From Mayamaea pseudoterrestris (lineage: Eukaryota), in contig BROI01000013.1 of NCBI GenBank assembly GCA_027923505.1, forward strand, positions 496,001-560,000: a DNA stretch of 64,000 nt, given 5' to 3'. Both the position numbers and the translations under genes were made by a program. Shown here one piece after another: positions 1 to 64,000 of the stretch. The notes beneath the pieces are model-generated. The model was not told the DNA's origin and ran no database searches. It was given only the letters and a program-made list of their open reading frames with translations. The stretch's first letter is position 1. Each line of letters begins with the position of its first letter.

Positions 1-2
1 TT

Positions 3-881
3 TTATTTGACTTGGCCCGTCTCGACCTGCTCATTCAACCGATCCATATACTCCTCCGCATCCTTTCTAGTCATACGAAAGCACTTGTACTCAATCTTGT
101 AAGACTGCTCGCGACCATCAGGATCCCGCAGCGAGACGAGCATGCCTGGAGGCAACGAGGTGTGCGGGAGCGGCGCGTCCACATCGTGAGGCTTGAATAG
201 ATAAGGAGCGCGCTTGGAACTCCTTTGACTCGTAGCGAGCGAATCGCCTTCCTTAGTTTCACCGTCAGTCAGCCAGGGACTCGAATCCAACTTGTCATGC
301 AGATCATGGTCCGTATCCCTGTACTCGAGCGTCTTGCGCCGCATGTCATCGTAGGCATCTCGCTCCACGCGGTAGCGATTGACTTCCCCCTCCGCCAAAT
401 CGTCATATTCGCGCCGATCTTCCTCGCTGAGTGACTTCCAACGTTGTCCAATCGTCTTGCCGAGCTCCTCGAACGAAACGCGACCAGAAGATTGCTCGTA
501 GATGCGGACGCGTTCTTTTTGGAAAAATAGATTGTATGCACTCAACGGTCTCTTGGGCATTCCCTTCTTCTTTTTCGTGCGGCGTGACGATGGTCCATGG
601 TGGATCGAAGCCTTGGATTCAGCCTTGGTAATCGTGGCCGTTGTATGCGCTGCAGCAGCAGCAGAATCTTGATCGCGCGCGGCAGCCGCCGTCTCAAACC
701 AATTACCGAGGCCAAGAGTGTCATTCATTTCCATCGCCCATTCTTCTTCTGATGCGTAGGCACCGTGGTTGCTACCATTGAGGTAAACTGCTTCATTTCC
801 TTTGCTTGAGGAGCGACCGATTCCTCCGACGCCATTGCCGTCAATCGCCTCGCTTGGATATCCTGTCATCACACCGCTCAT
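3..881 (-). CDS. HMG-box DNA-binding protein
   Basis: Canonical HMG box MPKRPLSAYNLFFQKER...FEELGKTIGQRWKSLSEEDRREYDDLAEGEVNRY, preceded by a basic NLS-like run (RRTKKKK). Stop at 3-5. Confidence 0.9.
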   Translation of the reverse strand: MSGVMTGYPSEAIDGNGVGGIGRSSSKGNEAVYLNGSNHGAYASEEEWAMEMNDTLGLGNWFETAAAARDQDSAAAAAHTTATITKAESKASIHHGPSSRRTKKKKGMPKRPLSAYNLFFQKERVRIYEQSSGRVSFEELGKTIGQRWKSLSEEDRREYDDLAEGEVNRYRVERDAYDDMRRKTLEYRDTDHDLHDKLDSSPWLTDGETKEGDSLATSQRSSKRAPYLFKPHDVDAPLPHTSLPPGMLVSLRDPDGREQSYKIEYKCFRMTRKDAEEYMDRLNEQVETGQVK

Positions 882-1613
882 GGTCTTCCTTTATCTTGGT
901 CCAGTTCTGTAAGGGGCGCGCCGTCAATTAGCAAGAGTCTCGGAGTTGCAACTATGAACAACGAGTGGGAGAAAAGGAAAGTGCGATTAAAGGAATCTGA
1001 GAGATGCATGTGCTTTACTGCGTGGAGAGCCACCGGTTGAAAGGCCTTGGAGCTCGACTTGACGCTTTTCGGCAGCGTCAACTTGCGTGGCATTCGTTCG
1101 AAGAGGTTCTCCGTGAATGATTCTGGCGTAAGAAGACTGGGCCGGCGTGCATGGCAATAGCTACGAGCTTCTCAAGGCTCTTTCACGCCACTAATGCATC
1201 CTTAAAATAATATTGCCCAATCTTGATGACGACGTTATTGGCGGAAGGTGACACCGATTTGCAAAGTGCCGCGCCTCAACCGGCATTTGCACACATGCGC
1301 GATTATCGTCGAGTAAGTTGCTCTTGTAACGGCTGAACAACGGCAATCGTGCGTTTCGAGCTCCGATTTAGCTAGCCAGGAGCGAGGTAGATGTGATGTT
1401 TGCAGTGTGGAGCAGCTACTTGGTAGACCTAATAATGTTGCAAGATATTAAGAGAGTTCAACTTCTTCACGTTCGGTGACGATTCGGTGGAGTCGAAGCC
1501 ACCCAATGACTTCTGTTTGGCTCAATCTGCAAAGGCATATCGGTTATTGTATGTTTAAGAAATGACTCCATACATTTGATAACAGTGATTGTTATTAACT
1601 GCAGTTATATATC

Positions 1614-2285
1614 TTAGGTACTGATATCCATTCGTCGCAGTTTCGCCGTCTCCAAGTGTTCCAATGACCGATGCAAGCGGCCATCCATTTGCAGAAATGC
1701 TGTTTGCAGGATTTGTAGCACATCCCCATGAGCCACAAGAATAATCATGTGATCTTGTAGCAAAGCATCATACTCGTTGACAACAGCAACAGCCCGACTC
1801 TTCACTGAATCAACAGACTCGACTTGATGTAAGGTGTGGGACGAGTCCTTGGCATCGTCATCCCACACAAAAGGATAGTTACCATCGCTTTGCATGTCAA
1901 AGTCTCCAAAACATCGCTCCCGTAATCGAATATCCACAATCACTTGCCCTTTATAAAGTGGTGGGAGGTTGTCACGTCGATTCGACCCCTCTATCGGATG
2001 TGGTGTAGTTTGGTAAACATTCCGAACCGCCTCGGCTGTTTCGTAAGCTCTTGCAAAGTCGCTTGATATTATGCAGAGTCCTTCGATTTCTGGATCATTG
2101 TACAATACATCGGCGACAGCATGGCCAGCTTGTATGGCTTGTATACGCCCAGTTTCGGAGAGGCCGAATTCCGCAGTCGTCGCAATGGATGGATCAGAAC
2201 AAATGATGCCAGCGACATTGGCACGGCTCTGGCCATGGCGCAGGGCAAAGATTTTGTTAGTTTTCAGTGGCAGGCGACTTAACAT
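1614..2285 (-). CDS. Histidine phosphatase / phosphoglycerate mutase family protein
   Basis: RHGQS motif, SSDFARAYETA, LRERCFGDFD and LVAHGD motifs. The likely start is ATG 2285 (MLSRLP); the ORF extends to 2408. Confidence 0.88.
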   Translation of the reverse strand: MLSRLPLKTNKIFALRHGQSRANVAGIICSDPSIATTAEFGLSETGRIQAIQAGHAVADVLYNDPEIEGLCIISSDFARAYETAEAVRNVYQTTPHPIEGSNRRDNLPPLYKGQVIVDIRLRERCFGDFDMQSDGNYPFVWDDDAKDSSHTLHQVESVDSVKSRAVAVVNEYDALLQDHMIILVAHGDVLQILQTAFLQMDGRLHRSLEHLETAKLRRMDIST

Positions 2286-2414
2286 GCTGACGGAGCGAGA
2301 AGAAGTTGCATGACAATGAGAAGTTAGTAAGCAACAACTGGGATAATTAAACAAAAATGAGCGATGCCCGCACTGCTGCGGATCGGTTAATGTATGGCGC
2401 TGCGACATTTGCCG

Positions 2415-3342
2415 TCATGGCTGCTGGTTTAAACTGGTGAGAAGTTCTCACCAATGGCATTGCAGCATCATGAGGCACCAATCAGGCATACCAACTTGAA
2501 ATACAGCCCGAATAAGGATGTTAGCACCATTCTGTCTTGATTTAGGCATACACATGGCTCAAGGTATGGGCATTAAAAAATGACGGCATCTGCTGGCTGA
2601 GATTGGTGACAAGTTGTCACTAATCACATTGCAGTCTACCAAGGGAGCCGCCAGGCAATTCATCTTGTAGCGCACCTGAAATAAGGATGTTAGCACCATT
2701 CTGGCATGATTTGGGCATACACGTGGCTCAAGGTATGGGCATTTGAACATGACGGCATGTGCTGGCTGAGATTGGAGACAAGTTGTCACCAATCACATTG
2801 CCGACTACAACCAGACAAGCCTACCATCTTGTAGCGCAGCCTGAATAATGACGTTGGCACCACTCTGGTGTATTTTGGGCACCTACAGGGCTTGCTGTAG
2901 GGGCGTTTGAATGTCATGGCATCTGCGGGCTGAGACTGGTGACAAGATGTCACCAATCACATTGCAGTCTACCAAGGGTTCAGCCAGTCAATCCATCTTG
3001 TAGCGCACCTGAAATAAGGATGTTAGCACCATTCTGGCTTGATTTGGGCATACACATGGCTCAAGGTATGGGCATTAAAAAATGACGGCATCTGCTGGCT
3101 GAGATTGGTGACAAGTTGTCACTAATCACATTGCAGTCTACCAAGGGACCCGCCAGGCAATTCATCTTGTAGCGCACCTGAAATAAGGATGTTAGCACCA
3201 TTCTTGCATGATTTGGGCATACACGTGGCTCAAGGTATGGGCATTTGAACATGATGGCATGTGCTGGCTGAGATTGGTGACAAGTTGTCACTAATCACAT
3301 TGCAGTCTACCAAGGGACCCGCCAGGCAATCCATCTTGTAGC
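2415..3342 (+). repeat. ~5.5 tandem copies of the 169-bp satellite, mostly subfamily A, with one subfamily B-like monomer (~2810-2950) and one highly diverged edge monomer
   Basis: AATAAGGATG or its variant recurs at 2511, 2680, 2844, 3013 and 3182. Palindromic cores are at 2435, 2604 and onward. The unit aligns by eye to the monomer of the 44-60 kb array. Confidence 0.93.
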
Positions 3343-3348
3343 TTGGTG

Positions 3349-3738
3349 GTGCAAAAAAATCATCCATAGCTGATTCCTAGCAGCGACGGTATGGGAGGGC
3401 AATCCAGACATCTACAAAGGAACCAGCTCCATGGTGCTACAGGGCATGGCCTTCCCAACCTACCCCCAATTGTAGCATTGCTCCATCAATCCTGTTTGGC
3501 TATGCTTGGGGACATGCTTGCGGTGAGATTGGCGCAAAAAGTCATACATAGCTGATTTCTAGCAGCTATGGTATGGGAGGGCAATCCAGACGTCCATGCA
3601 GGAATCAGCTTCATGGTGCTACAGTGCATGGCCTTCCAAACCTACCCCCAATAGTAGCCTTGCTCCATCAATCCTGTTTGGCTATGCTTGGGGACATGCT
3701 TGCGGTGAGATTGATGCAAAAAAATCATCCATAGCTGC
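3349..3738 (+). repeat. Tandem repeat of a 182-bp unit (~2.1 copies), unrelated to the 169-bp satellite
   Basis: ATGGGAGGGCAATCCAGA at 3391 and 3573; CTCCATCAATCCTGTTTGGCTATGCTTGGGGACATGCTTGCGGTGAGATTG at 3481 and 3663; CATCCATAGCTG at 3361 and 3726. Confidence 0.92.
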
Positions 3739-3957
3739 TTGGCTTTAGATATTTTGTATCAATTTGAATAGAAAGGAGTTGGAAGGGTACTGCATGAGTG
3801 CCTCTCCTTTATTTGGTGGACTAGAAGAGATCTCATACACCTTTAATTGGCTATATCTAGCCACTATTAAGTAGTTGGTGTGATGCCAATTTTAGCAAGT
3901 GTTGGCCATTTAACATACGACATAAGCTAAAGAGAATCACGTTCAATGAGTAAGATC

Positions 3958-5853
3958 TTAATAGTCAGTGACGTAAAAGTAGATGCCGCACCAATGGCAA
4001 AGGCTACCTGCTAATACAAACAAGTGCCATATTGCATGATCCAAATTGTGATTGCGAACAAAAAAGGGAACACCAGCCGTATAACCAACACCGCCAAGCA
4101 CCATAAAGTTGGTGCAGCCTTCGGGGAGCTTGCGAGCAACCTCGGGAAGGCAAACAAGTGCGCTCCAGCCTGCGAAAGAGAGATAACATGTGATGTGGGT
4201 GAGAAATCATGCTCATTCTCATGTTCAACCCCATAGGCTTTGTTCAATGTTGCAATATAACAAATAGTTCAACAACATACCCATTCCCAGATACATGGCC
4301 AGTGAAAAGAAGCGCTTGTAGTGGTAGGTTGGGAAGAAGGCTTCGACAAAGATTCCAAGGAAACAACACACCCAGATAAATGTGAGCAGATACACTGAAT
4401 ACAGTGGATCGTTCCACAAGACAATCTGCAAAAATGGCGTGTAGCTTCCAGAAATGAGAACATAAATGGCGCACTTGTCCAGCACCTCAAAGATATACTT
4501 TGTGTGTTGCAAAATGAAGAACGAATGATAGAGCGTCGAGCTAATGTAGAGCACAACCAGGGCCATTGAGTATACCATGCACGAAACAAAATGCCGCGAT
4601 GGCTTGTCATAAAGAGCCTGATACAAGAGCCAGCTCCCCGCAAATGCCATGAGCACACCAAGACCATGCGTGACTCCATTCATAATTTCCTGCAAGACCA
4701 AATTCCCTTCCAGATTGACATGAATGTAGCTCAAGTCCGGTTGCTCCGCCCGTGTTGCCAACGACCGCTCAATCGCCAGAGATCCCTTGAAACCAATAAA
4801 GTTCGCCGACAAGTCAATGTCAACCAGCCCGCACTGCTCACTGTTGCAAATCCATTCGCAAAAGGCCAGCGCACCTCGCTCTCCGACCCGACACCGTCGC
4901 AGATTCAACGTTTGAATGTTTGGATTCGACGAGCACGCGATAAAGATTGCCGACGATCCAAATGGACCAATAGGATTACGCTGCAAGTAAACTTGCGCAA
5001 CATGCTTGCTTGTTTGCAGCACCTTGCTCAAAGCAATCGCACCATGCGAGCGCATGCCCATGCCGGTACGATTATTGCTGCTGCCGCGAAAGTGTTTCCA
5101 GGGACCCGCCAAGTCGCGCTGTCGCAATGACGCCAAGCTAAAATCAAGGCGATGTAAGTACGCCAGTGGTCCATTCACGTGATGCAGCATCAACTCGCAA
5201 ACGGCCAACACGTCGGCGTCGCCCCAGAGTCCCGTCATGCGGAGGCACGGCAGGGAGAATCGCAGCGTCGCAGTGACTCCGGCATTGGGCGACACGTTGT
5301 AGAATTGGCAAGTCACCATGTAGTCGTGCAGCAAGCGCTCCGTCGTAACGTGATGATGCATTTGAGAGGAATGGTAAGCGTTTTTATGAAGCAGCATGGG
5401 TCCAACAACCAGCGGCGAAGCGGCAGAGTATTGGAGACGGAGCGACTGCAAGTCATAGTACTCGTGAGCCGCAAAGGATGATTTTGGTAGTACCACGTCG
5501 AGTTCCTTCTTGTCGTCGTCGTCCTGATTGTCGTCGCCATCAGTCTTTTTGTAGTTCTTCGAGTCATGCTGGGCAAACGTTGCGGCTGCGACCAGACCTG
5601 AAACGTCAGCCGTCTTGGGCATGAATACTACTTGGTTTCCACCTTGATTCCCAGAACAGCAATTGCAGTGCATTCCAGGAACAAACTTTAACAGTTGCAT
5701 CGACAATGGAAGGCAAGTTGGAGCCGGCGAATGCGTTGGTGAATTCGGACTGCTATTGTTATTGCCAGTCGCAGCCTCGTCGTCGCCGTTCAACGTCGTT
5801 TCGTTCTTCATTGCTTCCACAGAAATGCGACCTGGAAGGCGACGTCTTGACAT
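3958..5853 (-). CDS. RNI-like leucine-rich repeat + hemolysin III (HlyIII/PAQR) 7TM fusion protein; 2 exons (5853-4281, 4169-3958)
   Basis: LRRs ([37 protein letters not shown]) are followed by PAQR motifs NGVTHG, SSTLYH and [17 protein letters not shown] 111-bp GT-AG intron (4170-4280) gives exon 2, GWSALVCLP...[17 protein letters not shown]..., with a stop at 3958. Confidence 0.87.
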
Positions 5854-6125
5854 GGCGATGATGTAGATCGTGACAAGAGCAACGCAAGAAGAGACGGAGC
5901 AGCCAAAGTATTGGCCAACCGCAAGCAATTTTGATCATGGTGTGGTCGTGGTCGTGAATGAGCCAATCGCAGCGGTACACCATAGAGCATCGTAGTGGTA
6001 CTGAAAGATACCGATCGCGACGAGTGACCGCGGTTGCGTGACCATGATGACCCTCACTCTCACTCATCGAGCATCAACTTTTTGCTTTCCAACTACTCCT
6101 CAAATCTTCTTTCTTCTCCAATAAA

Positions 6126-6895
6126 ATGACTTATCAACATTCTCTCATTGCTTCAATCTTTCTGGTACTAGCTTGCTGGACGCTATCGCTGCATGCTCAA
6201 AACTTTGACTGCGCCGACCAGTCGCAAGCCTTTTCCTTCTGCGCACTCACCAACCAAAGTTCCTCCGCGCTCAACGAGTGCTTTCCCTGCGTCTACATTC
6301 AGTTTCCGGAGGATCCAACGTATGTATATTATTATTTGTGTGTTTGCTGGATGAAAGTCAGTCAGGTATCTTCTACGACCATTGACTCGTCATACCGATG
6401 AAATGAACCGAAAGATCAATGTGCATTCACAAAGCCAGACAATTTTATATACTCGCAATCTCTCACACATCAATTGTACTTGGAACACAGTTTTGACTGC
6501 TCCGCCTACAATGGACAAGTTTGTGGACTAGTGCAGACCAATTGTACCGACGCCTGTCCCCTGGACATTTGCGCCGACGAGTTTAACGCATGGCTGGTAC
6601 GTGTGAAACTGCAATAGTAACCATCTTGGCTGCTTGACGCTTCTAGCAATATTATTCGAGTGAACGCCGCAATAAATATCGCTTCGTCTCTCACTTCTCA
6701 TCATCCACTCCATCATGGCAACAACAGACGTGCGCGGCCGACCATCCTCGAAGGTGCAACGTGACGTGTGACTTCACGACAGAGGACAGTACCAGTGATG
6801 AAGAAAGCGGAGTGAATGCTGGCTTCCATATGGTCCGAGCAGTGCTAGTTGGTGTTTTATGTGCAGTGGTGGGAGCCGCGAGTGTGTGGTTGTAG
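6126..6895 (+). CDS. Small secreted cysteine-rich protein with a GPI-anchor-like C-terminus; 3 exons (6126-6319, 6491-6596, 6728-6895), 155 aa
   Basis: Signal peptide MTYQHSLIASIFLVLACWTLSLHA. Donors GTATGT (6320) and GTACGT (6597), with CAG acceptors ending 6490 and 6727, keep the frame. The putative mature region has 12 Cys and the protein ends in a hydrophobic tail, VLVGVLCAVVGAASVWL. Confidence 0.72.
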
Positions 6896-7172
6896 TTTAG
6901 ATAATTGGTGCTTGTAATATTGCTTCGTAATTGGGGCGACTGGAGAGCAGAACAGCTCAAGCAAAGCTACGCACAAAAAATGTTTATATATGATAAAAGT
7001 ATCGGTAGTTGGTGCATGCATTTATCGTATTCGACTTGCAGTATGATTTCATTGTCTAATTTATTACGTACTTACTTATCCGTGAGAGTAAACTTTCCAT
7101 GTCAACACCTTGGCCAATGTTCGAGCAGGTAAAATGCTCCATCGCGCACTCGAAGAAGCACTAACAAGTTGT

Positions 7173-7844
7173 TTATTCATCTTCTTCTCCATTCAATACC
7201 AACACTTTTCCTTCTCGAATCGCTTCCTCAACATCCGAATATAGCAAAAAGTGTGTTGATCCCTTGCTCAAGACAGCCGACGCTCCCGAGTCGAGCACCA
7301 TGGGACCCATGTTCACCATGACTCGCACCAAGACCCGATCGGATGGTTGCGGCGGCATGCTCGTGTAGGAACGCAAATCGTTGATGCTTCCATTGGTGGC
7401 TTGCCGCGTGTAGTGGCGCACCAAGTCGGCATACTCTTGCAGAAAGACTCGCTCCGCCGGACAAAGGTTTCCATTGGTTGTTTTGGCATCCACTTTACTT
7501 TCGTTCGTCTGCTGCTTCCAATACAATTCCTCCTGAATGCGTTGGAGTCGAACAACATGATAGGTTAACAAGCATCGCTTGTTGCGCTGGACGGCGGCAT
7601 TCTGCAGCAAGAGTGACGGCCGGACGTGAATGCTCGGTTTACTGTCTGCCGCATTGTTCGTCGTTGCTTCGACTTGATCCTGCAGGGCTTGACAGTGTAG
7701 ACGCAGATCCTGAATGGCATTTCCAACGACCAAGTCGTTGTAGGAGGGAATGGTGCAGGCGGAAGCGCTCGAGTCGACGTTATGTCCAGGCTCGGAGCGC
7801 TTGAGTTCCTGGAGAAGAGTACGTCCGTGCTGTCCGTAGTTCAT
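7173..7844 (-). CDS. PSF1: DNA replication GINS complex subunit Psf1
   Basis: N-terminal MNYGQHGRTLLQELKR, IPSYNDLVV and the RNKRCLLTYH..RLQRI motif. C-terminal B-domain VLVRV...LSKGSTHFLLYSDVEEAIREG. Confidence 0.88.
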   Translation of the reverse strand: MNYGQHGRTLLQELKRSEPGHNVDSSASACTIPSYNDLVVGNAIQDLRLHCQALQDQVEATTNNAADSKPSIHVRPSLLLQNAAVQRNKRCLLTYHVVRLQRIQEELYWKQQTNESKVDAKTTNGNLCPAERVFLQEYADLVRHYTRQATNGSINDLRSYTSMPPQPSDRVLVRVMVNMGPMVLDSGASAVLSKGSTHFLLYSDVEEAIREGKVLVLNGEEDE

Positions 7845-8215
7845 GATGATATGAAACGTTTGTTTGTATATCTGTGCTTCTCTCGATGAAAGGTGCAAGA
7901 AATTTGAATGTTTTTTGCTGTTCACGCCATGGTTGTGGTCGCGATGGATCCGTCCGCCAATGCGTGTCGTTCCGGTTATATTTTGCGTGTCGCTGCGGAT
8001 AGCTCAACGTCGGACCGTGACTTAAATCGATGACGTATCCGTCGCGCCATGGGCCATGCCGTTCCTCCTCGCCACCGTCGCTTGGATCATGCCAGCAACG
8101 AAAACAACTTGTTGATCCTATACCTGATTCATTTCCTGTGTCAGCTTCGACGATTACAATTGATCCCTCTTGTTTAGCTTACTTTCTGCATAGCAAGCTA
8201 CCACACACTTGCACC

Positions 8216-8914
8216 ATGAGATCTTTTGCACTCGCACTCTGCCTTGCCTCATCGGCATGTGCATGGACGCCATTGGCCGTTCCATCATCGTCCACTCGAT
8301 CCTCCTCAGCAACAACACTTTCGGCCGTCTCGACCCGACAAGCGTTTCTACAATTGGCCATGGCATCAGCTACTAGCGCCGTCTTGTTGGCGACATCGCC
8401 ACTGCCCGCAATGGCGGCAGCATCTGCCACCGAAACCACTCTTCCAAACGGCGTTTCCTACACTGTCAAGCAAACTGGAACTGGCCCCAAGCCAGAGATT
8501 GGTGAATTGGTTGCCATTCGATTCGCCGCCTACAATGCCGACATTAAGATTGACGACATTTTTGACACGCCCGAGCCATACTACACGCGCATGGGCAGTG
8601 GGGGCTTGCTCAAGGGAGTGGAGAGTGTCCTGCCGCTCATGAAGGTTGGAGATCGATGGGTACTGAGTATTCCGGTGAGTATAATGACAATGGTAAAAAT
8701 CACTTTTTGCCTCTTGATGAACTGAATTCTAACACTCTCGTCCCCCTCGTGGCACTCGACTTCTCAGGGCGAACTAGCGTTTGGCAAGAAGGGACGACCT
8801 GCTTCGGCGGGCAAACCACGCATTCCGGGCGATGCAACCATTACCTTTGACGTTGAAGTTGTCGGTCTTCCAGGCCGAGAAGTGGAGCTGATTGAACTGA
8901 TTGGGGATGTCTAA
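8216..8914 (+). CDS. FKBP-type peptidyl-prolyl isomerase, plastid/thylakoid-lumen targeted; 2 exons (8216-8674, 8768-8914)
   Basis: Signal peptide with an ASAFAP-like cleavage site (ACA-WTP), a Ser-rich transit peptide and a lumen-type signal ending PAMAA. FKBP motifs GTGPKP, LLKGVE..LPLMKVGD and, after a 93-bp intron, GELAFGKKGRPASAGKPRIPGDATITFDVEV. Confidence 0.9.
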
Positions 8915-9114
8915 AGGAGTTACCATCGGAACGCTAAACCTTTCGCACAACGTGGTCAATCATGCTCTACTGATAACATGTTTGACTCACGAAGAGAGCA
9001 CAATTTAATAACCTAATACTTCGCTATAATTCTTGTTACTTTGAAGTTTTAGTTTATAGACTACTTAGATGTAGCGTGAACTTGGTCACACCAGATTGCT
9101 TAACCGCGGTCGAA

Positions 9115-12100
9115 CTAAGTTTTTTGACGCTTCATCATGTGGTAACGATTGATGTCGCCCTTGCGACGGGGACCAGTCATGCTAAACATGAGCATAAAAT
9201 CTTCTTCCGTAAAGTCACCTTGATTCACGGCATAGTAAGCCGCAAGCTCTTCCATTTCGAGCTCCATCATGGCCATGAAACTCGCCGAGCGTTCAAACGA
9301 AATAGCAGCAAGCTCCACGTCCCAAAAGCTATTGTCGAACGACGTCGCGCCCTTTAAATCCCGGTATAGCACCGAACCACTGCGGTCCAAAGCTTCAATG
9401 CCGTTCATGGTCAATGGCGCGCGGGTAATAATGCCCTTACCGGCGGCAATGACGCGGACCGCTTGCATTAGAGTCAGCGGAATATATTGCTCCAAGGACG
9501 AAAAGGTGTAGGCAGTCACTGCATTTCCAGCCGCTTCCCGAAGGTTGTCACTCGCGGCGGTCAAGTACTCGCCAAGGTCATTCACACACGAGGGAATGCG
9601 AACCGCGTCCTTTGCGACAAGCGTTGAGCTCGACGTTATCTTTGACAAACGCGAGACAACCTGCATTATCATATCCAAGCGACAGAACATGGCCATCTTA
9701 ATGCCGTTCTTTTTTATCGTTTTTATGGCATCCTGCAGCGTTCGTGTTGACGTCAATACCTTATTTGACCCACTCCCTGAACGGACTTTCAAACGCGAGT
9801 CGAGCATGCTCGTCAATTTCAAAAGACTATGCGCCAGGCAAGATGCCTTCATAAGCTCTTCGTCAGAGCAGACTACAGGTTTCGAATTCGTCGAATCATC
9901 AGATAGTGTCAAGTATTTCTTGAGAAATTTGAGTTCATGTTCCAAAACGATCTCCTCTCCTTCAACCCCAGACGGAAGATCCTCCAAAAAAGGCTCGGCC
10001 TTTGCGTTCAACCGTGATGATGTATCGGTGACTGGAGGCGCGAGTGGAGAAATACCACTTTGCTTACCCAACGCATGCGTCGACGCCGACTCTAGAAGCG
10101 ATTCGCTCTCGCCATATGCTTTCAGCAACTGCGAAAAGGGCCGGCGCCGCTCGAAAATAGTCCCAATAGAGACACCTTCAATGGAGGTCTGCTCGTGCAA
10201 AAGAGTGTAAGCGGTCTTGGATCCACATATCTTTTCAATTTGCTGCTTCACTCGCGTCGTAAAGGTAAGTAAAACATGCTCAAGCACAGCCACAAGTGGA
10301 AGATACATGTCACCTCCGCGAGGCAGACGATGCAATGCCAAAAAGAGTGGTCCTGATGACCCATACATTGCCTGGCATGAGTAGCACATGTCGACATCTT
10401 GTGGCTCGTTCGAGTTGGGACGAGCGTAGAGTGTGCGGTCAAGTACTGGATCGAACGCATCCCGGCGCTCGAGCCCATTGACAGTACCGTTTATTGCCTC
10501 TTCCTGCAGAACCGGTAGCAAATCCTTTTGAATCACTCTGTCAAGAAATTCGATGGCTGGCTCTTCAGGAAGTCGAGCGAATGACGCGGCAGAGGTATCC
10601 TCCCCAGTGAGGGCAGCGAGTTCCTTCTTGAGGCCGTCTATACCTTGGCTAAAATACGCGACGCTTCGGCGAAAGATGAGAGCGTGGCGAATCTGAGGTG
10701 AACTCTTTGTTTTGGGAAATAAGACATTCGTGACAAACTTGGTTGTAGTCATTTCCATAACATTTGATCGACTGGCATTGGCCCGGGCCATGAGGCTGCC
10801 TGGCTGGTTGCCAGTCTCAACTATGCCGAGTGTAAACAGGCCACTTTCGTATGCTCCAGCCTTGTTGGTCGCCTGATCCAACGAATCCAATCGAGCAGCA
10901 TCGCTCTCGTTCAAGCAGGCCTTTATAAACGTTGTGATCTCTCGTTGCATGATAACAGTTGCTTGCGTCAGCACCGAACGCATGACCGACGCCGGTGAGC
11001 CCATCTTTCGCACTAGTTCCTTGTCACTTCCAATGCGCAAGCGCAGAATTTCTGCCAGGTGACTAAGTCGAATCTGCACACATCCAAAAGCCGAAAGGAG
11101 ACCTGTCAAATGACGACGAAACTCTTTCAAGCTATCAAGCTGCCCCGCCGACCGCATTTGAGGAACATGCTTGCGCTCCAACCGAGCATACGTTCGTGCT
11201 TGTTCCCGCTGAACAATGCGACGGATCTCACGTTCCAAACCCTCACCCATGATGCGCTCCACATCATCAAGTCGCTTTAGCTGGTGGAGGCATTCGACTA
11301 GAATGCGGAGCGCCAACACAGAGTCAGCGTAGCGAGGCAACTGACGCTGACGAGCATTTCCACTGAGCTTGGGAACCATGCCACTAAGAGTAATTTCTTC
11401 AATGCATCGACGCTCGTCCGCTTCCAAGTCCAGCTCAGCTTCAATCATTGGAATAGGAATCATCATTTTCTTGGGTTGCATATCCATGTGATTGTTAGCA
11501 GAGGCCGCTGACGATGGTTTCGAGCGTGATTCTTGCCCCATGTTATGAATCGCAGAATCCATTTCCATGTCCTCCGAGTCTTCCAAGGAAAAGAGAGATG
11601 CACCAGACCCTTCCGAATTAACTGATGCGTCATCCAAATCTTCGTCTACCGCAAATCTTCCGCGACCGCCGACAAATGGATTGGCAATACCAGCACCCGA
11701 AATCGAGTATACGGTCGACGACGATGGACGAAAGGAGACGCGACTCGAAATGGTCCGCGACTCTGACCCAACGCTGCGGGCAGATGACACATTCTTGGAG
11801 ACTGACCCCGTCGTGGTGCCGTCCCGAGACTTGTTCATGTCTTGTTGCCGACGCTGCGTCATTAAGCCATTGCCGGTGCGAAGATAAACGACATCGCTGA
11901 GGCTGTCCCAAATAATTTCCTCCGCCTTTTGCTTGCGCAGCATGAGTTGTTCCATAATCTGTTGTGAAAAAAATGTAATCATGATGAGTATATAGGCGAA
12001 TATTTGCATTCACATTGCTGCACCAGATGCATTAATAAACGTACCTTGTGCAAAGCTTGGACCTGAGCAACATCATCTTGAAACATGGTCTCCAATGCAT

Positions 12101-12812
12101 GACTCAACGTCAAAACCGCCGCTCCAATGCGGCACGGCGGCCGAATGAGCTGGTCAAACTTGTAGGGAGCTGCTCGAATAACATCCAATTTCTCAAGCAC
12201 TGCCAATGTCGCCTCACATTCCAACTTTTTGAGCCACAATTCTCGGAGCGACATGGCTGCTGCATTCTGCGGCCGATTTCCCAAACCACCCTTGACGGCG
12301 ACTTGACTATTGGCTTGCGTGGAAGCGCCAAGCGTGTCTTGAATGTCTCTCACCTGCTTGCGGAGCGTTCGCACCTTGGACACGGCTTCACTAAACTGCC
12401 GAGCAACTCGACCCACCTGAATGACACTTCCATTCAAGTCGGCGCAATGAATGACTGCCATGTGTTCAATAGCTCCTTCAACAATCTCTTGCTGTTTTTT
12501 AAGATTCTTGTAGGCGGAATTCTTGGAGAGTTCCGTGCTCGCCTCCTCGCCCTGCAGGGTCGCATCCATTTGCAAACCCAACACGTCAATGACGCGCTGA
12601 AGTGTATTAAACTTGCGGGGCTCATCAAAAAACTCTTCATCGACTTCTTCGTTCAAACGACGTTCTAGTTCAACGAGTTCCTGATCCTCCTCCTGCGCAT
12701 CGTTGAGGAAAAACTCGTCGTTGTGCAGCTGCGTCGCTTCGTAGCTGTAGCGAGAGGGAGGACCAAGGCCAGCGTCGCCGTCATTGAGATTTGAGGCTTG
12801 AGTGCGGGCCAT
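9115..12812 (-). CDS. SEC8: Exocyst complex component Sec8/EXOC4-like; 2 exons (12812-12045, 11958-9115)
   Basis: N-terminal coiled coil resembling Sec8 (IEHMAVIHCADLNGSVIQVGRVARQFSEAVSKVRTLRKQ...LEKLDVIRAAPYKFDQLI...VAQVQAL), followed by a long helical rod. An 86-bp GT-AG intron joins the two ORFs in frame. Confidence 0.72.
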
Positions 12813-13155
12813 TGTGCTAACCAATGAGTTTAATAATTGTCTTGGTGTGTCATTAAGTGTTTGAAAGGTAATCAATGACGGAAGAGCTTTGATCAAAGCA
12901 TACCGTAGACGATGGACCGGAACGGACTCCCATGGTGGAGGCGGCACAGCATCGTGACGTCATGGATCCGTTTCCACTCGTCGCACCATCACTCGCAAGT
13001 CCCTCGTTGACGTTTCTGATTGGCTGACGTATGTCACCTACTTTTCCTCCTTGCAAGCGGTCATGGCACAAGTTGGCAAGACTTGGAGGACATCCTTCCA
13101 CAATGTCTCGGCTGATGCGCGACCAATTGGCGTTTGACAGCAAGAGACAACCATC

Positions 13156-15126
13156 ATGGCTTCCCATCATCAACAGGAGCAGCAGCCATTGCATGGCATT
13201 CTGCATCCGCATGATAACGATGTCTTGTCGGGTCGAGGGAACTTTGTCAATTACCATGCGGGCAACGAAAACTTTCGCTCACTCGTTCGCAAGCACAAGG
13301 TTGCCTACGTTGCATGCCCCAAGCCACAAAAGGGAAAGTTTAGCAAAATGATTGTTGATGAAGTGAGAGCCTTGCATCCTCCGGGACGATTCCTCAAGCA
13401 AGATGAAGTCACGAAACTTTGGTACGACATTGGAGATAAAAAGGCAATGGATAAGACGCGACAGGCGCTTCGTGAAGGAGCTCCCGATATCATGAAGAAT
13501 CTGGGAGACGATGGAGACGATGAAAATAGTGACTCGCCGCAGTCGCAGCAATCTCCTACAATTGTTGGCTCAGTGAGTATTACATACATAGAGAGTGCGG
13601 CTGCGAGTCATTTAGACAGAATGCTCATTTGTTGTATTCCTTTCCCATAGGCTTCACCTCTTCGTCAGGCGCCTGGAAGGAGCGTATCATGCCAGCCGCA
13701 ACTACTCTCTGGTCTGCGAAGGGATAGCATGGGAAACTATTCAGCTCATTCGCCAAGCTCGTACTTGAGTCCGCAGAATATTGGACTGCACAATACGATA
13801 CATAGCGGCGCGCGTCTACAACCCATGCCATCCTTGCATCAAGCCCCAAACAGTATGGGATCGCACTCGCATCATTCGCACCAGCTTCCGCAGAGAACGT
13901 CAAGTATGCACTTGTCGTCGGCAGGCAACCTTGCCTCCATGCAAATGATGGTTCAGCAGCAGCAAAATCTATCGCAGTCCATGCACTCGCCAGCACATCC
14001 TCAGTTGTCTCTTTCGCAGCAATTGGCGCAACTGACCCAACAGTCGCCCCAGGAACAGCAGCAGCATTTGCACACGCAGCAAATTTTGCACCGACAGCAG
14101 CAACTTCTCATGCAGTCTCAACGTCGACACCATCCAATGCAACAGCAACAACATTCCCTGCCGGAACACTTGCCAATGTCGCCACATCACCAGCAACAGC
14201 ACTCACTCCAACAGCAACACCTATCAATGTCGCAGCAGGCTCCTAGCTCGCACCAACAAATGCAGCAGCAGCAGCAGCACATTGAAAGGATGCAGCAGAC
14301 CTTTCATGATCAAACGACTACGTCAAACTCCATGCAAATTATGCCGCCCCTCTACCAATCGACAGACATGCAGAACTCATCGCCAGCGCCCGTATATTCG
14401 ATGGGTTCCTCGCACGTGCAATATCAACCGCAGGAGGCAATGCCAGCGATGGATCAAAGCAACTCTCATTACAAGACCGACATTTCACCTATGGAATTCC
14501 CACGGCCACTGGCTCCAGCGCCATCCGCCCCACAAGCGCCGCCTCTGACATTTTCATCGTCGCTACAAACGCACAAACAACTAGACGACAATTCCTTTGG
14601 CGAGTCTGAGCGACTTGCTCCGTTGCCGTCAAAGACCGAGTTAAAGCTGTCTCGTGACAAGCTAAAGCGCGAAGGAAGCGAAAGCAGTATTCAGGTTGAT
14701 ACCATTTTCCCACAAGGCACCACGGTCAAGACCAAGAAAAACGACGGAACGAACGCCGCTACTGGTGACTACAAGAACCATCAATCATCCTCGCACTTGT
14801 CAGTCATGAGCTTGTCGGTCGGCGACATGGGTCTGGACGATGCTGTGGGGGAAATGCCTTCCCAGCTTGCTGCCATTCGCAGCGAGAAGGACCTGTCGAA
14901 TCGTTTCAACACTTCATTGCGCCTGGGCCAACGAAGTAGCAGGATGAGCAACAAGCGGCACTCGCTCACAGGCGAGGAATTTTCGCAGGCAGTGTATATG
15001 GATATGAGTGTTGCGACACTTGGTGATCGCATGTCCGAGTATGGTGAATCACAGGCTAACATGTCTTTTGTCAATGTGTTTGAAGAGACAGACAAGGATA
15101 TCTGTCAAGATGGTAGATTATTGTAA
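13156..15126 (+). CDS. DUF6824-type domain protein with a long Gln/His/Ser-rich tail (putative transcription regulator); 2 exons (13156-13572, 13651-15126)
   Basis: Diatom-expanded domain NDVLSGRGNFVNYHAGNENFRSLV...PPGRFLK...WYDIGDKKAMDKTRQALRE. The 78-bp intron GTGAGT...CATAG joins in frame to the polyQ ORF 13729-15126. Confidence 0.85.
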
Positions 15127-15509
15127 ATTGGCTGTCGATGCCATGGCGCGACGTCCGGCATGACATACGGATTAATTTGAAGCGATGCTCTGTTGTCATT
15201 TACTTAGCTAACTTTAAAGTTAAATTATTTGATTCAGCTTTCCAATTCACGCTCGAAGGTTTAATGAGCTGCTGCTTACAATCGACATTATCACGTTAAG
15301 GCTCGCTGATTAATAATATATGGACTTGCATATCCATATCGATTGACAGTGAAGCAATGCGCTGCTTGTCGATTACTCTACTCGTTTCAGTCGCGGACTG
15401 ACTTTGGCGAGCATTACTAACTATAGGGTTAAAATGTAGAAAACGTCTTCTCCGAATTTATCTCACGATTCGACCATGACGATAGTGAAACGCTCATTCA
15501 TCGCCAACC

Positions 15510-16460
15510 ATGCGTCGGTCGCTTGCTACCTTCGCCGCAAGGTCCAAACTAAATTACTTAGATGTTCGAAAGGCTTCACTGTCGGTCTTGGAGCGATTGC
15601 TGCTCGAAGAAATTTTGCTAAAGTCCGACGCCACTAATAGTCACTGGATGATCGTTGGCCATCATTCGAGTGGACCGCACAAGTACTTGACGAATGATGA
15701 TGATAATCAACCTGGGACAAGCGATAGCTGCATCGTCATGGGGATTAGAGGCAAACCGGAACTGCTGCTAAACCTTGATCGAGTGCGCCGCGACCGAATC
15801 AAAACGATCAAACGGTTCAGCGGTGGAGGGACGGTTGTCGTTGATGCCAATTGTATCTGGACAAGCATTATTGGAAGGAAAGGAAGTAACGATGAGGCTA
15901 TGCAGACATATGTTTCAAATCAAATTGAATCAATTGAAGCATTTCCTCGACCGATAATGGAATGGACAGCAAACGCCGTGTTTGGACCACTCTTTGAGCA
16001 GCTCAACCGACAGCAGCAACGACAAGATTCGTCACCTACATTTCAGCTGCTGGAGCATGACTACGTTCTCTCAAAGAGTAAAGGCGACGAAAACAAAAAC
16101 TTTAAAATGGAGCACCGCAAAATGGGAGGCAATGCCCAAGCCATTGTTCGCGAAGGCTGGCTCCATCACACGTCCTTTTTGTGGACCTTTAACGAAACAA
16201 ATATGCGTTACCTAACGCTTCCAAGCAAGCGGCCCGACTATCGGGCCGACCGCAAACATTCCGATTTCTTGGTGCAACTGCAGTCCGTCTATCCGCACTT
16301 GACCAAGAATTGCTTTTGTGAATGCTTACGAGAGGTTTGTGATGAACGATTCGATGTCACCGAGTTTAGCTGGGATGAAGCATTGACGATTGTTGAAAAG
16401 GCTGGCGGAATGCCGTTCATCTACGAAAAGAGTAGAACTAGAGTGTTGAAGGATCTATAA
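15510..16460 (+). CDS. Lipoate-protein ligase (BPL/LplA/LipB family), probably mitochondrial
   Basis: KRFSGGGTVVVD, KMGGNAQ, WLHHTSFLW and PDYRADRKHSDFL motifs; Arg/Ala-rich N-terminus. Confidence 0.88.
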   Translation: MRRSLATFAARSKLNYLDVRKASLSVLERLLLEEILLKSDATNSHWMIVGHHSSGPHKYLTNDDDNQPGTSDSCIVMGIRGKPELLLNLDRVRRDRIKTIKRFSGGGTVVVDANCIWTSIIGRKGSNDEAMQTYVSNQIESIEAFPRPIMEWTANAVFGPLFEQLNRQQQRQDSSPTFQLLEHDYVLSKSKGDENKNFKMEHRKMGGNAQAIVREGWLHHTSFLWTFNETNMRYLTLPSKRPDYRADRKHSDFLVQLQSVYPHLTKNCFCECLREVCDERFDVTEFSWDEALTIVEKAGGMPFIYEKSRTRVLKDL

Positions 16461-16524
16461 ACTAGTCCTCGTCTCGTTGTTTGTTTATGAAGAGTGTAAT
16501 ATATATGTACATGATGTAGCAACT

Positions 16525-19520
16525 CTAGCAGTCAATAACGGTGGCGAGCTCCGATCCCATAAAGAAGGCTGCCGCCGACTTTTCCGCCAACGCGGATGGT
16601 GAGACTGCGTTCGACTGATGACGTTGACGGTTGTCCATGGCGGACGTGCGACGACCGGGAGAAAATGCAAAGCTCTTACGATTTGGACTATTGCGACTGA
16701 GAATTGTTCCTCCTTCCTGCGTCGGCCGAAGGCCGAATTCAACTTTGACAACTTTCAATAAAGCTTCGAGGCTTGGATCCGTCCAAACTTCGGCCGCGTC
16801 ATCACTGAACGAGTCAGAGGTAAGATGTTTTGGCCGATATTGATCCAGGCGGACTTTAATGTAACTCTTTTGGGGAACGGCGCTCGAGCGAAACTGTTCG
16901 GAGACCCGCAACTTGAACGCCATGGTATTCAAGAACGCTCTAATTTCCTCGTCCGTCAGTGGATTTCGTCGCAAATGCCATCGATTCTCCTCTTCCGCTC
17001 TAACGATGACAGCCAAGCTGACAAATTCGCCGAGTGAGGCTATATGAAACGTGCTTGGGGCGCTAGACTTTGGTGAGATGTTTGAGTCAACTGATTTCCG
17101 TGAAAAGGGAGACTTTGGCGACGCATTCAAACCAACGTCAAACAAACTTGCCGCTCCCTCAGCCATGCTGTTCTCCAGTCTTGCCATCTTTGTTTCTTCA
17201 GGTTCAACTTGGAATGATACAGTTTTGTGACTTGGGGCATCAATGTTAGACTCTGCTGCAGCTTCTAGGTTCAGTCGGTGAAGGTTCGCGGTCATCTCTG
17301 TCGCCAAAGATTTTGAGTTGACAAGTGTAACCAGTTTCTCCCATTCTGATCGAGGCCATGCACCATCATATTCCATCAATGATGGACTGTGAATCGACTC
17401 GACAGGCACCTTGCGCGCGGTCGAGGCATGCATGCTAGGACTATGGTGATCAGTCTTTCGCCAGGTAGGAAGCAAATTGCTTTGCGATGAGTTCGACGCC
17501 GATCCACTGTCTCGATCTGACCGAGCTGATGCCCGGACAGCGGGCGATCCCAAGTACAAATTGGACCGAAGGTACACGGCCGGCCAACACAAGCGAACAT
17601 CCTGCCGCTCCTCATCGCCAATTGCAGGTGGGTTGAACTGCATGCCACGTTCGAAGTGCACGTTGTCTGTCCGTACAGCGTCCAACACTATAGCCACTGC
17701 CGTCGCCGGACCTCCTCCCCTCTCCTGGCGACGCAAAAACTCCATGACTTCTCCGTTCCAGTCATTGGCCATGTTTGCTTTGGAGCTTAAACTATGCATC
17801 AATTGCCTGACATTGAACCCATGGACAGGGCCGGCAAATGATAGAATGCGATCAAAATATATTGGCAGCAGAGCTACCAGGTTGCGAAAGGTGCGTTGGA
17901 AAAACACGGACACTCGCGTTGGATCTAACGCCTCGTAGTTTATTGTTCTCCATTTGTGAAGCGAAAGAATAGTATCGTATAATCTGCGCAACGTAGGCAA
18001 ACAATCTGTGAACAAATATGTCAAATGTGTACAGGGACGACGGCTCCTTGAATCAATTAAAAATGAATATACAAGAAGTGCTTTTTGTATGCACGAGTAT
18101 GCTCTTCGCAGGCATATTGGAGCATGGATATATGAACAATATCACCTCCCAGTACGATGAATAACTGCGTTGTAGACAAGAAAACAAGACGAAAGTGCAC
18201 TTACCGACATGACTGCAAGGCGCAACAAGAATCTAAACTGTGCTTCCATACTTGACATTCCTTGGCAAGTGCAATAAAGAGAGGTTGTACAACATTCTCC
18301 GTCGCAGAATGAACCGCCACTGACTGTGATAGCAATATCAAGAGTTGACTCGCGTCGGACAGTACAGTGTCGCGAGTGCTGCCACCATTCATACTGCTTG
18401 CGCTTGACAAAAAGAGCGAGGCTTGCAAGTCCGCAAATCGAGCACGAAGCGTGCAGTAGTTGACGAGTGATTGCAGCCAGAGCGCCAGCGAACTTGCCGC
18501 AGTCACTGACTTTCGCATGGGGCTTGTGTTACTTGGCCTTGTAGAGTCGAGTGGCGCTGGCAGTGAATGTTGCATCTCCAGTAGTGGCGCGCAAAGCGTC
18601 GCTTCCACCTCGAGTAAATCCGTCGCAATGCGTTGGTACAAGGCTGGTAGCAGTAGCGCGTGCTCCAAGGATGCAGTGGCTTCGCAGTGCTGCATGTCTG
18701 CCTGTAGTACGACTGCGGCGCTCAAGAGTGTAAAGGGCGCGACAAAGTAGTCCCACTCGCCCTCGAGCGCAACTGCCGATGGATGATGCACTGGCTTTTG
18801 GACATTTTGATTGGTCGCGCTGCTTGTGAACCACTGCAGCAAGAGCGGGGTTGATGAAGGGGATGCGACTGAGAATCGTCTTGACGAAGAATCGCCTCGG
18901 GGAGACGACCATGGCTTGCTGTTGCGTTGCTGCTTCAAGAGGCTTCCGCTGTTGATCGTACTGTTGCTTGCCTCATTTATCTTGGACTTTTGACGTCGGA
19001 CCGGACTCTGCGACCGTGCGCGAGAGCGCATACCAGCTGCTCTTGGCTTGACATCTTTTGCTATGGTAGCAGTAGCAGCAGCAGCATGACTAGTTGGTGC
19101 TGGTGACGACGAAGTTGCAACCGATGTATCAAGGAGCGAGCTCGCCTTGGATGCCGTTTCTTGCGTGTGAGGATTATGCGCCAATATTTTGCAAAACTCA
19201 GGCAAAGCCTCATGCAGTTTCAATAGTGCTACCGTGAGAAATGGGTGGTTCTGAGGAGATGGTGGAGCTGAAGAAGAAGGAGTTGTCAACACAGGAGGAG
19301 GTCTTCCAAACAACCAAGCGGGAGGATCGATGAAAGGACTGCTAGAAAGGGCTCGACGGACGACTGGGGTGACTCTAGAGTCAGGACTATCGGAATCCTC
19401 TCTGCGTCTGTTGCGATTTGGTGGTCGAAAGAGGGCGCTCCAGGATGGAGACGAGCTGAGAGCGGCCGCCATTGGAGATTGGGAAACCCATGGTTGTGAG
19501 CTGCTGGATGCGCGATGCAA
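16525..19520 (-). CDS. Probable KICSTOR subunit 2 (C12orf66/KICS2)-like protein; proposed exons 19520-18205 and 17983-16525
   Basis: The order of motifs (FRNLVALLPIYFDRIL; AVAIVLDA; CWPAVY; WEKLVTLV; STFHIASLGEFVSLAVIV; DEEIRAFLNTMAFKLR) recalls C12orf66. A GTAAGT donor at 18204 and a phase-compatible GCAG acceptor at 17984 join the two ORFs. Family assignment is from memory, not from a search. Confidence 0.55.
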
Positions 19521-19667
19521 AGATTTTCGAGTCTTGGTGCGACTTCATCGACATGAAGGTCGCTACGGTACTGATCTCGACGGATCCAACCATCATCACA
19601 ATTCATGACCATCAGCTGCTCTAGCCTTTCCGTTACGCTCATTAGCCTCGTTTCAAGATAGTTTCAA

Positions 19668-20486
19668 ATGTCAGACTGCGATAGTAGCAGCAATACAGAT
19701 GATAAAGATGTTGGGCACGTCTATCGAGGCACTTCCGCCGAACTAGCCGTCGTTCGAGCAGCGGCCGGCAATTTCGACGCCCTCCGCGTCGCCATTGAGC
19801 AATACATGGACCATGACAAGCAGGAAGTTTTGCTGCATGATGCTATATCTGTCAAGGTGCAATTAGTGACTGATTATGATGATGAAAAAAACGAAGAGCA
19901 AGAAGACGCATTAGCAGCTTTTGAAGGATTCGTTCATGGAACACTTGTTCTAACAAGCGAACGAGTCATGTTTTGGGCTTGCGATGCAAGTCAAGAAGCG
20001 CACGATTTTGCCATGGATGCAGCCTGCATTGAACTCCACGCTCTCCAGGAGGAACCGGAAATGGCCGTCTACATTCAGGCGCAGGACAATGATGCTAACG
20101 ATGACGCGGCGCCACTGGAAGTAACAATCGTTCCAATCGATAGCAACAGTAGTAGTAGCGAGTCATCAGATGCTTGTCAGGAAATCTTTGATGCGCTCTG
20201 CAAACTGGTTTCTATGCATCCCATTGATCCGAATGAAAATGATGAAGGCAATGCGTTTGAAATGATGCTGGGTGCTTTCAACCAAGGCAACAATGATGAC
20301 AACATGATGTTTTACTCTGCAGAAGCAACGACGGACATGATGGAAGGAGATGCTACTTTAGATGAACGGGAGCGCATGCTCCAGCGACTCGATGATTTGC
20401 TTGTTGTTCCGCCGGAGCTAGAGCGAAACAGTGACGATGATGGGGGACAGTTTTCGGACGCCGATGACAGCGAGAATTTACTTTAA
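19668..20486 (+). CDS. CLNS1A: Methylosome subunit pICln (Voldacs domain)
   Basis: PH-like GTLVLTSERVMFW, IELHAL, AVYIQ, EVTIVP and QEIFDALCKLVSMHPIDP motifs; acidic tracts; C-terminal GQFSDAD. Confidence 0.82.
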   Translation: MSDCDSSSNTDDKDVGHVYRGTSAELAVVRAAAGNFDALRVAIEQYMDHDKQEVLLHDAISVKVQLVTDYDDEKNEEQEDALAAFEGFVHGTLVLTSERVMFWACDASQEAHDFAMDAACIELHALQEEPEMAVYIQAQDNDANDDAAPLEVTIVPIDSNSSSSESSDACQEIFDALCKLVSMHPIDPNENDEGNAFEMMLGAFNQGNNDDNMMFYSAEATTDMMEGDATLDERERMLQRLDDLLVVPPELERNSDDDGGQFSDADDSENLL

Positions 20487-20630
20487 TAGTAAGTGATACA
20501 ATGCTTTCTAGACTTTTTCTCATGCTACTTCATGTATTGATACAAGACAAGGATCAAGGATTTGTTTAGGGACAATTGCCATTACCCTTCCAATGCATTG
20601 TTTGCTCGCGAAAAACCCCTACGCTAACCC

Positions 20631-21365
20631 TCATGAATGCTCCGTCTCATCCAGAAGCGACGTTTGCTCCACATCGCCCGCTCGGTTCGTCTCGGTACAA
20701 ATAGCTTGCATCTTCTTTTGCCGTCCGCTGTCATCCACGGCCGCCTTGATGTTATAGTAATTGCCAATGGCATAGCCGGCCCATAGCAGTGCCGGATTGA
20801 GTGTCACCATGGCAGCCGCCAAACCAGCATACATTGGAAGTAGCGTGGCGAGTGCGTTTCGTCCGGCGCGTCGTTCGTTGAGTCGAAGGAGTGGCAGCAT
20901 GAGTTCCCTCACCTCCGACTCGCGATCCAGTCCATGTTCATCGGAATATTGGACAATACACTGCAGTAGCGCCTTGCAGAGTAGCTTTGATATATCATTG
21001 TCGGGTGGCCACACTTCAGCGGCGAGTGCTAATATGGCGCTGAGTTGTGCGTACGATGTTTTGGTGCCATCCGGATTATTGTTGAGCTTGTCGTCGTGTC
21101 GGACGTATAAGTATTGCGTAAAGTCTTCGTCGGCCATGATGCTTTGAATCACCGAATTTGGAAATAAATTTGGTTGTCCAATGGTTGCATAAAGGAGGGA
21201 ATGCTCAATGGGAGTCGTAAAGCCCGTCGGTGGGTAGTCAAAGGTCTTGCTATTTTCTCGAATGTTCTTCAAGGCGACGGCTTCCGTTCCGACTGGAGCT
21301 TTCGATGCAAGCATGCCTCGGCGTGGATTATTATTGCTGTTATTACTAGACCTAAAACGTCTCAT
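20631..21365 (-). CDS. Hypothetical protein with a C-terminal hydrophobic hairpin
   Basis: 244-aa ATG ORF with protein-like composition and a hydrophobic segment (LLPMYAGLAAAMVTLNPALLWAGYAIG). No family recognised. Confidence 0.65.
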   Translation of the reverse strand: MRRFRSSNNSNNNPRRGMLASKAPVGTEAVALKNIRENSKTFDYPPTGFTTPIEHSLLYATIGQPNLFPNSVIQSIMADEDFTQYLYVRHDDKLNNNPDGTKTSYAQLSAILALAAEVWPPDNDISKLLCKALLQCIVQYSDEHGLDRESEVRELMLPLLRLNERRAGRNALATLLPMYAGLAAAMVTLNPALLWAGYAIGNYYNIKAAVDDSGRQKKMQAICTETNRAGDVEQTSLLDETEHS

Positions 21366-21949
21366 TTTGTTTCAGTCGCGATGCAGGTACTTGCAGGAAC
21401 AATGATGCAGTCGCGCTCGACTAGAGGAGCGTGTTGGTAGGGTCGAGCGGAAAAGGATTCGTGCTTCGTCCTGCAATGAAGCTTTGATAACTTTTTTGGC
21501 GCTTCGATTCCAAATGACTCTCTGCTCTAGACTGAATTTGAAACCCGTAGTGCAAATGAAATTGTGTAAACGTTTGTAAATGTTGCTTTCTTTGACAGGT
21601 GGCAGGCGAGTTGTTTCCTCCAACTTCCGTCTTGGGCGGGTCGGTCGGCGTGTCGCACTTGGTACCGATGCGTCGTATTCGGTCTGACTCACCAAGAGTC
21701 AGAACGGTCCCTTCCCCCAGTGGCAAAACGAAATTGCCGGCGTGCAGAACACGTTTTCAGTACTCGCCCTGTAGAAATAACTCGTGCGGGTGTCCGTTGC
21801 CACAATCGTGTAACGCCTATTTTAACGGTCGCTGGCAATCAGTGTCTTAGCGTTACTAAGCAAAAAACCAAACCCACACGAGCATGCATAACCGGTGCCA
21901 CACACTCACATTGGGTTTGGACATGCAGGCACTGTTAACTTCTTGTCAC

Positions 21950-22450
21950 CATGCTTGTCATCCTCTATGGCTCCCAGTCTGTCTCCCAGCACTCATCTAA
22001 GCAGCTTGCCATCAAGTGTGCCATCAAGTGATCCAAGCGCCAAACCAAGTGCATCAATAGTGCAAGACCCAGTCTTCTTTGCAGTGCAGCACCAAGCTTG
22101 TCACCCTCTGTAACTCCCAGTTAGCAATAGCCCCAGCAGCTTGCCATCAAGTGTGGCGTAAGTGATCCAAGCGCCAATTAAAGTGCATCATCTAGCACAA
22201 GACCCAGTCTTCTTCCCAGTGCCGCACCAAGCTTTTCACCCACTGTAACTCCCAGTTGTCTCCCAGCACTAGGCCCCGGCAGCTTGCCATCAAGTGTGTT
22301 CCCAGCGCAGCACCAAGCTTGTCACCCTCTGTTACTTCCAGTTGTCTCCCAGCACAAGCCCCAGCAGCTTGCCATCAAGTGTGCCAAGTAAACCCAATTG
22401 CCAAGTAAACCCAATTGCTGCATCTAGCGCAGGATCCAGTCTTCTTTCGT
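21950..22450 (+). pseudogene. Degenerate internally repeated segment encoding Pro/Ser (PSSLPSSVPS) mucin-like repeats, broken by stops and frameshifts
   Basis: CAGCTTGCCATCAAGTGTG occurs at ~22002, 22138, 22279 and 22366. ACCAAGCTT-TCACCC-CTGT occurs three times. Fragment ORFs 21895-22113 and 22294-22605 translate to PSxxPS repeats. Confidence 0.55.
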
Positions 22451-22576
22451 GCTACAGAAGCTGTGTTTTGAACGGCTTGAATTATTATACAGGACTTCGG
22501 AGCGAGAGTACTTCAATAAGCTCACGGACGGTAGCTACTTGGACGATACATTGCCGACTCGGCCACAAAACGGACC

Positions 22577-23713
22577 ATGAACGCCAACGCCTCGTCATTT
22601 TTTGACCTTTCTGATTTCATTGCAAGTATATCAAGCACCTGTCCTTCACCTCCGATACTATTCGCTATTGCTGCTACCGTCATGTTATTTTCAATTCTCG
22701 GATTATATACCTTGTTTTATCCAGCCATTCTGGCTGCCTTGCAGCCCTCACTGGAGCCATGTCGCGTCGAAATCCTTCACCAAGCGCAAGGTCTATCATC
22801 CAATTCACAACAAACCTTGAGCATTATCATTCCCGCCTACAATGAGCAGGATCGACTACCGAAAATGCTGCAAGCTGCCGTTGAGTACTTGACAGCAGCA
22901 AGTCACAAGAGCAAGGGCTCGTCGCAGCAGCAGCAGAACCCATCCATGCAAGCCCTCGGCTGCACACACGTTGAATGGATCATTGTCAGCGACGGATCCA
23001 CCGACGAGACAGAACACGTCTTTCGCAACTACGTGACTGCCTGGGCCAATAAACACTCCTCCAAGCAAGTGTCTTGGACGTGGAAGTTGTTGGTGTTGCC
23101 GCGCAACGCTGGCAAGGGCGCGGCCGTGCGCACCGGCATGCTTCATTCGAATGCAGTTTGGCGATTAATGGTGGATGCCGACGGCGCCACTGACTTTGGA
23201 CCTGGATTGCAGGCATTGGCAAAACATGTATCTGCCAATGACATTGTCATTGGAAGTCGAGCGCATTTGCAAAAGACCAAGGCTGCCAAGCAGCGGGGTA
23301 TATTGCGTCAAGGACTCATGCACGCCTTTCACTTCTTGTGCGTTGTGCTAGTGGGCGCAACTGAGATTCAAGATACACAGTGCGGGTTCAAGTTATTTCG
23401 AGGTTCAGCTGCGACGAAACTGTTTAATAGTCTGCATTTGCGTGGATGGGCGTTTGACACCGAGTTGATTTACATGGCCAAAAAGTTGCAAATGACGATT
23501 CAAGAAGTGGATGTACCATGGCGAGAAGTGGAAGGCTCCAAGCTGCATACTTCGACCTTGAACTTGGCGCTCGTGGCAGTTGCCATGTTGCGTGACATGG
23601 TCTGCGTGCGACTCTGCTATACGTTGGGGCTGTGGAGATTGCGTGTACGAGCACCGTCGACCCGCAAAGGCGCTCATGCTTCGGTTCCGCGACGGCGGAG
23701 AAAAGAGGACTAG
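22577..23713 (+). CDS. ALG5: Dolichyl-phosphate beta-glucosyltransferase (GT2)
   Basis: N-terminal TM segment; LSIIIPAYNEQDRLP, IVSDGSTD, NAGKGAAVRTGM, LMVDADGAT, GSRAHL, DTQCGFKLF, WAFDTEL and WREVEGSKL motifs. Confidence 0.93.
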   Translation: MNANASSFFDLSDFIASISSTCPSPPILFAIAATVMLFSILGLYTLFYPAILAALQPSLEPCRVEILHQAQGLSSNSQQTLSIIIPAYNEQDRLPKMLQAAVEYLTAASHKSKGSSQQQQNPSMQALGCTHVEWIIVSDGSTDETEHVFRNYVTAWANKHSSKQVSWTWKLLVLPRNAGKGAAVRTGMLHSNAVWRLMVDADGATDFGPGLQALAKHVSANDIVIGSRAHLQKTKAAKQRGILRQGLMHAFHFLCVVLVGATEIQDTQCGFKLFRGSAATKLFNSLHLRGWAFDTELIYMAKKLQMTIQEVDVPWREVEGSKLHTSTLNLALVAVAMLRDMVCVRLCYTLGLWRLRVRAPSTRKGAHASVPRRRRKED

Positions 23714-23857
23714 ACGCAAGCTAGCTGGCGTAGTTTTGCTATATTCTATGTTATTGTGAATGAATGTAATACATAGATGACGCCAAACCTACTACTTTCG
23801 CCAAACATATTAGTCGTACTGCCTGCCAATTTCTGATGCACGCCGGCAACTACAGCA

Positions 23858-25843
23858 CTATGCACTGCCTGGTCCAGCAGTGACGCGCCGCTTCAACCGA
23901 TCCCTCAACGCCAACGAATCGGCACTCTTGTCGCGAGGCTTGCAGCACAAGTACAGAGTCGTTATGACGGCAAAGGCCATGAAAATGTAAATGAAGATTT
24001 GCTTGCGATAGAACCAGCCAATGAAGCCAAGGTTTTGCACTTGAACGCCAAACATTTGCCGAATGTTTGAAAAGGCAGCGTAATCCGCAAAGGCATCTTG
24101 ACAAAACTGTACCACTGGGAGAGCACAAAGCAGCACCAAGCCAATGTTAAAGAGAAAGGATGACATGTATGTCTTGTTGATCTTCATGGGATGAATCTGG
24201 AAGAACATGAAGCGAATTCCAAACTTGAAGCAACCTTTGACGGCAGCGAAGAGCAAGTAGACGGTGAATATGGCAACGCTCAAGACGCCAAAAAGGGGAA
24301 ACCACTGGTCAAACCATTTAAAGTAGGCATTCAAGAATGGCTGTGTACAATGCAACAAGTTGAAAGCAGCAATTCGGCTAGTGAGTATGGCACATGGCGA
24401 GCAAAGGACAAGTTTGACGATACCAATTCGTTCAACTTTGGCTCGACGCGTATTGTTGTGACGAACACTTACCGCTAGCGGAGGATCCGGATAAACGTAG
24501 ACAATGACATGAATAAACCAAAAGATGGAAATGATAAAGCTAACAAAACCAAGCAACAGAGCAATGTACGGCCAAAGCGCATTTGAGTTCTCATAGTTGC
24601 TCGTGGCATCCTTAAAATCGTCCACATCCTCCTCCAGCAAGTAGACGGCCTGTTTGAACTGCAAGACTGCCTCTCGCTCCTCCTTGGCGAGTGCACGCTT
24701 GTTACCGTTCAAGCTGAACCGCGAAAGCTTGGACATGCCAGCATGCGCTCTATCGTGTCGTTCTGTCTTTATCAATTCACCAATTTCAACCAGTTCATTA
24801 ACACGCTGCCGTAGCGACTGCTGCGCCTCGGCAAAGGCTTGCGCATCCATGTGTTTGGGTCGGTCTCTGAAAATGAGGTAAAAGTCTAGTGGCGTTGCCG
24901 CCAAGCCAATGCCACCAAAGAGTGCAAACAGAAACCAGCCTGCGTGACGCAAACAAAGTGAATGAGTGAGTGAGCGACAAAGACAACTGAGAGCACAATA
25001 CATGAGACTGAAAGCGATTACAGTTGCACCGTTGCGAACTCCTCGAGTCGCATCCGACGCTCAATCAACAGACTCGTCGCCAACAACAATCATCAACAAC
25101 AATACAACCGTACTCGCATTGACCAACGACTCACCAATCCACGCCATGAGTCCTCCGTAGAATGTTGCCACTGATACGCTAAGCGTGAGAGTCTCCTTGC
25201 TCGTCTTGAGCGTTCCCACCCAACTAGCGTCATTGGCCGTCATATTGCTCATGGCGTCTACATTAAAGGTGGCATTCGTGGTAACGTTTGGTGCAATCTC
25301 ATATAGAGTCAATCCATTCACATTTGCAGCATTGGTTTGATAGTTTTGCACTGGAATCTTGGCGTCGTTGAGTACAGCGTACAAGACTCCGAAAAAGACG
25401 CCAACGATCAAAATGACAAAGAATTGATAGCAGCACGCTTCCGCCAGTCGCGACTTTCTGATGCCAGTTGGATTGACGCTCGTTCCCGCCATGATCATGC
25501 CGTCATCCGCTTCGTAGTAAAATGTCATGAATGGCACAATGATGAAGCAAAATATTGGAATGGCCCAAAAGACAATGCTCCACAGCAGCACCATGTTGAG
25601 TCCGCCGCACAAACTCGTATCGTAGCCTTGACAGCCAGCGTAGCCTTCGTTATTGGCAACGTCTAATGGAAACAGCAAGACGGTCGCTCCGGCCAGTATG
25701 AATCCCAAAATGACGACGAGTTTGGGAAGATAAGCGTCATTCTTGTCGTCCGGGTGCGAGTAGTAGACCAATAGGTAAACGGAGGCAATGAGCAAAATGA
25801 TCAAGGCGACCGCCATGACGACAATGAGGAAAATGTCAGGCAT
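23858..25843 (-). CDS. LMBR1-like (LIMR family) multi-pass membrane protein; 3 exons (25843-25135, 24939-24473, 24340-23858)
   Basis: LVYYSHPDDKNDAYLPK, LLFPLDVAN, PFMTFYYEAD, GWFLFALFGGIGLAATPLD and IHPMKINKTYMSSFLFN motifs. Two GT-AG introns (195 and 132 bp) preserve the frame. Confidence 0.88.
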
Positions 25844-26493
25844 GGTATTGTCGCTTATATTGAATTTTTAGTAAAGCCTTGGTATGGCTGATGGCCAAAT
25901 GATCAACGAACGAACAGCGGTTAAAAAAGAGGCAGATGCTCGACGTTGGATCGTTCAGTACTTGTTGCTTGTACTTTAAACGTCAAGTAGATTGATGTAT
26001 TGCGTGAAAGAGTTTACTAGTCGGTATATTCTTCGTCGTCGGAGCAAAGAGTCAAGTAATGAAAATCCGCGAACGATGAGCGGCTGCCTTTCTTCCCATG
26101 GTGGAAAAGCAACGGACGGCGAACGAAACGCTTCATTCCGAGTCGTTGACTCATGAGCGTTCTTTTATGGAAAAGAAAACACAATTGATGCTTTTCTCGA
26201 CCGCTTCAGAGCAAGCTTCCAATGATGCATCAACGCTGCGACACTCATCTCTTGTACCTACGGTACTGACTGCAGCCACCGCAAAACAACATTAGCGACC
26301 ATGAGGACAAAAGTTTAATAACAATCACGACCTTATAGAAAACATTAAATCCTGGGCAATCGCAATTTAATCGAAAACGCTTTACATTGTGTATTGGTGA
26401 TACTGAATTGCTACATGCTCATTGTTCGCTCGCCGCATCGCTAGCCATGTTATATAATGATAATCTTGCTCCATCAACAGTGGCATAATAGTC

Positions 26494-27525
26494 TTACCGC
26501 CACCGCGCAAAGATGGAACCTTCCTCGACGTCATCTACAGTTGGCCGAGTATCCTCTTGGTCCTTGTAACTGTCCATATACTTGCGCTTGTCCTTATAGC
26601 ATGCGCATGGAATGATATAGAGCGAGCAAAGCCACATGAGCATGAACACAAGCGGCCCCATGACAAAGATGGCAATCAACGTGATAATCAAGCACCTGAC
26701 CCAGTAATCCTGCCACGCCAGTGCGCCGTAAATGGCATCGTCATTGTCCGGATCTGCTCCAGAAGCATCATTGGCATCTGGATTTCCAATACCCGAATAG
26801 GATTGCGCGACAGACCAAATACCCCAAAGTATATCCAACGGCAATACCAAGCCATACCACATCATCCATCGCACCGGAATGCGATTCACGACAAAGCCAT
26901 CCAACCAAACCACACAGGCAGTGATCAAGTGCGGCGATATATTGTAAAAGGTAATTTTCGTCACTCCAGCCTCAAAGATAAGCACCCACCAAAGAATACT
27001 GGCGCAGGCACTCGTATGCGACGCCAATGTGAACAATGCCCACGTTGTGCGAATGATGAAACCCGCCGAGACGGGTGGCTGCGGCGTGCGGGCCGCCATG
27101 ATGGTATTATACAAACTGAACCATGAGTATAGCGTCGCCAGTAACAAGGCCCAGTAGGTAAAGTACGCCAGATAGAATTGCGGATTGCTTGTATCGATCC
27201 ACGTCAATACAAGCGTCGCCGTAATCAAGACTGCTTCCGCGAGCTTGAACAAAAAGGCATAGCACGAGGGCGGCGCAAAGCTCTCTGGAATATCAATCTT
27301 GCGGCCAAACGTATCGGCCGTCGTAAACCATGGTTGACAAGGATTCAGCTCACTCCAGAGTCGGCGCAAGCAGGAGGGTGGAGCTTCCGCGTCGTTGCTA
27401 GTGCGGCGACTGTTGGAAGACTTGACCGAAATCATGGATGGTTGCTCCACGTAATTGTCATTATCATCCTCGAGACCTTGCTGACAAGACTTGTCGGATG
27501 GCTGACCCTTGCTCCAGAATGGCAT
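26494..27525 (-). CDS. Rolling-stone (Rost)/FAR-17a-like multi-pass membrane protein
   Basis: About six TM helices with YFTYW, ILWWVL, H.....VVWLD, PVRW and AIYGALAW motifs. Confidence 0.62.
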   Translation of the reverse strand: MPFWSKGQPSDKSCQQGLEDDNDNYVEQPSMISVKSSNSRRTSNDAEAPPSCLRRLWSELNPCQPWFTTADTFGRKIDIPESFAPPSCYAFLFKLAEAVLITATLVLTWIDTSNPQFYLAYFTYWALLLATLYSWFSLYNTIMAARTPQPPVSAGFIIRTTWALFTLASHTSACASILWWVLIFEAGVTKITFYNISPHLITACVVWLDGFVVNRIPVRWMMWYGLVLPLDILWGIWSVAQSYSGIGNPDANDASGADPDNDDAIYGALAWQDYWVRCLIITLIAIFVMGPLVFMLMWLCSLYIIPCACYKDKRKYMDSYKDQEDTRPTVDDVEEGSIFARWR

Positions 27526-28201
27526 GCTGTACCTGTTGCTGCGGATAAAGACTGTAGGGTATGCGAGACGTTGTCGTTAGTTCAAGAAGCAGTGGCAGGT
27601 GGCAGCGCCGCGGATCACAACATTGTGAATAGTTCGAATAGTTCGAAAGGTTTCGCTGTCAACGGTCACACACTTTGCTGCACACGTCACGCTTCCAGTC
27701 ACGGCTGGCGCGCATTCAGTCACGCTACACATATTAGTGTCGCATCGTTAATCGTTACTTCATGACTCCCTCCGCGCCGACAATAGTACTGAAACCTACG
27801 CGCTGGCGCGTAGAGGAGCACAGATTTGGTCGAGCGAAAGGACGACTCTCACTAATCGCGAGCAACAAGGGGCTTGTTCGTGAGAGCGATTATACAAGTC
27901 ATCAAGCATTAAAATACAAACAAAAGCTTGATTCTGGTCGTCTATAGAGTCTAAGTTTAGATTGCGTCATTGGATTTGGAGTCTGACGTTTGCCAATTGT
28001 TAAAAAGGCACCCTCCAACAAGACGCGCGAGCATCGAGCCGCTGTTAAGCGTAAAAGCAAACCATGCCTCGATTCACCAGCCCCTTGTTCATCGGAGGCC
28101 GAAACACTCGGTCCGATACAGTTGCTTCGCCGACGCAGTTTCCTCGTCGGTTTCCTCGACTTGGAGCGAGTTTTCAGGTGTTGCAGCGCAATGTTCCAGC
28201 C

Positions 28202-31200
28202 ATGGGAAGTACACTGAGCCAGCGACCGGCGCCAGTCTTGGTGGATGCGCCGTGGGTGGAACGAAACTTTGAGGAGGATGCCGAGGACGATAGCATGGAT
28301 GGTATGTATGATAAGATTATCGGGATTGTTTAAATGACTGCAATAGATGGAGTGATTTGGTTTCTTGAGCTTGTCAAGTTGGTCCATGTTCGATCGATCG
28401 AGTCGACGACTCTCGCCTCGTGACCCTTCGTTCGCTTCTTGGTCATTCAAATGAACATGCCTGGCGTTCATTTTGCTCTCATTTCTCACTTGATACCTTG
28501 CATGTCTTTTATAGACCAAGAAGCTGGTCCTGCTACGGCAAGTGCAACTAACGAAGCCTCTCTCACTGAAGCCTCTGTCGTGGGTTATGGGGGCAGTGGC
28601 AGTGGCAAATTTGCGGCAGATTTACCAGATTCAGAGCCTTCTTCCCGTCCTTCCCTGACTAGTAATGTATTCTTGCCGCTACTGACTCCTTTTGTGCCAT
28701 CGACGCAAGCGGAAACCTTGATTGGTTGGAAGCAGCGCTTGCTCGACTGGCACGCTACGAGTGGTGGTGCTGGTGGCACGGAACAAGCTCTTGCTGCTGA
28801 AGCGACAACCACTACTGATTTCAATTTCGCATCTACACGTGGACGCAGCTCGCGCAACAACAATAACAACACGCGACGAGTCACCAACAAGCGCCCAAGC
28901 CACGACCGACCCGATTTGGGGTTTTCCGTCAAGCGCATGGCGGTCGAGCAGCATGCCATTGTTCAAAAATGGAGCGGAGGCAAGGCTGTTTTGAGTGTCA
29001 GGCGACGGAAACGATCTATTAAACGCAAAATGTCCTTTGAATCATCAAGTTGGCGAAACCAAATTTTGATGTACGCGCCGTACATGTTGGGTGACTATCG
29101 CAAGTCGGGGGCGGCAGATGAAGCTGCAACTGGCGAAACTGCTGCGAATCCCGTAGTTGAGCATGGCGTAGCAAGCAACAATACTACAGCGGATGCTCTC
29201 AATGTTAAAGAGTTGTGGTTCGCTGTATTGGCTTACGCCGAATGCTTGTACAAGGATATTAAGTCGTCGTATCAATCCCATTTGACGCAGCGTGTGCGAC
29301 TGTCGGAGGTTTGTCAGTTTTTACATCGAATCGCCAAGGATTTACCAGCTCCAGAACAAGCTTGTGACCAACTGACGTGCGACGCCGTGGACGATGCCAT
29401 GTGGTCATTAATGTACGCACTTGGGTCGGCACAGAAGCAGCAAGCCAAGCTATATGACTTGTTTTACGAGGAGGGCGTCGATGTAGATACACTTCGAAAG
29501 CAATTGGATATTATTGCAAGAGAATGCAAGCTTGAGTTGGATGAAATGGAGGAATGGAATCGCCAAGTACTGGCTGTCTTGGATTGGCAGGCAAGACTGG
29601 ATGCCGCTTTTACCAAGGAGGACGAGGATGTTGTATTATCGGAGCAAGTTTCGCCCTCTCGAAACGACTTGGTCAAGCTGGAATTATCTTTAGAGGAAAG
29701 TAAACAACATGGTTTTCGATCCAAAGGCTTGCTTGTTTTAGAAAAGAAGCTTGAAAAGGCGTATCAGTTGCAAGACCGAATATTGGAGTGGCGACGACAA
29801 TCAGCAACTACACGGGAATCAACAAAGGTGCTTGGCGCACTTGTTCGCGAACTCTCGCGGCTCAAGCTGGCTTTTCCAGTAGGCAGCGCCATCATGGCAT
29901 TCCATCGCGACGTTGAGTCCTGGATAGATCGAGCGACTGTTGCCATTCGGTCACGAATATCCCTGCAAGAGATTGAAATTTTGTTAAAGCGGGCCAGCGA
30001 AATGGATGTAAACTTGTCGGAATATACGGAAAAACTGCAGTCTCGAGTGGACATGACTTATGATTGGCTCGCACGTTTTAAAAAGGAGTTATCGTGTAAG
30101 CAGGATGAAGAGATGAGCAATCTTGAATGGATAAATCGCATTCGCCAAGCTTTGAATGACGGTTTTAACCCTCATTTTCATGAACTTGCATCCGAAGGGA
30201 GCCGCATGCCCGTAGACTGTGATCTGTTTAAAATTCTGCAGGTGGAGATGGACGCTCGTACCTGGTCAGCCACGGCTCGGAGATGGATCCCCAGTGACGC
30301 TGACGAACCAGCTAGCAAACGCGGCAAGCTTGAAGATTTAGAGGAGCATGTAGAAAAAGCAATTGCAATCCGGGAACGCCTTTGTCTATCTGATGACCAA
30401 AAGAGAGAATGGGAGCTTGACGGAGAAGCTGAACTGCGCCGCATCGTAGATGAGGCCCGCAGTTGGTTCAGCCGACACTCGGAAATAATAGGTGGCGACA
30501 GCCGTCGGAGCACGGAGCGATGTCGCTTGTCAATGGAACAGCTTCGCCAGATTGTTCACGAGAATGATGCCGTTTTTGCCAATCTTGGCGCAGCATCCTC
30601 CAAAATCGCTCGCATGTTAAACGTTGCAGAAGCCTGGTATGAGGCGCATGTACCACTTCTTCGCCGATGTGGCCTGCTGGGCAAAAGATTTGCCGACGAC
30701 GCGAATGTTAGCCTCGAAGAACTGACGGCTGCAGTGGAAGCTTCTGAAGTTGACCTTCCAATTGAACTCGACGAAGCTGCCAAGTTACGTGATTTGGAGG
30801 AGCGAATAAAGCATTGGCATGAAGATTGCGCTTTTGCGGCCGGAAGGACAAAAAAGCGTAGTCGCCGAAGCAAAAAGTTCACCATACAGAGAATGAAGGA
30901 TTTTATTGAAGAGGCTTCACAATTGCCAATTGATAGCAGAGAAGATGTTGCACAGCTCCAAGAGCAGCTAGCGCTGATAACAACATGGCAGTCTCGCGCT
31001 TCCACTGAATTAGATGCTATCTCAGATGGATTTAAGTATCTCCAGGAAGCGATTACGGAAAGTCATGGAAATCCTGCAAGCTATACGAGAGAGATGGTTG
31101 AAAATCGAGCGGAGTCGTTTGTGCAAGCGGAGAAAACGGATGATGTTTTGTTTTTCGAGGAGGAGAAGAAGGCGTCGGACGATATGTCTCAGGCAGAAAC

Positions 31201-34200
31201 AGTCTCCACCGACAGCTCTGCGCAAGAAATATATAGTGCGCTTGCTTCTGTTGGCCCAGGTGAAAGCAACGTGCATGTCTTGATAAAGAACTTTTTTCGG
31301 GAGGCATCGCAAACCAACCTGGAAACTCCGGAGGGGGATATTGCGTTCGAGCTTAAGAATGTTTCTCAGTGGTGCGCACGTTCAATTCGTTATCTAGAAA
31401 GCCAGAGGAATGTGTTCGATAAGCGTTTTTTCGGCTCATTTGATCGCTTTGTTGCGGAAGGCAAGGCTCTTTTGACTCTTGGCGGAGTGAGGAGTGCTAC
31501 TGCATCCGCGCAGGCTGGCACGTACAGTCGGCTACGCGACAGCTGGAAAGGCGTTGTACGGGACCAGATGATACGGCTTGACATTTTAATGAGCGAACGT
31601 AGTTGTTTTGTCGAGTTTTGCAAGAATGCGGAGCAGCTTCTCTCAGGCGAGACACGAATCACAGTAAAAAAGCTGCAAGATATAGAATTAAAAAGCCGTT
31701 CATTTCCAAGTGATTGCGACTTAATCAGAAAAATCACCGAATTAAGCAGAAGGTCCCTCCGCTGGCGAACCGAGGCAAAGGCGTTACTATCTTCTCACCA
31801 GAAAGTGACTATGACCGATGCCAAAGCGCTTCTTGATAGCGGAGAAAAGCTTGGCATAGCATGTGATGAACTGAAGGAGCTTCGCGGTGGCATCCGGCTT
31901 GCGCGGGCATGGTGCAGCCAAGTTAAGCGTTGCAGTTTGAATAATGGAGCGACTAATACGGAGGATGTAACGAGACTTCTTGAGGAGCACGATAAACTAC
32001 TGGTTGAGATGCCGGACGAAGCTGCTAAATTACGAAGCGCAATGTGCAACTACTGTATCTGTCGTAGACCATTCGATGGATTTATGATTGCCTGCGATTC
32101 TTGCGACGACTGGTTTCATGGACCGTGTATTGGCATAACTGAATCCAAAGCAGGAAAGACTGAAAAGTATGTATGCATTCGCTGTTCCATTGTTCGCTCA
32201 TACAAGACCTGTGCGTCTGGTGCCATCGGATTCATTCGCAAGTGGGCGAATGACACTGACCGAAAAAAGGCAAGGCAATCCGATGCTCAAAAGTTGCAGC
32301 GCAAGATACGTAAGGATAACAAAGACATGGCAACTCTTAAACTCGAGCAGAGTTCGATTGTCGACCGTCTCAAAGTGCTTGACCGGCCGGCTAGGGACTA
32401 CTTGGTAACGGTAGATTTTTTAGCAGCTGAAGCAATGCATTTGGAAGCCAAGTCATGCGGGGAGCCCTTGAAGGAATTGAGCACGGCATTTGTAGAGACA
32501 CAAGAGGACACAGTGAATACAAACTTTGAGTCGTCGGACTTTCCGTTACGAGAGCAATCGACAGGCATTATCAAGGAGCATGTCGTAGTTGAATCGATCG
32601 AAGGCGGACTTCAGACGACCGAAGCTCCAGCACAGTCTCCAGTTGATGCCTTTGCAACAGGTCCGGTACAATTAGGATCATCCGCAGATAAATCGAGCAC
32701 GAACAAGACATCGAGCGAGGAGTTGTATAAATCCAAAGAAGAATGTGAGGCAAGACTTGAAAAAATTGCAGAGTCTCTGGAAGCGATTATGAAACGACTG
32801 GCTGAGGTGACAGTGCAAGCCAATTTGCGCCGCAACGAGCAAGAGCTTGAGGATGCGAGTACACTGGCTTTAAAGAAATGGTTCCTCGACGTTTTGGCCC
32901 TCGCGCTTATACCTTCCACTTCGATACTTGCAGACAAAAGTCGCCCAGAGGGTGGCTCCATTACTGAGACGATGCAGACGTTAATTCAAGACGCAGCGCG
33001 AGACGGTCTTGCGCGATTCAAAGACGTGCAAGATACAATAAACAGCTTTAAATGCATGGCGTGGTGTGTTGGGGCATCGAGCATTATAGCAAGACGTCCA
33101 TCCGACTCTGAACTCGTCGCACTTGTCAGATTGGGGCAGAATATTATATTTAATGATGACAAGGCTTTCCGGGCGCTGAAGTCAATCCTTGCTCGCGTGA
33201 GATCTTGGGATGCGAAGGTTAAAAAGGCGTTGACTCCTATTCCTGGAGACGTGCGTCCATTCAATCTCGCTAGTTTGAAAGACTTGGCAGAGATGGCCGA
33301 TGATATACCGCTCACCTTGCCGCTTCAGTCACGACTGGCGACGATCATCGACGACAATGGTAGCCGGCATTGCCTATGTGGCGGACCGAGCGACGGACGA
33401 TTTATGCTTTGTTGCGACACTTGCAACAAGTGGTTCCATGGTCTATGTGTGGGTGTCAAAGGAATGGACGCCGAAGAGTGGAATTGTCCCGTATGCGCGG
33501 GATCACCTCAAGCAACTGTCGACGACAAGACTTTGTCTGAGTTTCACGAAACGTTTACGATTGACGAGGACAATGTATCGACCATGGCCGATGACAGCGA
33601 TGACGACGTGTCATCCAAGGCGCCGAATGCGAAGAATATGTGGCCTCCTTTTGGTTTGCTTGGATCTGAGCAAGCTAAGGAAGCGCTTGGCGCCGATTTT
33701 CCTCCGTATTCGGTGCAACCTGATGGCACAATCATGCTTACACCGACACCTAGGGTGGTGGTTGCAACAGCGCCTCGTCCCATCGAAGTTACCGAGCCTT
33801 TTCTCCCACCGAAGCTACCCAAAAATCCTTCTGTACCAAAGGCGCATAAGCCGAAGCCGGCAAAGAAGCCGTCTCCACCAGTAACTGCATCGACCGCGTC
33901 AGCAGTTGTCGCACGACCCACCGCTGCACCAACAGCTGTGAAGCAACATGCACCAAATTATCCACCACCCTTTGCATTTTCAGCTCCACTTTCCAACCAA
34001 GTGATGCAGAACATGCAGCAAATGTTTGCTTGGCAACACAGTGCAATGATGCCTATGAGCATGCTTCCTCCAAGTTCTGCATCAGCAAATAATATTTATG
34101 CCGATCAGCAGTGTGGAATCAACAATAATTCAGCCTACCAAGCAGGCGCCACGGCTGCGAAAAATGGTCAACAGAATGGGACGCACGTGGCTCCATCAGC

Positions 34201-34333
34201 AGCATCATCGGTTTCGTCAATAGCGTCGGGCAGTCTGAGTTTGGATGTATTGAAAAATGTTGGGTGTGATCGGCGTCTGCTGAACCATGGACCGCCGGTA
34301 ACGAACCACGATGATTCAACTATGGACCGCTAA
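28202..34333 (+). CDS. ~1970-aa chromatin protein with PLU-1-like helical repeats and two PHD fingers; probable 5' exon 28202-28301, main exon 28515-34333
   Basis: PHD1 is YCICRRPFDGFMIACDSCDDWFHGPCIG...YVCIRC and PHD2 is HCLCGGPSDGRFMLCCDTCNKWFHGLCVG...WNCPVC. Repeated W..RA..A(L) helical units resemble the KDM5 PLU-1 region. A GTATGT donor (28302) and a TTTTATAG acceptor (28514) are phase compatible. Confidence 0.82.
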
Positions 34334-34672
34334 TGGAATCGTTGCAGTAGTTAATAATAGAAAAATCAGTAGAGTTAACGTAAACGACTGACAATTTTTG
34401 CCAGCGAGTCGTAGCAACGCCATGAGAGCAATTTGATCCCAAATACAGGACAACAGGCGCCGGACATGCACAACTGCAAAGCGGCCATGGTGTTGATCGA
34501 TGAAGTAGCAACCTGCTCAAGGTGCGATTTAGGGTCTCCAGAGAAGCTACGACATGGTTACTGGAAGCTCGTCGCTTGTAAACGGTTAATGTGTTTACGC
34601 CCCGACTTAGATATTATCAACATTGGTACATAAGTCGAACTAGCTATATTGTACTCCCGAAACTTTATTATA

Positions 34673-35764
34673 CTATCGTGTCCGCTTTTCCTCATCTTGA
34701 AAGGCTTCAACTCCTTGAAAGGTAATGCCAACACCAGATGGGTCAACAATCGTGTTCAGTGCGCCATCACCGTCCGCACTGGGCGTGTACACAATGCGCA
34801 GCCCATCGACAACTGGATTGGGCTTGACATTCTTTTTGCGTCGCTCCGTTGGTATTAACAAAATGCCCATGCTTTCCGGCGTCATGCTCATGTAGACCGA
34901 TTTGGCTGGCGGCGCCGGTTCAAAGGCAGTGGTTCCGTGTGAAGGTCTGGCGTAAGGTATTTCTCGTTCGATGAAACCAATCGTTTCGTAAAAGGAACGG
35001 CTGGCTGAAACGTCAACGCAGTTGATAGCTACGAGCATGATTGGGTCGGATGCGATGCCCACAATGCCTCGGACTGGCAAACCCGAAGGCGAAACAACAT
35101 CGGCATGACCATAGGCATCCAGTATATTGCCACCCGCAGCTACCATTCGCGATATTCTATATCCCGGAACAGCCAGCTGCAGATAGGCGATATTGTCTCC
35201 TGGAGCGGAGTCTCCTTTTCGATACAAGACTGACGTACTGGAGGTGTCATAAACAAGGGCAATCGAAGCGTGTCCGCCATACTCGGCAAAGGATGAAACC
35301 CCCGGAACCCATCCATCGGGCACCGATAATTGCTCTGGTCCAAAACCTAACCATGTTTCTTCAACTGTACCGACAATTCTTTTTCTTAAAATCTTGCAGT
35401 CGAATCCTTCCACTAAAAAGGCAATCATGGCATCCAGCTGTGATCGATCCGCCACTCGTATTTGAATTCCTTGCAAATGCGCGTTAGTTTCTGCAAGTTC
35501 CGGTAGCGATCCCACGGCTGCAGTTGCTGATTCAAGTGATGTCATTCCAATGCTTGCTGCCGCTGCTAACATGGGAAAGAGTGCCAATGATGATCGTCGC
35601 GCAGTTGATTCGACCGAGTCATCTCCATGGTGATGTATGGCGGAAATGCTAGTCGATGACGTCCGCATTTCTTGGCGTCTACTAAAGAATGTATTCATAT
35701 GTAAAGCATTGGATCTATGGATGCTGCATATTGCTGAGAGCGACGCCAAAGAAAGATGCTTCAT
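34673..35764 (-). CDS. VOC/glyoxalase-like protein with a bipartite plastid/lumen presequence
   Basis: Signal and transit peptide with an RR..hydrophobic..ATA signal; two VOC-like halves (WLGFGPEQ, GDNIAYLQLAV; DPIMLVAINCVDVSASRSFYETIGF). Confidence 0.65.
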   Translation of the reverse strand: MKHLSLASLSAICSIHRSNALHMNTFFSRRQEMRTSSTSISAIHHHGDDSVESTARRSSLALFPMLAAAASIGMTSLESATAAVGSLPELAETNAHLQGIQIRVADRSQLDAMIAFLVEGFDCKILRKRIVGTVEETWLGFGPEQLSVPDGWVPGVSSFAEYGGHASIALVYDTSSTSVLYRKGDSAPGDNIAYLQLAVPGYRISRMVAAGGNILDAYGHADVVSPSGLPVRGIVGIASDPIMLVAINCVDVSASRSFYETIGFIEREIPYARPSHGTTAFEPAPPAKSVYMSMTPESMGILLIPTERRKKNVKPNPVVDGLRIVYTPSADGDGALNTIVDPSGVGITFQGVEAFQDEEKRTR

Positions 35765-35933
35765 GGTGAAAAATGAGCTGGTTTTGCGATGCGACGATGA
35801 TGGCTTGTGGGCTTTTGTGTGCGTCTTACCGTTACTAAAATGTTAACCGGTGCGATAGTCAAACGAGACACGTGGAACGCAGAGGTGCGAATACTGCTGC
35901 CGGTCAGACTTTTACGTCGCGCGCGACCACCGA

Positions 35934-37646
35934 ATGAGCGACGCATCCATCATTGTGCAGACGACAAGCACCCCACCTCTCCTTGATAGCACAGCTTTCC
36001 ACACAATGGATCATCCATTTGAATATTGCGTCGACTCGTACGGAAAGCAGCATTTTCTTGATGGCGGGGACTATCTAATAACTAGCATAGTGGCACAAGA
36101 GACTGGCCATACGGGGTGGAGCTATTTTTATGACGTGATGGGAGCCTTGGTTTGCATTTGCTTCGTCGCCCTGGTCTCTGGATTATTCATGGGACTCATG
36201 ACAATGGATCCGCTGGATTTGAATATAATAATACGAGTCGGGTCGACCGAGGAAGAAGTAGCGCAGGCGAATGAATTGCTTCCCATTGTCGAGCAACATC
36301 ATCGCGTATTGGTGACGCTGTTATTACTGAACGCCGTAGCATATGAAGCGCTTCCACTCTTCATGGATAACTTGGTTCCCAGAATGTGGGCGATTGCAGT
36401 TTCTGTGAGTTGCGTCTTGCTGTTTGGTGAGATTGTGCCTTGTGCAATATTCATTGGACCCAATCAACTTGAGCTCGCATCAAAACTGATTGGAGTCATG
36501 AAATTTTTCATGAAGGTAACCTATCCCATTGCCTATCCTCTGGCAAAGCTACTGGATCGCATTGTTGGTTCAACGGAGAATGAGGATCACTACTCGCGAG
36601 AGGAACTCTCCGCCTTGATTCGCATTCAGTACGAGGAGCAAGCTACGTTGCTGGTTAACCGCAAGTCTGGATTCATGGCCAATCACCACAAGAATCATCA
36701 GGCGAGAATTGTCAAGCAAGATCAGCGTACCTGGCGAGCATTGAAAAAGGAGATTCTGGAAGCAGTTCAGGAACGCGCCGAGGAGGCCGACGAGCAGTGC
36801 GACGAGGATCTTTACTATGAGCAAATGGACCCGCCCTTGGCCAAGGATGAGATAAACATGGTCGAGGGCGCCCTGAGCATGAAGACAAAGCTTACAATGG
36901 ACGTCTACACGCCGCTGCGCATGATGTATGCTCTTCCACATGACTTGATACTGGATCGGGAAAATTTAATGCGCGTGTACTCGACGGGTTACAGTCGAAT
37001 CCCCGTCTACCGACGCCAACCGGATCGACCAGATGATTGCACGGCAATTTATGGCGTATTGATGACGCGTCACTTGATGGTGATTGACTGGGACGATGAG
37101 CGACCGGCGAATTCTTTGCCGCTGCAGCGGCCGCCTTGCGTGTCCCCGCGAATGAACCTTGTCAAGCTTATTAGTTTATTGAAAGACAACGGAAGTCATA
37201 TTGCCTTTGTTTGCGCTAGACCGGATGTAGCAAAGAAGGCGCTCGATAGAGAACAAGAGATACCGCCAGAGGCGGGTTTCATGGGGCTAGTGACACTCGA
37301 AGACGTCTTGGAGGAACTCATACAGGATACGATTCTGGACGAGCGCGATTATAGGGATCGAGAGCTAGAAGCAGCTCGATTGACTCGCTGGGCGGCGACA
37401 AAGCTACAGGAATGGTACAAGAAAAAGAAGAAGTTAAAACGAATAAGTCAAACTGGGGTGTCGTTCCAACCTTCAATAGACGAAACTCTGGATCTTGAGA
37501 ACGGTGTGGACGACCCGAGTTCCTGGACACCTTTGCTTGACACAAAGCAAAATGGACATGAGGAAAGCGGGATCGCCGTTGCAGCTCATGCTTCATATGG
37601 TACCTCGGATGACGAAAAGCGAGTTCTCACAAGTCGCAGACCTTGA
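35934..37646 (+). CDS. CNNM/DUF21-CBS domain metal transporter-like protein
   Basis: SGLFMGLMTMDP, HRVLVTLLLLNA..YEALPLF, LFGEIVP, GYSRIPVY and MGLVTLEDVLEELIQ motifs. The start could be at 36007. Confidence 0.92.
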   Translation: MSDASIIVQTTSTPPLLDSTAFHTMDHPFEYCVDSYGKQHFLDGGDYLITSIVAQETGHTGWSYFYDVMGALVCICFVALVSGLFMGLMTMDPLDLNIIIRVGSTEEEVAQANELLPIVEQHHRVLVTLLLLNAVAYEALPLFMDNLVPRMWAIAVSVSCVLLFGEIVPCAIFIGPNQLELASKLIGVMKFFMKVTYPIAYPLAKLLDRIVGSTENEDHYSREELSALIRIQYEEQATLLVNRKSGFMANHHKNHQARIVKQDQRTWRALKKEILEAVQERAEEADEQCDEDLYYEQMDPPLAKDEINMVEGALSMKTKLTMDVYTPLRMMYALPHDLILDRENLMRVYSTGYSRIPVYRRQPDRPDDCTAIYGVLMTRHLMVIDWDDERPANSLPLQRPPCVSPRMNLVKLISLLKDNGSHIAFVCARPDVAKKALDREQEIPPEAGFMGLVTLEDVLEELIQDTILDERDYRDRELEAARLTRWAATKLQEWYKKKKKLKRISQTGVSFQPSIDETLDLENGVDDPSSWTPLLDTKQNGHEESGIAVAAHASYGTSDDEKRVLTSRRP

Positions 37647-37749
37647 TACCGTCCTGCCGCCATAATACTTTACTCATAAGCATACAGGTAAATGAAAGGT
37701 AAAGTAGGATATGAGATGTTAACGGAAAATTTTATGGCAAAAATATACT

Positions 37750-40700
37750 CTATCGTAGACTTTCTTGAAGACTTTCGCCTATGAGCTCCTCGGCAAGTGT
37801 GACAATATCCCTCGCCAGGGCAGCATTGTCTTCCGTCGAATCCTCCATGGCTTCCGACAGAACCGGCAAGCACTCCGGAAGGAGAACCATATATTCTTCG
37901 CCAAGGGACCGCATGAGCGAAAGTAAACACTCTAGTCCGGCTCTTCGAACCTCGGCGCGATGCTCGTTGGCGCATGCTTCCAAGACCGCATGGTTCAGTG
38001 GCTTCCATAACTGCTCATTGCCAGCAGCAGCGGCCAGTGCCGTTAGGCAGCCCATCACACAGCCAGAGCTTTCCGTCACACCGTGAACTAACTGATGGTA
38101 TGCGCTTTGCGCAACTGGCACAACGGGATAATTTTCTGGGAGTCTGGCCTCCAGCAAATTTCCGAGAGGAGAAAGTAACGCATGATAACGAGCCTCCTCA
38201 TCGGTACGAATCCACGCACCCCCACCGCGAGCGTCAGTACGAAGCGAATGCTCCAAGCATAAGAGGAGCGGCTCAATGCAACTCATACTGCCTTCATTGT
38301 AGTTGCTGTTTAACTCCTCGTTTAAGCGACGCCGCTTCGCCTCGCTGGCCTTGGTGGACGCGCTTGCAAAAGCTTGAGCAGCATTGTTTAACTCGGCAAT
38401 CGCGTCATTCCAAACCATTGAAAGACATGGGAGGAAGATTGCTTTTAGCTTCTGGCTCAACACTTGAGTAAATGACCAAAAAGCAAATTTTCTAGTCTCA
38501 CTCGCACCGCGCCACTCTCGTAAAAAGACAAGCACACGACGAAGTTGTAGTTCGGAAAGTTTCATGACAAGAGCGACGAGGACCTTCTCGCAAACCTTGA
38601 CGACCAACACCTTGTCAGCAAAAACACCATCCACGTCACATGCGGTCGTCAAAGCCTTGAGAACCGCACTCCTTTGTACGATTATTTCTGCACTCGAAGC
38701 TTCACCCAGTGCTTGCTCGAGAATTAGCATAACCGATTTAACGCCATCCAATGTTGAACAAAGGCTTATAGCTTTGCACAACGCCGGAACCAGTATGCGA
38801 CAAGGAACAGAGGCCGCCAATCCTGCATCCAAACGTTCCATTGTGACCTTGATAGGATCTAGTTTTTCAATCACATCGGTGCGCAGCGACTTAGACAATA
38901 CAGCCTGCTCAGTGAGAATCAAAGGCAGATGTGGAGTCATGAAATGCGGGACTGACTCAATGACAGCAACTAATCCTTTTATAAGCCCAAGTCGTAGAAC
39001 TTGCACTTCATCTTCGGATGGACCACCGTATGAGGACGTGCAGTTTAAAATCATAACCAAGGAGCGGACAAGAGTCGGAAGTACAGCGACACTCGCCGTG
39101 CCCACTGACCGCACGAGTGAACCCGCACACAGCGCCAAACTACAAATAAGTTGCCGCTCGCCCACCTGGATTGCATCCAATGATGCGACATCTTCGAAGG
39201 TCGCCAACAGTCGAGTAACCTCTGATAAGGCATTGAGAAAATTCTGCACAGCGCCTTCCGGAAAAGCGCTCGCCTTTCGGAGCATGCCAGAGATCTGGTC
39301 GAGCGCCAATAAAGCCGACTCCCGAAGACGTGGACTCATTAAATGGTCCTCTGTTGATGTTAGCAAGCCAGTGATTTCAGGAACTAGATCGACAAACAAA
39401 ATGGCTTCCGGCGATGCTGATGTGAAGCCAGCGGCACGATCCGCCAGCAGGTGAAGCGCATTTGATCTGACATCCGCGGTGCGTCCTTCAGCAATAATCG
39501 ACGACACGGAAGCGAGGAATATAGGTACTGGTAACAGGTTTTGGATAATTCCTCGACTCTGGTCTAGTGACTCAACAGCGTAATCCAAAAAATGCTGCAC
39601 TGATACGTCAAGATTGCAATCAGATCTGTTACGACATGCCGTGTGAACCTCTAAGAGTTGTTGCCAAATTTTCAAACAAAGTTCTGCCGCATTTCCAGTT
39701 TTCTTAAAATAATGCTGAACTCCTCCAAGCAGTAGGCAATCCGCAAAGGTATCTATGATAAATTTCGCCAAATTTACAACGCGTTGTAGTCCGGCTTCCT
39801 TATCCACGGAAATGGCAGACTTCCTCGTGATACCAGAGGTCGCTGTCTCTATGAGAACCATAGATGATACAGAAGCTCCCAATTTGCTGCTTTTATCGTC
39901 TATGCTTGAGTCAGCGCGGGTTAAAGAAGATATGATCTCGTTGCAGTACTCCAAGAGCGTCAACAGAGTTGCGACTTGCATGGCGCTTGGCCCTGATTCT
40001 AACACCTGTACCACTATGCTGGAGGCATGAGACGGACGACCCTGATTCCCAAGTGAATGGGATCGCTCCGCCAAGTAGAGACAGATAAGTCCAGCCACTT
40101 CATCAACTAAATTGCTTTGAACTAAAACATGCACGAAGTCGCTATATAGGAGGAGATGTTGCGCTTCCGATTGTTCCTGACTTGCGGAAACAAATGCCGT
40201 GAAGATCCGTTCAATAGTAGCGCCTTCAAGAGGTGCAATCTTTTTGAACAATGGTATAAAATATGTCAATGTCTGCCGAACGAACTGGGTGTAAGATCCA
40301 TCTTTGCCACACGCAAGCGAAACGGTCGCAGCCACAACTTGGCCGAGCGATGGCATGACATCGCCCGGACGTTCCAACGCAAAATTGCTTAAAATGGAAA
40401 GAGCTGCCGACCTAGTTCGAGTTTTCGTCAAAAGTACAAGCCGAAGATCCGTAGTAGTAGAAGCACCCAATAACGATAGCAAAATCGTGATCCACGATTT
40501 GGTGCGCCGAGCGTCCACCTTTTGCTTTGCAGGCGATGTGACAAGAATCTGTTGAAGGGCCAAAAGAACTGATTGCTGCAAGAAAGGAGTCGTTTCGTCG
40601 TCATGCGTAGATGCCGTAAGCGATGACTCTTTAAGAGCATTAAATAACATGCCTGCAAGCTCATCGCCACGTCGGGATGCCAGCAGCCTCGACGAATTTG

Positions 40701-43464
40701 ATCGAACAAAATCCGAGATATACGTTAGGACTATGCTCCCCTTCACTGAAGCAAGATCCTCAACCATCGAACACAAATCGGACGAGTCTAGAGGAAGAGA
40801 GTTAAAAGCCTGCGAAGCATCGTCCAATAATGATTCAGAGCCATAGTGAATCAAAGAGATCGCCATCGCTACTCGTTCGCTTGCCGCAAATTTGGCGAAG
40901 ATTTGTTCTCTCCAAGAGGCGCTGCCCACGACGTCAGTCACAAGAATCGAAGCAACCATATCGCCACATGAGCTGCCATTGCCTTCTTTTAAAATAATCT
41001 CAATTAATTGTTTCATGTCTGCTGGGTATGGATCAAGAACAGACAGACCATCCATCTTCCCAACTGAGTAAGATCGCGTGCGTCTACCAGTACCTTCTTG
41101 ACTTGGTCCTGAGGAAATAATTATTTGCGGGTCGACTACTTTAACTCCTTTCAACATTTTTAGCAGAGTCCTTACCAAAGCACTAGGTATCGACTCAACT
41201 TCTCCATGGGTAACAATGCGCTCCAGGATGGGGCGACCTGCATCATTCCACCGAGTCAGCAACGGGGCTAACTCCTCGCCAGTCTCCTCCAACGAATCTA
41301 ACAAAACAGCAGCGGCTGTGCTCATTCCACTGGCCAATGGTAGAAAAAGCCATGCACCGCTACCCTCGTTATCGTCATGGCCCATACGTCGATAAACAGC
41401 ACTGCTCACGCACAACCTCATCAGTGCATTCCGCAACTTTTGCGGTTCCCGGGACCTCTTCAAACAAGAAGCAAGGATACTCGACAACACTTGTCCGCCC
41501 ATTTTTACCGAAACATTGGATATTTCAAGTTGGTCGCCAATTTCAACAAGATTCGACCATTTTTCCTCACTCTCAAGCCGACGAAACGTTGCGGCGAGCA
41601 AGGCCATGGCAGCCACACGCACTTGCACGTCACCGCGCTCAAGCAACACGAGACCAGGTATAACAGCGATGCTTACATCCTTCGCCTCGCCTAGAATAGA
41701 AATTGCCAGTTCGAGTAGCTTCAACACCTCCTTGTTGCTCGTCTCCGATCGGACGGCAGCTTCTAGATAAATCGCCAATCGCAAATGTTCAAGCAAATCT
41801 TTATCTGAAAGTAAATGCGCCGCAGCAACAGCATGCTCCTTGTCACAATTAGTGCTCCAGGAATGAACAATCGCTAATGCTTGTTCACTCGGTAATTCAA
41901 TTTCATGCTCGAAATCTTGCACCTCATCAATGTTCATTTCGTCCGACGCACCAACTGGCGGCAACATGCCCACCAAATCATTCGAATCCACCATTGCCGA
42001 CTCATCAAAAGCAACAATTCCGTTGAGTAAATCAATTAACTTCTGCTTGCAATCAAGCATCTTGTCGCTCATGGAGTCTATGGCATGTGCAACTCCCAGC
42101 TCACATGATACGGCGTCAATCTCATGCAACGTTTTTAACACAAGCCGCACTGGTTCCAGAGCAAGTTCGTCATTTTGAAAATACTTGCCGACAACGTTGG
42201 CGGTAACGGATGCGACCAAATGTAGCTGTCGGTCCATCCAAATGGAGCGCAGCGCCGACTCTTCCGCCAGCTCGACGATTAGACTTAATCGACCTTGATT
42301 CATGCTCATGACCACCACAGCCGCCAACAAGGGCGCAACAATAACACGTCGATCACGATGCAAGTATCCAAGCAATGACGGTAGAAATTCAAGGCCGACG
42401 AGCCTGTCAAACGTCGTCCTGGTCAAGGAACATCCCAACCACTTGTCAAGGCCCACCAACGACAGAAAGCAAGCGTCATCGACAAGCAGTTGTCGCTTGG
42501 GCGGAAGCAGAATACTTAGAATGGTCGTCAAGGCGTCCGCCTCTGTTTCCAAACCAGGCGCGGCCCCGCGAACAATCTTGGTGACGAGCAAGTCAATTGT
42601 TTCTGGCGCCAGCTCCATGTGCTCCACCATGGACGAAACGACAACGTAGCTCCAGTAGCGGCGAACTGGGTGCGAAAAGGATCCCAACAGACACGAAAAA
42701 ATGGTCCGAATGACAGCTTCCTTGTCTGCCTTGGTATCGCGGGCCAACCAGGCAAAGCCTTGCAATAGTAGTTTCATAGACCACGACAGCAAAAAATGAT
42801 CGTCCGTCTTGACTGCTTGCACAACTTGCACCAGTTTCGTCAACCACGAGGTATTCTTGAGCACATGCTGCGCCACCAAGGCGGAAGGAATCTTTTTGTT
42901 GTTTTCAACACTCACGTAGGGCCTCAACCATAGGTACGTTTGATCAGAAGCAAGGTCGACGAGCAAGAGGCAGCGATGAAAGTAGACCCACATTTCATTC
43001 TTGCCCGCATAGGGAAGGAGCGTCCAAAGTAACTCAGAACCATACTGCACGTGCAGATTGTATCGCCGCAGCATGTATTCCAGAACCTGCAGGCACTCGT
43101 CAAGTGATTCGTCCAATAGAACCGTCAACTGAAGCAAAATGGATCGAATCTGCGACGCATCGGCAGCTTCAGCACTGTTGCAAAGAACTGAAACAAGGTC
43201 ATCCAAGCCCAATTCTACCAAAGCTTCTCTACAATTTTCTTCCAATACTTTCAAAGGAACATCGGCAGCATCCCTTGCTTTGGCATGCAGCAAGGTTGGC
43301 TTGAAACGAACCGACTTGTCGGCCATGGTTTGTCCGTGCTTGACAGAGTAGTGGAGGCCGCGACCGACGGCATCCTCATGGCGCTTGCTGCTTGCAAATG
43401 ACAAGCCGGCATTCTTGGGATTGTTCAAGGCAGTCAGTTGCGACTGCAAATTAGACAAAGACAT
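37750..43464 (-). CDS. UTP10: U3 snoRNP-associated HEAT-repeat protein UTP10/HEATR1 (BAP28)
   Basis: N-terminal MSLSNLQSQL and LEYMLRRY; C-terminal BP28CT-like KLSELQLR and LWKPLNHAVL...LGEEYMVLLPECLPVLSEAMED. 1904 aa. Confidence 0.92.
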   Translation of the reverse strand: MSLSNLQSQLTALNNPKNAGLSFASSKRHEDAVGRGLHYSVKHGQTMADKSVRFKPTLLHAKARDAADVPLKVLEENCREALVELGLDDLVSVLCNSAEAADASQIRSILLQLTVLLDESLDECLQVLEYMLRRYNLHVQYGSELLWTLLPYAGKNEMWVYFHRCLLLVDLASDQTYLWLRPYVSVENNKKIPSALVAQHVLKNTSWLTKLVQVVQAVKTDDHFLLSWSMKLLLQGFAWLARDTKADKEAVIRTIFSCLLGSFSHPVRRYWSYVVVSSMVEHMELAPETIDLLVTKIVRGAAPGLETEADALTTILSILLPPKRQLLVDDACFLSLVGLDKWLGCSLTRTTFDRLVGLEFLPSLLGYLHRDRRVIVAPLLAAVVVMSMNQGRLSLIVELAEESALRSIWMDRQLHLVASVTANVVGKYFQNDELALEPVRLVLKTLHEIDAVSCELGVAHAIDSMSDKMLDCKQKLIDLLNGIVAFDESAMVDSNDLVGMLPPVGASDEMNIDEVQDFEHEIELPSEQALAIVHSWSTNCDKEHAVAAAHLLSDKDLLEHLRLAIYLEAAVRSETSNKEVLKLLELAISILGEAKDVSIAVIPGLVLLERGDVQVRVAAMALLAATFRRLESEEKWSNLVEIGDQLEISNVSVKMGGQVLSSILASCLKRSREPQKLRNALMRLCVSSAVYRRMGHDDNEGSGAWLFLPLASGMSTAAAVLLDSLEETGEELAPLLTRWNDAGRPILERIVTHGEVESIPSALVRTLLKMLKGVKVVDPQIIISSGPSQEGTGRRTRSYSVGKMDGLSVLDPYPADMKQLIEIILKEGNGSSCGDMVASILVTDVVGSASWREQIFAKFAASERVAMAISLIHYGSESLLDDASQAFNSLPLDSSDLCSMVEDLASVKGSIVLTYISDFVRSNSSRLLASRRGDELAGMLFNALKESSLTASTHDDETTPFLQQSVLLALQQILVTSPAKQKVDARRTKSWITILLSLLGASTTTDLRLVLLTKTRTRSAALSILSNFALERPGDVMPSLGQVVAATVSLACGKDGSYTQFVRQTLTYFIPLFKKIAPLEGATIERIFTAFVSASQEQSEAQHLLLYSDFVHVLVQSNLVDEVAGLICLYLAERSHSLGNQGRPSHASSIVVQVLESGPSAMQVATLLTLLEYCNEIISSLTRADSSIDDKSSKLGASVSSMVLIETATSGITRKSAISVDKEAGLQRVVNLAKFIIDTFADCLLLGGVQHYFKKTGNAAELCLKIWQQLLEVHTACRNRSDCNLDVSVQHFLDYAVESLDQSRGIIQNLLPVPIFLASVSSIIAEGRTADVRSNALHLLADRAAGFTSASPEAILFVDLVPEITGLLTSTEDHLMSPRLRESALLALDQISGMLRKASAFPEGAVQNFLNALSEVTRLLATFEDVASLDAIQVGERQLICSLALCAGSLVRSVGTASVAVLPTLVRSLVMILNCTSSYGGPSEDEVQVLRLGLIKGLVAVIESVPHFMTPHLPLILTEQAVLSKSLRTDVIEKLDPIKVTMERLDAGLAASVPCRILVPALCKAISLCSTLDGVKSVMLILEQALGEASSAEIIVQRSAVLKALTTACDVDGVFADKVLVVKVCEKVLVALVMKLSELQLRRVLVFLREWRGASETRKFAFWSFTQVLSQKLKAIFLPCLSMVWNDAIAELNNAAQAFASASTKASEAKRRRLNEELNSNYNEGSMSCIEPLLLCLEHSLRTDARGGGAWIRTDEEARYHALLSPLGNLLEARLPENYPVVPVAQSAYHQLVHGVTESSGCVMGCLTALAAAAGNEQLWKPLNHAVLEACANEHRAEVRRAGLECLLSLMRSLGEEYMVLLPECLPVLSEAMEDSTEDNAALARDIVTLAEELIGESLQESLR

Positions 43465-43589
43465 GATTGTTTGCTACCGGTAGTGTATGATGGAGGATCC
43501 AAGATGTGTAGTGTTGCCATGCCAAAGAATTAATTTGTACCGATGGCTGTCGTTCAAAACCGGAGCGACGTAAACTATCTTGGCACTGC

Positions 43590-44222
43590 ATATGGCATGA
43601 TTTTTGAATGTCCATACCTTGAGCCATGTGTATGCCCAAATCAAACCAGAATGGTGCTAACATTCTTATTTCAGGTGCGCTACAAGATGGATTGACTGGC
43701 TGGTCCCTTGGTAGACTGCAATGTAATTGGTGACAACTTGTTACCAATCTCAGCCAGCAGATGCCGTCTTTTTCAAATGCCCATACCTTGAGCCATGTGT
43801 ATGTCCAAATCAAGCCAGAATGGTGCTAACATTCTTATTTCAGGTGCGCTACAAGATGGATTGCCTGGCTGGTCCCTTGGTAGACTGCAATGATTGGTGA
43901 CAACTTGTCACCAATCTCAGCAAGCAGTCATTTATTAATGCCCATACCTTGAGCCATGTGTATGCCCAATTCAAGCCAGAGTGGTGCTAACATCCTTATT
44001 TCAGGTGCGCTACAAGATGGATTGCCTGGCTGGTCCCTTGGTAGACTGCAATGTGATTGGTGACAACTTGCTGTGGGTCTATTATGTTCTCACCTGCTCA
44101 AGGCAGGAGGAGCCATTCTGAGATAGCAGTATAAATATAAACGTCTCGTTATTTATTTGATTGGTGACAAATTGTCACCAATCTCAGCCAGCAGATGCCG
44201 TCATTTTCAAATGCCCATACCT
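43590..44222 (-). repeat. ~3.3 copies of the subfamily A 169-bp satellite in reverse orientation, interrupted by an 87-bp insert
   Basis: Reverse complement of the 2.5-3.3 kb monomers. CCATACCTTGAGCCATGTGTATG and GGTGCTAACAT..TTATTTCAGGTGCGCTACAAGATGG each occur three times. Confidence 0.93.
44071..44157. mobile_element. 87-bp non-satellite insertion flanked by a 17-bp direct repeat (possible target-site duplication)
   Basis: TGATTGGTGACAACTTG (44054-44070) and TGATTGGTGACAAATTG (44158-44174) flank unique sequence that ends in TTATTTATT. Confidence 0.5.
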
Positions 44223-47200
44223 TGACGGCATCTGCGGGCTGAGACTGGTGACAAGTTGTCACCAAATACATTGCCATCCCCTGAGACACCAGCGAAGCCT
44301 ACCACCTTGTAGCGCAGCCGGAATAATGACGTTGGCACCATTCTGGTGTATTTTGGGCACCTACAGGGCTTGCTGTAGGGGCGTTTGAATGTCATGGCAT
44401 CTGCGGGCTGAGACTGGTGACAAGTTGTCACCAAATACATTGCCATCCCCTGAGACACCAGCGAAGCCTACCATCTTGTAGCGCTGTCTGAATAATGACG
44501 TTGGCACCATTCTGGTGTATTTTGGGCACCTACAGGGCTTGCTGTAGGGGTGTTTGAATGTCACGGCATCTGCGGGCTGAGACTGGTGACAAGTTGTCAC
44601 CAAATACATTGCCATCCCCTGAGACACCAGCCAAGCCTACCATCTTGTAGCGCTGCCTGAATAATGATGTTGGCACCATTCTGGTGTATTTTGGGCACCT
44701 ACAGGGCTTGCTGTAGGGGCGTTTGAATGTCACGGCATCTGCGGGCTGAGACTGGTGACAAGTTGTCACCAAAGACATTGTCATCCCCTGAGACACCAGC
44801 CAAGCCTACCATCTTGTAGCGCAGCCTGATTAATGATGTTGGCACCATTCTGGTGTATTTTGGGCACCTACAGGGCTTGCTGTAGGGGCGTTTGAATGTC
44901 ACGGCATCTGCGGGCTGAGACTGGTGACAAGTTGTCACCAAATACATTGCCATCCCCTGAGACACCAGCCAAGCCTACCATCTTGTAGTGCAGCCTGAAT
45001 AATGATGTTGGCACCATTCTGGTGTATTTTGGGCACCTACAGGGCTTGCTGTAGGAGCGTTTGAATGTCCCGGCATCTGCGGGCTGAGACTGGTGACAAG
45101 TTGTCACCAAATACATTGCCATCCCCTGAGACACCAACCAAGCCTACCATCTAGTAACGCAGCCTGAACAATGAAGTTGGCACCATTCTGGTGTATTTTG
45201 GGCACCTACAGGGCTTGCTGTAGGGGCGTTTGAATGTCACGGCATCTGCGGGCTGAGACTGGTGACAAGTTGTCACCAAATACATTGCCATCCCCTGAGA
45301 CACCAGCCAAGCCTACCACCTTGTAGCGCTGCCTGAATAAGGACGTTGGCACCATTCTGGTGTATTTTGGGCACCTACAGGGCTTGCTGTAGGGGCGTTT
45401 GAATGTCACGGCATCTGCGGGCTGAGACTGGTGACAAGTTGTCACCAAATACATTTCCATCCCCTGAGACACCAACCAAGCCTACCATCTTGTAGCGCAG
45501 CCTGATTAATGATGTTGGCACCATTCTGGTGTATTTTGGGCACCTACAGGGCTTGCTGTAGGGGCGTTTGAATGTCACGGCATCTGCGGGCTGAGACTGG
45601 TGACAAGTTGTCACCAAATACATTGCCATCCCCTGAGACACCAGCCAAGCCTACCATCTTGTAGCGAGACTGGTGAAGTACCAAGCCCCTGAGACAGAAG
45701 TACCATTGAGCGCATTAATGATGTTGGCACCATTCTGGTGTATTTTGGGCACCTACAGGGCTTGCTGTAGGGGCGTTTGAATGTCACGGCATCTGCGGGC
45801 TGAGACTGGTGACAAGTTGTCACCAAATACATTGCCATCCCCTGAGACACCAGCCAAGCCTACCATCTTGTAGCGCAGCCTGAATAATGATGTTGGCACC
45901 ATTCTGGTGTATTTTGGGCACCTACAGGGCTTCCTGTAGGGGCAGACTGGTGACAAGTTGTCACCAAATACATTGCCATCCCCTGAGACACCAGCCAAGC
46001 CTACCATCTTGTAGTGCAGCCTGAATAATGATGTTGGCACCATTCTGGTGTATTTTGGGCACCTACAGGGCTTGCTGTAGGGGCGTTTGAATGTCACGGC
46101 ATCTGCGGGCTGAGACTGGTGACAAGTTGTCACCAAATACATTGCCATCCCCTGAGACACCAGCCAAGCCTAGCATCTTGTAGCGCTGCCTGAATAATGA
46201 GGTTGGCGCCATTTGGGTGTATTTTTGGGCACCTACAGGGCTTGCTGTAGGGGCATTTGAATGTCACGGCATCTGCGGGCTGAGACTGGTGACAAGTTGT
46301 CACCAAATACATTGCCATCCCCTGAGACACCAGCCAAGCCTACCATCTTGTAGCGCAGCCTGAATAATGATGTTGGCACCATTCTGGTGTATTTTGGGCA
46401 CCTACAGGGCTTGCTGTAGGGGCGTTTGAATGTCACGGCATCTGCGGGCTGAGACTGGTGACAAGTTGTCACCAAATACATTGCCATCCCCTGAGACACC
46501 AGCCAAGCCTACCATCTTGTAGCGCAGCCTGAATAATGATGTTGGCACCATTCTGGTGTATTTTGGGCACCTACAGGGCTTGCTGTAGGGGCGTTTGAAT
46601 GTCACGGCATCTGCGGGCTGAGACTGGTGACAAGTTGTCACCAAATCCATTGCCATCCCCTGAGACACCAGCCAAGCCTACCATCTTGTAGCGCAGCCTG
46701 AATAATGAGGTTGGCACCATTCTGGTGTATTTTGGGCACCTACAGGGCTTGCTGTAGGGGCGTTTGAATGTCACGGCATCTGCGGGCTGAGACTGGTGAC
46801 AAGTTGTCACCAAATGCATTGCCATCCCCTGAGACACCAGCCAAGCCTACCATCTTGTAGCGCAGCCTGAATAATGACGTTGGCACCATTCTGGTGTATT
46901 TTGGGCACCTACAGGGCTTGCTGTAGGGGCGTTTGAATGTCATGGCATCTGCGGGCTGAGACTGGTGACAAGTTGTCACCAAATACATTGCCATCCCCTG
47001 AGACACCAGCCAAGCCTACCATCTTGTAGCGCAGCCTGAATAATGACGTTGGCACCATTCTGGTGTATTTTAGGCACCTACAGGGCCTGCTGTAGGGGCG
47101 TTTGAATGTCACGGCATCTGCGGGCTGAGACTGGTGACAAGTTGTCACCAAATACATTGCCATCCCCTGAGACACCAGCCAAGCCTACCATCTTGTAGCG

Positions 47201-50200
47201 CAGCCTGAATAATGAGGTTGGCACCATTCTGGTGTGGTGTATTTTGGGCACCTACAGGGCTTGCTGTAGGGGCGTTTGAATGTCACGGCATCTGCGGGCT
47301 GAGACTGGTGACAAGTTGTCACCAAATACATTGCCATCCCCTGAGACACCAGCCAAGCCTACCATCTTGTAGCGCAGCCTGAACAATGAAGTTTGCACCA
47401 TTTGGGTGTATTTTGGGCACCTACAGGGCTTGCTGTAGGGGCGTTTGAATGTCACGGCATCTGCGGGCTGAGACTGGTGACAAGTTGTCACCAAATACAT
47501 TGCCATCCCCTGAGACACCAGCCAAGCCTACCATCTTGTAGCGCAGCCTGAATAATGATGTTGGCACCATTCTGGTGTATTTTGGGCACCTAGAGGGCTT
47601 GCTGTAGGGGCGTTTGAATGTCACGGCATCTGCGGGCTGAGACTGGTGACAAGTTGTCACCAAATACATTGCCATCCCCTGAGACACCAGCCAAGCCTAC
47701 CATCTTGTAGCGCAGCCTGAATAATGATGTTGGCACCATTCTGGTGTATTTTGGGCACCTACAGGGCTTGCTGTAGGGGCGTTTGAATGTCACGGCATCT
47801 GCGGGCTGAGACTGGTGACAAGTTGTCACCAAATGCATTGCCATCCCCTGAGACACCAGCCAAGCCTACCATCTTGTAGCGCAGCCTGAATAATGAAGTT
47901 GGCACCATTCTGGTGTATTTTGGGCACCTACAGGGCTTGCTGTAGGGGCGTTTGAATGTCACGGCATCTGCGGGCTGAGACTGGTGACAAGTTGTCACCA
48001 AATACATTGCCATCCCCTGAGACACCAGCCAAGCCTACCATCTTGTAGCGCAGCCTGAATAATGACGTTGGCACCATTCTGGTGTATTTTGGGCACCTAC
48101 AGGGCTTGCTGTAGGGGCGTTTGAATGTCATGGCATCTGCGGGCTGAGACTGGTGACAAGTTGTCACCAAATACATTGCCATCCCCTGAGACACCAGCCA
48201 AGCCTACCATCTTGTAGCGCTGTCTGAATAATGACGTTGGCACCATTCTGGTGTATTTTGGGCACCTACAGGGATTGCTGTAGGGGCGTTTAAATGTCAC
48301 GGCATCTGCGGGCTGAGACTGTTGACAAGTTGTCACCAAATACATTGCCATCCCCTGAGACACCAGCCAAGCCTACCATCTTGTAGCGCTGCCTGAATAA
48401 TGATGTTGGCACCACTCTGGTGTATTTTGGGCACCTACAGGGCTTGCTGTAGGGGTGTTTGAATGTCACGGCATCTGCGGGCTGAGACTGGTGACAAGTT
48501 GTCACCAAATACATTGCCATCCCCTGAGACACCAGCCAAGCCTACCATCTTGTAGCACTGGTACAATTCACCAAATTTCCCCTGAGACCAGTCCTTGTAG
48601 CGCAGCCTGATTAATGATGTTGGCACCATTCTGGTGTATTTTGGGCACCTACAGGGCTTGCTGTAGGGGCGTTTGAATGTCACGGCATCTGCGGGCTGAG
48701 ACTGGTGACAAGTTGTCACCAAATACATTGCCATCCCCTGAGACACCAGCCAAGCCTACCATCTTGTAGCGCAGCCTGAATAATGAGGTTGGCACCATTC
48801 TGGTGTATTTTGGGCACCTACAGGGCTTGCTGTAGGGGCGTTTGAATGTCACGGCATCTGTGGGCTGAGACTGGTGACAAGTTGTCACCAAATACATTGC
48901 CATCCCCTGAGACACCAGCCAAGCCTACCATCTTGTAGCGCAGCCTGAATAATGATGATGGCACCATTCTGGTGTATTTTGGGCACCTACAGGGCTTGCT
49001 GTAGGGGCGTTTGAATGTCACGGCATCTGCGGGCTGAGACTGGTGACAAGTTGTCACCAAATACATTGCCATCCCCTGAGACACCAGCCAAGCCTACCAT
49101 CTTGTAGCGCAGCCTGAATAATGAGGTTGGCACCATTCTGGTGTATTTTGGGCACCTACAGGGCTTGCTGTAGGGGCGTTTGAATGTCACGGCATCTGCG
49201 GGCTGAGACTGGTGACAAGTTGTCACCAAATACATTGCCATCCCCTGAGACACCAGCCAAGCCTACCATCTTGTAGCGCAGCCTGAATAATGAGGTTGGC
49301 ACCATTCTGGTGTATTTTGGGCACCTACAGGGCTTGCTGTAGGGGCGTTTGAATGTCATGGCATCTGCGGGCTGAGACTGGTGACAAGTTGTCACCAAAT
49401 ACATTGCCATCCCCTGAGACACCAGCCAAGCCTACCATCTTGTAGCGCAGCCTGAATAATGACGTTGGCACCATTCTGGTGTATTTTGGGCACCTACAGG
49501 GCTTGCTGTAGGTGCGTTTGAATGTCACGGCATCTGCGGGCTGAGACTGGTGACAAGTTGTCACCAAATACATTGCCATCCCCTGAGACACCAGCCAAGC
49601 CTACCATCTTGTAGCGCAGCCTGAATAATGAGGTTGGCACCATTCTGGTGTATTTTGGGCACCTACAGGGCTTGCTGTAGGGGCGTTTGAATGTCACGGC
49701 ATCTGCGGGCTGAGACTGGTGAAAAGTTGTCACCAAATACATTGCCATCCCCTGAGACACCAACCAAGCCTACCATCTTGTAGCGCAGCCTGAATAATGA
49801 GGTTGGCACCATTCTGGTGTATTTTGGGCACCTACAGGGCTTGCTGTAGGGGCGTTTGAATGTCACGGCATCTGCGGGCTGAGACTGGTGACAAGTTGTC
49901 ACCAAATACATTGCCATCCCCTGAGACACCAGCCAAGCCTACCATCTTGTAGCGCAGCCTGAATAATGAGGTTGGCACCATTCTGGTGTATTTTGGGCAC
50001 CTACAGGGCTTGCTGTAGGGGCGTTTGAATGTCACGGCATCTGTGCGGCTGAGACTGGTGACAAGTTGTCACCAAATACATTGCCATCCCCTGAGACACC
50101 AGCCAAGCCTACCATCTTGTAGCGCAGCCTGAATAATGACGTTGGCACCATTCTGGTGTATTTTGGGCACCTACAGGGCTTGCTGTAGGGGCGTTTGAAT

Positions 50201-53200
50201 GTCACGGCATCTGCGGGCTGAGACTGGTGACAAGTTGTCACCAAATACATTGCCATCCCCTGAGACACCAGCCAAGCCTACCATCTTGTAGCGCAGCCTG
50301 AATAATGAGGTTGGCACCATTCTGGTGTATTTTGGGCACCTACAGGGCTTGCTGTAGGGCGTTTGAATGTCAGGCATCTGCGGGCTGAGACTGGTGACAA
50401 GTTGTCACCAAATACATTGCCATCCCCTGAGACACCAGCCAAGCCTACCATCTTGTAGCGCAGCCTGAATAATGATGTTGGCACCATTCTGGTGTATTTT
50501 GGGCACCTACAGGGCTTGCTGTAGGGGCGTTTGAATGTCACGGCATCTGCGGGCTGAGACTGGTGACAAGTTGTCACCAAATACATTGCCATCCCCTGAG
50601 ACACCAACCAAGCCTACCATCTTGTAGCGCAGCCTGAACAATGACGTTGGCACCATTCTGGTGTATTTTGGGCACCTACAGGGCTTGCTGTAGGGGCGTT
50701 TGAATGTCACGGCATCTGCGGGCTGAGACTGGTGACAAGTTGTCACCAAATACATTGCCATCCCCTGAGACACCAGCCAAGCCTACCATCTTGTAGCGCA
50801 GCCTGAACAATGAAGTTTGCACCATTTGGGTGTATTTTGGGCACCTACAGGGCTTGCTGTAGGGGCGTTTGAATGTCACGGCATCTGCGGGCTGAGACTG
50901 GTGACAAGTTGTCACCAAATACATTGCCATCCCCTGAGACACCAACCAAGCCTACCACCTTGTAGCGCAGCCGGAGTAATGACGTTGGCACCATTCTGGT
51001 GTATTTTGGGCACCTACAGGGCTTGCTGTAGGGGCGTTTGAATGTCACGGCATCTGCGGGCTGAGACTGGTGACAAGTTGTCACCAAATACATTGCCATC
51101 CCCTGAAACACCAGCCAGGCTTACCATCTTGTAGCTCAGCCTGAATAATGACGTTAACACCATTCTGGTGTATTTTGTGCACCTACAGGGCTCGCTGTAG
51201 GGCGTTTGAATGTCACGGCAGCTGCGGGCTGAGACTGGTGACAAGTTGTCACCAAATACATTGCCATCCCCTGAGACACCAGCCAAGCCTACCATCTTGT
51301 AGCGCTGCCTGAATAATGAGGTTGGCACCATTCTGGTGTATTTTGGGCACCTACAGGGGGCTTGCTGTAGGGGCGTTTGAATGTCACGGCATCTGCGGGC
51401 TGAGACTGGTGACAAGTTGTCACCAAATACATTGCCATCCCCTGAGACACCAGCCAAGCCTACCATCTTGTAGCGCAGCCTGAATAATGATGTTGGCACC
51501 ATTCTGGTGTATTTTGGGCACCTACAGGGCTTGCTGTAGGGGCGTTTGAATGTCATGGCATCTGCGGGCTGAGACTGGTGACAAGTTGTCACCAAATACA
51601 TTGCCATCCCCTGAGACACCAGCCAAGCCTACCATCTTGTAGCGCAGCCTGAATAATGACGTTGGCACCATTCTGGTGTATTTTGGGCACCTACAGGGCT
51701 TGCTGTAGGGGCGTTTGAATGTCACGGCATCTGCGGGCTGAGACTGGTGACAAGTTGTCACCAAATACATTGCCATCCCCTGAGACACCAGCCAAGCCTA
51801 CCATCTTGTAGCGCAGCCTGAATAATGATGTTGGCACCATTCTGGTGTATTTGGGCACCTACAGGGCTTGCTGTAGGGGTGTTTGAATGTCACGGCATCT
51901 GCGGGCTGAGACTGGTGACAAGTTGTCACCAAATACATTGCCATCCCCTGAGACACCAGCCAAGCCTACCATCTTGTAGCGCAGCCTGAATAATGATGTT
52001 GGCACCATTTTGGTGTATTTTGGGCACCTACAGGGCTTGCTGTAGGGGCGTTTGAATGTCATGGCATCTGCGGGCTGAGACTGGTGACAAGTTGTCACCA
52101 AATACATTGCCATCCCCTGAGACACCAGCCAAGCCTACCATCTTGTAGCGCAGCCTGAATAATGAGGTTGGCACCATTCTGGTGTATTTTGGGCACCTAC
52201 AGGGCTTGCTGTAGGGGCGTTTGAATGTCACGGCATCTGCGGGCTGAGACTGGTGACAAGTTGTCACCAAATACATTGCCATCCCCTGAGACACCAACCA
52301 AGCCTACCATCTTGTAGCGCAGCCTGAATAATGAGGTTGGCACCATTCTAGTGTATTTCGGGCACCTACAGGGCTTGCTGTAGGGGCGTTTGAATGTCAC
52401 GGCATCTGCGGGCTGAGACTGGTGACAAGTTGTCACCAAATACATTGCCATCCCCTGAGACACCAGCCAAGCCTACCATCTTGTAGCGCTGCCTGAATAA
52501 TGACGTTGGCAAAATTCTGGTGTATTTTGGGCACCTACAGGGCTTGCTGTAGGGGCGTTTGAATGTCACGGCATCTGCGGGCTGAGACTGGTGACAAGTT
52601 GTCACCAAATACATTGCCATCCCCTGAGACACCAGCCAAGCCTACCATCTTGTAGCGCAGCCTGAATAATGAGGTTGGCACCATTCTGGTGTGGTGTATT
52701 TTGGGCACCTACAGGGCTTGCTGTAGGGGCGTTTGAATGTCACGGCATCTGCGGGCTGAGACTGGTGACAAGTTGTCACCAAATACATTGCCATCCCCTG
52801 AGACACCAGCCAAGCCTACCATCTTGTAGCGCAGCCTGAATAATGACGTTGGCACCATTCTGGTGTATTTTGGGCACCTACAGGGCCTGCTGTAGGGGCG
52901 TTTGAATGTCACGGCATCTGCAGGCTGAGACTGGTGACAAGTTGTCACCAAATACATTGCCATCCCCTGAGACACCAGCCAAGCCTACCATCTTGTAGCG
53001 CTGCCTGAATAATGAGGTTGGCACCATTCTGGTGTGGTGTATTTTGGGCACCTACAGGGCTTGCTGTAGGGGCGTTTGAATGTCACGGCATCTGCGGGCT
53101 GAGACTGGTGACAAGTTGTCACCAAATACATTGCCATCCCCTGAGACACCAGCCAAGCCTACCATCTTGTAGCGCAGCCTGAAAAATGACGTTGGCACCA

Positions 53201-56200
53201 TTCTGGTGTATTTTTGGATGCCTATAGGGCTTGCTGTAGGTGCGTTGAATGTAACGGCATCTGCGGGCTGAGACTGGTGACAAGTTGTCACCAAATACAT
53301 TGCCATCCCCTGAGACACCAGCCAAGCCTACCATCTTGTAGCGCAGCCTGAATAATGAGGTTGGCACCATTCTGGTGTATTTTGGGCACCTACAGGGCTT
53401 GCTGTAGGGGCGTTTGAATGTCACGGCATCTGCGGGCTGAGACTGGTGACAAGTTGTCACCAAATACATTGCCATCCCCTGAGACACCAGCCAAGCCTAC
53501 CATCTTGTAGCGCAGCCTGAATAATGACGTTGGCACCATTCTGGTGTATTTTGGGCACCTACAGGGCTTGCTGTAGGGGCGTTGAATGTCACGGCATCTG
53601 CGGGCTGAGACTGGTGACAAGTTGTCACCAAATACATTGCCATCCCCTGAGACACCAGCCAAGCCTACCATCTTGTAGCGCTGCCTGAATAATGAGGTTG
53701 GCACCATTCTGGTGTGGTGTATTTTGGGCACCTACAGGGCTTGCTGTAGGGGCGTTTGAATGTCACGGCATCTGCGGGCTGAGACTGGTGACAAGTTGTC
53801 ACCAAATACATTGCCATCCCCTGAGACACCAGCCAAGCCTACCATCTTGTAGCGCAGCCTGAATAATGATGCTGGCACCATTCTGGTGTATTTTGGGCAC
53901 CCACAGGGCTTGCTGTAGGGGCGTTTGAATGTCACGGCATCTGCGGGCTGAGACTGGTGACAAGTTGTCACCAAATACATTGCCATCCCCTGAGACACCA
54001 GCCAAGCCTACCATCTTGTAGCGCAGCCTGAATAATGACGTTGGCACCATTCTAGTGTATTTCGGGCACCTACAGGGCTTGCTGTAGGAGCATTGAATGT
54101 CACGGCATCTGCGGGCTGAGACTGGTGACAAGTTGTCACCAAATACATTGCCATCCCCTGAGACACCAGCCAACCTACCATCTTGTACGCACCTGAACAA
54201 TGGTTGGCACCATTCTGGTGTATTTTGGGCACCTACAGGCTTGCTGTAGGGGCGTTTGAATGTCACAGCACCTGCGGGCTGAGACTGGTGACAATTGTCA
54301 CCAAATACATTGCCATCCCCTGAGACACCAACCAAACCTACCACCTTGTAGCTCCTGCGAATAATGACGTTGGCACCATTCTGGTGTATTTTGGGCACCT
54401 ACAGGCTTGCTGTGGTTTGACTATCTCACGACATCTGCGGGCTGAGACTGGTGACAAGTTGTCACCAAAACATTGCCATCCCCTGAGACACCACCAAGCC
54501 TACCATCTTGTAGCGCACCTGAATAATGATGCTGGCACCATTCTGTGTATTTTGGTCACCAAATACATTGCCATCCCCTGAGACACCAGCCAAGCCTACC
54601 ATCTTGTAGCGCAGCCTGAATAATGAGGTTGGCACCATTCTGGTGTATTTTGGGCACCTACAGGGCTTGCTGTAGGGCGTTTGAATGTCAGGCATCTGCG
54701 GGCTGAGACTGGTGACAAGTTGTCACCAAATACATTGCCATCCCCTGAGACACCAGCCAAGCCTACCATCTTGTAGCGCAGCCTGAATAATGATGTTGGC
54801 ACCATTCTGGTGTATTTTGGGCACCTACAGGGCTTGCTGTAGGGGCGTTTGAATGTCACGGCATCTGCGGGCTGAGACTGGTGACAAGTTGTCACCAAAT
54901 ACATTGCCATCCCCTGAGACACCAACCAAGCCTACCATCTTGTAGCGCAGCCTGAACAATGACGTTGGCACCATTCTGGTGTATTTTGGGCACCTACAGG
55001 GCTTGCTGTAGGGGCGTTTGAATGTCACGGCATCTGCGGGCTGAGACTGGTGACAAGTTGTCACCAAATACATTGCCATCCCCTGAGACACCAGCCAAGC
55101 CTACCATCTTGTAGCGCAGCCTGAACAATGAAGTTTGCACCATTTGGGTGTATTTTGGGCACCTACAGGGCTTGCTGTAGGGGCGTTTGAATGTCACGGC
55201 ATCTGCGGGCTGAGACTGGTGACAAGTTGTCACCAAATACATTGCCATCCCCTGAGACACCAACCAAGCCTACCACCTTGTAGCGCAGCCGGAGTAATGA
55301 CGTTGGCACCATTCTGGTGTATTTTGGGCACCTACAGGGCTTGCTGTAGGGGCGTTTGAATGTCACGGCATCTGCGGGCTGAGACTGGTGACAAGTTGTC
55401 ACCAAATACATTGCCATCCCCTGAAACACCAGCCAGGCTTACCATCTTGTAGCTCAGCCTGAATAATGACGTTAACACCATTCTGGTGTATTTTGTGCAC
55501 CTACAGGGCTCGCTGTAGGGCGTTTGAATGTCACGGCAGCTGCGGGCTGAGACTGGTGACAAGTTGTCACCAAATACATTGCCATCCCCTGAGACACCAG
55601 CCAAGCCTACCATCTTGTAGCGCTGCCTGAATAATGAGGTTGGCACCATTCTGGTGTATTTTGGGCACCTACAGGGGGCTTGCTGTAGGGGCGTTTGAAT
55701 GTCACGGCATCTGCGGGCTGAGACTGGTGACAAGTTGTCACCAAATACATTGCCATCCCCTGAGACACCAGCCAAGCCTACCATCTTGTAGCGCAGCCTG
55801 AATAATGATGTTGGCACCATTCTGGTGTATTTTGGGCACCTACAGGGCTTGCTGTAGGGGCGTTTGAATGTCATGGCATCTGCGGGCTGAGACTGGTGAC
55901 AAGTTGTCACCAAATACATTGCCATCCCCTGAGACACCAGCCAAGCCTACCATCTTGTAGCGCAGCCTGAATAATGACGTTGGCACCATTCTGGTGTATT
56001 TTGGGCACCTACAGGGCTTGCTGTAGGGGCGTTTGAATGTCACGGCATCTGCGGGCTGAGACTGGTGACAAGTTGTCACCAAATACATTGCCATCCCCTG
56101 AGACACCAGCCAAGCCTACCATCTTGTAGCGCAGCCTGAATAATGATGTTGGCACCATTCTGGTGTATTTGGGCACCTACAGGGCTTGCTGTAGGGGTGT

Positions 56201-59200
56201 TTGAATGTCACGGCATCTGCGGGCTGAGACTGGTGACAAGTTGTCACCAAATACATTGCCATCCCCTGAGACACCAGCCAAGCCTACCATCTTGTAGCGC
56301 AGCCTGAATAATGATGTTGGCACCATTTTGGTGTATTTTGGGCACCTACAGGGCTTGCTGTAGGGGCGTTTGAATGTCATGGCATCTGCGGGCTGAGACT
56401 GGTGACAAGTTGTCACCAAATACATTGCCATCCCCTGAGACACCAGCCAAGCCTACCATCTTGTAGCGCAGCCTGAATAATGAGGTTGGCACCATTCTGG
56501 TGTATTTTGGGCACCTACAGGGCTTGCTGTAGGGGCGTTTGAATGTCACGGCATCTGCGGGCTGAGACTGGTGACAAGTTGTCACCAAATACATTGCCAT
56601 CCCCTGAGACACCAACCAAGCCTACCATCTTGTAGCGCAGCCTGAATAATGAGGTTGGCACCATTCTAGTGTATTTCGGGCACCTACAGGGCTTGCTGTA
56701 GGGGCGTTTGAATGTCACGGCATCTGCGGGCTGAGACTGGTGACAAGTTGTCACCAAATACATTGCCATCCCCTGAGACACCAGCCAAGCCTACCATCTT
56801 GTAGCGCTGCCTGAATAATGACGTTGGCAAAATTCTGGTGTATTTTGGGCACCTACAGGGCTTGCTGTAGGGGCGTTTGAATGTCACGGCATCTGCGGGC
56901 TGAGACTGGTGACAAGTTGTCACCAAATACATTGCCATCCCCTGAGACACCAGCCAAGCCTACCATCTTGTAGCGCAGCCTGAATAATGAGGTTGGCACC
57001 ATTCTGGTGTGGTGTATTTTGGGCACCTACAGGGCTTGCTGTAGGGGCGTTTGAATGTCACGGCATCTGCGGGCTGAGACTGGTGACAAGTTGTCACCAA
57101 ATACATTGCCATCCCCTGAGACACCAGCCAAGCCTACCATCTTGTAGCGCAGCCTGAATAATGACGTTGGCACCATTCTGGTGTATTTTGGGCACCTACA
57201 GGGCCTGCTGTAGGGGCGTTTGAATGTCACGGCATCTGCAGGCTGAGACTGGTGACAAGTTGTCACCAAATACATTGCCATCCCCTGAGACACCAGCCAA
57301 GCCTACCATCTTGTAGCGCTGCCTGAATAATGAGGTTGGCACCATTCTGGTGTGGTGTATTTTGGGCACCTACAGGGCTTGCTGTAGGGGCGTTTGAATG
57401 TCACGGCATCTGCGGGCTGAGACTGGTGACAAGTTGTCACCAAATACATTGCCATCCCCTGAGACACCAGCCAAGCCTACCATCTTGTAGCGCAGCCTGA
57501 AAAATGACGTTGGCACCATTCTGGTGTATTTTTGGATGCCTATAGGGCTTGCTGTAGGTGCGTTGAATGTAACGGCATCTGCGGGCTGAGACTGGTGACA
57601 AGTTGTCACCAAATACATTGCCATCCCCTGAGACACCAGCCAAGCCTACCATCTTGTAGCGCAGCCTGAATAATGAGGTTGGCACCATTCTGGTGTATTT
57701 TGGGCACCTACAGGGCTTGCTGTAGGGGCGTTTGAATGTCACGGCATCTGCGGGCTGAGACTGGTGACAAGTTGTCACCAAATACATTGCCATCCCCTGA
57801 GACACCAGCCAAGCCTACCATCTTGTAGCGCAGCCTGAATAATGACGTTGGCACCATTCTGGTGTATTTTGGGCACCTACAGGGCTTGCTGTAGGGGCGT
57901 TGAATGTCACGGCATCTGCGGGCTGAGACTGGTGACAAGTTGTCACCAAATACATTGCCATCCCCTGAGACACCAGCCAAGCCTACCATCTTGTAGCGCT
58001 GCCTGAATAATGAGGTTGGCACCATTCTGGTGTGGTGTATTTTGGGCACCTACAGGGCTTGCTGTAGGGGCGTTTGAATGTCACGGCATCTGCGGGCTGA
58101 GACTGGTGACAAGTTGTCACCAAATACATTGCCATCCCCTGAGACACCAGCCAAGCCTACCATCTTGTAGCGCAGCCTGAATAATGATGCTGGCACCATT
58201 CTGGTGTATTTTGGGCACCCACAGGGCTTGCTGTAGGGGCGTTTGAATGTCACGGCATCTGCGGGCTGAGACTGGTGACAAGTTGTCACCAAATACATTG
58301 CCATCCCCTGAGACACCAGCCAAGCCTACCATCTTGTAGCGCAGCCTGAATAATGACGTTGGCACCATTCTAGTGTATTTCGGGCACCTACAGGGCTTGC
58401 TGTAGGAGCATTGAATGTCACGGCATCTGCGGGCTGAGACTGGTGACAAGTTGTCACCAAATACATTGCCATCCCCTGAGACACCAGCCAACCTACCATC
58501 TTGTACGCACCTGAACAATGGTTGGCACCATTCTGGTGTATTTTGGGCACCTACAGGCTTGCTGTAGGGGCGTTTGAATGTCACAGCACCTGCGGGCTGA
58601 GACTGGTGACAATTGTCACCAAATACATTGCCATCCCCTGAGACACCAACCAAACCTACCACCTTGTAGCTCCTGCGAATAATGACGTTGGCACCATTCT
58701 GGTGTATTTTGGGCACCTACAGGCTTGCTGTGGTTTGACTATCTCACGACATCTGCGGGCTGAGACTGGTGACAAGTTGTCACCAAAACATTGCCATCCC
58801 CTGAGACACCACCAAGCCTACCATCTTGTAGCGCACCTGAATAATGATGCTGGCACCATTCTGTGTATTTTGCCACGGGCTGAGACTGAGGGTGACAAGT
58901 TGTCACCAAATACATTGCCATCCCCTGAGACACCAGCCAAGCCCCTCTTGTGGCGCGACAATGGTTACACCATTCTGTGTATTTTGGGCACCTACACTTG
59001 CTGTAGGGGCATTTGACCGGCATCGCGGGCTGAGACTTACAAGTTGTCACCAATTGCCATCCCCGAGAAACCAGCCAAGCCAACCATCTTGTAGCGCAGC
59101 CTGAATAATAATGTTGGCACCATTGGTGTATTTTGGGCACCTACAGGGCTTGCTGTAGGGGCGTTTGAATGTCTCAGCATCTGCGGCTGAGACTGTGACA

Positions 59201-60200
59201 ATTGTCACCAAATACATTCCATCCCCGAGACACCCCAAGCCTTCCTTACGCACCTGAAAATACGTTCATTCTGGTATTTTGGGCACCCGGCTTGCTGTTG
59301 GCGTTTGAATCATGGCATCTGCGGGCTGAGACTGGTGACAAGTTGTCACCAAATACTTGCCATCCCCTGAGACACCAGCCAACCACTTGTAGCGCTGCCT
59401 GAATAAGGACGTTGGCACCATTCTGTTTTTTGAGGCACCTACGGGCTTGCTGTAGGGGCGTTTGAATGTCACGGCATCTGCGGGCTGAGACTGGTGACAA
59501 GTTGTCACCAAATACATTGCCATCCCCTGAGACACCAACCAAGGCTGCCATCTTTAGCAGCCTGAATAATGGGTTGGCACCATTCTGGTGTATTTTGGGC
59601 ACCTACAGCTTGCTGTAGGGCGTTTGAATGTACGGCATCTGCAGGTGAGACTTACAATTGTCACCAAATACTTCCCGAACACCACCAACCTACCTCTTGT
59701 AGCGCAGCCTGAATAATGATGTTAACAATTCTGGTGTATTTTGAGCACCTAAGGGCTTGCGTAGGGGCATTTGGTGTGGCATCTGCGGGCTGAGACTGGT
59801 GACATTGTCCAAATACCCCCCTGAGACACCACCAACCTCCTTCCTGGACCTTGTGCTCAGCCCTGGCACATTTGGTTATTTGGGCACCTACAGCTTGCTG
59901 TAGGGGGTTTGATTCATGGCATCTGCGGCTGAGACTGGTGACAAGTTGTCACCAAATACATTGCCATCCCCTGAGACAAGCCAAACCTACCATCTTGTAG
60001 CGTACCTGAATAATATGGCTTGCACCTACAGGGCTTGCTGTAGGGGCGTTTGATTCACACATCTGCGCTGACTTTTTGTATTTGGGGCCCCGGGCTTGCT
60101 GTAGGGGCGTTTGAATTCAACGACATCTGCGGGCTGAGACCATTCACCAAATACATTGCCATCCCCTGAGACACCAACCAAACCTAGTCTTGCACCTTCA
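44223..60200 (+). repeat. Satellite DNA array: ~94 head-to-tail 169-bp monomers (subfamily B)
   Basis: Period is 169 (e.g. palindrome at 44246 and 44415). Typical monomer: CACGGCATCTGCGGGCTGAGACTGGTGACAAGTTGTCACCAAATACATTGCCATCCCCTGAGACACCAGCCAAGCCTACCATCTTGTAGCGCAGCCTGAATAATGATGTTGGCACCATTCTGGTGTATTTTGGGCACCTACAGGGCTTGCTGTAGGGGCGTTTGAATGT (88/169 GC by hand count). Confidence 0.99.
50237..58872 (+). repeat. Apparently exact 4318-bp tandem duplication inside the satellite (50237-54554 = 54555-58872)
   Basis: Rare variants and ORF-track entries recur at +4318 (e.g. 50278/54596, 51014/55332, 53799/58117). The junction ...GTATTTTG|GTCACC at 54554/54555 breaks monomer phase. Confidence 0.93.
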
Positions 60201-63200
60201 CTAATGAACGCCCGCAAACCAACTATAACAACACGCGAAATCCACCATCATTCAAATGCTACCTTTGCCATCAACCGTATCATCGAAGCGCCGACTGCTT
60301 TGAACGAGTCGAAAACGCCCACCGTCGTCCTCGAGGATGGAACACTCGCTTGTCAATAGAAGCTCGTCGTCAATTGGAAGATGAAGAAGCACGAGAGCAA
60401 CAAGAGCGTGGTTTAGAACGACCAAGAGAGCGTCCTCGCAATTCAAATCGACAGCAAGATCGTCGTCTTCCACAAGATGATCAGCAAGAAGACCGTTGTT
60501 ATCGACAGAATCGCAACAACGAGCGCGCAAGAGACCAACCAAGAAACAATGATTATCGTCGCCGAGATCAACAAGAGCAACCGCGTCAACTTGATCATCA
60601 AAACCATCGTCAAGAGCCTCATCCGCGAACCATCATGCGTGAACAAGTGCCCCGTCAAGCGCCATTACTACTTGAACAAGGACTTGCAGCAGTACACGAA
60701 GCCCTTCAGTTGACTCAGCGATCGCATCGTTCCTCTTCGCAACGTTCCTCTTCAAGCCGCCGGTATCCTTCTACAAACTCAAGGAGCGAATTTGCCTTCA
60801 TACATGCCGACTTAGTTGATGAAACTTATCCAGCACTCCCTACTCGCACTCCTGCAGCTCCAACACCGTCGCCTTTATATCCACAAACCAATTGGCGCGG
60901 TCTACAGCCACATCAGATTAAAGACTATTCATCGGAAGACGATTCATCAATCGAGCAGCCTCCAGCACCACCAACAACTCGAACAAAACGCGCAAGACCA
61001 ATGTCAAGCTCCACCAACAAGAAGCAAGCCGTCGAATTGGTGCCTTTAACAAAGTCGTCCACAACGAGTGAGTCACCAAAGCCAAAGCCAAATCTTCCAT
61101 CGTCAAATCTCAATGGACGCAGTTGGGCATCCATATGCGGCGACCCAAGCACAAGTGATGAAGAAGAAAGCGACTTTGAAGATGAATTTGTCAACAGCAA
61201 GACTCCAACCGAGCAAGAACGGAAACACTTCAGCACTTTAATTCAAAACATTGAAACACTTGAGCAAACGAAGCAAGAAGACAGGAAGGGTCAACCATTC
61301 AACGAACAAGACGAGCCCAGTAAACCAGAGCAACAAGGGATCTCATCAATTGAAGAGCAAGCAAACAACCTCAACGACTCCTACCACGTCTACGACGCTA
61401 CACAAAGCACCAATAACGTCACAACTAGCAGCAACACAATTGAAACCACCAATCTCGAACCAACAGCCACAAACGCCAACGAATGCGATACACATGAGCG
61501 CACCGACAACGTCACTACTAGCAGCACCGACAAAGATTCAACTCCAACAACAAGTCCTCCAATCGAATTGAAAGAAGAAGAAAGTGTAGAAGAGCTGGTA
61601 GCGACAAGCTTTGCGCAATGGCGAGGAGACTGGCTACCCAAAGACTTCCTTACAGCAGACGAGCTAAAAGAAGTCGAAAAATTGTATCCAACCTTTGCTC
61701 CAAGAATTCCAAACAACATTCCGCCACAAGCCAACTCGAGTGATCTACCGCCATTCCACGTTTTGCAAAGCGTCCTGTTCATCAATCCTCCACTGTACGA
61801 GCTATCAGACGCCATAAAAGTGATGTTTGCAGATCTACAAGAGTTCTTTCTTGAGCACATAGCCATGCCACACGCCTTTACGCATCAAGAAGCAATTGAC
61901 TCAACGCGAGACCGCTACTACCAATACACTGGTCTTCGAGTCTGGAATACAGAGCGAGTCGAAATCATCATGAGCAATCCTGGCGACGAAGAAACCAATT
62001 CAGACGACGCAACTTACGATTCTGATGCATACCCAAGCAGTCAAAGTTACGGATCAGACTCCTTCACTTACGAAGGCTATCAAGCTTTTCTTCAAGCATG
62101 GGATCACCGCAATCAAGCGCCTGAGCATGTCGTTTCTCGAGCGCGCTACGAAACCACCATCCAGCAAATAAAGAAAGATGAGCAAGACATCGAGACAAAC
62201 CCTGCAAGCGCCGCACGACTGTGCATGCTAGAACGTTTCAGCCAAAGGCGTTTCCTCAAGGATCTCATCTTCTGGTTCAAAGAAATCAATGAAGAAGACG
62301 AAGAAGCACTGTTTGACGAACGTTTAAAGGTTGTCATCGATCATGCAATTGCCAAGGAAGTCAAAAGACGAGCACTCGAAGGAACATTGCGAACGCGCAG
62401 CATACTAGAAGAAGACCTCTGCAACGTCGGCTTGGAATTCAGCAAAGACTTAACGACTTTCAACTACCTCGACCAATTTCCAGAAAGCGAGAGAGAAGCA
62501 GAACGACAGGAACTACTAGACCTTCTTGCAGAACGCGAGGCAAGAGACGCACGCGAAGCAGCAGAGCAGCGCGCACGCAGATACCAGCCTCCAGCTCGCA
62601 ATTCAAATCAACTGCAACATGAAAGCCCAAATCCATTCAATGCATTGAGATACAACGTAAGCGCCAATGCCTACGCGGTTCGAAGAAACAACAACAACAA
62701 CAACGAATTCGCCCTTGCAACTATCCATGAATCCATTACGTGTCCAACCAACTTGGATATACTGAAGCATCCCGAAATCTTCATTGGCGATACTGCAGCA
62801 ACCGTCGACTGCACACCTCATCCAGAAGGCCTATTCGATGCCCGCCAGATAAGGAACGAAGGCATTACAATGGGAAATCAAACAGTTGCAGACATTCAAA
62901 CCATGGCAAAACTACGAGTCGACGCATGCGATCGATTTGGCAATCCTCTCTATCAAGGAGTCCTCAACAACATTGCTTACGCGCCCGACTGCGCCTTCAA
63001 TCTGTTCAGCATCACTCAACGTTTAGCGACAGGATGGAACCTCCGCAGCGGCAACAAGAAGATTTGGTTGGAGAAAGAAAACCAACACTCCATCGTCTTT
63101 GATTTGCTGATTCTTACCAAGCGAGGTCATCTTTACTGCATGTACTTGAGACGAGTCATTCCAATGCCATTAGTTCAAGCGCCTCGTAACGAGTTCGCCA

Positions 63201-64000
63201 TGATTGCAGCCAACTTGCTTCCGACACGCCGTCTCTCCTACAAACAAATGCACGAACTGTGCGGACACCAAAGCCCCCAAATGACACTCGCAATTGCCAA
63301 GCACTTCAAATGGGAAATACATGGATCGTCCAAGAACAAGTGTGTTGCCTGCGCAATAGGAAAAGCCAAGAAACAACCGGTTCCTCAAATATCGCCGCGC
63401 ATCCGAGCCACAGAGCCAGGCGAGCGACTCTACATGGACCTTTCTTCATTCAGAGTCATGAAGAGCAAATCAGAACTTGGATTCTCCTCCATTCAACCGC
63501 AATGGCAACTCATCGTCGACGAAGCGACGGGCTACAAACATAGTGCCATGTACCGCACCAAAGGGGAAATCGTCGAGCCGACATGCCAGATGCTCTACTA
63601 TCTCATCCAACGCGGCATTACAGTCAAATACCTTCGAATGGACAACGCCGGAGAGAACCAAGCATTAGCCAAGTCAATGAAGAGCTCCGCTTGGAAATTG
63701 CCGATCGAGATCGAATGGACTGCAAGAGACACCCCGCAGCAGAACAGTCTTGTCGAGATTGGATTCCCGACGCTTACCAACCGCACGCGCGCCATATTCA
63801 CAGCCCAAAACATTCCACCTTCAATTCGGTTTCATTTGGCACCATCTGCCTTCGAATACTCAACTGACATGGACAATCTTGCTATCGTCGAGCACAAGGG
63901 CACTCTAGCAACAACCACATCGCCAACGACGACACACATCGAGCGCACCGCAGTCACGGGCCGATATCCGGATTAAAGTCTCACAAAAGTTCCAAGGCAT
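60200..64000 (+). mobile_element. Ty1/Copia LTR retrotransposon fragment (CoDi-like), internal coding region without a visible 5' LTR
   Basis: Protease, GAG-pre-integrase and integrase occur in Copia order; strong A/C strand bias; the element directly abuts the satellite. Confidence 0.88.
60350..63976 (+). CDS. Copia-type polyprotein fragment: low-complexity N-terminal region, aspartic protease, zinc-binding HHCC motif and integrase core; no RT/RNase H in the ORF
   Basis: Protease FIGDTAATVDCT and FNLFSIT; HELCGH...CVAC; integrase D-D-E in LYMDLS, IVDEATGY, LRMDNAGEN and TPQQNSLVE. It starts at a non-ATG codon and stops soon after the integrase core. Confidence 0.85.
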   Translation: MSIEARRQLEDEEAREQQERGLERPRERPRNSNRQQDRRLPQDDQQEDRCYRQNRNNERARDQPRNNDYRRRDQQEQPRQLDHQNHRQEPHPRTIMREQVPRQAPLLLEQGLAAVHEALQLTQRSHRSSSQRSSSSRRYPSTNSRSEFAFIHADLVDETYPALPTRTPAAPTPSPLYPQTNWRGLQPHQIKDYSSEDDSSIEQPPAPPTTRTKRARPMSSSTNKKQAVELVPLTKSSTTSESPKPKPNLPSSNLNGRSWASICGDPSTSDEEESDFEDEFVNSKTPTEQERKHFSTLIQNIETLEQTKQEDRKGQPFNEQDEPSKPEQQGISSIEEQANNLNDSYHVYDATQSTNNVTTSSNTIETTNLEPTATNANECDTHERTDNVTTSSTDKDSTPTTSPPIELKEEESVEELVATSFAQWRGDWLPKDFLTADELKEVEKLYPTFAPRIPNNIPPQANSSDLPPFHVLQSVLFINPPLYELSDAIKVMFADLQEFFLEHIAMPHAFTHQEAIDSTRDRYYQYTGLRVWNTERVEIIMSNPGDEETNSDDATYDSDAYPSSQSYGSDSFTYEGYQAFLQAWDHRNQAPEHVVSRARYETTIQQIKKDEQDIETNPASAARLCMLERFSQRRFLKDLIFWFKEINEEDEEALFDERLKVVIDHAIAKEVKRRALEGTLRTRSILEEDLCNVGLEFSKDLTTFNYLDQFPESEREAERQELLDLLAEREARDAREAAEQRARRYQPPARNSNQLQHESPNPFNALRYNVSANAYAVRRNNNNNNEFALATIHESITCPTNLDILKHPEIFIGDTAATVDCTPHPEGLFDARQIRNEGITMGNQTVADIQTMAKLRVDACDRFGNPLYQGVLNNIAYAPDCAFNLFSITQRLATGWNLRSGNKKIWLEKENQHSIVFDLLILTKRGHLYCMYLRRVIPMPLVQAPRNEFAMIAANLLPTRRLSYKQMHELCGHQSPQMTLAIAKHFKWEIHGSSKNKCVACAIGKAKKQPVPQISPRIRATEPGERLYMDLSSFRVMKSKSELGFSSIQPQWQLIVDEATGYKHSAMYRTKGEIVEPTCQMLYYLIQRGITVKYLRMDNAGENQALAKSMKSSAWKLPIEIEWTARDTPQQNSLVEIGFPTLTNRTRAIFTAQNIPPSIRFHLAPSAFEYSTDMDNLAIVEHKGTLATTTSPTTTHIERTAVTGRYPD

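Follow-up and report, generated by a model that had tools for sequence, protein, structure and literature searches.

The locus raises the question of what a long run of 169-bp tandem units represents between a gene-dense arm and a Ty1/copia-type retroelement in a diatom. A sequence-only reading of the window, i.e. the whole 64-kb stretch of DNA analysed here, had suggested heterochromatin or a centromere. We found tandem, non-coding monomers that are about 96.5% alike, fall into at least two subfamilies, occur at several loci and amount to roughly 10^4-10^5 copies in two sample sets. Our preferred reading, which we hold to be rather probable, is that a raphid-type pennate diatom carries a very abundant family of 169-bp satellite DNA of which the array is one border, and that the array is heterochromatic, CpG-methylated and mis-assembled. 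The features of the locus are listed in Table 1.

Table 1. Repeat, gene and retroelement features of the locus, with positions in the window.
Feature	Position	Strand	Remarks
Short array of the diverged subfamily, ~5.5 units	2421..3342	+	74-86% identity to main monomer
UTP10/HEATR1-like gene	37750..43473	-	BP28CT 1.4e-10; U3snoRNP10 1.9e-07
Diverged subfamily, 2.9 units, inverted	43600..44070	-	Starts ~135 bp from UTP10 start codon
Non-satellite interruption of the inverted units, ~90 bp	44071..44160	.	No monomer match
Head-to-head inversion junction, inverted variant fragment / first main-type unit	44161..44265	.	
Main array, non-duplicated part	44225..50236	+	Units 95.9-100% identical to reference; 1.4% mismatch, 0.02% gap columns
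9+1+9 palindrome TGGTGACAAGTTGTCACCA, one instance	44246..44264	.	Once per monomer
Exact 4,318-bp block, copy 1	50237..54554	+	Final ~0.5 kb (54061-54554) indel-rich
Exact 4,318-bp block, copy 2	54555..58872	+	Out of monomer phase with copy 1; no microhomology at joint
Deletion-ridden distal array edge	58873..60186	+	Units 96-165 bp; 9.1% gap columns, 3.4% mismatches
Ty1/copia-type retroelement ORF, 5'-truncated	60188..63976	+	1,262 aa, open

The array occupies positions 44225-60186 on the plus strand, and its 15,962 bp correspond to 94.4 units of 169 bp. Tandem Repeats Finder reported a period of 169 over 44225-54560 (60.8 copies, 88% matches) and again over 54555-58872 (25.6 copies, 95% matches), with a degenerate extension to about 60014. 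The monomer at 56000-56168, which also served as the reference unit for identity comparisons, gave 112 BLAST matches in the window, and tiling of these matches agrees with the roughly 94 tandem units read earlier. The units follow each other head to tail without spacers. They are 90.6-100% identical to the reference over 44225-58868 and 80-94% onward to 60186, so that the high homogeneity claimed before holds for the former stretch and fails at the distal edge. The GC content of the array is 0.521, in agreement with the earlier estimate of about 52%, and a single unit has 52.7% GC versus 49% in the neighbouring genes.

Among 57 non-redundant full units the mean pairwise difference is 5.98 of 169 positions. 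We found no higher-order repeat in the array, the difference being flat at 4.9-6.0 for lags 1-30. The main type differs by 3.5% internally and by 17-20% from the variant type, which is the pattern of concerted evolution. The unit is non-coding by its period, which is not divisible by 3. The array holds four ORFs of 199-204 aa that form two exact-duplicate pairs, and a Pfam scan of two of them gave nothing above the cut-off. An Rfam search of 43400-46000, with E up to 1, gave no accepted match; one match to a miRNA family was rejected (19.7 bits, E = 0.83, gathering score 73). BLAST found no similarity between the monomer and the rest of the window, the copia element included, and no match lies past 60186. 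Nor does the window, which belongs to a contig of 922,795 bp, contain any run of two or more TTAGGG/CCCTAA telomere units.

The assembled length of the array is less trustworthy than its existence. The two 4,318-bp blocks are identical at 4,318 of 4,318 bases, and the next longest exact repeat inside the array is only 296 bp; thus 25.5 of the roughly 94 units are a duplicate. The distal edge departs from the reference mainly by gaps, in contrast to truly diverged variant units, which carry 17-20% mismatches and 1.65% gaps. Garbled, deletion-rich patches are also found inside the main array at 45667-45715 and 48557-48593. These two patches and the final ~1.8 kb of the array resemble unpolished long-read sequence. 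Because of the out-of-phase exact duplication and the deletion-ridden edge and patches, we do not trust the assembled length. Of the 16-kb array proposed earlier, a tandem array at this locus therefore stands, and the size figure is a product of assembly rather than a measured length. We suggest that the real array may be longer, the assembled 16 kb being a collapsed stub of it that is in part wrongly built, and that the junction with the copia element is possibly approximate. A biological origin is conceivable instead, with a very recent duplication behind the exact copies and decay of edge units behind the indels.

Domain and homologue searches of the flanks confirmed a gene-dense arm on one side and a copia element on the other. 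The gene side carries eukaryotic genes with UTP10/BP28CT, PLU-1/PHD, CNNM, HlyIII, His_Phos and HMG box matches. The last gene of this arm before the repeats is the UTP10/HEATR1-like gene, with its start codon at about 43465. On the other side, the copia ORF opens at a gag zinc knuckle (CX2CX4HX4C) that was read directly, the Pfam zf-CCHC match having only E = 0.18. Its Pol_BBD match scores 27-28.8 bits at a cut-off of 27. PF07727 is present in 17 of 20 longer homologues of the ORF (27-38% identity), some of which also carry PF14223, PF13976, PF22936 or PF00098. Zinc knuckle, protease region and integrase, in the order that precedes an RVT_2-type reverse transcriptase, identify the element as Ty1/copia-type, and the reverse transcriptase itself falls beyond the window. 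We did not find a 5' LTR, a gag N-terminus or any LTR of the element within the window.

A 3.3-kb stretch was compared with the contig records of two independent studies (X1 and X2) and of the samples X4 and X5, which are labelled as the same organism. In X1, 72,376 of 555,133 records (13%) fit the stretch, and in X2 13,646 of 182,933 (7.5%); records at least 99% like the monomer number 15,614 and 3,875, respectively. Over the main monomers the word depths add up to 1.06e6-8.09e6 in X1 and 1.07e5-9.0e5 in X2. The single-copy flank has 95-97 and 25.8, respectively, so that the monomers reach about 10^4 times the flank in both. The depths translate into approximately 38,000-190,000 units for X1 and 16,000-83,000 for X2, depending on whether contigs with several fits are placed at a single unit or at all of them. 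These figures give an order of magnitude only, since contig depths, when summed, do not equal copy numbers and other organisms may contribute to them; on this rough measure the family would total roughly megabases, spread over many loci.

The loose ends of monomer contigs lead into non-satellite sequences of at least four kinds, and one of these was found in both X4 and X5 at an identical monomer phase; there are 380 more loose ends besides those listed. A third subfamily variant is present in contigs of X1 and X2. Confinement of the arrays to a single locus, an outcome that would have spoken against the sequence-only reading, is thus not the case, given the loose ends to other flanks and the abundance in X1 and X2. 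By this rough measure the family has the high copy number and the more than one locus of a satellite, and X4 and X5 do not show the abundance. Only 41 of 63,006 records fit in X4 and 18 of 51,723 in X5, with summed depths of about 0-99 over the monomers versus 2-6.6 on the flank. Either X4 and X5 are another kind of library, or the abundance of the family varies more than 1000-fold between samples. In metagenomes, a core pattern of 29 nt had 0 matches. Metagenome matches to a 20-nt palindrome (38 loci, one match each) were rejected as relatives of the monomer and ascribed to chance or unrelated sequence, because none resembles it beyond about 40 nt.

Short arrays of the family adjoin two gene starts within the window. 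The first directly precedes the start of the His_Phos ORF, which is on the minus strand at 1614-2414. The second is inverted and precedes the UTP10/HEATR1-like gene; Tandem Repeats Finder and BLAST showed that short related repeats extend over 2421-3342 and 43600-44220, both of which the earlier reading lacked. An X2 contig (6,914 letters, depth 25.8) runs from the UTP10 gene into this inverted array, to 43636. An X4 contig agrees from 44071 onward and is preceded by 255 unlike letters. At the inversion junction the two arms, 44161-44203 and 44223-44265, are 43 nt each, 93% complementary and 19 nt apart. The array at 2421-3342 contains a patch of main type at about 2810-2940: windows of 40 bp at 2810-2900 are 97-100% main-type, and the adjoining windows 90-97% variant-type. 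Gene conversion is inferred from this patch, as it sits in a variant array 41 kb distant. We suggest that the arrays may be kept alike through unequal exchange and gene conversion.

The observed/expected ratio of CpG is 0.357 in the main array, where it is effectively that of one 169-bp unit with 5 CpG, and 0.228-0.323 in the variant arrays. The corresponding values are 1.056 in the genic arm and 1.131 in the retroelement. For GpC the ratio is 1.18-1.33 throughout the array, the variant arrays, the genic arm and the retroelement. Per-site variability is 0.10 at the 10 CpG positions versus 0.0116 at the other 159, and 33 of the 57 changes at CpG sites are C>T or G>A. Because CpG depletion is confined to the repeats and variability at CpG sites is about 9 times higher, we suggest long-term methylation, and the satellite family is probably methylated. 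The arrays would then have been CpG-methylated for long, i.e. packaged as constitutive heterochromatin. In the earlier alternative of heterochromatin or centromere, it is the heterochromatin part that gains support from the abundance at several loci and from a CpG decay specific to the repeats.

The palindrome falls in the block that is best conserved between the subfamilies in the alignment. A search allowing up to 4 mismatches found 98 sites, 85 of them exact. At 2435 both arms have changed and 9 of 9 pairs are retained. The palindrome is the sole helix retained in the centroid fold of the monomer. As single-stranded DNA the whole monomer folds no better than shuffled sequences, of which 38 of 200 did as well (z = -1.0). 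Covariation in a hairpin was considered and rejected, the stem being 7 bp in the main type and 5 bp, at shifted positions, in the variant type. The conserved palindrome is a putative protein-binding or recombination-prone site.

Could the array owe most of its 16 kb to mis-assembly of a short local minisatellite? The exact duplication joined out of phase and the deletion-ridden patches and edge would fit, but the monomer is also extremely frequent in independent short-read contigs from two studies. We regard this explanation as very improbable; if anything, too little of the repeat has been assembled. A somewhat less remote, though still improbable, explanation is a transposon-derived dispersed tandem repeat, in which a MITE-like or otherwise mobile unit seeded short arrays near genes and at least one of these expanded; the palindrome would then be two abutting terminal inverted repeats. 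It would account for the presence of three arrays of the family in one 64-kb stretch, of which two are short and beside gene 5' ends, and, read from the centre of the palindrome, every unit is indeed bounded by 9-nt inverted termini. However, BLAST found no solitary unit within the window, as a MITE-like element would leave, and both ends of the array at 2421-3342 fall at arbitrary points of the monomer and show neither inverted termini nor target duplications. The target duplications of DNA transposons are 2-9 bp, and only a single base separates the arms of the palindrome. Similarity to the adjacent copia element and a small-RNA origin of the Rfam type were likewise not found.

The alternative that deserves most weight is a functional centromere satellite, in which each chromosome has one large 169-bp array that assembles the kinetochore on CENH3 nucleosomes; the palindrome would then serve in the manner of a CENP-B box or form cruciforms, and copia elements would be expected inside the arrays or at their borders. 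We consider this unlikely, though less so than the two explanations above. It draws on the nucleosome-sized unit, the high homogeneity, the very high abundance, the presence of the family at more than one locus, the conserved dyad with one compensated double change and the adjoining retroelement. Enrichment of a copia-like element in CENP-A regions is described for another stramenopile, Phytophthora sojae, in the part of the study available (PMC7082073). Against a centromere stand the GC content of the unit, which exceeds that of the neighbouring genes, the absence of higher-order repeats among lags 1-30, and the short arrays beside gene starts, with the essential-type UTP10 gene starting so close to the block. 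The experimentally supported diatom centromeres are, moreover, short, low-GC and not satellite-based in the portions of the sources consulted (10.1101/096016; 10.1101/2021.11.10.468027). Overall, a centromere role for the satellite is possible but doubtful, and a non-core heterochromatin block is more likely than a CENH3-binding core; the large blocks may lie in pericentromeric, interstitial or subtelomeric positions.

The diatom centromeres in question have ChIP-seq support in Phaeodactylum tricornutum, and in Fistulifera solaris were predicted by low GC and checked via episome transformation, as described in the accessible parts of the same two sources (10.1101/096016; 10.1101/2021.11.10.468027). 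Both are pennate diatoms, as here, and a retrotransposon lies near some predicted P. tricornutum centromeres. In these excerpts their centromeres lack highly repeated elements, and the best-performing F. solaris fragments are 1.4-2 kb with 36-42% GC, in contrast to the tandem 169-bp satellite with 52% GC. We did not find a Phaeodactylum-type block, defined from the same excerpts as clustered 100-bp windows of at most 32% GC within a few kb of non-repetitive sequence, anywhere in the 64 kb. Such low-GC windows (152 of 63,901) form seven intergenic patches of 106-150 bp, none in or adjoining the array, and the minimum GC over 500 bp is 0.406. In the part of the P. sojae study available, the centromeres are rich in a copia-like transposon (CoLT) and consist of transposon clusters that extend over hundreds of kb and contain no satellite (PMC7082073). 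The diatom is likewise a stramenopile with a Ty1/copia-type element next to a candidate heterochromatic region, but our window holds a single truncated copia element. A centromere atlas preprint describes centromeres of the cryptic kind in all 3 of its protists and all 4 of its algae, and the strings stramenopil- and Bacillariophy- do not occur in the text available (10.64898/2026.09.17.752431).

The array shares with the centromeric or pericentromeric satellites of plants and animals a near-nucleosome unit, head-to-tail order, homogeneity, very high copy number, a retroelement at its border, junctions between inverted units and, in each unit, a conserved dyad of short length. Unit sizes there are 171 bp in alpha satellite, 178 bp in Arabidopsis and 155 bp in rice CentO. 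Unlike these, the diatom array has no higher-order repeat, exceeds its genome in GC where they are AT-rich, has genes running right up to it on one side, and belongs to a lineage whose described centromeres are not satellite-based. The Drosophila 1.688/359-bp satellite forms large blocks in heterochromatin and also short arrays close to genes in euchromatin. It resembles our family in combining a homogeneous major array with diverged short arrays beside genes and sequence exchange between them; sequence and lineage are unrelated, and the diatom family gives no evidence of a regulatory or small-RNA role.

We regard the family as a major heterochromatin-type satellite that is new for diatoms; a non-exhaustive literature search found no report of a satellite DNA family in any diatom. 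Should X4 and X5 prove to be DNA libraries, the copy number of the family would also be extremely polymorphic. Tentatively, and with no great expectation, one may envisage regional satellite-based centromeres in this diatom, with chromosome-sized blocks of a GC-neutral 169-bp unit that has a conserved palindromic box, the blocks binding CENH3. If true, these would be unlike the short AT-rich type of Phaeodactylum, and diatom centromere type would switch between lineages. The satellite would also be of relevance to the design of diatom artificial chromosomes, and the 169-bp monomer would be a ready probe (FISH, CENH3 ChIP, 5mC) for variation in centromere architecture among diatoms. A nucleosome-sized repeat may account for at least a tenth of a diatom genome; it would be a large and mostly unassembled compartment that affects estimates of genome size as well as assembly quality.

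The sequence-only reading had placed about 94 highly homogeneous 169-bp monomers of about 52% GC between genes and a Copia element. Tandem Repeats Finder and BLAST agree on a 169-bp tandem array at that place, and its GC content is 52.1%. BLAST gave 112 matches to the unit at 56000-56168 within the window; these tile head to tail over 44225-58868, where identity is 90.6-100%, and from there up to 60186, where it is 80-94%. The homogeneity thus stands up to 58868 but not beyond, and a 4,318-bp block of the array is duplicated exactly. We class the 169-bp family as satellite DNA. Two short arrays of a variant subfamily, with 74-86% identity to the main unit, had been overlooked.

Features of the satellite locus and its flanks (positions in the window)
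Feature	Position	Description
Genic arm	1 to 43.5 kb	HMG box, His_Phos, HlyIII, PLU-1/PHD, CNNM, UTP10
Short variant array	2421-3342	5.5 units, directly upstream of the His_Phos ORF
Main-type patch in short array	2810-2940	approximately 130 bp, 97-100% main-type; neighbours 90-97% variant-type
Unrelated 182-bp tandem repeat	3351-3737	2.1 copies, 89% matches
135-bp tandem duplication	22000-22257	1.9 copies, 87% matches (Tandem Repeats Finder)
PLU-1/PHD ORF	28424-34333	1,969 aa
Inverted variant array	43600-44070	2.9 units, approximately 135 bp from the UTP10 start codon
Non-satellite insert	44071-44160	90 bp between inverted satellite units
Inverted fragment	44161-44220	head to head with the first main unit
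Main array	44225-60186	15,962 bp as assembled
Period 169, first part	44225-54560	60.8 copies (Tandem Repeats Finder)
Period 169, second part	54555-58872	25.6 copies, then degenerate units to approximately 60014 (Tandem Repeats Finder)
Duplicated 4,318-bp block	50237-54554 and 54555-58872	zero differences
Ty1/copia-type ORF	60188-63976	open for 1,262 aa

The majority 169-bp unit has a GC content of 52.7% and five CpG. Among 57 non-redundant full-length units the mean pairwise difference is 5.98 of 169 positions (3.5%), and it stays flat at 4.9-6.0 from lag 1 through lag 30; over this span the array therefore has no higher-order repeat. A block of approximately 42 nt is common to both subfamilies with only two differences. 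It holds a 9+1+9 palindrome, TGGTGACAAGTTGTCACCA, exact at 85 of 98 window sites in a search allowing up to four mismatches. The centre base varies freely, and in the unit at 2435, which is the most diverged, each arm carries one change with 9/9 pairs kept. A second hairpin-capable segment was rejected as structural support, as both its sequence and its pairing differ between the subfamilies. The whole unit folds no better than shuffled sequence (z = -1.0) and matches no Rfam family. A scan of two ORFs in the array, of 204 and 199 aa, gave no Pfam match above cut-off.

The locus is present in full or in part in six public sequencing runs from two studies, all kept as contigs; five of the six contain 0.44-0.84 of its sampled words. 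Four (X1, X2, X4 and X5) were fitted at ≥90% likeness to 41800-45100, which covers flank, inverted variant units and five main units. In X1, 72,376 of 555,133 records fitted, with a flank depth of 95-97 and summed depths of 1.06e6-8.09e6 over main units and 3.2e4-1.15e5 over variant units; the values for X2 are 13,646 of 182,933, 25.8, 1.07e5-9.0e5 and 3.1e3-8.4e3, respectively. This gives approximately 38,000-190,000 units (6-33 Mb) from X1 and 16,000-83,000 units (3-14 Mb) from X2, the ranges reflecting multi-fitting contigs counted once or at every unit; since summed contig depths are no copy numbers, only the order of magnitude is taken. On that order, the window's 94 units make up well below 1% of the family. 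A third subfamily variant occurs in the loose ends of X1 and X2, the parts of fitting contigs that run off into sequence unlike the window. Among the loose ends listed, with 380 further, at least four different non-satellite sequences are joined to units. One non-satellite join is present in both X4 and X5, in the same monomer phase.

Runs X4 and X5, with their low counts, do not fit well with a simple picture of abundance. Here 41 of 63,006 and 18 of 51,723 records fitted, respectively, and together these runs have a flank depth of 2-6.6 and a summed depth of 0-99 over main units. The satellite reaches only approximately 1-20 times flank depth, whereas it reaches approximately 10^4 times in X1 and X2. 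Both runs carry the same organism label as X2, and the flanking gene differs by 0-0.3%. The gap may stem from another library type or from enormous variation in family copy number between samples.

The array is not reliably assembled. No microhomology marks the join of the two block copies, which is out of monomer phase, and the second-longest exact repeat in the whole array is 296 bp. Against the consensus, the final 0.5 kb of the block has 4.1% gap columns and 3.5% mismatches, and the last 1.3 kb (58873-60186) has 9.1% and 3.4%, both mainly deletions, whereas the genuinely diverged subfamily has 17-20% mismatches and only 1.65% gaps. Patches at 45667-45715 and 48557-48593 resemble units with about half of the bases gone. 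The adjoining copia ORF is uninterrupted, so the poor quality does not extend beyond the repeat. Instead of an assembly fault, the identical copies and the degenerate end could reflect a blunt duplication made very recently and an array edge in decay. We consider an unpolished long-read consensus with a duplicated overlap the probable explanation. Under either reading, 15,962 bp (11,644 bp minus the duplicate) is no measured array length. What the window shows of the family is the border of an array, and this border is badly assembled.

Independent support exists for the proximal junction, because one X2 contig, 6,914 letters long, crosses from UTP10, the last gene before the repeats (minus strand), into the variant array. 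The head-to-head junction forms a 43-nt inverted repeat, with arms 93% complementary and 19 nt between. The non-satellite insert also occurs in an X4 contig, where the 255 letters to its left differ, and thus exists in another context, either a further locus or an allele. The main-type patch in the short array lies 41 kb from the main array and marks a conversion-like exchange between the two. The 182-bp repeat directly follows this array, and two distinct tandem repeat families adjoin there between two genes.

As had been read, genes lie on one side and a copia element on the other. The genic arm carries ordinary eukaryotic genes. For its CNNM-type ORF, the best named relatives come from Amphora and Nitzschia and share 46-48% identity, and environmental relatives reach 75-78%. 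The source organism is a pennate diatom, and the contig that contains the window is 922,795 bp long. The PLU-1/PHD ORF is KDM5/JARID1-like. JmjC, JmjN and ARID gave no match in its stop-to-stop frame; these domains may be missing or sit in a different exon. On the other side, the ORF opens with a zinc knuckle of the form CX2CX4HX4C, and its Pol_BBD domain scores only slightly over the Pfam cut-off. PF07727, which we take to be the copia-type reverse transcriptase family, is present in 17 of 20 longer homologues (27-38% identity), some of which carry PF14223, PF13976, PF22936 or PF00098. Knuckle, Pol_BBD and PF07727-bearing homologues together identify a Ty1/copia-type element. It is 5'-truncated exactly at the array edge, and no 5' LTR or gag N-terminus was found for it. 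Approximately 800 aa of charged, low-complexity sequence without Pfam match separate the gag zinc knuckle from the Pol_BBD/protease region (60188-62780), a stretch that seems unusually long for copia-type elements.

Variability per site per unit is 0.10 at ten CpG positions, compared with 0.0116 at the other 159, and 33 of 57 changes at CpG positions are C>T or G>A. The CpG observed/expected ratio, for an array in effect that of one unit, is 0.357 in the main array, 0.228 and 0.323 in the variant arrays and 0.255 in the 182-bp repeat, versus 1.056 in the genic arm and 1.131 in the copia element. GpC is at approximately 1.2-1.4 in all regions. The simplest reading of these ratios is that the tandem repeats, unlike their neighbours, would long have been CpG-methylated.

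Centromeres of P. tricornutum were defined via ChIP-seq and low GC (10.1101/096016), and those of P. sojae are described as clusters of a copia-like element (PMC7082073). No Phaeodactylum-type low-GC block and no telomere repeats were found in the 64-kb window. A GC content of ≤32% is reached by only 152 of the 63,901 100-bp windows. These form seven patches, each intergenic and 106-150 bp long, and no 500-bp stretch falls below 40.6% GC. Unit size, homogeneity, abundance, the conserved dyad and the neighbouring retroelement fit a (peri)centromeric satellite. Such a reading draws no support from the GC content, the missing higher-order unit, the short arrays next to gene starts or the flank dense in genes. 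We find it doubtful that the unit is a CENH3-binding centromere repeat; a pericentromeric position seems somewhat less doubtful. Among the papers listed by literature searches, none dealt with a diatom satellite family, and the accessible text of a 2026 atlas of 325 species lacks the terms stramenopil- and Bacillariophy- (10.64898/2026.09.17.752431). The 169-bp satellite family is real and very abundant, is probably methylated and, as far as our searches show, is new for diatoms.
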